Part shown: positions 1-64,000 of the stretch, piece by piece | How the letters are laid out: every line of letters begins with the position of its first letter | Numbering within the stretch: the stretch's first letter is position 1 | Source: a virus | Lineage: Duplodnaviria; Caudoviricetes | Strand: one strand, 5' to 3' | IMG/VR virus record: IMGVR_UViG_3300029288_000086 | Span: 79,091-143,090 of that record | Length of the DNA: 64,000 nt | Program-made: the position numbers and the translations under genes | Notes under the pieces: generated by a model | Told to the model about the DNA's origin: nothing | The model's database searches: none | Seen by the model: the letters and a program-made list of their open reading frames with translations, nothing else

Positions 1-148
1 TGTCACTCTGATATGCCAAAATTGTCTTGCCACTACACCTTGTTGATTTTTCTCTAAGAAATTTTTCTACAAGTTTTTTATTGATAGGATTTATTTGTTC
101 TATTAATTCTTCTGTAACGAACTTGTTTTTGTAAGTTTTACGTGCCAT
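1..148 (-). CDS. Probable tyrosine recombinase/integrase, N-terminal part only (runs off the window)
   Basis: Not in the ORF track. Own translation from ATG at 148 (GGAGG RBS at 161-165): MARKTYKNKFVTEELIEQINPINKKLVEKFLREKSTRCSGKTILAYQSD. The S-x-x-T-I-x-A-Y-x-S-D segment resembles the start of the core-binding domain of XerC/D-type recombinases, and SPbeta has an integrase-like gene (yomM) in its tail region. Catalytic residues lie outside the window. Confidence 0.6.
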   Translation of the reverse strand, partial: MARKTYKNKFVTEELIEQINPINKKLVEKFLREKSTRCSGKTILAYQSD

Positions 149-166
149 TATTTTTAATTTCCTCCA

Positions 167-1096
167 TTATGTCATGTCTAAATAATCTACGGGAAAATTT
201 AGTTTTAATAAATTGTGATAAAGTTCCCAAGACTTTTCATCATATGCTTTTGCTGCCTCTAGCTCCAATTTAAAACTTCCTAAATGAACACTTTTCCCAC
301 CAATCCCTATTTTTGATCTCCAATTATTATTTATTTTGTCAAAAGAAACCCCTACATATATACTACTTGTGTTTTTCAATCTCTTTATCCCTGCCATTTT
401 TTCACTTGAAGACTTTCTTTTTCCTTCAGCCCTACTTCGCTTTTGCGATTCTGACATTTTTAGTTTTGTTTCGGGCGATGCTTTTCTACCAAGATTGGCA
501 ATTAATAATGCCATTTTAATTTTTTCACGAGTTTCTTGACTTCTGTTTTTTATCCCCTCCATCATTTTAGCATGGTGTTCTTCTGTCATTGGAACCCCCT
601 TATTTACAGGAGGAAGCCCTTTCCTTAATAAAGATAATCTCTGCTTCTCTTTTTCATCTATTTTTATTCTTTTTCTTTTATTGGCATCGCTCATTCGTTT
701 TTTAGTAATATCTGATACTATTCTATTCTTTTTTTCAATAGATCGTCTTTCAAGTTCTTTGATATCAAATTCTATTCCCAATACTCCTAAACCACCATCT
801 GTTTTATTATATCCAAGTTTATTATTTTTTGATTGATATAAAGAAATATAATATTTTTCACGATCATGAAGAACATCCATTTCACATTCTTCTAGAATAT
901 AAAATTTAAAATTTTCTTCTCCGTATTTATTCCATGCTGATTGCAAATGATGATTCCCATGCCTATCATTTCTTAAAGCACATCTATGATTTATCCATCT
1001 ATCATTAATATTAACGGCACATCCTATATATTTTTTATTATTAATAATATTTTCAATACAATATATTCCACATAATATTTTAGATCTCATAATCAT
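167..1096 (-). CDS. GIY-YIG homing endonuclease with NUMOD3-like repeats and C-terminal AP2 domain
   Basis: CGIYCIEN...KKYIG motif; basic repeats (ETKLKMSESQK); AP2-like YVGVSFDK..WRSKI..HLGSF..ELEAAKAYD. Confidence 0.9.
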   Translation of the reverse strand: MIMRSKILCGIYCIENIINNKKYIGCAVNINDRWINHRCALRNDRHGNHHLQSAWNKYGEENFKFYILEECEMDVLHDREKYYISLYQSKNNKLGYNKTDGGLGVLGIEFDIKELERRSIEKKNRIVSDITKKRMSDANKRKRIKIDEKEKQRLSLLRKGLPPVNKGVPMTEEHHAKMMEGIKNRSQETREKIKMALLIANLGRKASPETKLKMSESQKRSRAEGKRKSSSEKMAGIKRLKNTSSIYVGVSFDKINNNWRSKIGIGGKSVHLGSFKLELEAAKAYDEKSWELYHNLLKLNFPVDYLDMT

Positions 1097-1529
1097 ACCT
1101 TAAAACTATTTCAACTCTCGGATTCACTTTATCATACTTAAAACTTTCAAAAGCAATTTCTAACATATCTCCACTATCATCCACCAAGACATTTGCCTCT
1201 ACAAAACCATCTTGAAAAAATTTAGGACTTAACATTAAATTGTCCATATCTCTTCTTCGATGATCCGCAAAATAAAATGTATAAGTCATTTTCGCTTTAT
1301 CTATGTTTAGATTTGCAATTTTATAATAACTTGCGAGCCATATCGAGAATTCTTTATACTTTTGTTTCATATCATTTTGTTGCATTCTCTTTATTGCTGT
1401 AAAGCGATTTAGTGACGGCGGAAAAGGTTTGTCAATTGGTTTCTTTTTTCTCTTAGGATACTTATTAAAGTATTCATCATAATATTTATTCAAAACATCA
1501 TAATCTATTATAATTTTTATTTCTTGCAT
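1080..1529 (-). CDS. rusA: RusA-like Holliday junction resolvase
   Basis: PPSLN, RRRDMDNL, DGFVEANVLVDDS and PRVEIVL motifs. Confidence 0.8.
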   Translation of the reverse strand: MQEIKIIIDYDVLNKYYDEYFNKYPKRKKKPIDKPFPPSLNRFTAIKRMQQNDMKQKYKEFSIWLASYYKIANLNIDKAKMTYTFYFADHRRRDMDNLMLSPKFFQDGFVEANVLVDDSGDMLEIAFESFKYDKVNPRVEIVLRYDYEI

Positions 1530-1560
1530 TTACATACCTCCAATCCATCTTAAAAATAAT

Positions 1561-1588
1561 GGCAGAATATGAATTAACATATTCTGCC
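1561..1588. terminator. Intrinsic terminator-like hairpin after the holin
   Basis: GGCAGAATATG-aattaa-CATATTCTGCC. Confidence 0.55.
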
Positions 1589-1613
1589 TCATTCCTAAAA
1601 AACAATATAAATA

Positions 1614-2081
1614 TTATATAATACGATCCGGTATTTTTACCTGCGGAACCAATGGTTCATTTACAGGAACAACAGGATTTTCCTTCGCAATAAGCGCTTC
1701 AGTTTTTGCTATAGCTTCTGGTGATTTCTCTTTTCCTACATTAAAATTATTATAGACAGCAGCTTCAATCGCGGCATCTAATACAGCCAAATCAATTTTA
1801 ACCTTGTGAGAATCTAGATAAGTTTGTGCAATCTTAATAGCTTCATCTTTTTTGCTAACAATAACACCGTCAAGATCAAGTTGCTCGGCACATTGAACTG
1901 CTAAGTCTACTGCCTCTTGCAAAATAGCCCTATTCTTATCGCTAAGTTGTCCTTGAATTTTTACAATAACTTCCTTAATCCATGCGCTAATAAGCGTAGC
2001 GAAAGCAACTGCCAAAATCGGTAAAGATAGTTCCAACACCTTTTGTAAAAATGTCCAAAAGAATTGTGTAAAAACTTCCAT
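1614..2081 (-). CDS. Holin, LL-H family-like
   Basis: N-terminal TM helix, then AVQCAEQ...KKDEA...IEAAVY pattern. Confidence 0.7.
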   Translation of the reverse strand: MEVFTQFFWTFLQKVLELSLPILAVAFATLISAWIKEVIVKIQGQLSDKNRAILQEAVDLAVQCAEQLDLDGVIVSKKDEAIKIAQTYLDSHKVKIDLAVLDAAIEAAVYNNFNVGKEKSPEAIAKTEALIAKENPVVPVNEPLVPQVKIPDRII

Positions 2082-2107
2082 ATATTATTCTCCTTTTGTA
2101 AATATTA

Positions 2108-2596
2108 TTAACCTCGTATAAACGAGATATCATGCGCGACAAACGCCCCTTCCAATATTGCATCAAAACTTCCATCTTCTAGCATTCGTTCCACAACATT
2201 CCAGAAAGGTCTTGCTTCACCAGCATATCCACCAAAATCATAATTATTCCCAGATTCTATGTATTCAGCAAGATTTTTACGTCTATCTAAAACACTGTTA
2301 CCATGTTGATGTTCATCAGGATTATATTCCATTCGTGCCCAATCATACCCCACTCTGGCACTAATTTCGTTCCCGATAAACTTTGCAGTATCCTTCGACC
2401 ATGCATCTAGAAAACCCCCACTATCCATAAGTCTAACATAATCTCCGCTATAAGGATAGTCTTCATAAACATTTAAGAAAACAACCTCTTTTATATTTTC
2501 CAAAATTACTTGAGTTACATCATCCATGATCTTTCTCAGATCATTTCCGATAATTTGCATCAGCATAGCATCATTTGTTATAGGAGTACTGTTCAT
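2108..2596 (-). CDS. Tail-module protein (possible HK97 gp10-like tail completion protein)
   Basis: Position in the late operon; C-terminal ARPFW motif. Confidence 0.45.
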   Translation of the reverse strand: MNSTPITNDAMLMQIIGNDLRKIMDDVTQVILENIKEVVFLNVYEDYPYSGDYVRLMDSGGFLDAWSKDTAKFIGNEISARVGYDWARMEYNPDEHQHGNSVLDRRKNLAEYIESGNNYDFGGYAGEARPFWNVVERMLEDGSFDAILEGAFVAHDISFIRG

Positions 2597-2602
2597 AAGA
2601 AT

Positions 2603-2869
2603 TTACCTCCTATTATACTTAGAATTATTAAATTTATCTTTATCTTTCCATGATTTCTCAAGAACAACTGCCTCAACAACCTCGACTTTATTATTGTTGC
2701 GCTTATCTGTTATATTTTCCCTGCACCCACATTCGTCACAAATACGAAATGTTTCAACATAACTTGCCCCTGTTTCGTCATCAATAATATCAACAATGCT
2801 CATCCTGTCATTTTCACAGTCAGGACACGGATGTTTTATCTTTTTTCTAAATTTCTCTTTCACAGTCAT
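2603..2869 (-). CDS. Small zinc-ribbon protein
   Basis: CPDC...CDEC. Confidence 0.6.
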   Translation of the reverse strand: MTVKEKFRKKIKHPCPDCENDRMSIVDIIDDETGASYVETFRICDECGCRENITDKRNNNKVEVVEAVVLEKSWKDKDKFNNSKYNRR

Positions 2870-2882
2870 ATTTATCTTTTCA

Positions 2883-2900
2883 ATGAAATCACGATTTCAT
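2883..2900. repeat. Palindrome copy in the late region
   Basis: ATGAAA-TCACGA-TTTCAT. Confidence 0.8.
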
Positions 2901-3485
2901 GGGGATCTTTTGTGTTGTTTCGGAAGGCTTTTTAGATTTCTTTTCCGAAACGGAAGAGGTGCCCTCAATTTTAGGGAATACTTCTGCGAGTTGCTGTAAT
3001 TGGGGTGCGATATCTTTTGCGAGATTTTGAACTCCTTCAGGAGACCAATCCATCTGTGAAATATTATCAATAAACAATCCTACTTTGTCAATAAGTTTAT
3101 TTAACTTTCCTTCCAGATTTTTTTGTTGGGAGATTCTTTCGATGTCTCTTGACAATTCTGCAAAATTAATAATAGCACTTTTAATTTTATACCAAGCACC
3201 TGTATTCAAAAGATTGTCTACAAATTTAGTGGCTTTTTCATTATCATTTTTTTCATCCTCAATATTAATATCAGTCATAATATTAATGACATTTAAAACC
3301 AAATTAAGTTCTGCCTCTAAGTGAGATTCTACGGGGGACAATTCTCTCTCTGCAAAATAAGCATCCAATATAGCATGCTTTCCTGTAATATCAAGATAAG
3401 AATTTACCCATATTTTCTGATTGCCAACCTCAATCTCTGTTTTTACTTTTTCTGGAAATTTTAAATCAATCTTTTTTTCTTCCAT
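2889..3485 (-). CDS. Hypothetical protein (possible tail assembly chaperone)
   Basis: 198 aa downstream of the tail tube gene; stop codon lies inside a palindrome copy. Confidence 0.5.
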   Translation of the reverse strand: MEEKKIDLKFPEKVKTEIEVGNQKIWVNSYLDITGKHAILDAYFAERELSPVESHLEAELNLVLNVINIMTDINIEDEKNDNEKATKFVDNLLNTGAWYKIKSAIINFAELSRDIERISQQKNLEGKLNKLIDKVGLFIDNISQMDWSPEGVQNLAKDIAPQLQQLAEVFPKIEGTSSVSEKKSKKPSETTQKIPMKS

Positions 3486-3513
3486 TTTTCCTTTATCCTA
3501 AAAATATAAAATT

Positions 3514-3954
3514 TTAAAATTCTTCTTTGTCAGATTTTCTTACAACTTTGCGAGGAATTTTCATTTTGACAGGTTCTACATTAGCAGGGGCATATGTCTT
3601 AACTTGGCTAACAAGTCTATCTGCCCAATCTCTCAAAGATTCATTCTCTGCTTTTGCTTCATCTAATTCAAACTGAAGTTCCTCTACGTCCAGTCTAAGC
3701 CCCTCTATTTCTCTTTCATATTTTCTGCAATTTGCGGTAAGTTCTTTACGCATCTCAGCTACTTGAGCAGCGGCTTCTTTAGAAATAGACAAAGCATCTG
3801 CGGTATTGTCCAACGCTAATTGGCCACCCTCAAGAATCGTTTTTTCGGTCTCTACTTTTAATTTTTGCTTATCGCTTTTAGAAAGAAAGGTCTTCCATAG
3901 CATTACTAGAACGCCAACGATAGCGATAATGTCTGTAACGCTAAGATTCTCCAT
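3514..3954 (-). CDS. Membrane-anchored coiled-coil protein (lysis-associated?)
   Basis: Likely start MENLS at 3954 after an RBS; one N-terminal TM helix plus a long heptad region. Confidence 0.55.
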   Translation of the reverse strand: MENLSVTDIIAIVGVLVMLWKTFLSKSDKQKLKVETEKTILEGGQLALDNTADALSISKEAAAQVAEMRKELTANCRKYEREIEGLRLDVEELQFELDEAKAENESLRDWADRLVSQVKTYAPANVEPVKMKIPRKVVRKSDKEEF

Positions 3955-4303
3955 TCCTTTTCTCTCCTCTTGTTCTAAATTTTTTAATGCTGTCACGAAT
4001 TAGATCAGGTAAATAAACAGGTTTTTGATTAGCAAGCAATAACAGAAAAACTAAAATCACCATAGATGGTCGTATAAATGTAGATGCAAAATTGTATTCG
4101 CTACCTTTTGGAATAAATACTAATATAGTATAAACAACACTCCAATAAAAACCTAATACTATATATGTCCATTTAGCCCATCCAACATCAGAGAACCTTC
4201 TTTTTTTCTTCGAATTTTTTAATACATCTATTAAATTTGCTAATCCAACAATAAAGCTTCCAAAAATCATTGCATATAAATAAATGTTTGCAATAATATC
4301 CAT
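3941..4303 (-). CDS. Three-TM membrane protein (holin-like)
   Basis: GGAGG RBS before MDIIAN at 4303; three hydrophobic helices and a basic C-tail. Confidence 0.55.
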   Translation of the reverse strand: MDIIANIYLYAMIFGSFIVGLANLIDVLKNSKKKRRFSDVGWAKWTYIVLGFYWSVVYTILVFIPKGSEYNFASTFIRPSMVILVFLLLLANQKPVYLPDLIRDSIKKFRTRGEKRNGES

Positions 4304-4324
4304 CGCATTGCCTCCTTTTAAAAA

Positions 4325-4349
4325 AGGGGCGAGGATTAGTCGCCCCCCT
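4325..4349 (-). terminator. Intrinsic terminator after the major tail gene
   Basis: GGGGCGA-ggattag-TCGCCCC with an adjacent A-run (U-tract on the minus strand). Confidence 0.75.
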
Positions 4350-4366
4350 AATAGCAATGCTTAGAA

Positions 4367-5425
4367 TTAAGCAGTAGCAGTAATAGTAGCAGTATCTGTC
4401 AAAGTGCCAGAGACACTATCGGTATAGCAAGCACTAATTATAGCAATATATCCGGCAGCAATTGATGAACCAGCAGTCACAAGACCAGTATTTGCGCCAA
4501 CACTATAGAATGCAGCAGGAGGAGTTACTGAGCCTGAAGTCACGTGATACGACGCAGAAGTGGTCACATCAACATTTCCATTCAGTCCACCACGCAAGCC
4601 AAGAGCCTGAAGTTGGATGGTCTTAGGAAGTCCAGCAGCAACAGAGAATGAAGTATCTTTGCTCAAAAATAGATTATTCACACTAGGATTAGCACCAGTA
4701 TAAGGGATACGAGTAATAGTAGCATAATAATCATTGACAGTACAATTAGTCGTTTTAGTTACTAAAGCAGTCCCCTCAAGAGGTTGGCTTGAAACACCAT
4801 TTGCTGTCATTGCTAAAGTATAGTTACCCAGAACTTGGAAATTCGGAATATGAATTTGAACAAGATTGACAATACCTTTAGTAGTAGAATCTCTTTCCTG
4901 AGTAGTCAAGGTAAGGTCTACAATAGTAGGAGGAGCAACTGCTTCTACTGTAAGTTGATCGGCAGTTACCGCATATTCATAAACAGCCGTACCAGATAAA
5001 CTATTTCCACCAGAAACAGTGATTACACTACCAACAGGAGTCACGTTTTGAATAGTGGCAGGATCTCCAAGGAATACATTAACACCCTTTGTTCCAGTAG
5101 GAGTATTTGCCAAAGTAGCACTACCACTAGCAGAGAAGGTCACACATTCGGTTTTTAGAGCAGTCACAGAACTATTCAATACAGTCGTACCAGCGTTCAA
5201 AGACAAGATATCCATATTGAAAGAAGCGTCAGTAATTTTGACATCAACTTTTTTATCATGAATATAGGTAAAGAGTAACTGGTTATTAATACCACCACGA
5301 ACTTCAGTGGATTGAGCAGACATGGTAAAAGCACTATCAATATTTGCCTTACCATACATTAAAGCAACACCAGTCGTAGAATCTCTGATAATTGCATCAC
5401 CAACACTAACAAGCACACGAGTCAT
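4367..5425 (-). CDS. Major tail tube protein with C-terminal Ig-like extension
   Basis: EVRGGINNQLL segment typical of SPbeta-like tail tubes; beta-rich T/S/G composition; own terminator; synteny. Confidence 0.7.
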   Translation of the reverse strand: MTRVLVSVGDAIIRDSTTGVALMYGKANIDSAFTMSAQSTEVRGGINNQLLFTYIHDKKVDVKITDASFNMDILSLNAGTTVLNSSVTALKTECVTFSASGSATLANTPTGTKGVNVFLGDPATIQNVTPVGSVITVSGGNSLSGTAVYEYAVTADQLTVEAVAPPTIVDLTLTTQERDSTTKGIVNLVQIHIPNFQVLGNYTLAMTANGVSSQPLEGTALVTKTTNCTVNDYYATITRIPYTGANPSVNNLFLSKDTSFSVAAGLPKTIQLQALGLRGGLNGNVDVTTSASYHVTSGSVTPPAAFYSVGANTGLVTAGSSIAAGYIAIISACYTDSVSGTLTDTATITATA

Positions 5426-5443
5426 ATTTTATTTTCTCCTTTT

Positions 5444-6232
5444 TTATTTTAAAATGGTATTTCCGGTCAGTTCAGCTTCCAGTTTTCCGAATTCTTCCTG
5501 ACTCATCAATATACTATCATATCTATCTTTTTTCTTTCTATGATAAAGATATGACTGTAATTTTCCACTTTTCATTTTTACTTGCCCTGATGCTATCAAA
5601 GGCTCATAAAGTTCATATTGCTTTAAAACAATAATTCTATCAAATAATTCTGATAGTTGATAAAGAGTCCATTCCCCTATTTCTTTAGGAATATATTTAA
5701 ATAAAACAGATAATGTAAATATCTGATCATTAAAAGTAAGAGGGTATTCCCTTTGAACCCATTTCAGATTTTCTTCTAGATCTGGATTGTATTGATTAAT
5801 ATAATCAATATCACTGCCATTTTGTTCAAGAATTATTTCTCTAAGATTTTCAAACTCCTCTTCTGAAAATATTGTTTTCCCAATTTGTAATTGAAAAATA
5901 CTGTTATCTAAATCTTCTAAAGTTTCTACTTTCCCCTTAGCATTTAAAGCTATTATTTCAACATCTTCATTTTTTGTAATATATTTAAAAAAATCTTCAA
6001 TCATATGTTGAGGGATTTGAAGTTCTATTAACACAAATTTCAAATAACTCATTTTATATAATCTTTTTGTAGAAGACGCAGCCAATTTAGGATAAGTAAA
6101 AATACCGTTAAATAATTTAATATATTCTAAATCTTTTACAAGTAAGGGGTGAAATTCTATTTCTTTATATTTTTGAGGATATCCAAAAGCATCATTAATT
6201 TCATCATAATTTTGTATCGCTTCTGTGTTCAC
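5444..6232 (-). CDS. Conserved neck/tail-module protein
   Basis: Synteny between neck and tail tube genes; GGAGG RBS. Confidence 0.5.
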   Translation of the reverse strand: MNTEAIQNYDEINDAFGYPQKYKEIEFHPLLVKDLEYIKLFNGIFTYPKLAASSTKRLYKMSYLKFVLIELQIPQHMIEDFFKYITKNEDVEIIALNAKGKVETLEDLDNSIFQLQIGKTIFSEEEFENLREIILEQNGSDIDYINQYNPDLEENLKWVQREYPLTFNDQIFTLSVLFKYIPKEIGEWTLYQLSELFDRIIVLKQYELYEPLIASGQVKMKSGKLQSYLYHRKKKDRYDSILMSQEEFGKLEAELTGNTILK

Positions 6233-6244
6233 ATGGATACCTCC

Positions 6245-6820
6245 CTAGAAATTCTGATTACACATAATTAATTCGAAACCTTTATATACACTATTACCAA
6301 CATTTATACCTGTCATACGACAATATTGAGATGCTTTATAATCAAAGAATAATCTGCCCAAGTTTTCTATATCTGCTCCGTTTAATACTTCTATCAACCG
6401 CTGTATTATAGATAATGAACGAGGATTTTTATTACTCATCATATTGATGGTTTCATGACTGTATACTTCGAAGCGAATTGATTGAGTTCCTGTTACATAA
6501 TTTTTAGGAACAACAGTTACAGGACTTATTCTTAAAACAGTAGCAACTTCTGTCCATGCAGCGCTCATGCCCGCATCAAAGAAAACTCGATAATCAGTCA
6601 TCATCCCATTGCCTTGATATATTAAGGCACCTTTTTGAGCACTAGTAAGATTAGCATTTACATTTACATTCCATGCAGTATTAACAGGATATTTTAGTAA
6701 TCTCCAAATAAAATCATCATTATTCATAAGATAGGTTGTAATATTATAAGGGACTTCCTCTAATTTTGTATATTTGTTATAAGCATCTTGAATACCATCT
6801 AAAATTTGGGTTGCTGTCAT
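6245..6820 (-). CDS. Putative tail terminator/neck protein
   Basis: 191 aa; synteny. Confidence 0.45.
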   Translation of the reverse strand: MTATQILDGIQDAYNKYTKLEEVPYNITTYLMNNDDFIWRLLKYPVNTAWNVNVNANLTSAQKGALIYQGNGMMTDYRVFFDAGMSAAWTEVATVLRISPVTVVPKNYVTGTQSIRFEVYSHETINMMSNKNPRSLSIIQRLIEVLNGADIENLGRLFFDYKASQYCRMTGINVGNSVYKGFELIMCNQNF

Positions 6821-6838
6821 TTTGCATATCTCCTTCTT

Positions 6839-8107
6839 TTAGAATGCGCCGTTAAGCGTTATTGAAATTTGTTTTGTGTATGAACCAGATGTTGCGGTTA
6901 TGAGTAGGGGTAGGTCAAGGTATCGTTCTACGTTTTCTAATGAGAATCCATTATTATTTGTAATCATAATGTAATGATCAGTAGGAACATTTGTATTAGC
7001 AGCCGCAAATGTAAAGGTATTTGCTTGTGCTACGCCATTAGTATAGAGATATGTTGTAAATATTGTTGTATCTCCTTCTAATATTTCTGTGTTATCTGAT
7101 GGTAATACTCGTATCTCGGTTGTAGTCGTTCCAGATGCGGTCACAGATATTAATGCAGATGCCGATACGGAAGGATTACCTCCCATATACGATGTTATTG
7201 TTGTACTTCCAGATGCATTTAGAGTAATCGATCCAGATGTGTTGACAGTAGCTATGGTTGATGAACTAGTCGCATAGGTAAGAGAACCAGTTGTAGGTAG
7301 GTTGTTACAGAGTAGAGTAGCATTGATAGGATATGATTCTGATACGTTACCTGATATTTGAGAGGCTGAGAGGGAAATAGAGTACACCAACTTGTAGTAA
7401 TCTGCGATACCCAAAGTTAAGTTATCGGTTTGTGTATTATATTGATATCCGCCCATAGTCAAGGTCATCATTCTCGCTGTTGTATCTGTCAACGTTTGCT
7501 GATTTTGGGAATTCATGATCCCGTTACCAAACAATTTCCAACACACTCTTTGATTTGGACGTCCAAATAAGAATCTTTGATTTGGCTGAACCAATTCTGT
7601 ACGAGTATTTAGCTGTAGGAAACAGTCGCAATATCCTTGCGGAAGTGCAAGATCATCCTGCCTGAGCAAATCACGGGTTCCGGTGATATCATAATCCACG
7701 ACAAGTGGCTCTTGATAAATAACACCGTTGTCACCAATCCAACGCAATTGCTCATTACATCTTCGAACAACACAATTCAAAAGTACTGACTTTATATTAT
7801 CTGTAAATACGCAGAGCCAAAAATTATCATCAAAGTAGAAAAGTGTGCCAATTGTAGGAATAAAAGTTTCATAAGTATCCAAGATTATTTGTTTCCAATC
7901 GTCTCCACGTTTTTGACCTGTTTTACTATCCACAACAGCAGTAATACGAACATCTATGTCTTGATATATTTGACTTCCAAAAGATATTTCTCGTTGTATA
8001 GTAAAAATATCTGTACTATTTTTAAATAGTGTATGTCCTGCGTATTTATACTCATTTACTTTTATTTGACTAGCGGAAGGGGTTTGTCCGAGCGCAAATC
8101 TCATCAT
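6839..8107 (-). CDS. Head-closure/neck protein with C-terminal Ig-like domains
   Basis: VRRCNEQLRW segment typical of SPbeta-like neck proteins; Big_2-like YATSSSTIATVNTSGSIT. Confidence 0.55.
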   Translation of the reverse strand: MMRFALGQTPSASQIKVNEYKYAGHTLFKNSTDIFTIQREISFGSQIYQDIDVRITAVVDSKTGQKRGDDWKQIILDTYETFIPTIGTLFYFDDNFWLCVFTDNIKSVLLNCVVRRCNEQLRWIGDNGVIYQEPLVVDYDITGTRDLLRQDDLALPQGYCDCFLQLNTRTELVQPNQRFLFGRPNQRVCWKLFGNGIMNSQNQQTLTDTTARMMTLTMGGYQYNTQTDNLTLGIADYYKLVYSISLSASQISGNVSESYPINATLLCNNLPTTGSLTYATSSSTIATVNTSGSITLNASGSTTITSYMGGNPSVSASALISVTASGTTTTEIRVLPSDNTEILEGDTTIFTTYLYTNGVAQANTFTFAAANTNVPTDHYIMITNNNGFSLENVERYLDLPLLITATSGSYTKQISITLNGAF

Positions 8108-8119
8108 ATTACCCCTCCT

Positions 8120-8596
8120 TTATGTAGTATAAAAAGTCTGATTAAACCAATTGTCCCAAGACACATTATTATCCCAATCATAATCACCCAATAACTTATC
8201 AACGCCTTCAATAACTTCAATCAAGTATGCTTTCATTGATGGAAGCATGGGAGCAGACATCTTAAATTCCCTATCAACAAAATATCTTCCAAGGGCATTT
8301 TTGTCTGATACTTGTTGTTGCAACCATTGTTTAACCATTGCGCGAGACAAAATATTGATCTCTCTACTTGCCAAATCTCTTGTAAAATATCCGACAACAG
8401 ACGATCCAGACCCTTCGGTATAACTCATATCTGCCGTTGTTACTCTTGAAAAATCATCAATTGCGGCGAGAAGCCAGTATTCAGTATAATTGACCATCGC
8501 AGCAGATCCGCTAGTAGTATAAAGCGTGTTCAAAGTATCATCATTTTTTATTTGTAGCATAAATCTGTCTACAACACTACTTGCACTTGTTCCCAT
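8120..8596 (-). CDS. Putative head-tail adaptor
   Basis: 158 aa helical protein after the capsid genes; EINILSRAMVKQWL. Confidence 0.5.
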   Translation of the reverse strand: MGTSASSVVDRFMLQIKNDDTLNTLYTTSGSAAMVNYTEYWLLAAIDDFSRVTTADMSYTEGSGSSVVGYFTRDLASREINILSRAMVKQWLQQQVSDKNALGRYFVDREFKMSAPMLPSMKAYLIEVIEGVDKLLGDYDWDNNVSWDNWFNQTFYTT

Positions 8597-8705
8597 AGCC
8601 CTCCTTTCTTATTGTTTAATTTTTATCAATATAGTTAATATTAAAAAATCTACCTTCGATTAAAAAGATAGATTTGTTAATATATATTATAATTTTTTAT
8701 TTTTA

Positions 8706-9746
8706 TCAGGGGATTATTAGTTCACCAGATGCTATTTTTTGTTGTTCTTTGTATTGCATAAAATCTTCAAATTGATTAAGTGAATTGTTATATTGCCCAT
8801 ACCAGCTATGAAATTCGTCGTGGTGTTTCTTACAAATTGCTACACCCAATAAATGCCTGTAATGTATTTCTAAAACTTTATCAACTATAATATCTATTTC
8901 TTTAGTGTCATACTCTGAAATTCTTAATCTTCTTTTTATACCCAATTCTCTAAAAGCATCATGAACTATATTATAAAAATTATAAAGATGGTGTATATGA
9001 AGATGTTTTGTTTCACCGCAAATTAAACATTTATGATTAGATATTTCTAAAGATTCATCCCTCCATTTTTTCATTTTCTTTTGCAAATAACTAAAAATTA
9101 ATGTTTTACCACCTTGCCAATTGTTTCCTCCCTCGCCTCTTTTTTCTAACGAAACTCTTTCTGTTGTACATTGATTGCATCTACAAGAATATAATAAACT
9201 TGAAATATCATGAGTTTCAATATGTCCTTTTGGGCATTTCGTTTTTACTACAGAATGATTATTTAAATAACCATCTACAAATTCTACTATTTCAAGTCCT
9301 TTTGTTTTTAAACGATTTTCAATTTCTTTCTCACCTAATCGCCTTGATTTTCCACCTAGTTTTCTACCACATTCAGGACAACGCGACCCTTTTTTAAAAT
9401 TATAAAAAGATAATTCTTTCGTATGTCCACAAGGAAAGCTTATTAAAAGTTTCTCATCTACACCATAATAATTTTCAGAAATCAATTCACAATCTGTCGA
9501 ATTTATATAGTTTTTAACATAATCAAAAGAAAACGAATGCTTTTTTCGTCTACCTTCATTCGCGCACTGGGGACATCCGGTTCCTCTTCCAATTATATCT
9601 CGCGGCATAGTATAGAAATCAACACCGTGGAGATTACATCTAAATTTTCCTTTTGCACTCATTTTTGTATATTCTAACACCGTAATATTATTTCCAAATT
9701 TTTCAAACACCAAATATTCTATTTCTTTCAAATCTTTTTTTCTCAA
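8706..9746 (-). CDS. HNH homing endonuclease with repeated zinc-ribbon domains
   Basis: Repeated C..H...GCPxC units; C-terminal CLICG...HIHH...ICKKHHDEFH; own promoter. Confidence 0.8.
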   Translation of the reverse strand: MRKKDLKEIEYLVFEKFGNNITVLEYTKMSAKGKFRCNLHGVDFYTMPRDIIGRGTGCPQCANEGRRKKHSFSFDYVKNYINSTDCELISENYYGVDEKLLISFPCGHTKELSFYNFKKGSRCPECGRKLGGKSRRLGEKEIENRLKTKGLEIVEFVDGYLNNHSVVKTKCPKGHIETHDISSLLYSCRCNQCTTERVSLEKRGEGGNNWQGGKTLIFSYLQKKMKKWRDESLEISNHKCLICGETKHLHIHHLYNFYNIVHDAFRELGIKRRLRISEYDTKEIDIIVDKVLEIHYRHLLGVAICKKHHDEFHSWYGQYNNSLNQFEDFMQYKEQQKIASGELIIP

Positions 9747-9862
9747 TTTTATCTCCCAATTTCAATAAATACCCTTAATTATAAAAATGAGCGAAAGAAT
9801 ACTTAAGGGTCGTATTCTTGTCAACAAATTCATGAGGTTTGTCTATCCGCTCATTTACATTT

Positions 9863-9891
9863 ATATTACCACACTTTTACAATTTTGTCAA
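9863..9891 (-). promoter_or_regulatory. SigmaA-type promoter for the HNH gene
   Basis: Minus strand TTGACA-17bp-TAATAT with extended TG. Confidence 0.7.
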
Positions 9892-9948
9892 GGGTTAAAT
9901 AAATATTCCTTCCCTCTTATTGCTATATAGTAAAAACCACGTTATTTT

Positions 9949-10617
9949 CTAATCTTCTAATTTGTTCCTTTCAATGCTTTCTTTTTGAGCCATCACCCTC
10001 TGATTAATATCAATGCCTGAAATTTCAGAAACTTTACGAATTAAATTCATATCAATATCTTGACCTTCAACAAGCATTTCTATTAACATATTTGCAATAA
10101 TCCCTTGTTGGCCAACATTTGCAGATTTAAGTAATTTATCAGAATTTGGGGAATTTGCTAATATTTCTTTTATTTTATCGGCGCTTAAAATTTTCTTATA
10201 ATCTTCTTCCATGCCTAATAGTCTAACAGCAGAGGTATTATTTACAAAAAAATATCCTTTTCTTGCAAAATTTCTTTGATTCTCTTTAATTTGCGCAATT
10301 TCTGAAAACATGATATTTTTTGTTTCACCAAAATAATCAAAACTATATCTGTTTCCTTGTCCGTGATCTTTTGTATTTAAATTAAGCTTATCATTACAAA
10401 GGCTGACAACTTCAATCATGTCATTTGGAGATATGTTCACATATTGTTGCTGATTCTGTTTACTTTCTAATTCTAAAGCTTTATTTTTCCAATATTCTAG
10501 TTCAGATATATTGGGATCATCATGCCTTACGGTTGAAACTTTTTTTAAAACTTTTTTTGCCCCTTCTCCGTTCTGAGAAGAATTTATTACTTTATCTAAA
10601 GATTTAGCGGGAGCCAT
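9949..10617 (-). CDS. Conserved head-module protein downstream of the capsid gene
   Basis: 222 aa; synteny as in SPbeta-like phages. Confidence 0.55.
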   Translation of the reverse strand: MAPAKSLDKVINSSQNGEGAKKVLKKVSTVRHDDPNISELEYWKNKALELESKQNQQQYVNISPNDMIEVVSLCNDKLNLNTKDHGQGNRYSFDYFGETKNIMFSEIAQIKENQRNFARKGYFFVNNTSAVRLLGMEEDYKKILSADKIKEILANSPNSDKLLKSANVGQQGIIANMLIEMLVEGQDIDMNLIRKVSEISGIDINQRVMAQKESIERNKLED

Positions 10618-10660
10618 TTTTTTATTTTCCTTTTCTTTTTTATAAAATTTTTATTTTGAT

Positions 10661-10690
10661 AATATGGAGGGCTTTTACACCCTCCATATT
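10661..10690. terminator. Terminator after the major capsid gene
   Basis: AATATGGAGGG-cttttaca-CCCTCCATATT. Confidence 0.75.
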
Positions 10691-10704
10691 TAACATACTG
10701 AACG

Positions 10705-11841
10705 TTATGAAACTGTAATCTCGGCTGCGACGCTCGAAGTAACTACGCCAACAGTCCAAGATTTCCACATAGTAGCCTGTTGAGACATGTCTGGATTAGC
10801 ATATGGTTCATCGACATTACTCATAGCTGTTCCACCAATAACACATTTGATAAGCTTATCGGTTCCAGGAGCAACAATCCAAACACGATCATTATTCAAG
10901 AAAGTAGCAAATGGGCCGGTAGAAAAGTCGGCAACCTGCGGTAGTTCATAGGTATTAATACCAGAAATGTTGCGCATATAACCAAGTTTCACATAATCGC
11001 TTTCGATCTCGTATCTATAATTAGCATCATTTGGAAAGATTTTATTTAAGGCAATCTTGGTGCCAACAGCAATAGTAGCAGCCCCACCTGACCACGATGA
11101 AACTTTATCTGATAAAGTAATCAAATCGTCTTGGGAATATCCGACTACGCGCAATCCGGTGGATGCGGTAGTTGAGAGTGCGGCCATAGCAGTAGCCATA
11201 GATGTATAAATATCCCGACTCATCTCTGTCTCAAGTGCCAGCAACGCCTTGGCGATAAAGTTTCCGAGGCTCTCCTTGCCGGTAAGAACTCTCCACAAAT
11301 TAAGACTAACCGTAACTTGTCTCATTTCAGGAGTCAAGAACTTCTGGCCAAGGAATTGAGTCTGGCGATTAGCCTGTTTCTTTCCGAGATTTGAAGCTTT
11401 AGTAACAGCAAAAATATCACGAGAGCGAATATCGAAGATGGCTGTTTCGCCCCAACCAACGGTTTGTATCGACGCGAAAGCGCTGTTTCCCTTCAAAACC
11501 GTATCGGGCAGAATACTGTCAATAATTTGAGTACCAATATTTCCGATAGCCCAGCGAAGAGTAGGGTGATTATGATATTCATTAGCAGTAGCAGGAGAAA
11601 GATCGGTAATACCGACTTTCTTTGCGGCATAATTCAAAATCATTTCACTTAAAGCTTCTGATTTTTGGGTTAAGGTAACTTCTTTGCCTTCACGATCTTT
11701 TGATGCATAAGAAAACTTGGTTGATGTATTTCTAGAATTTTCGGATTGGTAATGATTCCAAAAATCAATAGAACTTTCAAGAATAGTTTTCATGTCTACA
11801 TCGGCAGCAAAATGTAAAACGTTTGCAGGTAATTTAGTCAT
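10705..11841 (-). CDS. Major capsid protein (SPbeta YonB-like)
   Basis: 378 aa after the protease and decoration genes; strong RBS identical to that of the decoration gene; terminator follows. Confidence 0.75.
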   Translation of the reverse strand: MTKLPANVLHFAADVDMKTILESSIDFWNHYQSENSRNTSTKFSYASKDREGKEVTLTQKSEALSEMILNYAAKKVGITDLSPATANEYHNHPTLRWAIGNIGTQIIDSILPDTVLKGNSAFASIQTVGWGETAIFDIRSRDIFAVTKASNLGKKQANRQTQFLGQKFLTPEMRQVTVSLNLWRVLTGKESLGNFIAKALLALETEMSRDIYTSMATAMAALSTTASTGLRVVGYSQDDLITLSDKVSSWSGGAATIAVGTKIALNKIFPNDANYRYEIESDYVKLGYMRNISGINTYELPQVADFSTGPFATFLNNDRVWIVAPGTDKLIKCVIGGTAMSNVDEPYANPDMSQQATMWKSWTVGVVTSSVAAEITVS

Positions 11842-11903
11842 ATTTTTATTTATCCTCCATTTTTTTTATTTTTTGTGTAAAGTCAGGTAAGAACATGACT
11901 AGA

Positions 11904-12431
11904 TTAGATGTGAGCAACTCTAAATTGGAAAGCCGCCACTCTTCCTGATCCAATGCTTCCATCAGGGAGAGATATGTAAGCGGTCTTCAAATATTGAAGA
12001 TAAAAACCATTAACAGTTACAGCAGACCACTTGAGTTTATAGTTACCGCCATCATCAGGAATAGCGTAAGCAGCAACAGTGGAACTATCGAGAGTTTCAG
12101 CGCTAACAGTCACAATATCTCCTAACTGTAAACGCCTCGCAACACCGACTTCTCCGGCAATTGTATAAAAATCACGAGCATTTCCTAGCCCATTAACTTT
12201 TTCACCAGCGCCATTAAGTAAGAAAGGCAACACTGGGGTATCAACCATGTGAATGCCGGTCATAGAAGCCGAGTTAGGAGCGGTAGCAGCAAAACATTCG
12301 CTCGCAGAAACGGTTAACAACACGACAAGATTGCCGTTATCAAGATTGGATGCGCTTATAAAGTTTGAGCTATAAGCATTTACATCCTGTGCAGCGATAC
12401 TATCTAAGTTTGTAACAGTATGATAAGTCAT
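11904..12431 (-). CDS. Capsid decoration/head protein (YonC-like)
   Basis: LDNGNLV and RRLQLGDIV patterns; between protease and MCP. Confidence 0.6.
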   Translation of the reverse strand: MTYHTVTNLDSIAAQDVNAYSSNFISASNLDNGNLVVLLTVSASECFAATAPNSASMTGIHMVDTPVLPFLLNGAGEKVNGLGNARDFYTIAGEVGVARRLQLGDIVTVSAETLDSSTVAAYAIPDDGGNYKLKWSAVTVNGFYLQYLKTAYISLPDGSIGSGRVAAFQFRVAHI

Positions 12432-12460
12432 ATTTTTATTTATCCTCCATTTTTATTGAA

Positions 12461-14404
12461 TTAATTTTTTGGCAACCAACCTTCTTTGGCGTATTTTTTA
12501 GATACATCCTCTGAAGATTCGTTATCTCTATGTAACCAAGAATTGACAGTAACCATACGGGTGAATGTCTCTTTTTTCTTGGGGCCATCTTTAATACGTT
12601 CATAAGCTAAACTTTTTTTGCTACTTTGCCAAGCAGGAAGAGTATCCAAAGTAAATTCTTTTACTTCTTCTCTAGCATTGTCAAGTTCTTCTTTTGAGAA
12701 TACATCAGACACTTCTTGTAAAGTTTTTTCAACAGCATAATCGAACTGTTGCTTTTCAATTTTATCTTTATATTCTTTAAGTTTAGCATTTTCAGCCATA
12801 TAAACATCTTTGTCTTCTTTGGCGGCAACAGATTCTTCTGCCATTTTACACATTTTTTTATACATAGCAGAACAAAGCAAAGCATAATTCATTTCCTCGC
12901 CAGCAGTATATTTGTCAGCAAGTTCTTTATTGTCTTCAGTTTCGTCTACAAGCATTTGCATAAGTGCAGCCATATCAAGATTTGCGTCTAAAGACATTTT
13001 TTCTTCTTTAGGTTCTTCTTTCTCTTTGGCTTCTTCAGCAGGAGTTTCTTTTTCCTCATCTTCTTTTTTTTCTTCTTCAGAAGTTTCAGTTTTTTCTTCT
13101 ACTGCCATTTCTTCTGTTTCTACCGCCATTTTTTCTTTTTCTGGCTGAGTTTCAGATTCTGGAAGTTTTTCTTCTGCCATAGTTTCTTCTTTAGGTTCTA
13201 ATTCTTTATCATTTTCATCTTTCACACTAAGTTCCTCCTTTTTTACAGATTTATTCTTCACCCAAATTCCCCCTTCAACGTGATATCTTTTTTTAAAACT
13301 ATTTATGGCCGTGGGCCATGCATATTCTCCACCTATCGCATCGGCTTGAGCAGCTATTGCATTTGCTTGGCTCAACGAAATAGGAGGTTTAATACCTTTG
13401 AGAGCAGGGTTTATGTCAGATATTTTTTCATATGGAAATGTCAAAACTTCACCATCATCAAAATAAGACATAGGCTTATCTTCGATTTCTTTCATTCTGT
13501 TAACCATATCTTTAGACCATTCTAGCGCTTCATTTCCCCCATATAACATCCAATTTATATGAGATGTTGTTGGAGGAGACTTCTTTCTAGAATCGTTTTG
13601 ATGATATGACAAATATTTATGCGCCGATTTAATTTTTTCAGGATGCGCCTTTTCATTTTTAGAAAAATGTCTAGCAATAGTTAATGCAACAGAATTTCCA
13701 CCTATTCCATATTGCTTATATAATTCCAATCCTTTACTAGAATTATTTTTAATCTCTTGAGAAATAGAAAAATCAATTGAAGAATATTTAGAAAATTCTT
13801 TCGCATAATCTTGCTGATATTTTTCATTAAGCTGAGAAAACGATAATACTTGAAGTTCTGCATTTTCGATTGCACTTTTTACAGATGCTCCTAATAAGCA
13901 TATCCCAAAATAGCAAAAATCATCCATTTCTTCTATGCCATTATCTTCTCGTATATGAGATTCATAAAGCCACATTTCAACACTGATTCCAACTTTGCCA
14001 TCTCTTTTTTCAAGAATTTCAGATACGGCGGGAACATAAATTTTCCAAATTTTGGCATCTACGTAAAATCCCAAAACTTCTTCGCCGTTCTCATTTATTA
14101 CTTTTTCAAAAGATCCAGTATCTGGAATAGCGAACCCGCATATTAAACTCTTATCTACTTCTACGTGTGAACCGAAGTCCCTACCGCTATTAATTAAATT
14201 ATATACAATAGGCATATTGTAGATAGTAGATGCTGTTTTTTTAAGGGTTTCTTCGCTGCAAAAAAGATCATGATAATTCTTACCCGATGAAAATGCATGA
14301 ATTCTACAAGTTATAAATCTAGAATCAGGATTATCTTCGATTATTTCTGCTGAGTCAACACTAAAAACTAACGGCTTTCTTTCTTCTGTTCTTTCTTCAC
14401 TCAA
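12461..14404 (-). CDS. Prohead protease/scaffold (YonD-like) with inserted domains
   Basis: N-terminal protease-like region (GKNYH, GISVEM, FCYFGICLLG); acidic coiled-coil scaffold at the C-terminus. Confidence 0.7.
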   Translation of the reverse strand: MSEERTEERKPLVFSVDSAEIIEDNPDSRFITCRIHAFSSGKNYHDLFCSEETLKKTASTIYNMPIVYNLINSGRDFGSHVEVDKSLICGFAIPDTGSFEKVINENGEEVLGFYVDAKIWKIYVPAVSEILEKRDGKVGISVEMWLYESHIREDNGIEEMDDFCYFGICLLGASVKSAIENAELQVLSFSQLNEKYQQDYAKEFSKYSSIDFSISQEIKNNSSKGLELYKQYGIGGNSVALTIARHFSKNEKAHPEKIKSAHKYLSYHQNDSRKKSPPTTSHINWMLYGGNEALEWSKDMVNRMKEIEDKPMSYFDDGEVLTFPYEKISDINPALKGIKPPISLSQANAIAAQADAIGGEYAWPTAINSFKKRYHVEGGIWVKNKSVKKEELSVKDENDKELEPKEETMAEEKLPESETQPEKEKMAVETEEMAVEEKTETSEEEKKEDEEKETPAEEAKEKEEPKEEKMSLDANLDMAALMQMLVDETEDNKELADKYTAGEEMNYALLCSAMYKKMCKMAEESVAAKEDKDVYMAENAKLKEYKDKIEKQQFDYAVEKTLQEVSDVFSKEELDNAREEVKEFTLDTLPAWQSSKKSLAYERIKDGPKKKETFTRMVTVNSWLHRDNESSEDVSKKYAKEGWLPKN

Positions 14405-14469
14405 TTATTCCTCCTTTCTCAAGAGGGAAAATAATTCCGTCTTTAAAAATTCTATCAAATTATTGCTCA

Positions 14470-14486
14470 ATAAAAACACGTTTCAT
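14470..14486. repeat. Palindrome copy in the late region (5-bp spacer)
   Basis: ATAAAA-ACACG-TTTCAT. Confidence 0.65.
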
Positions 14487-14489
14487 GGA

Positions 14490-14681
14490 CTAATATTGTT
14501 TCGCCCATTTAACCCATAAAGGAGAGGTTTTTAATGCATCTTCCAAAATTTTAGTTTGTGAAAAATAATAAATATCCCCCTCTATTGTTAAAAGGGGAAC
14601 TCCATGGTTCTCTAAATAGTTTGATATTTTCTCTTTGAAACCAATTTTATTTTTAATAGATTTTGAATTAACTATAAACAT
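14490..14681 (-). CDS. Small hypothetical protein
   Basis: Probable start MFIVNSK at 14681, coupled to the ferritin stop. Confidence 0.55.
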   Translation of the reverse strand: MFIVNSKSIKNKIGFKEKISNYLENHGVPLLTIEGDIYYFSQTKILEDALKTSPLWVKWAKQY

Positions 14682-14682
14682 T

Positions 14683-15156
14683 TTACTCCCAAGTTGCATC
14701 GAACAATACAACATCCTTGACCGCTTTAATCTTTGTGGCAAAAGCAACACTAGTATCTTCTTCCTCACATTGCTCGTCCAACATTTTAGTTAAAAATCCT
14801 AAGTCAATATAAGACTTTTCTTCTAATGCAAGATTATATAAAGACTCGATACTTTCAGTTGTTTGTTGTTCTGTCAATACATAAAAATCAGCGATACTAT
14901 TAATGTCTGTGAAATCAATTATGGGGGCACTAACTTCTTCTATTTTTACTTTTCCGCCAGTTCTGTCATTGATATAATCCATAAATAAATTAGCATGACC
15001 GTTTTCACCCGCAGACTGTTCTTTGAAGAATTTGGCAAGATTTTTCAACTGCATATCTTCAAACAATGATTGGATTTGCATATATTTATTCTGATTTAAT
15101 AACTCAATCATAACCTGCTCATTTAAAGCATCATTTAAATTCTCAGATAATTTCAC
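14683..15156 (-). CDS. ftnA: Non-heme ferritin
   Basis: LNEQVMIE..Y..LAKFF.EQS.GE.GHA..E..TT.I..FL..MLDEQCEEE: four-helix ferritin with ferroxidase ligands apparently retained. Confidence 0.85.
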   Translation of the reverse strand: MKLSENLNDALNEQVMIELLNQNKYMQIQSLFEDMQLKNLAKFFKEQSAGENGHANLFMDYINDRTGGKVKIEEVSAPIIDFTDINSIADFYVLTEQQTTESIESLYNLALEEKSYIDLGFLTKMLDEQCEEEDTSVAFATKIKAVKDVVLFDATWE

Positions 15157-15172
15157 TTACTGTGCCTCCTTT

Positions 15173-15499
15173 CTATCGGATAGCATTTATAACATCATAA
15201 AACTTTTCATATAAAGAAATATGATCTTCTCTTAATTTTTTTGCATTATTCAGATTTCTCAAGCATTCAGCAATAATATCAGATGCTTTTTCTCCAATAG
15301 TAATATCTTTAGGAATATCGTATTCTGGAGTCCAGTGAAGCATCCCATCTTCTGCATTATAAAAATTCAGATTCGCATGTTCTTCTTCTGTAAAAGATAA
15401 ATCATTCACCAAATCCCTAACAATCTTTAAAGTAGTATAATTATTTTCTTTTGGCAAAATAGAAATTAAGACAAGTCTTTCTGATACTGTTAATAGCAT
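15173..15499 (-). CDS. Hypothetical protein
   Basis: 108 aa with RBS. Confidence 0.6.
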   Translation of the reverse strand: MLLTVSERLVLISILPKENNYTTLKIVRDLVNDLSFTEEEHANLNFYNAEDGMLHWTPEYDIPKDITIGEKASDIIAECLRNLNNAKKLREDHISLYEKFYDVINAIR

Positions 15500-15574
15500 T
15501 ACAAATATCTCCTAAGTTTATGTTTGGGGATATAAATTAATATATCCCCATTATGATTATTGACTATTTAATTA

Positions 15575-16417
15575 TTATGCGTGAAGGGTATTGTACATTG
15601 GGATAAAGTAAGGAGTACCACCAACGTCACACACCAAAGCAACATCTGCGCCAACAGTTTCACTAGTAGGAGAAGCTGAAGGAACCAAAGCATTAGCAAC
15701 AACACCACCAGCAACAGCGTTGAATTTCATAATTGTAGGCATTTTTGCAGTACCAGCGAATTCGATACCTGCACCAACTGTTTGATCTGCGCCCAAATAA
15801 AGTACGGCATCGCATGCGCAAGCTGTAGTGGTTGCTTCAACTTGACCAGCAATAGCATGGCATAAGCCTGTCACTGCGCCAGTACCATCAATGATGCCAA
15901 GCAAACCAGTCGCCCAACCTTGTCCAATAGCACCATTCAAAACAACTTTACCAGAAACACCGGCTAAGTGAGCATTAGCATTTTTGGTAGAAACACCACC
16001 AGCGCCAATATTTGTGTGCCCTTGCACCGCATAGGCATCAAAACAGTTTGCAGCTACGGAAGCGCTAGATAAAACACCTTGTAAACGAGTATTCGCCGTC
16101 GCAGCAGTATTTCTCACACCAACAAAAGCAGACAAACAAGAACTTCCTTCATCTGTTTTATTAGTAGCGGTTGCCATATTGGATGTAAAAGCGATATTGT
16201 CCAACAAACTTGTATCGGTCACAGGAGTGCTATAAACACCCACGCTCAAGGCAGGGAGGTTTAGTCCCGTAGGAGCAGTGTCGATATTTAGGGACGATGC
16301 AGAAAAGAACGTATCTGTCAAAGTGCCCAATCTGCGAACCTCAGTACCAAGACCAGTTCTCTGTGCATAAGTATTCATTTTGTTAACATTTGAAGCATTA
16401 GAAGCTGAAAAAGTCAT
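15575..16417 (-). CDS. Putative virion (head fibre/decoration) protein
   Basis: Ala/Gly/Thr-rich with beta-helix-like repeats; strong RBS; hairpin at 15525-15550 follows. Confidence 0.5.
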   Translation of the reverse strand: MTFSASNASNVNKMNTYAQRTGLGTEVRRLGTLTDTFFSASSLNIDTAPTGLNLPALSVGVYSTPVTDTSLLDNIAFTSNMATATNKTDEGSSCLSAFVGVRNTAATANTRLQGVLSSASVAANCFDAYAVQGHTNIGAGGVSTKNANAHLAGVSGKVVLNGAIGQGWATGLLGIIDGTGAVTGLCHAIAGQVEATTTACACDAVLYLGADQTVGAGIEFAGTAKMPTIMKFNAVAGGVVANALVPSASPTSETVGADVALVCDVGGTPYFIPMYNTLHA

Positions 16418-16520
16418 TATTCCTCCATTTCATTCTTTTTGATATAATTCTTGTCACGGAGCCGAGGTTTTACCCTTGTTATGACAAGTTAATACGATAT
16501 GATATTTTTTTATTTTTACA

Positions 16521-18137
16521 TTAATTTTTTCCACCTTTTGAGATGTTCGAACCTGCGCTGCGAGTTTCTTCTCCCGCCTCTCCAATATTTGAATCTGACT
16601 TTGTGGGACGTCCTGCCCCAGATGAGTTCGCTCCACTCTGTTGAAAACTAGATATGATAGGAGTTAGGTTATCGACCCAACCAGACATTCTTGTTTCGTC
16701 TAACTGTGTTTGAAACTCAAACGGATTAACTCCGAGCGCAGAACATATTTTTGGAAAATTAATAATTCCTTTATCCATCAATGCAGTTTGACGATCCAAT
16801 CTCCTTTCTCTATCAACATAAAATCTTGTTCCTTCTAAAGTAATCTTAAATTTATATTTTTTTGTAAGTTTATTAATTTGATACTCTAAGAAGTTCTCAA
16901 ATACAGGATAAAGATTTTCTACAATATGTTGATCAACATCAACACCAAGCAAAGTTTCTGTAACATTTTGTTTCTGTGAAGAGCTAAAAAGAATATTGCT
17001 ATTTACCCCAGATAATCCGAGTAAATTCGTCATATAACTCTCATATAACTCATTGTTGCCCTCAAATTGAAATGCTTTCATATTACCCAAAGGCGCACTA
17101 GCAACGCTAACAGCACTATTATTGATAGCAGACTTTACAAGTTGCATAAACTTTGCAGCCATTTCTGGAGATAAATTAAATTGATCTCTAAGAACGGCAC
17201 TTTTTGAATCTTTGTTAAGTGTTCCTACTTCTCCCATGATAAGTTTAACTGCTTCAGCCAAATAATTATTCTTTTGCAAATTTCTAATAGTTGGTTGTAA
17301 TGCCAAATCAGGGAACATACCACTAAAATATTGTGTTCTAAAATTTTTTTCGGGCTGCATTTTGAATGCCCACCCACCGTCCTCTGGGCTTATATCTCCC
17401 CAATAAGCATAAACGTTTTGATCTCTTGTATCTACACTTCGCATTGGGATATAATCTATAATTTTACTACCTTCTCCAAATAAATTTTGAAATCCCGTTT
17501 TAAATGATGGCGCAAAGCCATCTATTGGAACACCACCTTGAAGAAAGAAAGTATAATCAAAACTAAAAAGTGTTCCATAATCCCATTTCCCAGTAATCAT
17601 ACACCTATCCGAAGGGAGTTGTTGGAGAAGCCAGCGATCCCCCTCGTTTCTGAATGAGCAGAAGAAAACTTCTTCACGGAGCATCTGTTTCAATGCAGTA
17701 GAAAACTCTTTCTTGTGATCAAATTTGTAAAAGAAATCTTTAACAACTTTTAAGTCTTTTTTATATGCTGGGCTTTTAAATTCATTGATATCATCGAGAT
17801 TCATAACAGCATAAGTCCAATCCCAAGAAGGAAGATTGGATATATAATCTATAATTCTTCGATACGTTGTAGACGTGACTTCAAGATTCTCAGAAATGGC
17901 TAACAATTCGCGTTCATTATCTTTTGGATTTGCAAGAGCTTTTTCTGCTTTTTCTTGAGTTATATCTGACGTAGAAAGGAGGGACATATCTCGGAGTCTC
18001 TGGTTGATAAGCATGGGATTATAAACCCCAGGATAGAGTCCGCCCAAAGATTGTGCAAATTCTAACGCAGTCCAAACTTGATCTTGAGAAATTAAATCTG
18101 GATCAGTTGGAGTAGTCATTTTTTTTGTTTTAGGCAA
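16521..18137 (-). CDS. Portal protein (YonE-like)
   Basis: 538 aa directly after TerL; LQQLPSDRCMITG; C-terminal GAGRP tail. Confidence 0.8.
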   Translation of the reverse strand: MPKTKKMTTPTDPDLISQDQVWTALEFAQSLGGLYPGVYNPMLINQRLRDMSLLSTSDITQEKAEKALANPKDNERELLAISENLEVTSTTYRRIIDYISNLPSWDWTYAVMNLDDINEFKSPAYKKDLKVVKDFFYKFDHKKEFSTALKQMLREEVFFCSFRNEGDRWLLQQLPSDRCMITGKWDYGTLFSFDYTFFLQGGVPIDGFAPSFKTGFQNLFGEGSKIIDYIPMRSVDTRDQNVYAYWGDISPEDGGWAFKMQPEKNFRTQYFSGMFPDLALQPTIRNLQKNNYLAEAVKLIMGEVGTLNKDSKSAVLRDQFNLSPEMAAKFMQLVKSAINNSAVSVASAPLGNMKAFQFEGNNELYESYMTNLLGLSGVNSNILFSSSQKQNVTETLLGVDVDQHIVENLYPVFENFLEYQINKLTKKYKFKITLEGTRFYVDRERRLDRQTALMDKGIINFPKICSALGVNPFEFQTQLDETRMSGWVDNLTPIISSFQQSGANSSGAGRPTKSDSNIGEAGEETRSAGSNISKGGKN

Positions 18138-18220
18138 TTATTTTTACCTCCTTTCTTTAGGAGTATATAAAAGTTTTTATTTATCATTTTTATTTGCATC
18201 TTTCTCTTTGAAATAAAATA

Positions 18221-20056
18221 CTAATACATCTGAAACAATCCAGATAATGTTTCCCAATCGTCACTTGTGTCCTCTTCTTTAAGTAAATTGATATCAAATT
18301 CTTGCGACACAAAATAATTTACATAACTAATCGCTGAATAACGATCTTTATTACATCCCGATTTTTCAACCAATTTAACTTTCCCACTTACCAAAGCCAA
18401 ATCAAGATTTATACATTCGCTTATTAGAAGCCCAGTTTGAACATAAGGATTTAAATAGAAGGCATAAATTGAAGAATCTCCAGGATTACTTAAAAACTCT
18501 TTATTTTTCGACTTTATTAAAAATTCTTCTGCGTCTCCATCTAAAATTAAGAATTTCCATAATTTTTTCTGTAAAGAAGATCTAAATGAATTCGCAATTT
18601 GACTATTTAAGTCTTGACTAGCCGACATTGGAAACACAACCGGTAAAGCATTAATACCCCTAGTCCTTCTTCTCAATTCATCTCTAACGTCTTCTTTTAC
18701 CGAAGCAAAATTTTCATCAACGATTGTAAATGGAGGATATGTTTCCCCTCTTTCTTCATCCATTGTGTTTTCACTTAAAGAGTCAAAAATACTGATACCT
18801 GCATTCTGAAGATCCAAGCAAACATAATCTGCTTCAAAATCGTGATAAAGTTCTTTTATTCTTTTAGCTTGAACCCCAGTGTGTTCGCCTTTATGACTTT
18901 CCATATATGAACAATGCCTTTCATAGCCTTCTCCCTTTATGGGGATAAGCCTTATACATGCCATAATAGAATTATCATTTTTCTTATTTGCTCGCATAGC
19001 AACATCACAAGTAATGAATCTAATTTCACCTTCCACTTTTTCAATGGCATAAGGATTCTTTTTAGCATTAAAATTATCATCCCTTTGAGGATAAAAAGCT
19101 TGTTTGAGATTTCTTTTAAATAATGATGATGCAAAAAAACTTTTTCCACTACTACCAGAAGGAATATTGAGATATTCAAGTTGAAATCCGATATCATCCA
19201 TATCACCTGTTTCATTTTTTATCATATCTTCTGTTTTTATTCCATGGAATAATGTGATAAAATAATCTAAAGCTAGGAAATTAGCTGTTTCATCCCCATT
19301 AACCATTCTTCTTATGCATGATTTTACATATGTGTACCAATATTCAGCGGTATACCAAGCAGAAGTAATATAAGATATTCTACCATCTTCTATCAAATCT
19401 TTATCTGAACCGTATTCCGGCTTCAACCTATAAGGCGGGGTTCTAACTTCAAGAAAAGGTTTTATTACTTTTTCAAGTATCTCTCTTGGAACTAACCTCG
19501 CCTCTTCTATGACGATATAGTGACATCTATTCCCTCTTGCCGAATCGGAACTAGGAACAACTTTAATAGTACTACCGCAATGGAAAATACATTCGTATGT
19601 ATTCGAGTTTGTTGTTATATGATCAATTTCTCTGGCAACATTAGGATATCTGCTTTGCAATTCTTTCATTTTTTCAGAAAGAAGAATGCCTCCTTGCGCA
19701 AGTGTTTTTGAACACACAATAATTTTAATCCCAGGATATAAAACACACAAAGTAAGTGTCCACACAGCAATAATCCATGTTTTTGCCGCTGCACGACTGG
19801 CAACTATATAAGCCAAATTACTTCTTTGCAATAGCCATATCATTAATATTTGATAAGGGTGCAAATGAATACCGAAGTAATCTTGGATCAGTCTTACTGG
19901 GTTTCGCCGGAACATAGTTATCCATCGTTTTAATCTATCTTTTCTTTCCCCCTCTAATGTGGAACTTCTGATCATAGATTTTGGACGTAAAAATTCATTT
20001 TGCGAAGATAAATTCTTAAGTTCTTTATTTTTATACGGACGAGGCGATGTTGACAT
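18221..20056 (-). CDS. terL: Terminase large subunit (YonF-like)
   Basis: LHPYQ, Walker A ASRAAAKT, SARGNR, Walker B IVIEE (E at the usual D position), nuclease motifs FITCDVA and KDRYSA. Confidence 0.9.
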   Translation of the reverse strand: MSTSPRPYKNKELKNLSSQNEFLRPKSMIRSSTLEGERKDRLKRWITMFRRNPVRLIQDYFGIHLHPYQILMIWLLQRSNLAYIVASRAAAKTWIIAVWTLTLCVLYPGIKIIVCSKTLAQGGILLSEKMKELQSRYPNVAREIDHITTNSNTYECIFHCGSTIKVVPSSDSARGNRCHYIVIEEARLVPREILEKVIKPFLEVRTPPYRLKPEYGSDKDLIEDGRISYITSAWYTAEYWYTYVKSCIRRMVNGDETANFLALDYFITLFHGIKTEDMIKNETGDMDDIGFQLEYLNIPSGSSGKSFFASSLFKRNLKQAFYPQRDDNFNAKKNPYAIEKVEGEIRFITCDVAMRANKKNDNSIMACIRLIPIKGEGYERHCSYMESHKGEHTGVQAKRIKELYHDFEADYVCLDLQNAGISIFDSLSENTMDEERGETYPPFTIVDENFASVKEDVRDELRRRTRGINALPVVFPMSASQDLNSQIANSFRSSLQKKLWKFLILDGDAEEFLIKSKNKEFLSNPGDSSIYAFYLNPYVQTGLLISECINLDLALVSGKVKLVEKSGCNKDRYSAISYVNYFVSQEFDINLLKEEDTSDDWETLSGLFQMY

Positions 20057-20068
20057 ATATGACGCCTC

Positions 20069-21238
20069 CTATAAATATAGCATTTCTGCCAAATAGTCTT
20101 CAATCTTTATATTATTTTTATTGGCATTGTAAAAATAAGAAGATACGGATTTATACTTCAATTGACATTCCTCTGCTATATCTTTCCAAAACAAAACAAA
20201 TATATCAATATCCTTCTTCAAAATATTTATTTTCTCTTTTTGGCGAATACCATATTCGCTCATAAAAAAACTACCTTTTGTTTCTATCCATTTATCATAA
20301 TCTGGAAAATAAAAATCAGGCATATATCTTTTGTCGTCGTCCAATATAAAAACTCTTGGTTCATATTGAATATTTTCGTCAAGAATAAAATAATGATAAT
20401 TCCAATATAAAACCTCAAAAGAAGATCTACAGTCAATTTTATTTTTATTTTTATCATAAAAATACCAAGAATGATTTCTTTTTTTCATTTTCTTTTGATT
20501 TTCTATTGCTCTTATACTAGAAGTTTCTTTTCTATAGCATCCACAAGAAGAACTGTTTCCATTTTTTAAAGCCGTACCTTGTACTGCTTTAATATTACCA
20601 CAAGCACATTGGCAAGAATAATAACTCATTCCTCTATAATTTTTATGAGAAAATTCAATAACCGTAAGCCTTCCAAATATCATACCTGCGATTATTCCGT
20701 CGCTATTAATATGTCCACAATTACTAGAAGTCCCATTATAAAGAGTTTTATATTCAATTCTTTTTTCTTTACCACAACTACATCTGCATAAATAATATTT
20801 AGAATGATTTTTTCTTATATAATCGCCAATAACAGTCCATTCATTAAATACGTCTCCAATTTTTATTTCTTCATAGACTTTATTCAAATGCCCGCAATTA
20901 GTAGAATTTCCATTTGCTAAATTTCCATGCGCAACTTCTTTTATTTCACCACAAGAACATTGGCATAACCAATAATGTTTGAAGTTTTCTTCTGTAACGA
21001 TTCTTGATGATTTTAAAACAGTCCATTCACCAAAAATCTTACCAGTTAAATCTATTTTTTTATCATGTCCACAACTTTTTGATTTTCCTCTTTTTAATTC
21101 AGCGCCATCAACAAGTTTTTCTTTGCCACAAGAACATTTGCAAAGCCACTGATGTCTATTGTTATTTTTTCCACCATATTCTAATACGACCCATTCATTG
21201 AATATTTGCCCCTTTATGTCTATAATCTTATTATTCAT
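20069..21238 (-). CDS. Homing-endonuclease-like protein: four CxCxCG repeats plus PD-(D/E)xK nuclease
   Basis: Four repeats of F.EWTV..W.C.C.CG..K....L..G.S..CG; C-terminal YMPDFY...WIETKG. Confidence 0.7.
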   Translation of the reverse strand: MNNKIIDIKGQIFNEWVVLEYGGKNNNRHQWLCKCSCGKEKLVDGAELKRGKSKSCGHDKKIDLTGKIFGEWTVLKSSRIVTEENFKHYWLCQCSCGEIKEVAHGNLANGNSTNCGHLNKVYEEIKIGDVFNEWTVIGDYIRKNHSKYYLCRCSCGKEKRIEYKTLYNGTSSNCGHINSDGIIAGMIFGRLTVIEFSHKNYRGMSYYSCQCACGNIKAVQGTALKNGNSSSCGCYRKETSSIRAIENQKKMKKRNHSWYFYDKNKNKIDCRSSFEVLYWNYHYFILDENIQYEPRVFILDDDKRYMPDFYFPDYDKWIETKGSFFMSEYGIRQKEKINILKKDIDIFVLFWKDIAEECQLKYKSVSSYFYNANKNNIKIEDYLAEMLYL

Positions 21239-22217
21239 TAGATTCGCTTTCTACAATTTCATCAACATCGTCCTCAGTGTCAACATTAAAATCTCTACTT
21301 TGCGTAATAAAATTTTTAAGAGGACGAGTAACATATTTTTTAAAATAAAAATCAATATTGTCAAAATCTTTAAACAAATCTTTGTCTTTTCCAGAATAAT
21401 ATTCAGCGGGTTCATTTTCCTCAATTATTTTTATAAAAGAGGAAAAAGTATCTTTCGCCTGTCCTGAATTTGCAGTGGCAGCCTTAGCAGGATCAACACT
21501 AGCAGTTCTCATAAGTTCTTGTAAACGTTTTACTGCCGAAGCATCACCACCACCTTTACCCATTCTACTTTTTCTAATATCTAATTCTGCAAAACATATC
21601 TGCCTAAGCAAAGATTCTTCTGTAGCCGTGTCACATTTATGTGTCTTCTTATATCTTGCCAATTCTGATTCTAGAAATTCGTAGTCTTCAAAAATTAAAT
21701 CTGGCCCCCAGAAATCCTTTAAGTATTTATTAAAATCAACATCATCAGAAATTTCTTCATTGGAAGAATATTGTACTTGTGTATTTTCATCTCCCCTGCT
21801 ATTAAACGTCAAATCGGTATCATCAGAAAGATTAGAAAGAGTAGATAATTTGCTTTTATAAATACCAAAAGTTTGTATATCTTGTTTTCCATCATTCTGC
21901 ATTTTTGTTATTTGCGTTTTTGTAGCTTCTACTGCATTTGGTGCCCATTTTATATTTAAAATTCTACAAGTGCGAAATAATGCTTTTTCAAAGTTTCTTT
22001 CTATATTTAAAGAATTGCTATAAATTTCGTTACAGTGTTCACGGCAGATTGACATAAAATTATTTTTGTCGAGTACTGCGTCTACGGCTTGGTAGAATTC
22101 TTTTATGGGTTTCATTTTCATACAAACCCTACAATAATTCTCAGTAATTCCAGTTCCATCGTTCTTGCTCTTCTTAACCAAAACCTTTTTCTTAATCACA
22201 TTACTAGCTGTTGCCAT
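21231..22217 (-). CDS. YonG-like protein, possible terminase small subunit
   Basis: N-terminal CRVC...CREHC zinc finger; upstream of TerL as in SPbeta-like phages. Confidence 0.5.
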   Translation of the reverse strand: MATASNVIKKKVLVKKSKNDGTGITENYCRVCMKMKPIKEFYQAVDAVLDKNNFMSICREHCNEIYSNSLNIERNFEKALFRTCRILNIKWAPNAVEATKTQITKMQNDGKQDIQTFGIYKSKLSTLSNLSDDTDLTFNSRGDENTQVQYSSNEEISDDVDFNKYLKDFWGPDLIFEDYEFLESELARYKKTHKCDTATEESLLRQICFAELDIRKSRMGKGGGDASAVKRLQELMRTASVDPAKAATANSGQAKDTFSSFIKIIEENEPAEYYSGKDKDLFKDFDNIDFYFKKYVTRPLKNFITQSRDFNVDTEDDVDEIVESESNE

Positions 22218-22294
22218 TTTATTTATTATTCTCCTTAAAGATATAATTGTATGGGCAACTCGCCCAACCTAATTGTTTATTATTGTACTACCAG

Positions 22295-22375
22295 AGCCAA
22301 TGGGAGGATTCGAACCTCCGATGTTTTTATTCCTGTTTACAAAACAGGCGCAATCGACCACTATGCGACACCGGC
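22295..22375 (-). tRNA. tRNA-Thr(UGU)
   Basis: Cloverleaf GCCGGTG/CATTGGC; anticodon arm CCTGT-TTTGTAA-ACAGG; T-arm GGAGG-TTCGAAT-CCTCC; 12-nt variable region; no encoded CCA. Confidence 0.8.
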
Positions 22376-22406
22376 AATATTTCTATTATTATCTTATTTT
22401 CACCCC

Positions 22407-22424
22407 ATAAAATTGCGATTTCAT
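22407..22424. repeat. Palindrome copy in the late region
   Basis: ccATAAAA-TTGCGA-TTTCATgg. Confidence 0.8.
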
Positions 22425-22439
22425 GGTATAAATATTACA

Positions 22440-22476
22440 ATATAGTAGCTAGAATGCGTAGTTCTAGCTACTATAT
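22440..22476 (-). terminator. Hairpin after the 559-aa gene
   Basis: ATATAGTAGCTAGAA-tgcgtag-TTCTAGCTACTATAT. Confidence 0.65.
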
Positions 22477-22491
22477 CAAAAAAATTAAAAC

Positions 22492-24171
22492 CTACTTGCT
22501 CATGGGTTCTCTACTACCCACACTATCTATTTGATAATGTATATCAAATTCTTTCAATAAAGCATCACCTGTATAAGAATCAGATCCACCTATTCTCGAT
22601 ACCAAAATAGTCAATAAAGAACTTAACCCATAAATAGATGATCCAGAAACCGCCCATCCCACTAATTGATGCGTATATGCCGAACCAGAAGCATTTTGAG
22701 ACACATTCAATGATATAAAACTAGCACTTTCTACTTGATTTAAGTCCGTCCATTTATATTGAATATTCCACAACACACTACCACTATTAGTAGATGTTGG
22801 CATCCAATGTACATGAGGATAAATTGTCGAACCCAATTTCCAACTATGGGGCATTTGAGCAATAACAGCTATTGTTTGGGTTTGTCCTGCCGCTGCTGTA
22901 AATCCAATATAAGTAGTATCAAATCCCATTGGAGAGGGAGCGCCAACTGGATTAATTGCAGTAGCTGGAAAACGCAAGTCTTCCCATGTTGTTGCACTAC
23001 CACTCATCCCCATTGTTCCGTCTTCTTCAAAATAAGTATAATTATCCCCTGTGCCGAATTTAGCAGAAGCAGATATTGCTGTTCCAATAAAACTACCCGA
23101 TACATGACAATTCACAACACTACCAGACGCAAGAGTTGAGGCACTACCATGTTCTAAAGATGTAAGATGATAGTATTGATCTGTAGTCCCACCCTGAATC
23201 CCACTCAAATCATTATGTAAAACAGATCCTTTTGTAAATTGTGTAGCAAAAGCAGAAGAAACTTCTGTTGCAGCAGATGCGCCTTGTTCAATTATAATTC
23301 TCCCAATCAACAAACCTTGAGAAGATATTTCATTCGGTAAAGCAGGAACGCCACTAGATTGAGCTTCTATTAATTTATAATTCCCATTTCCCAACACATA
23401 ATATGCATGTTTCTCATTACATATCGCTCTAAAAACCCAAATTACAGCATATCTACTAGGCAATAATGATTGTAAATTTAAACCATCATCATATTGTAAA
23501 TTGTTAAATTGGGGAGTAAAACTAGAAACCCAACTTCCACTACTATGATAATAAAATTGAAGATCATCTACAGAAGAGTCATAAGAATCTATAACCTGCC
23601 TAGACGCACCATACCATACATGCCCACCCGTAGCAGTTATATATCTTGTAGATTTTTCTCCAATAATAAGAGCACCTGTTTCTGGTGCAAAACGTTCTGT
23701 TCTAACAAGACGATCGCTGACTTTGTTTGCTAAGCCTCGACCCAACTCATCCCAATCGAGTATGTGTAAAGAACTGCCAGATCTGTATATTGTAACAATA
23801 GGAATAACGTCAGACTGAGTAATATTATCTCTATTTGTCGAAGATACGATAATTGGAGATGCGGAATTGTATTGAACCGTAACATAATTAGTTGAATTAT
23901 CTGTTAGCGTTACAGTACTTCCACTAAGATTATATTTATCCAAAGGAAATACAAAACCACTACCAGAATATAATAAATATTCACCATCGCCTATTGTTAC
24001 AGTACCATCTAAATTATCTGTCATTGTAGGCTTTGTAAACACACCGGCAGAAACTTGTTCTGTGTAATTGGTTAGGTCTTTTAAGTATGTCCCGATTTGA
24101 ATATCTTGGTTAGAGCGCATAGACCGATTAAGATTAAATTCTTCACGATCTGTTATTTGATGAATCGGCAT
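22492..24171 (-). CDS. Putative virion fibre/structural protein
   Basis: 559 aa; beta-rich; HNDLSGIQGG..YYHLT fibre-like segment; C-terminal jelly-roll-like domain (PHSWK.G..YPHVHW). Confidence 0.55.
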   Translation of the reverse strand: MPIHQITDREEFNLNRSMRSNQDIQIGTYLKDLTNYTEQVSAGVFTKPTMTDNLDGTVTIGDGEYLLYSGSGFVFPLDKYNLSGSTVTLTDNSTNYVTVQYNSASPIIVSSTNRDNITQSDVIPIVTIYRSGSSLHILDWDELGRGLANKVSDRLVRTERFAPETGALIIGEKSTRYITATGGHVWYGASRQVIDSYDSSVDDLQFYYHSSGSWVSSFTPQFNNLQYDDGLNLQSLLPSRYAVIWVFRAICNEKHAYYVLGNGNYKLIEAQSSGVPALPNEISSQGLLIGRIIIEQGASAATEVSSAFATQFTKGSVLHNDLSGIQGGTTDQYYHLTSLEHGSASTLASGSVVNCHVSGSFIGTAISASAKFGTGDNYTYFEEDGTMGMSGSATTWEDLRFPATAINPVGAPSPMGFDTTYIGFTAAAGQTQTIAVIAQMPHSWKLGSTIYPHVHWMPTSTNSGSVLWNIQYKWTDLNQVESASFISLNVSQNASGSAYTHQLVGWAVSGSSIYGLSSLLTILVSRIGGSDSYTGDALLKEFDIHYQIDSVGSREPMSK

Positions 24172-24322
24172 ATGTCCTCCTTTATTGCGGTTTCTGTAAA
24201 GAAGGTTATAATGATGAGTTTACATATTATGAAAAATCACTATTATAAAAAATAGTGATTTTCTGCAACATATAAATATAATATTTATAATTATGATAAT
24301 ATGGATTATCTTATTTTGTCAC

Positions 24323-24340
24323 ATGAAATATCCGTTTCAT
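24323..24340. repeat. Palindrome copy in the late region
   Basis: ATGAAA-TATCCG-TTTCAT. Confidence 0.8.
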
Positions 24341-24822
24341 TTGGTAGATTTATCTTCACCTATTTTGACTACCTTATGATATTTACCCAATTTTATTAAT
24401 TGTTCTCTCAAAATATTAGTATCGCATTCTTTACATCTTACCCAATCCCAACCTTCTTCTGTAATTCTAATTACATTATCACAATTAGGACATTGAATAA
24501 GCATTACATCTTCATCAGCCATATGTTCTGCTTTGATTAAAGGCGAGATGTTCTCCGGCCAATTGACGATCTCTATATTTGGAAGTTGACGAATACCAAC
24601 AATCTCATAATAATCATTTTCTTCATCATAATCTTCAAAGAAAATATCCTCAATTAAAGAAACAGCTTCTTCTTGAACATCAAAAAAGTCTTCTCCTCCA
24701 AAATGTAACGTTCGGAAAACATGTTCATGCAAATTTTCTACATCAAGACCTTCAGGCACTTCCATTCCTTCGGGCAGTTCCCTTTTCTCAGGAATCATAA
24801 ATTCTACTTCGAAAATTTTCAA
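24337..24822 (-). CDS. Acidic protein with C-terminal zinc ribbon
   Basis: CPNC...CKEC; stop codon inside a palindrome copy. Confidence 0.55.
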   Translation of the reverse strand: MKIFEVEFMIPEKRELPEGMEVPEGLDVENLHEHVFRTLHFGGEDFFDVQEEAVSLIEDIFFEDYDEENDYYEIVGIRQLPNIEIVNWPENISPLIKAEHMADEDVMLIQCPNCDNVIRITEEGWDWVRCKECDTNILREQLIKLGKYHKVVKIGEDKSTK

Positions 24823-24838
24823 AATATTTTGTCCTTTT

Positions 24839-25837
24839 TTATGAATTTACCAACAATAATTTTTTCTTTTCTTTAGAAAGCAAGTTGCTCTTTCTGCGCG
24901 AAATACATTTACAGTCTTGGCAACGAACACTCTGCCATTTTCCAGCACTTGTAAAGTATTCACCTTCGCCCTTCAAATTTGTTGACCCACAAACTGGACA
25001 CTGTTCCACATCTAATTCATTATAAAGAGCAACATTAAAGTTCCTAACATAAGGGCGAACCTTGTAGAATAACTCTTCAGTCGCACCAATATCCTGAATG
25101 TTGTAGTGGATCATAGTTTTCAAAGATTCTTCATCTCCGTCGCTACAACCTCGCCAAAGCGGAAATCCGCTGTTTTCTTCTTTATTCCTAATGTTGAGTT
25201 GATCATTTATGAATTTCATTTTATTACTAGAGAAGCGGAAATTCTGTTTTGCTACCATAAGAGTATCTACGATATTAAATTTTAATGGGGGCAAACCATG
25301 CTTCAAAAATTCAGTGTTAATATATTTTACGTCAAATTGCGAGAAATTATGCCCGATAATTACTTGAACTTTAGAGAGAAAATCCCAAATGGACTTTGTA
25401 ATTCTAGATGTATCACGAGCCTTCGCTTCTTTTGGAGTTAAAATATCTGAATACATTTCAGACTCATTCAACATTTTTCCAGCCCAACTCAGCATACATC
25501 CATCCGCAACAATCTGATCAAGACTAATGTTTTGATCCCAAAGCGACCACCCCATCATAATGATAGGCAATGTCTCAATGTCACAAACTGCAACTCTAGG
25601 AGATTGTTTTACCTCGACATTTGTATTAGTATTTTCATTTTCAAAATTAACAGTAATTCCTCGCTTCTTGCACCACTTGCGAAACTTATCCCGCAAATTT
25701 TCTTTATCTTTTACATTATATCCTTCATCAACAAACTTCTTAAACTTTTGTTCCCAAAAGGGAATCTTACCTTGAGATTTTATTTTTGCTTCCAAACATT
25801 CATTAAAAACTCTGTCATCTAAATTCTTTAAGCCCAA
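24839..25837 (-). CDS. DEDD-family 3'-5' exonuclease (RNase H-like, YprB type) with C-terminal zinc finger
   Basis: ExoI CDIET, ExoII GHNFSQFD, ExoIII YNIQD; CPVC...CQDC. Confidence 0.8.
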   Translation of the reverse strand: MGLKNLDDRVFNECLEAKIKSQGKIPFWEQKFKKFVDEGYNVKDKENLRDKFRKWCKKRGITVNFENENTNTNVEVKQSPRVAVCDIETLPIIMMGWSLWDQNISLDQIVADGCMLSWAGKMLNESEMYSDILTPKEAKARDTSRITKSIWDFLSKVQVIIGHNFSQFDVKYINTEFLKHGLPPLKFNIVDTLMVAKQNFRFSSNKMKFINDQLNIRNKEENSGFPLWRGCSDGDEESLKTMIHYNIQDIGATEELFYKVRPYVRNFNVALYNELDVEQCPVCGSTNLKGEGEYFTSAGKWQSVRCQDCKCISRRKSNLLSKEKKKLLLVNS

Positions 25838-25974
25838 TATAAGCTCCTTGTTAAGATTTTATATCTTTCATATTATAACTTGACTGGCAAGAATTCTACT
25901 TGCTCCCTTAATAAAAATCAATAAAATTGAGATAAATGGGGACAATTCTGAATATACAACCAAGTTATACCAAT

Positions 25975-26003
25975 AGTTTATCACACTTTTTCATTTTTGT
26001 CAA
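25975..26003 (-). promoter_or_regulatory. SigmaA-type promoter
   Basis: TTGACA-17bp-TAAACT with TG extension. Confidence 0.6.
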
Positions 26004-26024
26004 GGTTAAAATAGCACTAATTTT

Positions 26025-26372
26025 CTAAATAACTATTATTCCTTGTGCTGTTATACTTCCACTAATTGCTTCCAAATCACAAATCACATATCTTAATCCC
26101 GCAATAGGCACTGACCATATCTGATCTAAATTGTTAGTTGTCTGCGACGCGCCTGTATTCGTGGCTAAATTAGTAGCAGTTATAGCAGAATAATCTCCAA
26201 CATCTCCCTTGCCTTTAAAATTAATGGTATTTGATGCAGGACTTCCACTGATAGAAATAACTACTTTTGATAATGGATTGCAAACACCAGGTACAGACAT
26301 TGGTGAGCCAGTAGTTACAAAACTGGCAGATGTTAAAAACGTATGAGTATTAATATATCCCATATAATGCAT
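26025..26372 (-). CDS. Small beta-rich protein, possibly virion-associated
   Basis: S/G/T-rich; AAGGAGG RBS. Confidence 0.5.
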   Translation of the reverse strand: MHYMGYINTHTFLTSASFVTTGSPMSVPGVCNPLSKVVISISGSPASNTINFKGKGDVGDYSAITATNLATNTGASQTTNNLDQIWSVPIAGLRYVICDLEAISGSITAQGIIVI

Positions 26373-26381
26373 CCTCCTTTT

Positions 26382-26705
26382 TTAATTGGAGGATTCTTCT
26401 TCCTCCGAAATATAATTTTTCTTTACAATGTTCTTCAAATTTGATGCTAGTTTAAAACTAACACTTTCTGTTTCTGGAATAGTTATTCTTTCTGTTGCAC
26501 CTTTTACACCCTTAGTGGGTTTATTACCTTCATGTTCAGCAGTAACTTTATATTGAATTTGTCCAAATCCTCTTATAGATAACTCTACTCTTTCTTTGAT
26601 AATATCTTCAAAAAGACCTATCATAGAATTGAGAATGTCTTCACAACCTTGTTTGACATAACCTGATTTTACTGATAATGCTTTTATAAATTCATCTTTT
26701 TGCAT
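26382..26705 (-). CDS. hup: HU/IHF-family DNA-binding protein (YonN-like)
   Basis: KDEFIKALS...LSIRGFG...ITIP...VSFKLASNLK. Confidence 0.85.
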   Translation of the reverse strand: MQKDEFIKALSVKSGYVKQGCEDILNSMIGLFEDIIKERVELSIRGFGQIQYKVTAEHEGNKPTKGVKGATERITIPETESVSFKLASNLKNIVKKNYISEEEESSN

Positions 26706-26775
26706 ATTTTTTATCCTTTTTACCTTTTTGATAACCTATCTCATAATAGTGTAGGGGAACGCAAAGCGTTACCGA

Positions 26776-27567
26776 CTATACGCAGTTTCCGTGAGAATAC
26801 TTCAATTTCCTTTTATTGGTATTTTCTCTATTTATTTTAATAGTACATTCTTCGCAATACTTTTGTCTTCCAACTCTTTCGATTGTTTTTCCGCATCTTT
26901 CACAAAAAGCAGGAAGAAAACTAATAATATTATCCATATCAGTAACTTCTATTTCTATTTCACCTATATCCTCTGCAAATAATATTTTCCATATTTCAAA
27001 AGGCATTCTCCCTTTTTTCTCTGATATATCATAATATAAATATTGATGTTTTATGAAAAACTGACCCATTTTATCAATATCATCGTTAGACATGGTTATT
27101 TTTGCAATACTTAAAATTTTTCTAGTATTGTCATAGCAACAATATCCTCTAGTTGTAGCATCTTCTTCTTTGCTCCCTATTTTTACATTATGATCATGAT
27201 TATATTTTGATAATACCAATAAAACAAATAATACTTTTGCATATTTTACAGGTAATGACCTAATAATATCTAGTTCATTTTTTGTAATGCAGACTGTATC
27301 TGATTGTTTCAGATAATATTTTTTTCCTGTTTTAATCGCATCTTCTATTAAACCACGATACATAATATCATTAAATCCAGAACTGTTTTTATAGCAAAAT
27401 TCAACAAGCCTTTTTTTTGCTTCTTGAGTTTTCATTCCTTTCGAAAAAAATAATTTAGACAAAAGAGATACGCCCTTTTTATTTATTTTTCCTGTATCAA
27501 AACCATTTTCTAATATTCTTTCTGCACTTTTAAGTTCATCGAAATTAATATCTTTTATATATGTCAT
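26776..27567 (-). CDS. Hypothetical protein coupled to YonO, with C-terminal zinc ribbon
   Basis: 4-bp overlap with the RNAP stop; CERCG...YCEEC. Confidence 0.65.
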   Translation of the reverse strand: MTYIKDINFDELKSAERILENGFDTGKINKKGVSLLSKLFFSKGMKTQEAKKRLVEFCYKNSSGFNDIMYRGLIEDAIKTGKKYYLKQSDTVCITKNELDIIRSLPVKYAKVLFVLLVLSKYNHDHNVKIGSKEEDATTRGYCCYDNTRKILSIAKITMSNDDIDKMGQFFIKHQYLYYDISEKKGRMPFEIWKILFAEDIGEIEIEVTDMDNIISFLPAFCERCGKTIERVGRQKYCEECTIKINRENTNKRKLKYSHGNCV

Positions 27568-30230
27568 AGGTCTATTTTTTCAATTGAATATTTAGAATTC
27601 ATATATTCTACATAATTATTATCAGAAACAGCAGGAACGAATATTTTATAGCCAAAATATTCTTTTAATACATTTATCAAATCTAATGGAAAAACATCAA
27701 GAAGAAAAGAAGATCCATATTCGCTACCCCAATAAACAATCTCATCGCTTGTGTCTATAATACCATCTGCTTGATTTCTAAGCCATGCCATCATATCTTT
27801 AAATCCAGAACTTGAATTATGATAATTTATATCTTTTTTATATTGTCTATATTTTAAATAAAGATTATCGATAACTCTCTTATTTTTTGCTTTAAAAGAA
27901 ATATTTTTATCTACTATTTTTTTAAAATCATATGTTTTAGCTTTATTGCTTATTTTAAGTTCTTTGATATTGTTTTCCATATAATGACAAATTTTATTCA
28001 TCACACAATCAGAGTCTAATAATTCTGTGAATCTCATAAATTTTCTAATTATTTTATCTTCTTTTTCACTCCTATCTTCTTTTAAAAATATTTCATTGAA
28101 AGTTTTATCAAACCATAGTTTACAGTATCTATTATATAATTCCATTCTTTTTTGGTATCTATTTTCATATTCAGGATATAAATATCTAAAGAAATATGGT
28201 CTCTTGTCGCATATTGTTTTGTGGTGCAATTCTTTCAAGCGTAATTCTTCTTGTGTTTCATTCCCCGTTATTTTCTCCCACTTAGTCCAATATCTAGGAA
28301 CATCCATAGTCTGTATTCCTTTAGCACGATCTATTTCCATGGATTGAAGGCAATTACATATTTTAAGACGATTGAGAACTTCATTATATTCTTCAGAATT
28401 TTTTTTGAATAATTCTAATAATGCAAAATCTTCTGTACCAAAATTAGTATACAATCCTATTCTAGAATTAAATGTTTTGATATCATAAGACCATAATTCA
28501 TCTTCCTCTACTCGTTTTTTTTCTGCGCTCTTTCTGTCGTAAGAAGGAGGAATAACATTGCCATAAGAGCATTTTACAAATTCATCTTGGTCTGTAGTCA
28601 TGCAAGCGTCGCCGTCGAGATCTGCGCCTGACATGCGCATTAGATCAGTTCCATATGCATTAAAAATAATTCCAGTATTTAGATATTTATACCAATAAGA
28701 CAATTCATCGTTGTTTTGCAAATGCAAAATATTATTTTCTGAAAAATAAGTCATTGGGGAGCGAATGGCAGATACAAGAGATTTTCCTTTTTCTTTCCAA
28801 TAAGCAGAATAATGTTGTCCGTCTTTAAGTAATCCAACAGGTTGTAAACCTAGCCCCCATTCTGCTTGCATAAATGGATCTGACAACATAAATTGGTAAT
28901 TGCCATTTAATAATAGAATACCTAAATAACTTTCTCTTATTTTTTTATTTATTAATCTTTGAATTTTTGCCTGTATTTGCTTATCATTAATTAGATTCGG
29001 GTCTAATAATAAGACTTGAAGTAGAGGATTATCAAGATGCTCGAACCATAAATCATTCATTCTGCTCTTATCAATATCGCCCATAAGAAAGAGGATAGTA
29101 TAAAGCCAGTTTTCTCCTGTGACATTTTTAAACCAATCCAAAGTTTTTTGGCATAAGTTTTCTATTTGTTTTTCTGAAGTTATATTTAAATTTTCGATAT
29201 ATTGATATGTTGAGAAACAATGGTTTTTATCTTGCTGAGGAGAAATTCTAGATATTCCCCATGAATAATTTCTTTCTTTACATTTTGCGTTATAATCTTC
29301 TGCACTTTCATATGCTTGCCATAATTTAAATTGTGAAGCAGATACAAGAACATCAACATCTTCTATCCAGTGTTCTTTTCCATATACATCTTTTATTTGA
29401 GTAATACCTCTTTGCTTTGCCAATTCATGGAAATCAAAAGTTGCTAAAAGCCCTTTAGAATAGGCAGAACGAAAAATAAATTCAGCAGGAGTATAATTAA
29501 CATTTAATTCATTCATCCAAATACGAGATTGTCTTGGGCTTATCAATCCTTGACCATCAAACAAATTAAAGGTTATTGATTTTTCTTCAGGATAAACTAC
29601 TGGATCTTTATTTTTATCATCTGATTCATGTAAAAAATCAACTTTTACTAATCTTTCAACTTCATAATCTGGAATTAAACAAAAATTTGGAGTTGAGACT
29701 TGCCATGTTGCTGTAGACGCTAAGGAATAATAAGCATTAAATTTACTAGGGGATATTTCATAAGAAATATTTCTACCACAATTTAAAAACCACTTTAAGT
29801 CTTCAATTATTTCTTCATTCGCAAAAATTACAGTACTCCTTCGCGCCATACCCGCTCCGCAAAGTAATCTTATATACTTCTTACCATTAATCCAAATTCC
29901 GCCCTTATTTATAATGGTTTTGTAATGCCTGCTATCGTCAAATTCAATAGAAATAATATCATTTATATATAAAAGTTTATCTAATTTTTCATTTATAAAG
30001 GAATTAGATTTTCTTTTTTTCTTTTTACGAATCAGGTCGTCTACTTCTGATTGATTATAGGCTATTCCCCTGATTCTTTGAATTGCGCGTATCAACTCGC
30101 TTGAACTCAACCTAACTACTTCCCCATTTTGTCTTGCTTGATCTAAAGTTAATTTTTCTATTTTGTAATTTGTATCACGTAATCTACTTGAATTAAATTT
30201 AAAAACAAAAAAACTCTGGATTTTTTTAAT
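27564..30230 (-). CDS. yonO: YonO-like single-subunit DNA-dependent RNA polymerase
   Basis: Catalytic SGADLDGD (DxDGD), FDGQGLI, IRSP and EIDRAKG motifs; frame open 40 codons upstream of the track's TTG to an ATT at 30230 preceded by GAGGTG. Confidence 0.88.
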   Translation of the reverse strand: MKKIQSFFVFKFNSSRLRDTNYKIEKLTLDQARQNGEVVRLSSSELIRAIQRIRGIAYNQSEVDDLIRKKKKRKSNSFINEKLDKLLYINDIISIEFDDSRHYKTIINKGGIWINGKKYIRLLCGAGMARRSTVIFANEEIIEDLKWFLNCGRNISYEISPSKFNAYYSLASTATWQVSTPNFCLIPDYEVERLVKVDFLHESDDKNKDPVVYPEEKSITFNLFDGQGLISPRQSRIWMNELNVNYTPAEFIFRSAYSKGLLATFDFHELAKQRGITQIKDVYGKEHWIEDVDVLVSASQFKLWQAYESAEDYNAKCKERNYSWGISRISPQQDKNHCFSTYQYIENLNITSEKQIENLCQKTLDWFKNVTGENWLYTILFLMGDIDKSRMNDLWFEHLDNPLLQVLLLDPNLINDKQIQAKIQRLINKKIRESYLGILLLNGNYQFMLSDPFMQAEWGLGLQPVGLLKDGQHYSAYWKEKGKSLVSAIRSPMTYFSENNILHLQNNDELSYWYKYLNTGIIFNAYGTDLMRMSGADLDGDACMTTDQDEFVKCSYGNVIPPSYDRKSAEKKRVEEDELWSYDIKTFNSRIGLYTNFGTEDFALLELFKKNSEEYNEVLNRLKICNCLQSMEIDRAKGIQTMDVPRYWTKWEKITGNETQEELRLKELHHKTICDKRPYFFRYLYPEYENRYQKRMELYNRYCKLWFDKTFNEIFLKEDRSEKEDKIIRKFMRFTELLDSDCVMNKICHYMENNIKELKISNKAKTYDFKKIVDKNISFKAKNKRVIDNLYLKYRQYKKDINYHNSSSGFKDMMAWLRNQADGIIDTSDEIVYWGSEYGSSFLLDVFPLDLINVLKEYFGYKIFVPAVSDNNYVEYMNSKYSIEKIDL

Positions 30231-30430
30231 AATTCACCTCTATGCGGTTGATTTATTTTTTTTATAATTCCGAATGCTTGAAACTTAGAGTATCTTCAAT
30301 ATAACGATAGTATGACATTTCCACCCAATATGTTTCTTTCATTATGCAATTATCAATATCGAAATCACATAACTCATAACATTCACACTCTTGACATTTA
30401 TTCACTTTTATGATATTGTTATTGTTATCA

Positions 30431-30712
30431 TTATCCATTCAATTCTTTTCTTGTCTCTTCATCAATAAGATTATAAAATTCTTCTAATGTTTCTGTTAAA
30501 TTCATATTTTTATAAAAACTACATAAATATTGGCAATAATTTAATTGGCTAATAACATACCCAGACCATTCCTTATCAGGATTGCTATTCCAGTTTTCTT
30601 CGAACATTAGAAAATATTTGCATCTCCAAGAAATTTGTCCTCCTTCCTCTAATATTTTTGATATATAATCTATGTTATCCATGCGATCCTTTCTTATTAT
30701 AAAATAGGGCAC
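30431..30712 (-). CDS. Hypothetical protein
   Basis: ORF below the promoter at 30795-30823; start uncertain. Confidence 0.45.
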   Translation of the reverse strand: MPYFIIRKDRMDNIDYISKILEEGGQISWRCKYFLMFEENWNSNPDKEWSGYVISQLNYCQYLCSFYKNMNLTETLEEFYNLIDEETRKELNG

Positions 30713-30794
30713 ATAAGAAAAATATATTATATATCATTATTAGTATTTACACATTATTCTTCTTATGTCTATAATATTACTAGAATATACCTAT

Positions 30795-30905
30795 AGTCTA
30801 CCACATAATCTCTATTTTGTCAAGGGTTAAATAGAACCAATTTTCTAAAATCTGAAAATTGTAAGGTCTGTAGGGGTTGACAAATATAGAAAAGTGTGTT
30901 ATAGT
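30795..30905. promoter_or_regulatory. Divergent sigmaA-type promoters (yonO operon and helicase)
   Basis: Minus: TTGACA(30823-30818)-17-TAGACT; plus: TTGACA(30877)-17-TATAGT(30900). Confidence 0.7.
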
Positions 30906-31012
30906 AAAGGAAGGGCTAGGGTACACCCGTACAGTCTACCGACGAAAAGCGCAACTTCCCTCGCTTTGCCCTAAATTTCAAGTATGGGATGTAAATTAAG
31001 AAAGGGTAACAT

Positions 31013-32476
31013 GTGGGAAGAATGCAAAAATATATATCGGAAATAGTAACTATAAAAGAAATAAAGAAATGGCAACCAGGGCAGCGAATTCTTATCTGTG
31101 CGCAAACAGGGCGAGGAAAGAGCCAGATGATCAAGGATAATTTATATATCTATGCAAAACAAAATAACAAAAAAATTCTATTAATGTCAAATCGCATTTT
31201 GCTAAAAAAACAAAATGAATACGAAATTCAAAATAAAAGAGATGTTATTGATTTACATAACTATCAGGAATTTGAATCTCGTATATTATCAGGTATTGAA
31301 GATATTTATTCACTGTTTGAACCATATGATTATATCGTTTATGATGAGGGACATTATGCCTTTGCTGACTCGGCCTTCAACACAAACACAGATTTACTTA
31401 TAGACCCTATAAAAAATACACCAAAAAATAAAATATTTTTATTCCTTACTGCAACTCCTGAAGCATTAACAGATTATCAGCCTGATTTTGATTACATCTA
31501 TGATTTGCCCAGAGATTATTCTTACATTAAAACTGTGTATTTTTATGATCGTAATGCTAAAATAGCAAACAATTCTATTGAAAGTATTATTAATAATATT
31601 CCGAAAGATGAAAAAATATTGTACTTCGGATCACGTGTAGAAGACATTTATAAATTATCTTTGAAATTTAAGGATTCGTCTTTTATTTGTTCCCCTAGCA
31701 ATAAACTAAAAAATAAATCTGATATATCAACATTCTTAGAAATAGAAGAACTAGAAAAATTTAATAAAAGAATATTATTTGCCACTAAGGTATTAGATAA
31801 CGGAGTAAACCTAAAAGATAAAACTTTAAAACACATTATTATTGATGTGCTAGATCCCATATCATTTTTACAAACGCTTGGAAGAAAAAGATCAATATCT
31901 CCAGACGATACAATTTGCCTATACGTGAGAAATTATCATAAAGGGCTGATGCATTATGTATTAGAAGGAATTGATAAGCAATTGCATGATATAGAAAAAG
32001 AAAATGAAATAGAAACAAAGATTCTTCAACAAAAATTTCCAGAATATAATTTTAACAAAACACAAGAAAAGAGAATTAAGGTTGCTAAATATCAACATTT
32101 GCTAACCCAGAAGAGATTGATACAAGAAATAAAAAGCAGTATTTCAGAAAGTGCTTATGCAGAATATATATGTAAAATTTTAGGAAAAAATATTGAAGAC
32201 ACAAAAGACGCATTTTTAGAATTTGAGAAAATTTCAATGGAAGAATTATTAAAACAGTATTTGTCTATTAAGATGTTTAAGGACAATCAAGAAATATTTA
32301 AGCATATGTTTTTCAATATGATATTCTCAACTAAAAAGACTGACTATTCTGCTAGAGGATTGATTGCTATGAATCGTATTATAGCAGAGGATGGGTTGCC
32401 TTATACTATATTTTCTAGGAGAGAAGATAAAGGGGCTAATAGAAAAAAATATTATTGGATTGTTGAGGAAAAATAA
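31013..32476 (+). CDS. Superfamily 2 (DExH) helicase-like protein, possible origin-binding protein
   Basis: AQTGRGKS, YDEGH, TAT, ATKVLDNGVN and QTLGRKR motifs. Confidence 0.85.
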   Translation: MGRMQKYISEIVTIKEIKKWQPGQRILICAQTGRGKSQMIKDNLYIYAKQNNKKILLMSNRILLKKQNEYEIQNKRDVIDLHNYQEFESRILSGIEDIYSLFEPYDYIVYDEGHYAFADSAFNTNTDLLIDPIKNTPKNKIFLFLTATPEALTDYQPDFDYIYDLPRDYSYIKTVYFYDRNAKIANNSIESIINNIPKDEKILYFGSRVEDIYKLSLKFKDSSFICSPSNKLKNKSDISTFLEIEELEKFNKRILFATKVLDNGVNLKDKTLKHIIIDVLDPISFLQTLGRKRSISPDDTICLYVRNYHKGLMHYVLEGIDKQLHDIEKENEIETKILQQKFPEYNFNKTQEKRIKVAKYQHLLTQKRLIQEIKSSISESAYAEYICKILGKNIEDTKDAFLEFEKISMEELLKQYLSIKMFKDNQEIFKHMFFNMIFSTKKTDYSARGLIAMNRIIAEDGLPYTIFSRREDKGANRKKYYWIVEEK

Positions 32477-32752
32477 ATGGATAATATAATAGCATTAACT
32501 AAAATATTGCAAAAATATTTGGGAATAAAAATGTATATTGAGCATCAAGAAGAATTTAAAGAAGAATTCTTTAGGGAATTATTTGATCCTCAAGGGTATG
32601 TTGATTATTCTCTGAGAAGTACCTTGTTTATAAACGCTGTGTTAGAAGAAGATAATTTACCATTTTATTTTAGAGTAAAAAAAGAAAACGGTGATGCAGA
32701 AAGGAAATATGAAACTTATTGGGAATTGGTAGATTTAAATAAAATAAAATGA
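32477..32752 (+). CDS. Stand-alone paralog of the helicase C-terminal domain
   Basis: Aligns by eye to the last ~80 aa of 31013..32476. Confidence 0.75.
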   Translation: MDNIIALTKILQKYLGIKMYIEHQEEFKEEFFRELFDPQGYVDYSLRSTLFINAVLEEDNLPFYFRVKKENGDAERKYETYWELVDLNKIK

Positions 32753-33700
32753 ATAAAAAAGTGCCCTGTGGAGTGGCATTAATCATTAATATGTTATGTG
32801 CCACTTGACGGGGCATAATTTTTCATTGATTATTTTTATTTTAACTCTAGTAATATATTAATAAAAAAAATTAAATATGTCTGATGTATAAAATAGGTTA
32901 TTGTATAATTGCAGTAACCTATTTTTATTTAATTTTTATTATTTTTGTCGAGAAATAGGAATAAGTGATTCGATAATAGCAGTTATCGTGTTGTTATTAT
33001 GTGTGATATATAAATGTAGGAATATGTGATTATATTTTTTTGATTATTCATATTTACAATATTAGTTATTATTATGTGTGATATATATATTCGATTATGA
33101 TTTCGATATTATTTTAGTATATTTTATTATTATTTTTATTTATTTTTTTAAAGTGTGTGAATAGATGTGCTACACCGACTTTTGATAGTATTTATGATGC
33201 TGAATTTGTAAAATAGGGGGTACTTATTATTATAATTGATATTGATTATTATTTATAATCACTATTGAATGCCTGGTAATGATGCTGATAGTGCATGAAA
33301 TGAAGATTTTATTAGGATATTTGTTCTATAATGAGTGTTTTAATAACTTTCGGGTAACATGCAATTTACGAGAGAAGTATTATATACCTTACACTATGAC
33401 TAACCCTATATACATATAGTATAATATACTTTACTTAATGTATAATAAACTTTACATAATAAGACTAACCCTATCATATTATCATACAATGATACAATAA
33501 CCTTAACCCTATAACCTTAATCCATCCATCCTACTACATACCCTATTTATACTACTTCATAGCCATTTTAATCACTCTCATATACTATTATATATAAAGT
33601 ATCATATTATCAATACAAATTGAAATTCTATCATAAATAATCAATCGTTTAATAAGCAAGTAAGTAAACTTAAAACAAAAAAGAGTAGGAACCAACCTAC
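32753..33700. other. AT-rich non-coding region (candidate origin or genome end)
   Basis: No ORFs; inverted repeat at 32761-32816; short direct repeats; G-rich to C-rich switch near 33.37 kb. Confidence 0.45.
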
Positions 33701-33707
33701 TCTTTTT
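33679..33707. terminator. Bidirectional terminator
   Basis: AAAAGAGTAGG-aaccaa-CCTACTCTTTT. Confidence 0.7.
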
Positions 33708-33874
33708 ATTTCACCAATTACACTTATCTATTCAATAGATAGAATATTATAAAAATTGATTACCTGATTCAAAGCCAGATTATAATACCTGTATAAAATA
33801 ATGCCACAAGTATAATAATTATTACTCTTAATACTATTTGGCCAACCGTGGGTTTATTCATTTTTTTAATTCCT

Positions 33875-34084
33875 TTATCCGGCTTCTTGATTAATCAATC
33901 TCTCGTAATAATCAACAGGAAAGTTAATAATGAATTGAGATATTCGAGACTCACGATTAAGTGCGCATAATTGATAATTATTAAAATTGTTAATTCGACG
34001 TTCTCTATTTTGTTTTTCTTGCTCTAGTTGTTTTTCGATCTTATCCATGTATTCCGTCATTTTATTCATTTTATTTGCTCCCAT
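33875..34084 (-). CDS. Hypothetical protein
   Basis: Small ORF in the leftward early cluster. Confidence 0.5.
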   Translation of the reverse strand: MGANKMNKMTEYMDKIEKQLEQEKQNRERRINNFNNYQLCALNRESRISQFIINFPVDYYERLINQEAG

Positions 34085-34101
34085 TTATTAGATTAAATTA
34101 A

Positions 34102-34281
34102 CTAGATATTTTGTTCATAATATTCAGAAAACAATTGTTGCCATTGTGCAAGTGTTAAATTACTTGCAATTACTTTGCCGTTTTGAATTACTTCACCGTT
34201 TACGATTCCGACACATCCCGAAAATTCTATTGATAAAATCTCACATGCGTTTAATTCCTTTGCATATTCATTTTTTGTCAT
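34102..34281 (-). CDS. Hypothetical protein (59 aa, MTKNEYAKELNACEIL...)
   Basis: Own translation; AAGGA RBS; promoter TTGACT-17-TATAAT at 34336-34308. Confidence 0.55.
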   Translation of the reverse strand: MTKNEYAKELNACEILSIEFSGCVGIVNGEVIQNGKVIASNLTLAQWQQLFSEYYEQNI

Positions 34282-34456
34282 ATTATCCGTCCTTTGTTTT
34301 TTCTTTTATTATAATAATTAAACAATAAAAAGTCAAATTAAAGAGTATAAAGTAATGCAAAATTTTGTATAAAATTCTCAAAATTGAATATAAAAAATCC
34401 TATTCTTAAGAAAATAGAAATTTTAAGAATAGGATGATTTTTATAATCTTGAAATA

Positions 34457-34753
34457 TTACTTTTTGGGTTCCAATTTTACCACCTGATGACGGCAAAATA
34501 CTGCACTAGTGGTTGTATATTTTCTGATGATCACTTCGCCGTTTTCGTTTTCTTTTTGAGTCGATCCGATTACAGGAATCTTTATACCATGTTGGCCTTT
34601 TTTAACACAATAACCTTGAACAAGCCATCTTTTATATGTAAAAACATCTTGGTATGGGATACAACCGCACGGTAAAGCATTAGCCACTGTTAAGGCGTTC
34701 GTGATGGAGAAGCGGTTAAATTGTGTAGCTTGTTCTTTGGTCATAGTAACCAT
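34457..34753 (-). CDS. ArdC-like N-terminal ssDNA-binding domain protein (anti-restriction-associated)
   Basis: FSITNAL...FTYKRW...GYCVKKGQHGIKI...VF..HQV matches the ArdC/DUF1738 pattern. Confidence 0.65.
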   Translation of the reverse strand: MVTMTKEQATQFNRFSITNALTVANALPCGCIPYQDVFTYKRWLVQGYCVKKGQHGIKIPVIGSTQKENENGEVIIRKYTTTSAVFCRHQVVKLEPKK

Positions 34754-34760
34754 GATTTTT

Positions 34761-34955
34761 TTATCCTCTTAAATTTTCAATATAACTTTTAGCTAAACTT
34801 TCCGCTATTGTATAGGATGGCAAGCCATCAGTTACATGAGTTAAAACAGTTTCACCAGTGGAAAGTTTACCAAATATTTTGAATCCCCAAATTGATCTCC
34901 CGTTAACTTTCTGGTATGTAATCTCAATGTTATGTCCCATTTTTTTATCCTCCAA
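34761..34955 (-). CDS. Hypothetical protein
   Basis: GGAGG RBS; promoter TTGACA-16-TATAAT at 35006-34979. Confidence 0.55.
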   Translation of the reverse strand: MEDKKMGHNIEITYQKVNGRSIWGFKIFGKLSTGETVLTHVTDGLPSYTIAESLAKSYIENLRG

Positions 34956-35444
34956 AAATTAGTTAATCAGATAATCTCATTATAACCATTATATTTAAAT
35001 TGTCAAGGGTTTTTAAATATTCGCTTTAAATTGGTATTTATACTCATTTTACCCTGTTTTTATCGCTTCTACATTATATGCAAAATTCTCACTATAAAAA
35101 TAATCTTTTTAACCTAAAATATGCCATTTTTAGCAATTTTAAGCATTATAGATATAAAGTATCATAATCATTGTACAAAACGATTACAGCGATTCCCACG
35201 AACCGATTTAAGATTGTTCTAATTTTCGTTAAGGTAATGTTCTATTTTTTGAATATAAAAATGGTTATTTTAGAAAATAATCTTAATAAAAGTTAAATAT
35301 AATTTTGGTATTAATAAGATTGAATTTTTAGTAAAATTTTAAGGTTGTTCTATAACATTTTTTAAGGTAAAATTCTACTATGTTCTATAATTTTGTGATA
35401 TAATGATTTATAAGTTAAATTCTATTTAAAAAAGGATAAAGAGG

Positions 35445-35765
35445 ATGACCGACCAAATAAAAAAACATACATTGTACCTTGGTTTGAATGATAAGGATAC
35501 AGGAACTCAAAAAATCGGAACTATTGAAAGTTACAAAATTACTCAGAATATTTTAACAGAATTTTGTGATGGTGGTACAATATTTGAAGCACAAGGTTTT
35601 TATAAACACCAGAACGGAACTATAACACTAGAAAAAACCTTGAGAATTGAATTACTATTCATTGATGATCAAACCGTTAAAAAAATATGCGATATGCTGA
35701 AAACAGTTTTTAATCAGGAATCCATCGCTATACAGTCAGAGGTAATCAATTCGGAACTTTACTAA
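35445..35765 (+). CDS. Putative SAM lyase / DUF3574-like PII-fold protein
   Basis: GGTIFEAQGFY...LEKTLRIE...LKTVFNQESI pattern; first gene of the rightward early region. Confidence 0.5.
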   Translation: MTDQIKKHTLYLGLNDKDTGTQKIGTIESYKITQNILTEFCDGGTIFEAQGFYKHQNGTITLEKTLRIELLFIDDQTVKKICDMLKTVFNQESIAIQSEVINSELY

Positions 35766-35864
35766 AAGATTGTAGAATTATCAGATTATGTTATATTTTA
35801 ATAACAGTATAGCATAATCAAATAAGATTACAATTCGGTAATCTGTTAGAACAGTGAGGTTAAA

Positions 35865-36059
35865 ATGTGTACACTTAAACAAGCTAAAGAATTGTCAAAA
35901 AGTTTTGGTAACAGAACAAAATATCCGACTCCTGGTCATGAACGGCTTGTCAAAGTAGAACCGGACGGATCGCGGGTATGGTTGCAAAATCATGCCGGTA
36001 AACTTCGATTAAACATTCAACAACTGGCAGGAGTATTTACATCATTTTATCATGCTTAA
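35865..36059 (+). CDS. Hypothetical protein
   Basis: GAGGT RBS. Confidence 0.55.
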   Translation: MCTLKQAKELSKSFGNRTKYPTPGHERLVKVEPDGSRVWLQNHAGKLRLNIQQLAGVFTSFYHA

Positions 36060-36875
36060 CAGATTGTAATTTTATCACGCTAGACAATTTTAACAGAATT
36101 GTCTAGCCACATAAGGTTATAATCCTGTAACCGGTATAACAGTGAGGTTAAAAATGACAGATCAAGAGTATTTAGAACAACAGTGCAATAATGTAATGGT
36201 GGATCGACCAGAAAACATTAAAATGAAATTAATCTCCGAAACTGGCGAAACAAAATGGATTGACATAACAAGAAAACAAGTTAACGCTATGTTGGATGCA
36301 TTAATCGAAACTCTATAAAAAAGGATAAAACAAAATGCGTAAAATCATTAACAAAAAATGGATGATGGAGACCAGACAAGTTAAAAAATTCAATTTAAAA
36401 GTAGCACGAAAAAATAAAGAAAAAAGGATCGAATTTTTGACTAAAATTGAACTAAACTAATTTTATTTTGCCTCTTGTAATCTTGTTAACAGATGGTACA
36501 ATAAGATTACAAGCGCGGAAGTAAAATTAAAAAACTATATTCAAAAAGAATGGAGTAAAAAAATGTATACAGTAATTGCAGAAAAAAAGAACATTAAATA
36601 CAAAAAATTTTTTTTATTCAGAAAAAACGCAGAAAAAACATTCCGATTTTTTTACGATGATACAAGCATGAATGTAACCCTATATCATTGGTTTAAAATT
36701 GAATTACAATCAATTATTTGTTAATTCCAGCTCAAACCGTGCTATACTTGACATATAACACGGCCACAAGTGCAATTAACAAAAATAGAACACGCATTCT
36801 AATAAAACTCTTATTTCATGGGAATTAGAACAAAATACCTATGACATTTGACTTAAAAACTTATTACATTAACGC

Positions 36876-36904
36876 TTGACTCTCAACTTTAAAAATGATA
36901 TAAT
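36876..36904 (+). promoter_or_regulatory. Early sigmaA-type promoter
   Basis: TTGACT-17-TATAAT with TG; similar promoters at 37617, 41914, 43448, 45593, 49854, 51077, 57169 and 58952. Confidence 0.7.
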
Positions 36905-36932
36905 TATTTAACAATAAAAAAGAGGTCAAAAC

Positions 36933-37169
36933 ATGAACGCAAAATTTAACCAAGGTCAAAAAGTTTGTGACATAACCGGCAAAAGTTACACCATTAAAGA
37001 AGTTAGAACCGACCCGAACCCTGGCGGAACATTCTATTATATGTTTGTCAAGTTTGGCGCGTTCCCACTGGCAGAACGTCATTTATGGCCGTTATCAGAA
37101 CAAAAAAGACTTATTGCAGAACAAAAAGAACGTAGTAAAAACACTCCCAAGGTCAAATTATATCTATAA
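36933..37169 (+). CDS. Hypothetical protein (SH3-like?)
   Basis: GAGGT RBS; KFNQGQKV start. Confidence 0.6.
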   Translation: MNAKFNQGQKVCDITGKSYTIKEVRTDPNPGGTFYYMFVKFGAFPLAERHLWPLSEQKRLIAEQKERSKNTPKVKLYL

Positions 37170-37344
37170 TGGATAATATCATGAATAACAAACCTATAAC
37201 AGACAAAATAATTCAGTTGTGGCTTAACGGTTGCAAAATTGACCGGATCGCTGAACTGTTAGATTGTACAATAGAATTAGTTAATCAAACCGTTGAACGT
37301 GAGATATATCATAACAACAACGACAAAAAGAATGAGGTTAAAAA

Positions 37345-37602
37345 ATGAAATTATTATACTGCCCGAATTGTGCCGATGTTTTCAATCTTAATTTTAAAGA
37401 CAAAAAATGTTCTTGTGGTCAAACAAGTGGACATTATTTATCTGATGGATTGCACGCCGTTTATGTTGGTGGTATTCCTCTTGGATTTAACAATCGTGTT
37501 TTTATGGATGCACTATCAACACAACCAATTAACGGCGCTGGGATGGACTTTCCGGCCTTTGTTATTTCTAAAACATGCGAAACATTCAAAAGATTAATAT
37601 AA
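37345..37602 (+). CDS. Cys-rich hypothetical protein
   Basis: CPNC...CSCG; RBS. Confidence 0.6.
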   Translation: MKLLYCPNCADVFNLNFKDKKCSCGQTSGHYLSDGLHAVYVGGIPLGFNNRVFMDALSTQPINGAGMDFPAFVISKTCETFKRLI

Positions 37603-37686
37603 CAGAAAATTAGTACTTGACAAGTCTTAACAAAACGGTTACAATGCTTAACAGATAACACAATATAGATAACTGGAGGCTACAAA

Positions 37687-37884
37687 ATGGATAAAAGAGA
37701 ATTAATTCATTGTGCTTTACAATATTTATGTAATTTAAAATCATCCAAAATCAAATACACATTAACTAATAATTATGATAATGTTATTGTCACAATAAAT
37801 CCCAACAATATTTTATATTATGTTTATTTTTTTGATACCGGAATTGTAAGAGTATTTAACAAAACTACCGAAGAAGAATTATAG
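37687..37884 (+). CDS. Hypothetical protein
   Basis: GGAGG RBS; upstream promoter. Confidence 0.55.
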   Translation: MDKRELIHCALQYLCNLKSSKIKYTLTNNYDNVIVTINPNNILYYVYFFDTGIVRVFNKTTEEEL

Positions 37885-38009
37885 AACATATATCCCAATA
37901 AAATACTCATTTCATTTAAACTTAATTTAAGGTTTTGTTCTATGTTTGTTCTATTGTAATTATGCTATAAAGTAGTATAATTATTATAGATTAACAAATG
38001 GAGATAAAA

Positions 38010-38195
38010 ATGAACAAAAAATTAATCGAAGCTGTAAAATGGATAGCTTACAATGACAACAACAGCGATTTAAACGTTGAATCAATCGAAAACAATATAA
38101 CAGTCGCTATGGTTGCCGATTTATTTAAAAAATCCGAGCATCAAATCGCTGAATTAGTTTTAAAATATCGTATTGAGGATCAACAAAATGGATGA
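38010..38195 (+). CDS. Hypothetical protein
   Basis: GGAG RBS before ATG 38010. Confidence 0.6.
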   Translation: MNKKLIEAVKWIAYNDNNSDLNVESIENNITVAMVADLFKKSEHQIAELVLKYRIEDQQNG

Positions 38196-38388
38196 TACCG
38201 TTTATTATTGTACTAAATGCGAAAGAAAACTGGACAGTAAAAAAATTGTCTGGCTAGAATTGAACAACGAAAACGGACAGTATTATTATCACTTGAAAGA
38301 TAATCATATTCCCGAAAATGAATCTCAAGGTTTATTCCCCTTTGGCAGAGATTGTGCCTATAATATCGGGAATATCTGGAAGAGATAG
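38188..38388 (+). CDS. Zinc-binding hypothetical protein
   Basis: CTKC...SQGLFPFGRDCA. Confidence 0.6.
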   Translation: MDDTVYYCTKCERKLDSKKIVWLELNNENGQYYYHLKDNHIPENESQGLFPFGRDCAYNIGNIWKR

Positions 38389-38744
38389 AACATATTTCCA
38401 ATGAAATCTATCTTTCATGGTGAATAGAACAAAAATTCTAAAACAGGAGTGCTAAAATGCTCGAATACAAATCAACCAATCATGCAAAAATAATTATCTC
38501 TAATCATAATCAAGTATTGCGCAGAATGAAAAAAAATAAAAAATTTCATCATAATCATATTAATAAACTTGACGGATTCCTTTTTATTTTATCTCATAAC
38601 ATAGAAAAATTACTTTATGAAAAATGATTAATTTAAGGTTATGTTCTATAAACTCTTAACTTATGTTCTATCATTAATAATCATATCGTGGTATACTTAA
38701 CTTAATCAAGAAATCAAGCAAACATTCAAACAGGAGAAAATAAA

Positions 38745-39158
38745 ATGACTGACCCAACATGCAAAGATAGAATCAATCAAGAACTAAAAGACCGAATTTC
38801 AGATCTCAAAAAACTTTGGTCATTATATCAAATCGGTGACGAAAACGGCGATCCTGAACTCGGTCAATTCAACGAATATGGCCTATGTTTTGATTATATC
38901 GCCCCTGGCACGTTCAATAATCAACGCAATGGATATTTCAGGTATCAATTATCCTATGGTGGGCCGTCCGATGAATTCCGGTTCTTTGTTGACAATGCCG
39001 GAAAACTCTATAAAATCGAATACTGGTTTTTAGACTGGTATGACGGTTCATGCAAAAAATTGACCGGCTCAAATTATGAACTCATGGAAGAGATTTATAA
39101 CTTCTTTGATGAAATTGGAAGCACTGAAGCCGAATTTAACAAGGCTATGGAAGATTAA
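38745..39158 (+). CDS. Phage hypothetical protein
   Basis: GYFRYQLSYGGPSDEFRF; AGGAG RBS. Confidence 0.7.
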   Translation: MTDPTCKDRINQELKDRISDLKKLWSLYQIGDENGDPELGQFNEYGLCFDYIAPGTFNNQRNGYFRYQLSYGGPSDEFRFFVDNAGKLYKIEYWFLDWYDGSCKKLTGSNYELMEEIYNFFDEIGSTEAEFNKAMED

Positions 39159-39247
39159 TTTTATCCTGACCATATAACCGGATTACATAACACTTAACAT
39201 AATCCGGTTATAAAATGAGTGTAAAATTAAACAATGGAGGCTTAACA

Positions 39248-39436
39248 ATGGCATACAAACGATTAACACAAGATGAGTACACGGTTCAGGGCAATTATGG
39301 TCAAGGCTGGGAAGACGTAACAGCCGAACCGACACGCAAAGAATGCAAAGAACGGTTAAAAGAATACCGCGAGAATGAACCAATGTACCCTCATAGAATG
39401 ATTGTCCGCCGTGTTAGAATCTTACAGGTGACTTAA
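39248..39436 (+). CDS. Hypothetical protein
   Basis: VQGNYGQGWEDV; GGAGG RBS. Confidence 0.6.
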   Translation: MAYKRLTQDEYTVQGNYGQGWEDVTAEPTRKECKERLKEYRENEPMYPHRMIVRRVRILQVT

Positions 39437-39529
39437 CATGCCGGTTATAATCTTCGGGTTCGCTCTCTTTATTATATTGTTGGCGTTTTGCGGATTGTAT
39501 AAACTCATAACAGGAAAGGATTTGAAATA

Positions 39530-39742
39530 ATGAAAAACACTATTGAAACTTTAATACACATTGACAAATTAGATGATGGTAGGTATCATTTAACTATGTC
39601 GTGGATGAGTGTACAGGGTTTTGCAATTATGCAACGCAAGGCAGATTTTAAAACCATTGCTGAGAGTACCGGATGGATCGAATCAACACAAAAAGAATTT
39701 GAAAATATCCTGGCTGAAGAACAGGAACAAGAACAGGAATAA
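39530..39742 (+). CDS. Hypothetical protein
   Basis: AAAGGA RBS. Confidence 0.55.
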   Translation: MKNTIETLIHIDKLDDGRYHLTMSWMSVQGFAIMQRKADFKTIAESTGWIESTQKEFENILAEEQEQEQE

Positions 39743-40015
39743 ACCGCTTAACAGCCGGTCAAATATCAATCAGACAATGAAAGGATAAACTAAAATGTGG
39801 ATAACAGCATACAATCATAAAAATGGTGGACGGTTCGTGTCTCAACAAAATTATAACCTCTTATCTTTTCTTTTCTATGCTTTAAGATATGGTTATAGGT
39901 CTTTTCATTTTAGCATAAATTTTGTGAAAGCAGATCAATTTAAAAGATAGAACATCCTTCCCATGAAATAACCTTTTCATTGTGGCAAGTTTACTTAACA
40001 GAAAGGATTAAACAG

Positions 40016-40237
40016 ATGACAAATTATTGGAGCTGTAATTTTGAAAAAGCAAAAACCGACCATTATATTATTTCTGAAAAACGAAACGATTTTTTAGGAA
40101 TTGTAGAAAGCTATACAATTTGTGGCAAAACAATATTTGTCAGTCTAGATGTTCTTTCTCAACACTCAACAAATCGTAAACATTGTAAAAAATGCGAATT
40201 ATTATTAAAGAATAAAAACTTAATAGGATCAATCTAA
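40016..40237 (+). CDS. Hypothetical protein (H/C zinc-binding pattern)
   Basis: AAAGGA RBS after a palindrome. Confidence 0.55.
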   Translation: MTNYWSCNFEKAKTDHYIISEKRNDFLGIVESYTICGKTIFVSLDVLSQHSTNRKHCKKCELLLKNKNLIGSI

Positions 40238-40422
40238 TGGACGAATTATTAATAATCCGTTTTCAGGATCACATGGCAGACCTAAAACTTCCTAATTGTC
40301 TTATTAACTACTGGATGGGTAGACTCTACGAAGGGACGCTAACAGAATTACGACTAAAATTTTTATTATATTCTGATACTGATGATTTTCAAAGGGACTA
40401 TGATTTTTCAATCAATTATTAA
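40237..40422 (+). CDS. Hypothetical protein
   Basis: Coupled to the previous stop. Confidence 0.5.
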   Translation: MDELLIIRFQDHMADLKLPNCLINYWMGRLYEGTLTELRLKFLLYSDTDDFQRDYDFSINY

Positions 40423-40736
40423 AACCTTAAAAGACTCAAATCTTTTAAGGTTTTGTTCTATTTTGTTCTATTGTATTTTTGAAATTATCGGTTATAATTG
40501 AATTAAGAAATTAACCAACAAAGGAGACCAAATTATGTGGCAGACAAAATACTTCAAAACATACGAACAGGCACAAAGTTGGATAACAAAAAATTATCAT
40601 AAATACCAGATGGAACTAATTTTCATCAATCAAAAAACTGAAAAATCCGCTGGCTATTTTGAAGGTTGCGAAGGTGGTCATAATGGATGGCATAATGCAG
40701 AAATTCAATCCTAACAGGAATAGGAGAATAAATACC

Positions 40737-41096
40737 ATGAATAAAAAATATACCGAACGCAAAGCTCGATTATTCCCAAACGGCAAACCCCGTTACATCC
40801 GATGCTATGATAACGGCGGGGAAACCGCAGACCGCTATACTGTATGTTTTACCGGTCATTATACCCAAAATACAGCCGGTATGCATTGGAATCTAGCCAT
40901 GAACGCTAGTCCGTTTCATCCGCAAGGTATCGGTATGCATTGCGATAGTAACATGCCAATTGACCGACCTACATACGGGCATCTTGGCAAGAAAATAAGT
41001 TTCGATCAACTACCTGAAGATTGTCAAAAACTAGTATTACAAAATTATGTTTATCTCTGGTCTATAACAGACCATCCATTATATTCAGAGTCTTAA
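40737..41096 (+). CDS. Phage hypothetical protein
   Basis: RCYDNGGETADRYTV...HPQGIG...HLGKKI; AGGAG RBS. Confidence 0.7.
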   Translation: MNKKYTERKARLFPNGKPRYIRCYDNGGETADRYTVCFTGHYTQNTAGMHWNLAMNASPFHPQGIGMHCDSNMPIDRPTYGHLGKKISFDQLPEDCQKLVLQNYVYLWSITDHPLYSES

Positions 41097-41134
41097 CAGC
41101 ATAACCAATTCAGATACCGAAAGGATAAAATAAC

Positions 41135-41740
41135 ATGACAGCAAAACAGAAATTTGACATTAAAATAAAATGGGAAGATGACGATAACCCTGATTTATCA
41201 TGGTTGGGAACTTACAAGGGGGATAAGCCCAAAACCGCATACGTTGATCGAAAAAATAATTTATTGGTAGTGCCCGACCGCAGATTAATGAAAACTTTTG
41301 GTACGTATGAACAAGCCGATAATTTTAATCAAGAACTGGAAGACTTAAATATTCGTACTGATTTCTGGCAGGAAGAAAACGAGAACGGGAAATTTGATGT
41401 AAAATATGTATTCTATAAAGAATTACCTTTCTCATGCCGGTTTGGACGTAACGATTACCAATATATCGAATCTTGGAACTATCCGAAACCTACTGATGAA
41501 GAACTGGAGTACATCATACAAGATACACGGTTATTAGAATCTTGTGGTGATAGCTGGTATATGCGCGGATGTATTGTAACAGCGTCATTAAATGGCGTTG
41601 AACTAGGATCAGACTCTATATTGGGGCTAAACTCCATGATGACCGAAGAAGAAAGCCAACAAGTTATTGATGAACTGACAGAAAATGCCATAACAGAAGC
41701 CAGAAATCAGTTGAAACTGTTACAATATGCAAAGGTGTAA
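41135..41740 (+). CDS. Hypothetical protein
   Basis: 201 aa; RBS. Confidence 0.7.
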   Translation: MTAKQKFDIKIKWEDDDNPDLSWLGTYKGDKPKTAYVDRKNNLLVVPDRRLMKTFGTYEQADNFNQELEDLNIRTDFWQEENENGKFDVKYVFYKELPFSCRFGRNDYQYIESWNYPKPTDEELEYIIQDTRLLESCGDSWYMRGCIVTASLNGVELGSDSILGLNSMMTEEESQQVIDELTENAITEARNQLKLLQYAKV

Positions 41741-41964
41741 CTATGAGACTTAACAGCCGTATCCGTGGCTTTTTACTACAACTAATCAAACCATCTGGCA
41801 ATATAAAAGAAATACAAAAAGCTGAACGCGCCTTGAAAATCATTGAACGTGGCAGGATTTTTGAATCAGAATTAATCTGGCTGTCAATGATAGGCTATAA
41901 ACCTCAATAACCCTTGACAATACTCTTAACAGTAGGCTATAATTAGATTACGAAAGGATAACAG

Positions 41965-42219
41965 ATGACATTATATCAATGGCTACAAAGCCAAAACATA
42001 AAACCTCAATCACTGACCGGCAAAAAGATTAACCTATTAAAATATATCGAAGGTTCAAAACGTCCTCAACAAACCGGTTATAACTATGAAAATATGGGTA
42101 AAGTCAAAGCTATTGATAAATGGAAAATCACTTTTGAAAATGGTGGATCGTGGTATGCCGGTGAACAAATAGGAACTGATTACACCGCCAACTCGTGGAA
42201 AATTGAAGTATTAGGATAA
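41965..42219 (+). CDS. Hypothetical protein
   Basis: Promoter TTGACA-18-TATAAT at 41914-41943; RBS. Confidence 0.6.
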   Translation: MTLYQWLQSQNIKPQSLTGKKINLLKYIEGSKRPQQTGYNYENMGKVKAIDKWKITFENGGSWYAGEQIGTDYTANSWKIEVLG

Positions 42220-42237
42220 TAAGAGGAGATTGATAAA

Positions 42238-42432
42238 ATGAATAAAATTATAGCCAGAAAGTTAAGAAGTAGTAATACAAATAAGCTAGCAAATAATGTG
42301 TTTATTTCCAAAGAAGACGGAACACTGGAGCGATTCGAATGGAATAAATACTACCATGTTTATAATTCTTCAGATAATTATCATCAATTAACATCTGATG
42401 AATTAAAAAATATTGATTGGGATTGGGAATAG
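42238..42432 (+). CDS. Hypothetical protein
   Basis: GAGGAG RBS. Confidence 0.55.
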   Translation: MNKIIARKLRSSNTNKLANNVFISKEDGTLERFEWNKYYHVYNSSDNYHQLTSDELKNIDWDWE

Positions 42433-42444
42433 AACAATTGTTCC
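42431..42444. promoter_or_regulatory. LexA (SOS) box, Gram-positive type
   Basis: AGAAC-AATT-GTTCC abutting a palindrome copy. Confidence 0.55.
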
Positions 42445-42502
42445 ATGAAATAATCCTTTTATGGGGTAATTTTCAATCGGATTTAATAACAGGAGGATAA
42501 AA

Positions 42503-42724
42503 ATGGATACTGAATATTTTACTTTCAAAGATGGCATTATAACAGTCAAGATTAGTTCTAATGTATCAGATAGAACGTTAACAGAAATAAATAACATAAT
42601 TGATACTTTCAACAAAATCTTGCCTGGAAATTGTCAAGTTGTATTACAAGGTAATAATCTATATTTTTCTGATCAAGTTGATTATTATCTTATTGATGAA
42701 AATTTTGATACAACTATTTACTAG
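42503..42724 (+). CDS. Hypothetical protein
   Basis: GGAGG RBS. Confidence 0.55.
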   Translation: MDTEYFTFKDGIITVKISSNVSDRTLTEINNIIDTFNKILPGNCQVVLQGNNLYFSDQVDYYLIDENFDTTIY

Positions 42725-42735
42725 GAGGTATAATC

Positions 42736-42978
42736 ATGTGGCATACTAATAACAGCATACCTGAACTCGGTCAAAAAATAAAATACAAAGATCAAAATGG
42801 TATGACCCATGTAGGGATATTCCATGCAGATACCGATTACTGGCTAGTGCATGACCTTGTGGGCGGTATTATTACCCCTTGGCATAATGTAATTGAATGG
42901 CAGGGCTTTGAACCGGCTTTAACGGATGTCTGGTACTTTAATTTTCTGTTGGCTGAAATTGAATCCGAACTAGCATAA
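42736..42978 (+). CDS. Hypothetical protein
   Basis: GGAGGT RBS. Confidence 0.6.
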   Translation: MWHTNNSIPELGQKIKYKDQNGMTHVGIFHADTDYWLVHDLVGGIITPWHNVIEWQGFEPALTDVWYFNFLLAEIESELA

Positions 42979-42979
42979 T

Positions 42980-42993
42980 AGAACATCTGTTCC
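42980..42993. promoter_or_regulatory. LexA (SOS) box, Gram-positive type
   Basis: AGAAC-ATCT-GTTCC abutting a palindrome copy. Confidence 0.55.
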
Positions 42994-43052
42994 ATGAAAG
43001 AGTGGTTTCATGGTGTATGACAAAAACTATCTAATTTGAAAGGATTAAAATT

Positions 43053-43268
43053 ATGTATGATAATTATGAGAGATATACTAGTAAGAATTTATTTAGTGAT
43101 AAAACAATTGGATTTTTAGCCTTTGTGACTGACTGGAATCAATTCGCTATTGGAATAAAAATCTATAAACATAAAAAATATTCCAGTTATAAAACTTCTT
43201 TTCGTTTATCTTTTGCTTTTTGGTATATTGAATTTAGTACTAGAAATCTTGAAAATTTACCGAGATAA
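43053..43268 (+). CDS. Hypothetical protein
   Basis: AAAGGA RBS. Confidence 0.55.
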   Translation: MYDNYERYTSKNLFSDKTIGFLAFVTDWNQFAIGIKIYKHKKYSSYKTSFRLSFAFWYIEFSTRNLENLPR

Positions 43269-43639
43269 CCAAACACCTCACCACATACCCCATTTAACCC
43301 TATCAGGAACCTCTAGGAACGATTTATACAACAAATTGGACAAATATACACTATAACCATTTAAATCGTTTGTAGGGCTTCCTGTGGGATAAAATTTGTG
43401 GTGATATAAGGTTGAACATTAGAAAACTTAAATTAATTGAAAAGTACTTGACTTTTGCGAAAACCGACTATATAATATTATTATGAAATGAAATAAGGCG
43501 CTCGAATAAAATATCGGATATAAAGAATCACTAAAATAAAAACGCCCAATAAATATAAATCGAGATTTTTAGTAGGAGCGTGACCTACACCGAAGCGCCG
43601 AAATTTCAAATTAAAAATAATTTGTGAAAGGTTTTTATA

Positions 43640-43831
43640 ATGTTTGAGATAATCGAAAAACTAAAGTCTGGCGCTTGTAAAGGATCAACAGTTAGTGGTA
43701 CTGATAACGTAATCAAAAAACTGTCTTCTTTAAAGCATGAGGCAATTGTCAAGCAAAATGGGAAAATCGTTGGCAGGTGCTGGAAAAAAGATAACGGACA
43801 TTGGAATTATTATTTAGATCAAACGGTGTAA
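43640..43831 (+). CDS. Hypothetical protein
   Basis: RBS; downstream of the promoter at 43448. Confidence 0.55.
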   Translation: MFEIIEKLKSGACKGSTVSGTDNVIKKLSSLKHEAIVKQNGKIVGRCWKKDNGHWNYYLDQTV

Positions 43832-43868
43832 CACAAAACAAAAAATAGTTTACGAAAGGAAAATAAAA

Positions 43869-44138
43869 ATGAGTACAACCTTTAAAAGAATAACTGGAAA
43901 ATTTGAAGATTACAGTAACCGCCCTACCAATTTTGAAAGTGGAAAATTTCCAACACCAGAATATAAAGATAACGAATTATCTTTGACTTCTTTTGCTGGT
44001 GGCAAGGAAAGAGGCCGGTGCTTGCAAGTAACGTTGCATGATAGTATTGGCTATGCCCAATTTACTAAAGATCAAGCAACAGAACTTCGTGACGCTTTAA
44101 ACTCATGGCTGAATGGCGAAGAATTGACAGACGTATAA
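43869..44138 (+). CDS. Hypothetical protein
   Basis: LTSFAGGKERGRCLQVT; RBS. Confidence 0.65.
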   Translation: MSTTFKRITGKFEDYSNRPTNFESGKFPTPEYKDNELSLTSFAGGKERGRCLQVTLHDSIGYAQFTKDQATELRDALNSWLNGEELTDV

Positions 44139-44191
44139 ATTCCCATGAAATGTCAATTTCATTAGCCTTAACAGAAAAGGAGAATTAGATC

Positions 44192-44503
44192 ATGAGATGG
44201 AATAAAATTGATTGGGACGCTATAAGCAATTTTAACGATGAACATGATGAAAATGAGGATATTGATTGGGGTAAAATCGTTCCCGCATTATTCCTAAGTA
44301 GTGGACTTCCCACTAACGATAAAGCAATTTATCTTCTCCGTGAAAAAATGGATAGTGGCGATTATCATTATTGGATTGGTATGTATGAACCTGATTTTTC
44401 TATGCCATATTTTTACGATCCAGAAATGGTAAACGATTCTGAAATTACTGATAACTACTTTTATCCTGAAGCATGGGTTGAAATAACAAACGAGGATATA
44501 TAA
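44192..44503 (+). CDS. Acidic hypothetical protein
   Basis: AAGGAG RBS. Confidence 0.65.
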   Translation: MRWNKIDWDAISNFNDEHDENEDIDWGKIVPALFLSSGLPTNDKAIYLLREKMDSGDYHYWIGMYEPDFSMPYFYDPEMVNDSEITDNYFYPEAWVEITNEDI

Positions 44504-44670
44504 ATGGAAGAACTAATTAAAAAACTTGAATATGCTAAAAAAGCAGTATTATCTACACTTGGGAATGCTGATTGTTCCGTTGATTTTCACGGACTTACTT
44601 ATTGGGCTTCAGAAGTTGAACGACTACGCACTGAAATTAAAAAGATGCTATAACAGAACCGGAGGCTTAC

Positions 44671-44925
44671 ATGACTAGGGTTCAAAAACAGCGTATACAT
44701 GCAACACGAAGGGCTAAACAACGTTACGGGCTAGAACTAGATAAGTCTGACATAGATAAAATCATAAATCTTATTCAGAACCGTGGAGCCGTTGAGACAA
44801 AGAAATTAACCAACGCTAGAACCTTACACGTTATACAGTACAAAGAGCAAGAACTGAAAGTTATTTATGACAAAAAGAGACACAATGTTTGTACTTTCAT
44901 GCCTATTGAATGGGCTGGAGCTTAA
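44671..44925 (+). CDS. Basic hypothetical protein (RelE/DUF4258-like pattern)
   Basis: HATRRAKQRYG...VIYD...VCTF. Confidence 0.5.
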   Translation: MTRVQKQRIHATRRAKQRYGLELDKSDIDKIINLIQNRGAVETKKLTNARTLHVIQYKEQELKVIYDKKRHNVCTFMPIEWAGA

Positions 44926-44945
44926 TAACAGGAATGGAGGATTGA

Positions 44946-45131
44946 ATGACCTATCAAATTTTTTATATCAGTTTTGGCCGTACTTGCCCTTTGTCAGAGC
45001 TAGAACCTGAAAAATTTGGCATTGAATTTAAATCACCAGAAGAAGCGTCGGAATGTTTTCACGCATGGGTTGACGCTGGGTTCGTGAATTACCCAAAAGC
45101 GACTTTCATAATTTTGCCAGTAATCAAATAA
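44946..45131 (+). CDS. Hypothetical protein
   Basis: GGAGG RBS. Confidence 0.5.
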   Translation: MTYQIFYISFGRTCPLSELEPEKFGIEFKSPEEASECFHAWVDAGFVNYPKATFIILPVIK

Positions 45132-45316
45132 CAGGAAGGATAAACCGATGTCTGAAGAAAAAAAACAAGAATATATTCGATGGTATTATCAAAAAGTCCT
45201 TGATGATTTGGGACTAAAAGAATCAGAATTAACACCCTACCAAAAACAAGCACTATACGAAAATCTCGAATTATTTATGATGGAGTTCATTAAATAAAAA
45301 TAGAAAGGAGAATATA

Positions 45317-45556
45317 ATGTTTGAACACGGATCAAATAGTTGGAATGGAATTAAGGTTCGTAAGAACGGTGTAGAAGGCGTGGTAGTAAAGGATTGGAAT
45401 GCCTATCGCCGTATTCTAACCGTTGATATGGAAAACGGAATTGAGGAAACAATTACAATGAACAATATGGGTAGAGACCCTGAATCAGTACACGATTGGG
45501 AATGGCTGGATGACAGAGGATCAAGTAAAGAACATCCAGAATGGTATAGATTTTAA
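45317..45556 (+). CDS. Hypothetical protein
   Basis: AAGGAG RBS. Confidence 0.6.
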   Translation: MFEHGSNSWNGIKVRKNGVEGVVVKDWNAYRRILTVDMENGIEETITMNNMGRDPESVHDWEWLDDRGSSKEHPEWYRF

Positions 45557-45645
45557 TCTCCATGAAACTTTTCTTTCATGTAAAATTGGTGCTTGACATT
45601 GCTTAACAGAAGTGCTACTATGAATACCGAGAGGAGACAAAACTT

Positions 45646-45870
45646 ATGAATAACAAAACCGAACAAGAACAATTTCTCAAAGATTTAACCCAAAACATTT
45701 TGGACGATATTCTTGGTCACTTATCAGATGGTGATATTCCCGAAAATTGGGATGGTATTGAACTCCGGTGGTTGTTGGCTGAAAAGTTTACTGACTCTGC
45801 TAGTCTTTGCGACAAGGCAACAAAACGCCGAAAAGATTATAAAAATTGGATGTTGGTCAATAACCTATAA
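45646..45870 (+). CDS. Hypothetical protein
   Basis: Own promoter at 45593; flanked by two palindromes. Confidence 0.65.
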   Translation: MNNKTEQEQFLKDLTQNILDDILGHLSDGDIPENWDGIELRWLLAEKFTDSASLCDKATKRRKDYKNWMLVNNL

Positions 45871-45936
45871 CAGCCAATAAAAGAACGATTTCATGGTACT
45901 TAACAGACAATTATATACAGATAAAAGGAGAAAATA

Positions 45937-46560
45937 ATGCACACACACGCAGAAATTTACTTAGAAAGCAAAGAAAATTGGCAAGAACAGGTTGAAGAAA
46001 TTTTACAACCTTACGATGAAAACCTAGAAGTTCAAGAAGAAAAAGATGATGACGGTAATCTTTATTGGTGTAATCCTAACGGAATTTTTGATTGGTATGA
46101 AATTGGTGGTAGATGGACTGGATCACACGGTAATTATAATCCAGAAGAAGATATTAGAAATTATGAGAAGTGTAGACTATGTGGTGGCACAGGATTACGC
46201 AATGATGAAATTGGGTTAAAACACAGACAAGAAAATCCTGATTACAAATGTAACGAATGCTATCACTATAACAGAGATACCGGAGTGGATGAACCAGGAT
46301 TCTTTGGTGCCGGAATGGCTTTGAAATGGCCTACGGACTGGTTCAATCATGAAAGTAACATTATTCCGGTTGAAGAAATTGACGAAAAATTAGATTGTGG
46401 CACTATCTTTTTCAATGGTGATTATTGGGAAAATGAAGAATGGGATTCTGACAATAAAGAATTCAAACCAAACAAAGATTTTAACGGAAACGTGAAAGAA
46501 TTTTTGACTAAAAACGGCATTACTACCGGCTTTTTGGTAACAGTTGATTATCACTGGTAG
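45937..46560 (+). CDS. Hypothetical protein with DnaJ-type zinc-finger insert
   Basis: NPNGIFDWYEIGGRW; CRLCGGTG...CNEC; VDYH C-terminus; flanked by palindromes. Confidence 0.7.
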   Translation: MHTHAEIYLESKENWQEQVEEILQPYDENLEVQEEKDDDGNLYWCNPNGIFDWYEIGGRWTGSHGNYNPEEDIRNYEKCRLCGGTGLRNDEIGLKHRQENPDYKCNECYHYNRDTGVDEPGFFGAGMALKWPTDWFNHESNIIPVEEIDEKLDCGTIFFNGDYWENEEWDSDNKEFKPNKDFNGNVKEFLTKNGITTGFLVTVDYHW

Positions 46561-46629
46561 TACCACAATAAAACATCTATTTCATGGTGCTTAACAGATA
46601 ATCATATTTGGACACGAAAGGATAATATA

Positions 46630-47295
46630 ATGAATAAAACAGAAGAAATTTTAAAAAGAGATTCTATTCAGGAAACTGAAAACTTATTAGGCAAAGATTA
46701 CCATGATTTCAATGGCTCTGAAAATGCCTTGATGATGCTTAGTTTTATGGTAGACAATCAAGTAAAAGAAAATCATCTTAAATCAATTGGTGATACATGG
46801 TTTAATATGCCTTGGAGTGAATTCAAGAAAAAATTAGAAGACTATGGTTTTGTTCTTGGTTTGCAATATGATATTAAACATGACGATCAAATAGATGAAG
46901 TCGTCATTTATTACCATAAAGAAAAAGGATTGGTAATTTTCGCTGATAGTTATTTTAACAAAAAAGACGTAAATGGTGGTGAATTATACGGTGAAATTCG
47001 TGCGAATAGTGAACAAGACAAACAAGATATCTGGCTGAACTTGTCTAGTGGTGGCATGAGTCATTATGATAATATGGTTTTTGAAACTAGCCATGATGTA
47101 AGAGAAGGCTTATTCTTTAAATTATCTAAATTAGAAACGTCCGGTAAATTTTTATCTCAATGGTTAAACAAAGACCGATTCTTGTATTTTGTTGATTACG
47201 TTGAAAATAAAGTTGAAGGTTATGATTATAAAAAACTTACTCGTGAAAAGATATTGAAATGCCCAAAAAAATTACAAGAAATTGTAGGGTTATAA
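46630..47295 (+). CDS. Hypothetical protein
   Basis: 221 aa; flanked by palindromes. Confidence 0.7.
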   Translation: MNKTEEILKRDSIQETENLLGKDYHDFNGSENALMMLSFMVDNQVKENHLKSIGDTWFNMPWSEFKKKLEDYGFVLGLQYDIKHDDQIDEVVIYYHKEKGLVIFADSYFNKKDVNGGELYGEIRANSEQDKQDIWLNLSSGGMSHYDNMVFETSHDVREGLFFKLSKLETSGKFLSQWLNKDRFLYFVDYVENKVEGYDYKKLTREKILKCPKKLQEIVGL

Positions 47296-47346
47296 CTACC
47301 CCATGAAATTTCCATTTCATTAGACTTAACAGAAAGGATATAACAG

Positions 47347-47718
47347 ATGAGCGACTTCCCAAAAATAAAAATTCAAAACTCAGATAACCATTATGATGAT
47401 CAATTTGAGAAAAGACCTTGCCAAAAAGTTAAACTAATAAGTTATAAAAGAAAAGATTGTGACAAATGGCATCGTCTAAATGGATTGATCTCTAACGTTT
47501 TGCATGAACGGTTTACTGTAATTTCTGCAACCGAGGGTGTTTATTGGAGCGAAGAACTGCACAGATATACCTCAAAACATCCAGAGAATGATAAAATGGT
47601 TCTCTATGCGGAATCGGCTAATAATAAATTCACGCAGGAAGACAAAATATATTTACAAGCAATACGCGATATTGTATCACAATCAATGGAGCCATTTTTC
47701 AATGCGCTATACAAATAA
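47347..47718 (+). CDS. Hypothetical protein
   Basis: RBS; flanked by palindromes. Confidence 0.65.
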   Translation: MSDFPKIKIQNSDNHYDDQFEKRPCQKVKLISYKRKDCDKWHRLNGLISNVLHERFTVISATEGVYWSEELHRYTSKHPENDKMVLYAESANNKFTQEDKIYLQAIRDIVSQSMEPFFNALYK

Positions 47719-47769
47719 CACCATGAAACAAGAATTTTATTCGGTTACTTAACAGAATAGGAGATATAA

Positions 47770-48030
47770 ATGAAAACTTACGAACCAGATTATAAAACGT
47801 TGAACCATCCAACCATAACAAAACTTGCTTTCCAAAAGTGTTGTGATTTAGGTTTAACAGAATTTGAAAAATGGGTTTTATTCGACTTTGATTATAGTGA
47901 ATGGTTCGATCAATTAGAATTCATTATGAGTGCGACAAAGGAACAACTCCAAGAACGTGTAATTTGGGAAGAAATTACTGACGAAAAAGGCAATCCTGTA
48001 ACAGCCGAATCGTGGGAATTGACCGCATGA
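47770..48030 (+). CDS. Hypothetical protein
   Basis: RBS; stop codon inside a palindrome arm. Confidence 0.6.
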   Translation: MKTYEPDYKTLNHPTITKLAFQKCCDLGLTEFEKWVLFDFDYSEWFDQLEFIMSATKEQLQERVIWEEITDEKGNPVTAESWELTA

Positions 48031-48074
48031 AAACTAAGATTTCATGGACATATATAACAGAAAGGACAATTTGA

Positions 48075-48929
48075 ATGAGAATTAGAACGGATGTTGATGC
48101 AAACTACAAAGCAATATTCTTTGAAGGCAAAACCATCAGACAAAGAATTACTAATTCTATGCCGGTATCCGCCCCTGAATATGCCGAAATAGAAGATGTT
48201 GCTATCAATAGTAAGTGTTTTGGTAATTGCCCTTACTGTTATACGTCTGCACTTCATACTGGCACTAATTTTGAAAACATTGTTGAAAAGGCACGACTGA
48301 TATGGGGATCAAGAATATTAAACAACCGTCCTTTCCAAATTGCTATTGGTGGTGCTGGTGAATCTACATTACATCCAGATTGGATTAATTTTGTTAAAAG
48401 TGTTTATGAGTTAGGAATTGTACCAAACTATACAACCAACGGAATGCACTTAACAGAAAATATTTTAATGGCTACTGAACAATATTGCGGTGGCGTTGCA
48501 GTTAGTTATCATCCCCATATTGAAAAAGTTTTTCATCAATCAATTAACACTTTATCTGAAATAAAAACAGTATTGAATGTTCACATTATTATTGGTGACG
48601 AAAAATCTTTAACTGATTTAAAAATTCTTTTTGAAACATATAAAGAAAAAGTGAAATATTTTGTTTTGTTGCCATATAAAGCAGTTGGAAGGGCTACAAA
48701 TATTGAAACTAGAAACACATGGAATAATTTGTTTAAGTGGATATCAACCTTAAATAAATCTGAATATGAAAAATTCGCATACGGAGCTAATTTTTATGAC
48801 TATCTAAAAGAAAACCAACTAAAATTACCTATTGACATTTACGAACCAGAGATGTATTCTGGATATAGAATTTTTGATGATTCTTTTATGAATCTTCGTC
48901 ACAGTTCGTATAATCTAACTTTCAAATAA
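48075..48929 (+). CDS. Radical SAM protein
   Basis: CFGNCPYC (CxxxCxxC), GGAGESTLHP and TTNG motifs. Confidence 0.9.
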   Translation: MRIRTDVDANYKAIFFEGKTIRQRITNSMPVSAPEYAEIEDVAINSKCFGNCPYCYTSALHTGTNFENIVEKARLIWGSRILNNRPFQIAIGGAGESTLHPDWINFVKSVYELGIVPNYTTNGMHLTENILMATEQYCGGVAVSYHPHIEKVFHQSINTLSEIKTVLNVHIIIGDEKSLTDLKILFETYKEKVKYFVLLPYKAVGRATNIETRNTWNNLFKWISTLNKSEYEKFAYGANFYDYLKENQLKLPIDIYEPEMYSGYRIFDDSFMNLRHSSYNLTFK

Positions 48930-48938
48930 GGAGAAAAA

Positions 48939-49457
48939 ATGAAAACAATTTTTGTAATGAATATTGAAAACACAATTGATTTGATTACTAACTCATCATC
49001 GGAACTTTTTGTGCTAAAAGGTGGTACAAAAGAAGCAATCACACAAATGCTCGATACTATTGATCCTGCATGGCGCAAAGAATATGCAGAACCAAAAAAT
49101 ATTGTAGAATTAGATGCAAATGAACTTGACACATATTTTAGTTACGCTTGCTCACCTCACATGAGGCCTGCAAAAAAATCAATGTATCCTGTTTTGAACG
49201 GATTTACTTTTGACGAACTTTATGAAAAGGACACTGACCGTGGTAAAAATTGGGATGGTAGTGTAGACTATAAACTCAAAAACAATGAGGATGATAGTAA
49301 ATGGGGTAATTTTGTGACTGAAACAAACAAAAATGCCATGATTGAAAAACTTAATCCCAAAAAGGATATGTGGTTTTTGTTCTCTTTTGATGAAAATCCA
49401 GATTGGGATTTGCAAGAGAAATTAATGGATATTGCTGAACGCTATCATTTAGGATAG
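48939..49457 (+). CDS. Hypothetical protein with TNSSSE motif (radical SAM partner)
   Basis: DLITNSSSELFV; same palindrome-bounded unit as the radical SAM gene. Confidence 0.65.
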   Translation: MKTIFVMNIENTIDLITNSSSELFVLKGGTKEAITQMLDTIDPAWRKEYAEPKNIVELDANELDTYFSYACSPHMRPAKKSMYPVLNGFTFDELYEKDTDRGKNWDGSVDYKLKNNEDDSKWGNFVTETNKNAMIEKLNPKKDMWFLFSFDENPDWDLQEKLMDIAERYHLG

Positions 49458-49505
49458 TCATACCCCATGAAACAGCAATTTCATCGGCTTTTTTGAAAGG
49501 ATAAA

Positions 49506-49850
49506 ATGATTAACAAACTTAGACTAATATTGGATTATGAAACATCTAGAGATTGCGACTTAGAAAAATACGCCCCTTCTAATCGCTATGCGTATTGGGT
49601 GTGCGTAGCTGGATATAATACAGAAGAAGAGTTTTTGAAAGAAGAATCTCCTGATGATGCCTTCTTTTCTAGTGGCAAAGAGGCAAATTCAAAATTTGGT
49701 ATTGATCCATCCGTTGAACTAAATTTTGGTGCAATAATTTACGAAAATGGTGAATCATATTTTTCTAATAGGAAGAATGCTGTGAAAATGTTTAAATTTG
49801 TTGAATCAAAATTAAAAGAATTAGGATATGAAATTATAACAAAAAATTGA
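49506..49850 (+). CDS. Hypothetical protein
   Basis: RBS. Confidence 0.6.
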   Translation: MINKLRLILDYETSRDCDLEKYAPSNRYAYWVCVAGYNTEEEFLKEESPDDAFFSSGKEANSKFGIDPSVELNFGAIIYENGESYFSNRKNAVKMFKFVESKLKELGYEIITKN

Positions 49851-49905
49851 CTATTGACTTTTTATAATTGTCGTGCAATAATATATAACAGAAAGGATAA
49901 TAAAA

Positions 49906-50103
49906 ATGAAAAAAGAAAATTTGCAGATCGGTGATAATGTTTCTTTCAGGTATGACAAGGGAATTACACTACACGGGCAAGTTAATTGGATTAACTATTT
50001 TGATGATGGAATTCTTGTGCTTGTAGGAAATGAAGTAAACGGGGTTTCTTATATTGGAAACTTTGAAGTTCCGGCAAGCAGGGTTTACCCCACGAAACAA
50101 TGA
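49906..50103 (+). CDS. Small SH3/KOW-like protein
   Basis: LQIGDNVSF; promoter at 49854. Confidence 0.55.
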   Translation: MKKENLQIGDNVSFRYDKGITLHGQVNWINYFDDGILVLVGNEVNGVSYIGNFEVPASRVYPTKQ

Positions 50104-50129
50104 TTTCATTAAAAAAGAAAGGACTAAAT

Positions 50130-50303
50130 ATGTTTGACTGGATTAAAAACAAAATTTTCAATTGGCGATTTGATCACGGTTATTACCGTATTGAAGAACT
50201 TGTTGTGGGTGGACATTGTGGACTGTGTGGCAGTTGGATGGCAAACGAAATTTTCCCCGAATTTTGGCCTTGGGGAATTTGCAAGGGATGTAAAGAAAAA
50301 TAA
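50130..50303 (+). CDS. Small zinc-finger protein
   Basis: HCGLCG...ICKGC. Confidence 0.55.
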   Translation: MFDWIKNKIFNWRFDHGYYRIEELVVGGHCGLCGSWMANEIFPEFWPWGICKGCKEK

Positions 50304-50381
50304 GGTTGTGAACTTGAAGAATAGTTCCCGTGAAACCGCGATTTCATGCGCCTCAAATTAGATTAGAGAAAGGACTAGAAA

Positions 50382-50570
50382 GTGGAAAAAGTAAAATCAG
50401 TTATTGCAAAACGAGTCATTGATTTTGATTATACCGAAACCATAAATGAAATGATTGAAGATGGGGTTATTAACAGCAAGCAAGATATTAATGACAATGT
50501 TGCCGAATGGTTTGCGGATGATGCTAGACATTGCGCTGAATATAATCTAAAAATTACAATAAAATCATAA
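50382..50570 (+). CDS. Hypothetical protein
   Basis: RBS; stop codon in a palindrome spacer. Confidence 0.55.
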   Translation: MEKVKSVIAKRVIDFDYTETINEMIEDGVINSKQDINDNVAEWFADDARHCAEYNLKITIKS

Positions 50571-50607
50571 TTTCATTAAAGAAACTCAATATAAGGAGAT
50601 ATATAAT

Positions 50608-50856
50608 ATGTTTGGATTAGATTACTATTTTGAAAGTTCGGAAGCAAGTGATATATTGGCAAAATTATTAATGAAAAATATTCCTTATACAGATTATTTT
50701 TCATTAATTGGAAAATCTATTTCTGAATTTATTGATCTAACTGGTGGGCTTCCTTCAGAATTAGATATACATAATTTTGCAAAAAGAATTTTTAATAACC
50801 TAATGAAATCAGGATTTCATGTATATAGAAAGGACTATGAAAATGGAAAAGACTAG
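50608..50856 (+). CDS. Hypothetical protein
   Basis: AAGGAG RBS. Confidence 0.55.
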   Translation: MFGLDYYFESSEASDILAKLLMKNIPYTDYFSLIGKSISEFIDLTGGLPSELDIHNFAKRIFNNLMKSGFHVYRKDYENGKD

Positions 50857-51052
50857 AATTTGGTTTAAAGATGTTCATACTGGACTTTCTTTTGATAAGA
50901 TTGGTTTTTTGTTTTTGAATAATGTTCCTGCAAAAGATGACATTATTATTTTTGAAGAAAAAACTTATACAGTCTTAAGAAGAGAATACGATATTACAAA
51001 TAAAGATTGGTGTGTAGTTTTGTGGTATCCTACCGGAAAAATTGAACATTAG
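50837..51052 (+). CDS. Hypothetical protein
   Basis: AAAGGA RBS. Confidence 0.55.
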   Translation: MKMEKTRIWFKDVHTGLSFDKIGFLFLNNVPAKDDIIIFEEKTYTVLRREYDITNKDWCVVLWYPTGKIEH

Positions 51053-51140
51053 AATTCTTAAATTAACTCAAAACACTTGACTTCTATAAAAACGGACTGT
51101 ATAATATTACTATCAATCGAAATGAAAAGGAGATAATATT

Positions 51141-51491
51141 ATGAATGAAAATAATGAAGCAATTGCAAAATACTATATTGAGCATCCTGATTTGCTGGCA
51201 AGTCTTTTAGACGAGATTAATAATCAAGCCGGTATTCTGATCAATCGAACTCCAATTAAAATTCTTATTGACGTTCAGGGTGGACTGGTTCAAGAAGTAT
51301 TTTCTAACAATCCAGATGTTGAAATTTCTCTAATTGATTGGGACAACATTAAAGAAGGTGGAGACACAGAATTTGTTACGTCTGATAATTATGGTGCAAT
51401 GTTGGTAACAGATGAACAGTTGGAAGAAAAAATGGCTGAAGCAAATAAGGTAATTCAAGAGAATATTGATTGGAATAAAGAAAATAATTAA
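51141..51491 (+). CDS. Hypothetical protein
   Basis: ILIDVQGGLVQEV...LIDWD; promoter at 51077. Confidence 0.65.
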   Translation: MNENNEAIAKYYIEHPDLLASLLDEINNQAGILINRTPIKILIDVQGGLVQEVFSNNPDVEISLIDWDNIKEGGDTEFVTSDNYGAMLVTDEQLEEKMAEANKVIQENIDWNKENN

Positions 51492-51565
51492 CAACCCATG
51501 AAAACAATATTCATGGTACAACATCATATAAAAGGAGATAAAAAGGGTCTAACCAATATCAATAT

Positions 51566-51769
51566 ATGAAATGCCCGAAATGTGGAGAAGAAGAATTTGG
51601 CGATAAAATTATTGTCGGTGAATGGGAAGCAGATGATGATTTTGTTTAGCGAGAATGCACTTGCGATTGTGGTTTTGAATGGAGAGAAGTTTTTCAATTT
51701 GCATTCAATGAAACTTGCGATTCCAATTGCACAAAGTTGGATGAAAGCGGTAACGAAATTAAAGAATAG
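51566..51769 (+). pseudogene. Zinc-ribbon gene interrupted by an in-frame TAG
   Basis: MKCPKCGEEEFGDKIIVGEWEADDDFV*RECTCDCGFEWREVF...KE*; internal TAG at 51647-51649. Confidence 0.6.
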
Positions 51770-51818
51770 TCCCATGAAATTCTACTTTCATTAGGAATAA
51801 CAAACAAGGAGACATAAA

Positions 51819-52031
51819 ATGACCGATTTTAAAGAAAATGATAAAGTAAGAATAGTACCTACTAATAGCAACGAGGAAGCCGGTATTGCTGGAAGAATGG
51901 CAATTATAGACAGATTTGGCGAGAATAATAAATTAGATGGATTGATCACGTATTACGTCATAGTAGAGGGTGATGATGAACAATCTGGCGAATGGGAATT
52001 ACCTGATTTTGAATTAGAATTAATCGCTTAA
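51819..52031 (+). CDS. Small SH3-like protein
   Basis: FKENDKVRI...ELELI. Confidence 0.55.
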   Translation: MTDFKENDKVRIVPTNSNEEAGIAGRMAIIDRFGENNKLDGLITYYVIVEGDDEQSGEWELPDFELELIA

Positions 52032-52048
52032 CAGAAAGGACTATAACT

Positions 52049-52417
52049 ATGAAACTCAACATTAACCCTAAAACTAACCCTAATCTATTAGGCGAAAATC
52101 TACGTGACGAATTCTTTAAACAAGAAGTCAAACATACCAGACATGGTGATTATCGTCAATTAGGATGTTATGATACATTTGAACTTAAAGACGATGTAAC
52201 ACCACTGCCTGACGAGTTGCTAGACGAAGGATATCCTGAAGATGGTTCATATCATGTATTCAAGAAAATGGTAAATGGTCAAGAAATTATTATGAAATAT
52301 TTTTGGGATGGTGATGGTGAGTTAGAATTTTTCTTCAAAGGTGGTATGGTTAGCAATGATGATTGTAAAAAGACTTATGGCTGGGAATTTTATGATGAAA
52401 AGCCGATTGATTGGTAA
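52049..52417 (+). CDS. Hypothetical protein
   Basis: RBS; YFWDGDG. Confidence 0.65.
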   Translation: MKLNINPKTNPNLLGENLRDEFFKQEVKHTRHGDYRQLGCYDTFELKDDVTPLPDELLDEGYPEDGSYHVFKKMVNGQEIIMKYFWDGDGELEFFFKGGMVSNDDCKKTYGWEFYDEKPIDW

Positions 52418-52434
52418 GAGGAAAGGATATTGAG

Positions 52435-52650
52435 ATGCCTACTGAACAAGCGTTAGTAAATGAATTAATGGCAACAACAAAGAAAATTGCCTATAACGAT
52501 TCTCTTATGATCATTTCTACCGTCAAAGATGAAATTTTAAAACTTGCATTGAATCATAAACAGAATAATTATTTTCAAGGATATGTGGCTGGATTGCAAG
52601 CCGGACTTGATAAAGCATTTGATTGTATTGAATATAAAAAGAATAATTAA
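52435..52650 (+). CDS. Hypothetical protein
   Basis: RBS. Confidence 0.5.
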   Translation: MPTEQALVNELMATTKKIAYNDSLMIISTVKDEILKLALNHKQNNYFQGYVAGLQAGLDKAFDCIEYKKNN

Positions 52651-52697
52651 ATCCATGAAATACCACTTTCATGTGGTTAACAAAAAAGGAGATTAAA

Positions 52698-53009
52698 ATG
52701 ATTCGTAAAATTACTAGCTTTGCTCGTTCTTTGGCAGTTCTACAAGTTCTTGAAGCAAATGACAGAATCGCCAACAATGAAAAACGATGGTGGATTGAAG
52801 CCTATCAAAACGGTAGAGAACAAGGGATTATTATTTGGGAACCTTCTTTAGCCTATTATGTAGCACAACATCGTAACAGCGATCAAATTGTGGTTTACAA
52901 GGGTTCATATAACATGCAATCTATTTCTGATGATGCATATGAGAATAAAAAATTTTTTAGCACAATTGATGATGCCGTTGAGTGGTTAGTTGAAGAATTA
53001 GACCAATAA
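52698..53009 (+). CDS. Hypothetical protein
   Basis: YQNGREQG...AQHRNSDQIVVY; stop codon in a palindrome arm. Confidence 0.65.
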   Translation: MIRKITSFARSLAVLQVLEANDRIANNEKRWWIEAYQNGREQGIIIWEPSLAYYVAQHRNSDQIVVYKGSYNMQSISDDAYENKKFFSTIDDAVEWLVEELDQ

Positions 53010-53262
53010 AATTCAGATTTCATGTGAAGAAAAGGAGATTAAAATGAATGTAAAGTTTATTTATATTTTTATTCTAGTAGTTTGGTCAATCGCAACTTTT
53101 TCCAATTTTATACTCTTAGTTCTTGAAAAAGATAAAAAAGTTGCAAAAGCTAGGCGAAGCGCATTATACGGAAGTATTGCGTGTGTAGGATTATCAATTT
53201 ATTTATTAACCTTATAATACTCAATAAAATTTATATTTCATGTGGTATAAAAGGAGAAAAAT

Positions 53263-53445
53263 ATGAAAAACAATAAACAAATTGATTCTTTTGCAATCGG
53301 GCTGTTTGGTAGTTGGCTGATTATCACGCCTATTTTTGCATTATTTGACAAAAGTTGGGAAATGGTGGCATTTCGATTCGGATTCACATTGGTTTTTAAC
53401 CTCGTTGTTTATGGTGTTTATAGGCTTATTAAAAGGTTTATTTAA
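53263..53445 (+). CDS. Small two-TM membrane protein
   Basis: Two hydrophobic helices; flanked by palindromes. Confidence 0.55.
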   Translation: MKNNKQIDSFAIGLFGSWLIITPIFALFDKSWEMVAFRFGFTLVFNLVVYGVYRLIKRFI

Positions 53446-53499
53446 CACCATGAAATATATCTTTCATTGGAATTTAATAAAAATAAAAAGGAGCATAAG

Positions 53500-54408
53500 T
53501 TGGAAATTAATATATTATCGTTGTGTGACGGAATGTCTTGTGGACAAATTGCGCTAAATAAAGCGAATATAAAATATAATAAATATTTTGCGTCAGAAAT
53601 AGATTCTGAATCTATAAAAATAACACAGAAAAATTTTCCTAACACCATTCAAGTTGGAGATTTATTAAATATTGATTTTGATTATTTAAAAACTTTACCC
53701 AAAATTGATTTAGTTATTTTTGGATTCCCTTGCCGAAACGCATCTAAGGCTGTAAAAGGAAGAGACGGATATGACAATGGACTACAAGGTAAAAGTACAT
53801 GGCTGTTTTTCCCTTGTGCAGATATTCTACATTGGATACAAAAGAATAATAATACAGATGTATATTTTCTTTGCGAAAATGTTGATGGCATGTCCAAACA
53901 AGATCAAGAGACAATAAACAACAGTTTAAATGTTGAACCAATTTTAATTAATAGTAATATTTTTTCTGCGCAAGATAGAAAAAGATTATATTGGACTAAT
54001 ATTCCTATGAAAGAATTACCAAATAATAAAGGATTAATATTACAAGATATAATGCAAAATTCTTCAGAAATAGAAGAAAAATACTGGTATAAACAATCAT
54101 TTGATTTTCATGGATTCGACAAAAAAGTATGTGCTACTTTAAATTTGAATGGACATGATATATTAAAACGAGTAAATAATCCAGATTTTACTTCTCCAAC
54201 GTTGACATCATGTCGAGGTGGCAATTTACAGAAAAAAGTATTTCAGGATGGGAAATGTAGAAAATTAACTCCAATTGAATATGAGAGACTTCAAACTGTA
54301 CCCGAAAATTATACCGAAGGAGTTTCTATGACTAGTAGATATAATATGCTTGGAGATGGATGGACGGTTGATGCAATTGCTTATATTTTATCATATTTAT
54401 CTGAATGA
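53500..54408 (+). CDS. dcm: DNA (cytosine-5)-methyltransferase, orphan
   Basis: Motif I LSLCDGMSCG, IV GFPC, VI ENV, VIII QDRKRLYW, IX RKLTPIEYERLQ, X RYNMLGDGW; TTG start after AAGGAG. Confidence 0.9.
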   Translation: MEINILSLCDGMSCGQIALNKANIKYNKYFASEIDSESIKITQKNFPNTIQVGDLLNIDFDYLKTLPKIDLVIFGFPCRNASKAVKGRDGYDNGLQGKSTWLFFPCADILHWIQKNNNTDVYFLCENVDGMSKQDQETINNSLNVEPILINSNIFSAQDRKRLYWTNIPMKELPNNKGLILQDIMQNSSEIEEKYWYKQSFDFHGFDKKVCATLNLNGHDILKRVNNPDFTSPTLTSCRGGNLQKKVFQDGKCRKLTPIEYERLQTVPENYTEGVSMTSRYNMLGDGWTVDAIAYILSYLSE

Positions 54409-54464
54409 TTAAATATAATCCCATGAAATCTTCGTTTCATTAGAATTAGTAGAAAGGATATAAA

Positions 54465-54713
54465 ATGAAATATCCAGAGCACGACAAGATGGAGGCACTA
54501 AAAACACGAGGGATTGACACTCAAGAATATGGTTATTTCTTGGAGTGGTTAAAAAACAAATATACTTTATGTAAATACTGGGAGGAAATTGAATCATATC
54601 TTCCAGAACATACAGATATAAATTTAATTCTTGCCGAATATTTTAAAATTGATTATAATAAATTAATGGAAGAAAAAGAACAAATTTTAGAGGAATTTAG
54701 ACTAACATCATGA
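54465..54713 (+). CDS. Hypothetical protein
   Basis: YPEHDKM...FLEWL...LAEYFKID; flanked by palindromes. Confidence 0.65.
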   Translation: MKYPEHDKMEALKTRGIDTQEYGYFLEWLKNKYTLCKYWEEIESYLPEHTDINLILAEYFKIDYNKLMEEKEQILEEFRLTS

Positions 54714-54748
54714 AATGATGTATTCATGTGGTTAGAAAGGATAATACA

Positions 54749-54961
54749 ATGACATGGATTGAAGTTGAAAAAGAAGGATTTGAAGAAGATTTAAATTTAG
54801 TAATGGAGACTCTTTGCTATTATGTTAGACTTAATAAAGACATTCCGTTAACTAACAGATACAGATCAATAGCTGAAGATTTTTTATCAACTACTGATTG
54901 GCTTCCGAGTCAACTATCAAAAGCAAAGAAAAAAGAAATGGATGCTCAACCTACCAAATGA
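54749..54961 (+). CDS. Hypothetical protein
   Basis: RBS. Confidence 0.55.
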   Translation: MTWIEVEKEGFEEDLNLVMETLCYYVRLNKDIPLTNRYRSIAEDFLSTTDWLPSQLSKAKKKEMDAQPTK

Positions 54962-54984
54962 AATGTTGGTGTTATGAGGGAAAT

Positions 54985-55230
54985 ATGCTGAAATTATTAA
55001 ATAAATATGACGCATTAAGAATTTGCGACAAATGTGGCAGAGAAAAAATAATACAAAGGCAAAGATACAATATATTATTAAAAAAGAAAGAACACCTATG
55101 TTTGTCTTGCCTGAAATTAGGACATTTTCAAAGTAAAGAAAAACACGAAGTCAAATCTATGTTTATACCAATTGGCAAAAAATATAAAAGAAAAGGGCAT
55201 TTGCCACAAGCAAAATGGAAAGTACTATGA
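54985..55230 (+). CDS. Basic zinc-ribbon protein (possible nuclease remnant)
   Basis: CDKCG...CLSC. Confidence 0.45.
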   Translation: MLKLLNKYDALRICDKCGREKIIQRQRYNILLKKKEHLCLSCLKLGHFQSKEKHEVKSMFIPIGKKYKRKGHLPQAKWKVL

Positions 55231-55330
55231 AACTGTTATTTCATTTGATATTAATTTAAGGTAATGTTCTATTGTAATTTAAATTTTTGATATGTATAAT
55301 GATATTATCAAAAGATAAAGGAGATAAAAA

Positions 55331-55501
55331 ATGGAATTATCTGAAAATGTTAGGAACAAATTGTCTGATGCTGTTGAGGCGTGGGCAGACGAGAACCTAG
55401 AAGGATTGCCTGCAATTCTCGCTAATGCTATGTATTTTGCGCTAGAAAAGAAAATGATTGAACAGCAAGAAAAGATAGAAAAAGAGTTCGGTAAAAAGTA
55501 G
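55331..55501 (+). CDS. Hypothetical protein (56 aa)
   Basis: Own translation MELSENVRNKLSDAVEAWAD...; AAGGAG RBS. Confidence 0.5.
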   Translation: MELSENVRNKLSDAVEAWADENLEGLPAILANAMYFALEKKMIEQQEKIEKEFGKK

Positions 55502-55545
55502 AACATGAAAGTTCTATTTCATGGTGTTATAAGAAAGGATTAATA

Positions 55546-56073
55546 ATGGACAAACTAATATACAAAGATATTCCAAAATTTACAGGGGACGGCAATTATC
55601 ATTTTGATGTAGATTTAGAATATGCTAAAAAATGGATTGATGAACATGTAAAAGATCATGGATTACAATTAAATCCAGATTTTCAACGTGGTAATGTCTG
55701 GACTCAAAAACAAAAAATTGCTTATATTGAGTTTTTGATTCGTGGTGGAATGACATCTCGTGATATTTATTTTAATCATCCTGGTTGGATGCGTAGTTTC
55801 AAAGGCGAATTTGTTTGTGTGGATGGCTTACAACGGTTAACATCGGTATTAGAATTTATGAATAATGAATTACCTGTCTTTGACGGTCATTACTTAAAAG
55901 ATATTGACAAAATTCCTTTTATGACTGTAACTTTAAAATTTCATATCAATGATCTAAAAACCCGTAAAGAAGTATTAAAATGGTATCTCGAATTCAACTC
56001 TGGTGGCACAGTACATACAGAAGCAGAATTGGATAAGGTTAGAAAAATGATTGAGGAAGAGGAGATTAAATAA
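55546..56073 (+). CDS. DUF262 (ParB/Srx-like) domain protein
   Basis: LNPDFQRGNVWT, VDGLQRLT and FNSGGT motifs. Confidence 0.85.
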   Translation: MDKLIYKDIPKFTGDGNYHFDVDLEYAKKWIDEHVKDHGLQLNPDFQRGNVWTQKQKIAYIEFLIRGGMTSRDIYFNHPGWMRSFKGEFVCVDGLQRLTSVLEFMNNELPVFDGHYLKDIDKIPFMTVTLKFHINDLKTRKEVLKWYLEFNSGGTVHTEAELDKVRKMIEEEEIK

Positions 56074-56276
56074 TGGATCAAATTCATGTAGGTAAACATT
56101 TAAATGGCAAGACTGTATTTCATTCAGAAAATAATGGAGAAATTTTTTGGTCTGGATGGCAATGTCATGAAACAACTCCTGAAGAATTATATTTTATTTG
56201 CAGGACAACTATTGCCGGATTACAGAAATTATTTCCTAATTTAGAGAAAAAAGTTTTAGAAAAGTTAATTGATTAG
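56073..56276 (+). CDS. Hypothetical protein
   Basis: Coupled to the DUF262 stop. Confidence 0.55.
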   Translation: MDQIHVGKHLNGKTVFHSENNGEIFWSGWQCHETTPEELYFICRTTIAGLQKLFPNLEKKVLEKLID

Positions 56277-56320
56277 TCAATGAAATTACCGTTTCATGTG
56301 GTAGGAAAGGATAAATAAAA

Positions 56321-56908
56321 ATGGACTTAAATCATATTGAATGTGCCTATGGTGAAGACAGTAAAACTATTTTGAAGCGACTCTCTATTCTTATAAAAGA
56401 ACTTTTTGATAAAGATATTCCCGTTTTTGAATGTGGTTTTGAATATTATTGTTCAATGGCAAGAATTGATGAAAAAGAAATTCGCATAATGTTTGGAAAG
56501 GATTCTGAAGAATACAAAGAATTTTATAGCGAATCTTTTCGTAAAAATATGGATACAAAAGTTGCTATTGAAAATTATGATAATTGCCCAAAATTTTTAT
56601 TTATCTTTTTTCATGAATTATCACACATGCTCACGGTAAATATGAAAATAGATCAATACGCTATTATTTATAATAAATGGCGCACAGAGTATCAAGAATC
56701 TATTGACCCACAATTGTTGCATCGGCTTTTCCCTTATGAAAAATTAGCAGACAATCTTTCAGTTAAATTAATTACAGAAAATAAAAAAGAAATTATGAAT
56801 ATCTTGTCTGGAGAACCTTATTGTATATCAGATAAACAAAAAAGAAAAAATTTAAAATTAATTAGACGATACGAAGAAAAATATATAAAATCAATGGTTG
56901 CCCCATGA
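56321..56908 (+). CDS. HExxH zinc-metallopeptidase-like protein
   Basis: FFHELSH...PYEKLAD; flanked by palindromes. Confidence 0.6.
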   Translation: MDLNHIECAYGEDSKTILKRLSILIKELFDKDIPVFECGFEYYCSMARIDEKEIRIMFGKDSEEYKEFYSESFRKNMDTKVAIENYDNCPKFLFIFFHELSHMLTVNMKIDQYAIIYNKWRTEYQESIDPQLLHRLFPYEKLADNLSVKLITENKKEIMNILSGEPYCISDKQKRKNLKLIRRYEEKYIKSMVAP

Positions 56909-56955
56909 AATGCTCTTTCATGTGGTTAATTCAAATATAAGAAAGGAAGGATAAC

Positions 56956-57144
56956 ATGGTTGGCGATAGGGATTATTTGGTCTTAGCGGAAATGGAAGGT
57001 ATTTTTGATTATTGGTGGTTAGAGACCGAAAAAGAAATGAGAGAACAAATTGATGATGTTAGGGCTTTTGGTGGAAGGATCACCTTTGCTGGTAAAATTC
57101 ATACTAGCGAAGATTTTACAGACGAATTCACTGAAATAGATTAG
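56956..57144 (+). CDS. Hypothetical protein
   Basis: RBS. Confidence 0.5.
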   Translation: MVGDRDYLVLAEMEGIFDYWWLETEKEMREQIDDVRAFGGRITFAGKIHTSEDFTDEFTEID

Positions 57145-57376
57145 AATTCTTAAAATTTCTAAAAACTATTGTAATCACAAAAATGTCGTGCTATAATATT
57201 ACTATAAATCAAACATAAGAAAAAGGAGATCAAAATGAAAATTGGGAAATTTGAAATTGACGGCATGGTTCTTTTTTATATTGTTCTTGTCATTGCGATG
57301 GTTGTAATTGCCAGTTTCGCAAAGTAATCCCCATGAAATAAGGTTTTTATTGGGTAAAGTTTAGAGAGGATATAAA

Positions 57377-64000: not shown

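Follow-up and report, generated by a model that had tools for sequence, protein, structure and literature searches.

The hexamer TAACAG was found as a dense, strand-polarised word in the early gene block of this phage, and we interpret it as a signal that controls the early transcription unit in an orientation-dependent manner. In the window, by which the whole 64-kb stretch of DNA analysed is meant, 91 matches were present against 30.8 ± 5.7 in shuffles. Between positions 35800 and 48460 the word was detected 45 times on the + strand and, as CTGTTA, 4 times on the − strand. The expectation for this 12.66-kb stretch was 3.7 (order 1), 6.5 (order 2), 13.9 (order 3) or 25.8 (maximal order) copies in the Markov-corrected comparison proposed in a preliminary description of this DNA, and TAACAG was the top hexamer at every order tested. 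Because a one-way excess of about 10-fold over chance in the early block stands next to genes that avoid the word, some factor presumably reads TAACAG for early gene control.

The phage, its early block and its relatives

An open reading frame of 848 residues (27564..30110, − strand) heads a leftward block with the structural and packaging genes and encodes a YonO-type single-chain RNA polymerase, matching yonO of SPBc2 (E = 5e-17) and of BUCT082 (38% identity). The phage was therefore placed among the SPbeta/c-st-like phages; the Pfam families YonG, YonD, YonB, YomX, YomW, YomV and YonV are present in syntenic relatives. By analogy with SPbeta, the late genes are presumably transcribed by the YonO-type polymerase, and YonO of SPbeta initiates from one late promoter (PMC5467207). 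Two tyrosine-recombinase-like genes were found per phage, and these phages are thus probably temperate. A divergent promoter region marks the start of the early block. The gene that comes first on the rightward side (35445..35765, +) is DUF3574/SAM-lyase-like, an anti-restriction type, and the leftward early genes (33875..35006, −), which have a consensus promoter at 35006-34979, include an ArdC-N-like gene of anti-restriction type at 34457-34753 and a single sense-oriented TAACAG at 34687. With its divergent promoters and anti-restriction-type genes the block does look like first-expressed DNA. Entry of this DNA into the cell ahead of the rest, as considered in the preliminary description, found no support; no terminal repeats were present in the contigs.

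The dense TAACAG block (35554..48456, +) comprised about 40 small early genes and carried 46 copies on the + strand and 4 on the − strand. The density was roughly even across 35.8-48.5 kb at about 3.6 per kb, continued at about 1 per kb to the contig end, and was 0.1 per kb in the remaining 65 kb of + strand genes of the 143-kb record. The tail of the early block (48461..63647, +), which reaches the contig end, held 15 copies on the + strand and 2 on the − strand, about four times the expectation, and 13 + strand copies were located in the first 32 kb. The preliminary description had counted 45 + strand copies in 35.8-48.5 kb and named eight example positions, all of which were reproduced here. 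The strong polarity that it reported also held, although its figure of about 2 for CTGTTA had to be raised to 4, and its approximate counts of 13 further copies up to 63.7 kb and 11 in the first 32 kb became 15 and 13. The oriented signal is real and confined to the early block.

Five related uncultured phages displayed the same one-way cluster, beginning where rightward transcription starts, and their early-region sequences were largely or wholly unrelated. The early region of the relative G002 gave no blastn match to this phage, yet contained TAACAG in a ratio of 31 to 4; about 17% of the early block could be aligned between this phage and G001, the terminases of the two being 96% identical. 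TAACAG was the top hexamer in G001, G002, G003 and G004, and four further short metagenome contigs gave + and − strand counts of 6/0, 17/1, 5/1 and 12/2. With four phages pooled, 52.7 kb of early DNA contained 165 + strand and 10 − strand copies, compared to 16 and 35 in the 189 kb of other + strand genes, and the + strand density was 36 times as high in the early DNA. In three phages the other genes on the same strand were depleted of the word (3 against 10.1, 4 against 13.5 and 4 against 9.4 expected; z = −2.2 to −2.7), about 2.5-fold in the rest of that gene block. The late genes were neutral in sense orientation (43 pooled copies, about 44 expected), and the leftward early genes, only 8.9 kb in extent, held 7 sense-oriented copies against 2.6 expected (P = 0.017). 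In the stretches that could be aligned, 15 of 22 TAACAG sites were kept, compared to 48% of other hexamers.

No comparable one-way hexamer was found beside yonO in the cultured or published YonO phages BUCT082, MT835481 and MT835469, and the cluster is therefore specific to this clade and no general SPbeta trait. A megablast search revealed no close relatives among cultured phages, and the helicase used as a probe for relatives yielded nothing. For the host, a search of 185,579 species genomes with the terminase yielded as its sole match a 3-kb contig of a mis-binned MAG, and the NCBI matches were metagenome assemblies. No report of TAACAG or UAACAG in a relevant sense was found in the literature.

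Start codons, promoters and coding sequence

The sites of the dense stretch were distributed over intergenic DNA (20 sites), positions where the TAA of the word serves as stop codon for the gene before it (6 sites) and coding sequence (19-20 sites). Every context named in the preliminary description, that is, intergenic DNA, positions before ribosome-binding sites, promoter spacers, a hairpin loop and open reading frames, was recovered, and no single one of them accounts for the word. The flanked form CTTAACAGA was present in 14 genome copies and in none on the opposite strand, and the general flank preference was limited to [C/T][A/T] on the 5′ side and A-A on the 3′ side. A weak second element was evident 21 nt downstream, where a T occupied position +21 in 133 of 203 sites in four phages (65%), giving the bipartite shape TAACAG-N13-(R)AT; in 27 cases this T belonged to the ATG of the next gene. 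Two TAAC were spaced by 21 bp 29 times against 6.9 ± 3.9 expected. A general 10.5-bp phasing of site pairs was unconvincing, only the 21-nt spacing being conspicuous.

Nine sites in the window were located just 5′ of a ribosome-binding site and exactly 20 nt before an ATG. The arrangement TAACAG-AAAGGA-N8-ATG at 47327..47349 (+) exemplifies this class, the other + strand members of which are at 39996, 44651, 44926, 47750, 48055, 49886, 52029 and 60859. Across four phages, 46 of the 203 sites were 15-23 nt before a start codon and directly abutted the Shine-Dalgarno sequence (SD), 27 of them at exactly 20 nt. TAACAG was present within 30 nt of the start in 11 of 40 early genes and in 0 of 125 other + strand genes, and SD-like cores were similarly frequent upstream of both.

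Within coding sequence, the word exceeded the expectation from shuffling synonymous codons in all four phages (18 against 5.2, 31 against 7.9, 14 against 3.9 and 16 against 3.2; z = 6 to 8.5). The tripeptides [LIV]-T-[EDGAV] were written xTA-ACA-Gxx in 14 of 26 instances in the early block and in 1 of 31 elsewhere. Selection acts on the nucleotide word even at synonymous sites. The preliminary description had allowed that the excess might disappear after correction for codon use, ribosome-binding sites and stop codons; it persisted, with 18-19 coding copies against 5 ± 2 after synonymous-codon shuffling. A generic ribosome-binding-site or stop-codon effect was rejected on the synonymous-shuffle excess, the tripeptide spelling and the contrast between early and other genes.

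TAACAG was also detected next to start sites and in promoter spacers, the latter at 36487, 41927 and 45604. The consensus sigma-A-type promoter TTGACA-18-TATAAT at 41914..41964 (+) has the word in mid-spacer (41927) and is followed by AGATTAC and then by the SD, with a second TAACAG (41959) separating SD and ATG; the promoter TTGACA-17-TACTAT at 45593..45621 (+) has it in the spacer (45604). At 37600..37654 (+) a promoter TTGACA-17-TACAAT lies between two words, one 11 nt upstream of the −35 element (37600) and one 3 nt after the −10 element (37649); G001 has the same layout, and in G002 and G003, too, the word follows the −10 element. Overall, 10 of 30 strong early promoters carried TAACAG near −42, −11, +10 or +21 relative to the first base of the −10 hexamer, against 0 of 11 elsewhere in the genome. 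A role as a fixed-distance element of sigma-A −10 sequences was rejected, since of the 103 intergenic sites about 16 are so placed, and of the coding sites none.

The hairpin or palindrome at 36080..36108 (+), located 10 nt upstream of a TATAAT, has an 11-bp stem and displays the word (36091) in its loop TTAACAG. The stem sequence was different in each of three phages and the pairing was preserved, 9 of 18 pairs being compensatory. An inverted repeat read directly from the sequences, CTTGTAATCTT / AAGATTACAAG (36474..36513, +), encloses the word at 36487 and a TACAAT in an 18-nt loop, and by eye its copy in G001 showed compensating changes in the arms. Six palindromes in 44.1-48.1 kb had TAACAG 7-10 nt downstream of each. 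The word followed 6 of the 16 palindromes of the dense block, 1 of the 29 of the tail and 0 of the 61 located elsewhere. TAACAG as an arm-type site of inter-gene palindromes was discarded, only 7 of 106 palindromes in the + strand blocks having the word downstream and all but one of these lying in 44-48 kb. The predicted RNA accessibility of the word was modestly above that of composition-matched hexamers (pooled P = 3e-5); the signal was clear in G001 and G002 only, and absent in this phage and G003. An Rfam scan of 32-64 kb revealed a tRNA only.

What may read the word

Tentatively, and with rather less than even confidence, we suggest that TAACAG is read as single-stranded RNA on the early mRNA, by analogy with RegB and RegA of phage T4. 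The word would be a cis-acting, sense-strand mark on the early messages of this phage clade. It would be recognised by a protein peculiar to the clade and synthesised early or in the middle period, which would bind or cut beside the ribosome-binding site as well as elsewhere on the message. The early mRNAs would be switched off or destabilised at the early-to-middle transition, as by T4 RegB (at GGAG) and RegA. We infer reading on RNA as opposed to DNA, the shut-off effect and the identity of the reader alike. Single-stranded reading is favoured by the display of the word in the hairpin loop, conserved in three phages, and by the modestly raised accessibility. The one-way enrichment, the synonymous-site selection, the conservation without sequence homology, the link to translation starts, the avoidance in the other + strand genes and the RegB precedent also count for the RNA model. 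Several observations count against it. In the late genes, which are neutral, the word should have been selected against if an RNA-level reader were active at that stage, and the RNA model needs an extra assumption for them, such as coupling to host-polymerase transcripts. The word would be absent from the RNA begun at several strong promoters because it is placed in the spacer or upstream of the −35 element. The 21-nt TAAC spacing, which equals two helical turns of DNA, the missing accessibility signal in this phage and in G003, and a Pfam scan of 87 called early proteins that revealed no nuclease and no RNA-binding domain likewise weigh against RNA reading. The conserved gene for a very basic 41-residue peptide near the start of the early block (36335..36460, +) is a candidate reader only; the peptide had no Pfam or PDB relatives, and a ribbon-helix-helix protein was ruled out, its predicted model being one long helix. 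A rather improbable variant is a co-transcriptional hexamer code, read either on RNA still being made or on the non-template strand in complexes of the host polymerase by a tiny phage factor, possibly this basic helix. If true, it would let the phage treat early transcripts of the host polymerase differently from YonO transcripts.

Possible as well, though on balance unlikely, is an asymmetric double-stranded DNA operator resembling the stoperators of mycobacteriophages, at which a phage repressor or shut-off protein would prevent initiation at promoters and, depending on orientation, halt the host RNA polymerase as it elongates through the early block. It would do so in the lysogen or when the early genes are shut off. 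Stoperators of the L5 type are defined by sites in promoters and intergenic DNA in one orientation (PMC9283540), and here too promoters as well as transcribed intergenic DNA contain sites, all of which point the same way with respect to transcription. The recurring positions in strong early promoters, the 21-bp spacing with the T at +21, the favoured sense orientation in the leftward early genes and the probably temperate nature of these phages all agree with such an operator. So does the combination of neutral late genes, transcribed by YonO in SPbeta, with depletion in other same-strand genes, which fits a block specific for the host polymerase. However, a core of 6 bp, compared to 13 bp, offers little specificity to a DNA-binding protein, half of the sites are inside coding sequence, and the sites are restricted to one block instead of extending across all lytic operons, the other + strand genes being depleted. 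The exact 20-nt register to the start codon and the loop display are not predicted, the Pfam scan revealed no HTH or other DNA-binding domain in the 87 early proteins, and the phased promoter positions come from about 14 sites, among which some are homologous between phages.

Among the options raised in the preliminary description, the best fit is a site to which a phage protein binds on DNA or RNA. Its other proposals, a Chi-like site for AddAB/RecBCD or a KOPS/SRS-like translocase cue in the first-exposed DNA, appear very improbable. The strict polarity, the high density in coding and non-coding DNA alike and the anti-restriction-type genes that open the block would suit a signal to a host machine, as would the lack of TAACAG in cultured relatives on other hosts. 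Not expected for such a signal are the +21 element, the fixed start-codon placement, the recurring promoter positions, the depletion in neighbouring same-strand genes and the weak tendency of the orientation to flip in the leftward early genes; moreover, no terminal repeats mark a fixed genome end in the contigs. It is also quite improbable that the word is a functionless passenger of mobile promoter and ribosome-binding-site cassettes copied between gene junctions. The early region is highly mosaic, and both the junction TAACAG-AAAGGA-N8-ATG and the form TTGACA-N5-7-TAACAG-N5-6-TATAAT-AGATAAC-SD recur, as do the palindromes with the word downstream. Yet about half of the copies are coding and under synonymous-site selection, the spacer bases of the promoter cassettes vary around an intact TAACAG, palindromes occur independently of the word, and aligned sites are kept above the rate of other hexamers. 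Very improbable, too, is that TAACAG is the upstream part of a promoter, with a second element about 15 nt downstream, that is used by a sigma factor or polymerase of the phage not yet recognised as such. The bipartite shape is in its favour, and the AAC-to-T spacing is close to that of ECF-type promoters. Against it, a search of four phages gave no Sigma70_r2 or r4_2 domain, 27 of the T residues at +21 are part of the next gene's ATG, and 45-68 promoters in 13-30 kb, half of them intragenic, are implausible. An array of YonO promoters was rejected, YonO of SPbeta having only one late promoter (PMC5467207) and the late block of this phage showing no enrichment.

SPbeta-like phages serve as a model both of lysis-lysogeny control and of the unusual single-chain YonO polymerase. 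Synonymous-site selection, retention despite unrelated early genes and avoidance in the neighbouring genes together indicate a strong, undescribed regulatory constraint. The word is also a simple mark by which the early region of related metagenomic phages can be located from sequence.

Comparison with known systems

The GGAG sites cut by RegB are found chiefly where translation of early genes begins and at times within coding sequence, whereas most middle mRNAs and all late ones are spared (PMC3014915). In T4 the late mRNAs escape by their context and not by lacking the target word. TAACAG resembles the targets of the RegB/RegA system in being a short sense-strand word in early-gene initiation regions, with some copies in coding sequence, and in its supposed role of ending the early period; later gene classes would escape, as in T4. 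It differs from GGAG in sequence and adjoins the SD instead of being the SD; about half of its copies are coding and under synonymous-site selection, the late genes here are not depleted, and no RegB/RegA-like Pfam domain was found among the 87 early proteins.

The operator/stoperator sites of cluster A mycobacteriophages, bound by a monomeric two-domain HTH immunity repressor of the L5 gp71 type, share with TAACAG the many asymmetric copies in promoters and short intergenic spaces. They are oriented with transcription, as the overwhelmingly one-way rightward block is here, and have effects that depend both on this orientation and on the host polymerase (PMC9283540). They are, however, 13-mers, compared to a 6-bp core with a weak +21 element, and number about 25-30 copies genome-wide, compared to 45-68 in one block of 13-30 kb, half of them within genes. 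Chi and KOPS/SRS are likewise dense, strand-polarised short words in coding and non-coding DNA. The known Chi and KOPS words are G-rich and host-wide, follow the direction of replication and have no promoter or start-codon register, whereas TAACAG is local to one phage gene block and avoided next door. In phage T7, the EcoP15I sites (CAGCAG) are all in one orientation, a bias without enrichment that is explained by escape from Type III restriction. TAACAG is similarly an asymmetric hexamer in a single orientation, but it is about 10-fold enriched, and in one region only.

Genome setting and polarity of TAACAG

The window forms the final 64 kb of a linear 143-kb virus record with an estimated completeness of 78%. 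Simple calls of open reading frames with a Shine-Dalgarno (SD) sequence revealed a leftward block (about 0.2-30 kb, − strand) that includes the genes for the portal, terminase, virion proteins and polymerase, and about 87 small genes forming a rightward block (+ strand) that runs from 35.4 kb as far as the contig end. An AT-rich divergent region of 3 kb (32.5-35.4 kb) lies between the two blocks. The leftward block encodes an 848-residue homologue (27564-30110, −) of YonO, the RNA polymerase of SPbeta, which consists of a single chain. The homologue matched SPBc2 yonO with E = 5e-17 and showed 38% identity to that of Bacillus phage BUCT082 and 30% to that of Clostridium phage c-st. Since the Pfam families YonG, YonD, YonB, YomX, YomW, YomV and YonV are also present in syntenic relatives, the phage is an uncultured SPbeta/c-st-like phage.

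The first gene of the rightward block is DUF3574/SAM-lyase-like (35445-35765, +), and an ArdC-N-like gene (34457-34753, −) belongs to a short leftward operon with a consensus promoter. Anti-restriction-type genes at the divergent promoter region are consistent with an early, first-expressed block, and the pair beside the divergent early promoters resembles an anti-restriction island at the onset of early expression. A Pfam scan gave any match for only 7 of the 87 rightward proteins. A weakly matching radical-SAM-like protein (48075-48929, +), a C5 cytosine DNA methyltransferase (53500-54408, +) and a GmrSD_N-like protein (55546-56073, +) probably serve defence or counter-defence. A tRNA gene (62643-62715, +; Rfam, 67 bits) is located among the small early genes.

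In the dense block at 35800-48460, TAACAG was found 45 times on the + strand and 4 times on the − strand; the + strand count of the preliminary description was thereby confirmed, whereas its figure of about two complementary copies was too low. The over-representation persisted under Markov correction, with 3.7, 6.5, 13.9 and 25.8 copies expected at orders 1, 2, 3 and 4, respectively, and TAACAG ranking first among hexamers at each order. The word is also, as had been proposed, densest at the start of the early region: its density declines to about 1 per kb between the dense block and the contig end, and the remaining 65 kb of + strand genes in the record have 0.1 per kb. The non-coding 20% or so of the dense block holds 26 copies (20 intergenic, 6 providing the TAA stop of the upstream gene), or about 1 per 100 bp, and 19-20 copies lie within genes, mostly framed xTA-ACA-Gxx.

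A synonymous-codon shuffle of the early genes gave an expectation of 5.2 ± 2.0 coding copies, against 18 observed. In the early block, tripeptides of the form [LIV]-T-[EDGAV] have a fourfold higher frequency, and 14 of 26 are spelled with TAACAG, compared with 1 of 31 in the other + strand genes. The word occurs at most 30 nt upstream of the start codon in 11 of 40 early genes, 4 of 46 genes of the tail (from 48.5 kb onwards) and none of the 125 others, while SD-like cores are similarly frequent in all three sets. The enrichment thus survives control for codon use and RBS or stop-codon context, and a generic origin in any of these was ruled out by the shuffle, tripeptide and start-site comparisons.

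Conservation and sequence context

Relatives were retrieved from IMG/VR by their terminase, and the genomes compared are partly related among themselves. The early regions of G001 (160 kb), G002 (125 kb; terminase 71% and YonO 36% identical), G003 (a 55.8-kb fragment) and G004 (a fragment; YonO 36%) contained TAACAG on the + and − strands in 60/1, 31/4, 29/1 and 16/3 copies, respectively. In each the cluster begins at the onset of rightward transcription and TAACAG is the top hexamer; G005 displayed a weak excess only. Coding enrichment was significant in four of four phages (z = 6.0 to 8.5), and four more metagenome contigs of the same synteny had 6/0, 17/1, 5/1 and 12/2 copies. Nothing comparable adjoins yonO in BUCT082 (Spbetavirus) or in two faecal YonO phages, and the signal is clade-specific. 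The early region of G002 gave no blastn match to that of this phage. Mosaicism with G001 is strong, the terminase (18221-20056) being 96% identical, YonO 65%, and the early block about 17% alignable (4.8 of 28 kb). Within the aligned stretches 15 of 22 TAACAG sites are retained, whereas the figure for other hexamers is 48%, which implies turnover of individual sites at a maintained density. In the metagenome contig L068 three copies stand within 27 nt (6108-6134, +) in the gap just ahead of the leftward early genes. A 3-kb contig labelled 'Candidatus Pacearchaeota archaeon UBA284' (DAKN01000024.1) carries the clade terminase at 64% identity and is probably a binning contaminant.

Across 203 pooled sites TAAC was strict, position 5 favoured A and tolerated G, and position 6 favoured G, then A or C. 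The variants TAACAA, TAACAC and TAACGG are polarised too, at 6-7 times their density elsewhere, and words altered within the first four positions showed no enrichment. The flanks prefer [C/T][A/T] on the 5′ side and A-A on the 3′ side. A T at position +21, found in 133 of the 203 sites against a background of 30%, holds in every phage; at 27 sites it belongs to the ATG with which the following gene starts, exactly at +20, and at other intergenic sites to a tRRATaAC element that looks like a degenerate second TAAC. The spacing between TAAC copies peaks at 21 nt (29 pairs, 6.9 ± 3.9 expected), with a lesser peak at 42.

About half of all sites are in coding sequence. At 46 sites the word abuts the SD sequence 15-23 nt ahead of the start, as TAACAG-AAAGGA-N8-ATG or TAACAGGAGG-N-ATG. 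It is centred in the spacer of near-consensus sigma-A-type promoters at 41914 and 45593, in G001 at 60081 and 63851 and in G003 at 42569, the surrounding bases differing between promoters. Other promoters have a copy on either side, some 14 nt ahead of the −35 and 3-5 nt past the −10 (37617 here, G001 53765, G002 16047; the copy past the −10 only at G003 35967). Strong promoters carry the word in 10 of 30 early cases and in 0 of 11 in the rest of the genomes, this promoter phasing being based on few sites. Only some 16 of the 103 intergenic sites, and none in coding sequence, have a −10-like hexamer at a constant distance; owing to this rarity the word itself was rejected as a promoter element. 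At 36080-36108 the loop of a hairpin with an 11-bp stem reads TTAACAG; the stems of G001 and G003 differ in sequence yet keep their pairing, 9 of 18 pairs being compensatory. Direct reading of the sequences gave a like pattern for a second inverted repeat (36474-36513).

The palindrome (C)CATGAAA-N6-TTTCATG(G), each copy with its own 6-nt centre, is found between genes about 118 times genome-wide (window 36802-62200; positions 1-65000 of the whole record, G000). TAACAG follows 6 of the 16 palindromes within the dense block, 1 of the 29 within the tail and none of the 61 elsewhere, and the palindromes are a separate system. The SPbeta master repressor MrpR adopts the fold of a tyrosine recombinase and binds a repeated element, SPBRE (PMC10516654). 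Given this precedent and two tyrosine-recombinase-like genes in this phage (G000:27215-27703, + and 78282-78824, −), the palindromes may be MrpR-type repressor sites and not crossover sites. All four phages also have an excess of TGTTCT/AGAACA and TAGAAC on both strands of their early regions (38400-43000 here).

Avoidance outside the early block

The other + strand genes are depleted of TAACAG in the sense strand. Observed copies and order-2 Markov expectations were 6 and 14.8 in this phage, 5 and 15.3 in G001, and 5 and 9.6 in G002; within coding sequences 3, 4 and 4 copies compared with 10.1, 13.5 and 9.4 after synonymous shuffling. The effect is modest (z = −2.2 to −2.7, synonymous shuffle) and amounts to about two independent observations, because G001 is closely related to this phage. 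Late genes are neutral in their own sense in the four phages (22 vs 15.4, 10 vs 13.2, 7 vs 8.3 and 4 vs 7.4); if they are transcribed by YonO as in SPbeta, the word would be relevant solely to genes that the host polymerase transcribes. In their short leftward early operons, seven contigs together had 7 sense copies against 2.6 expected (P = 0.017) and 2 antisense against 1.6, a weak result from few sites, suggesting faintly that orientation tracks transcription and not one absolute strand.

Possible readers of the word

The strict polarity, the onset at the start of rightward transcription, the selection at synonymous sites and the avoidance next door point to a directional reader coupled to transcription of the early block. 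One candidate is a very basic, lysine/arginine-rich peptide of 41 residues (36335-36460, +) near the start of the block, the sole early protein common to the four phages whose early start is complete. Its 16 homologues are all metagenomic and from this clade, with none found in cultured phages; no Pfam or PDB relatives were found, and an AlphaFold model predicts a single long helix (pLDDT 84). Every examined contig with the peptide has the word cluster, but G004 lacks the peptide and has the cluster nonetheless, and the carriers are all of one clade, so the association is weak. An HU/IHF-family DNA-binding protein (26424-26705, −), encoded downstream of yonO and in all four related phages, is a further candidate.

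Mechanisms at the RNA and DNA level fit about equally, and three others fit worse: passive hitch-hiking on cassettes and a Chi- or KOPS-like signal are very improbable, and a promoter for an unrecognised sigma factor or polymerase is the least credible. An asymmetric operator that would block initiation and, by orientation, elongation by the host polymerase is on the unlikely side; the placement in and around promoters, the 21-bp spacing, the presumed host-polymerase specificity and a likely temperate lifestyle (two tyrosine-recombinase-like genes per phage) speak for it, against a core of 6 bp, many coding copies and sites confined to one block. Tentatively, TAACAG may instead be read on early mRNA, tagging it for a phage protein that would block or cut at the initiation region. 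The SD-abutting register, the display in hairpin loops and a modest excess of accessibility at the word agree with such reading of mRNA, although some copies precede the start site of the promoter to which they belong, and late genes are neutral. The operator would have its counterpart in the stoperators of cluster A mycobacteriophages, which keep the host polymerase from initiating and, according to their orientation, from elongating (PMC9283540). The proposed role on mRNA resembles that of T4 RegB and RegA, by which the mRNA initiation region is cut or blocked (PMC3014915).
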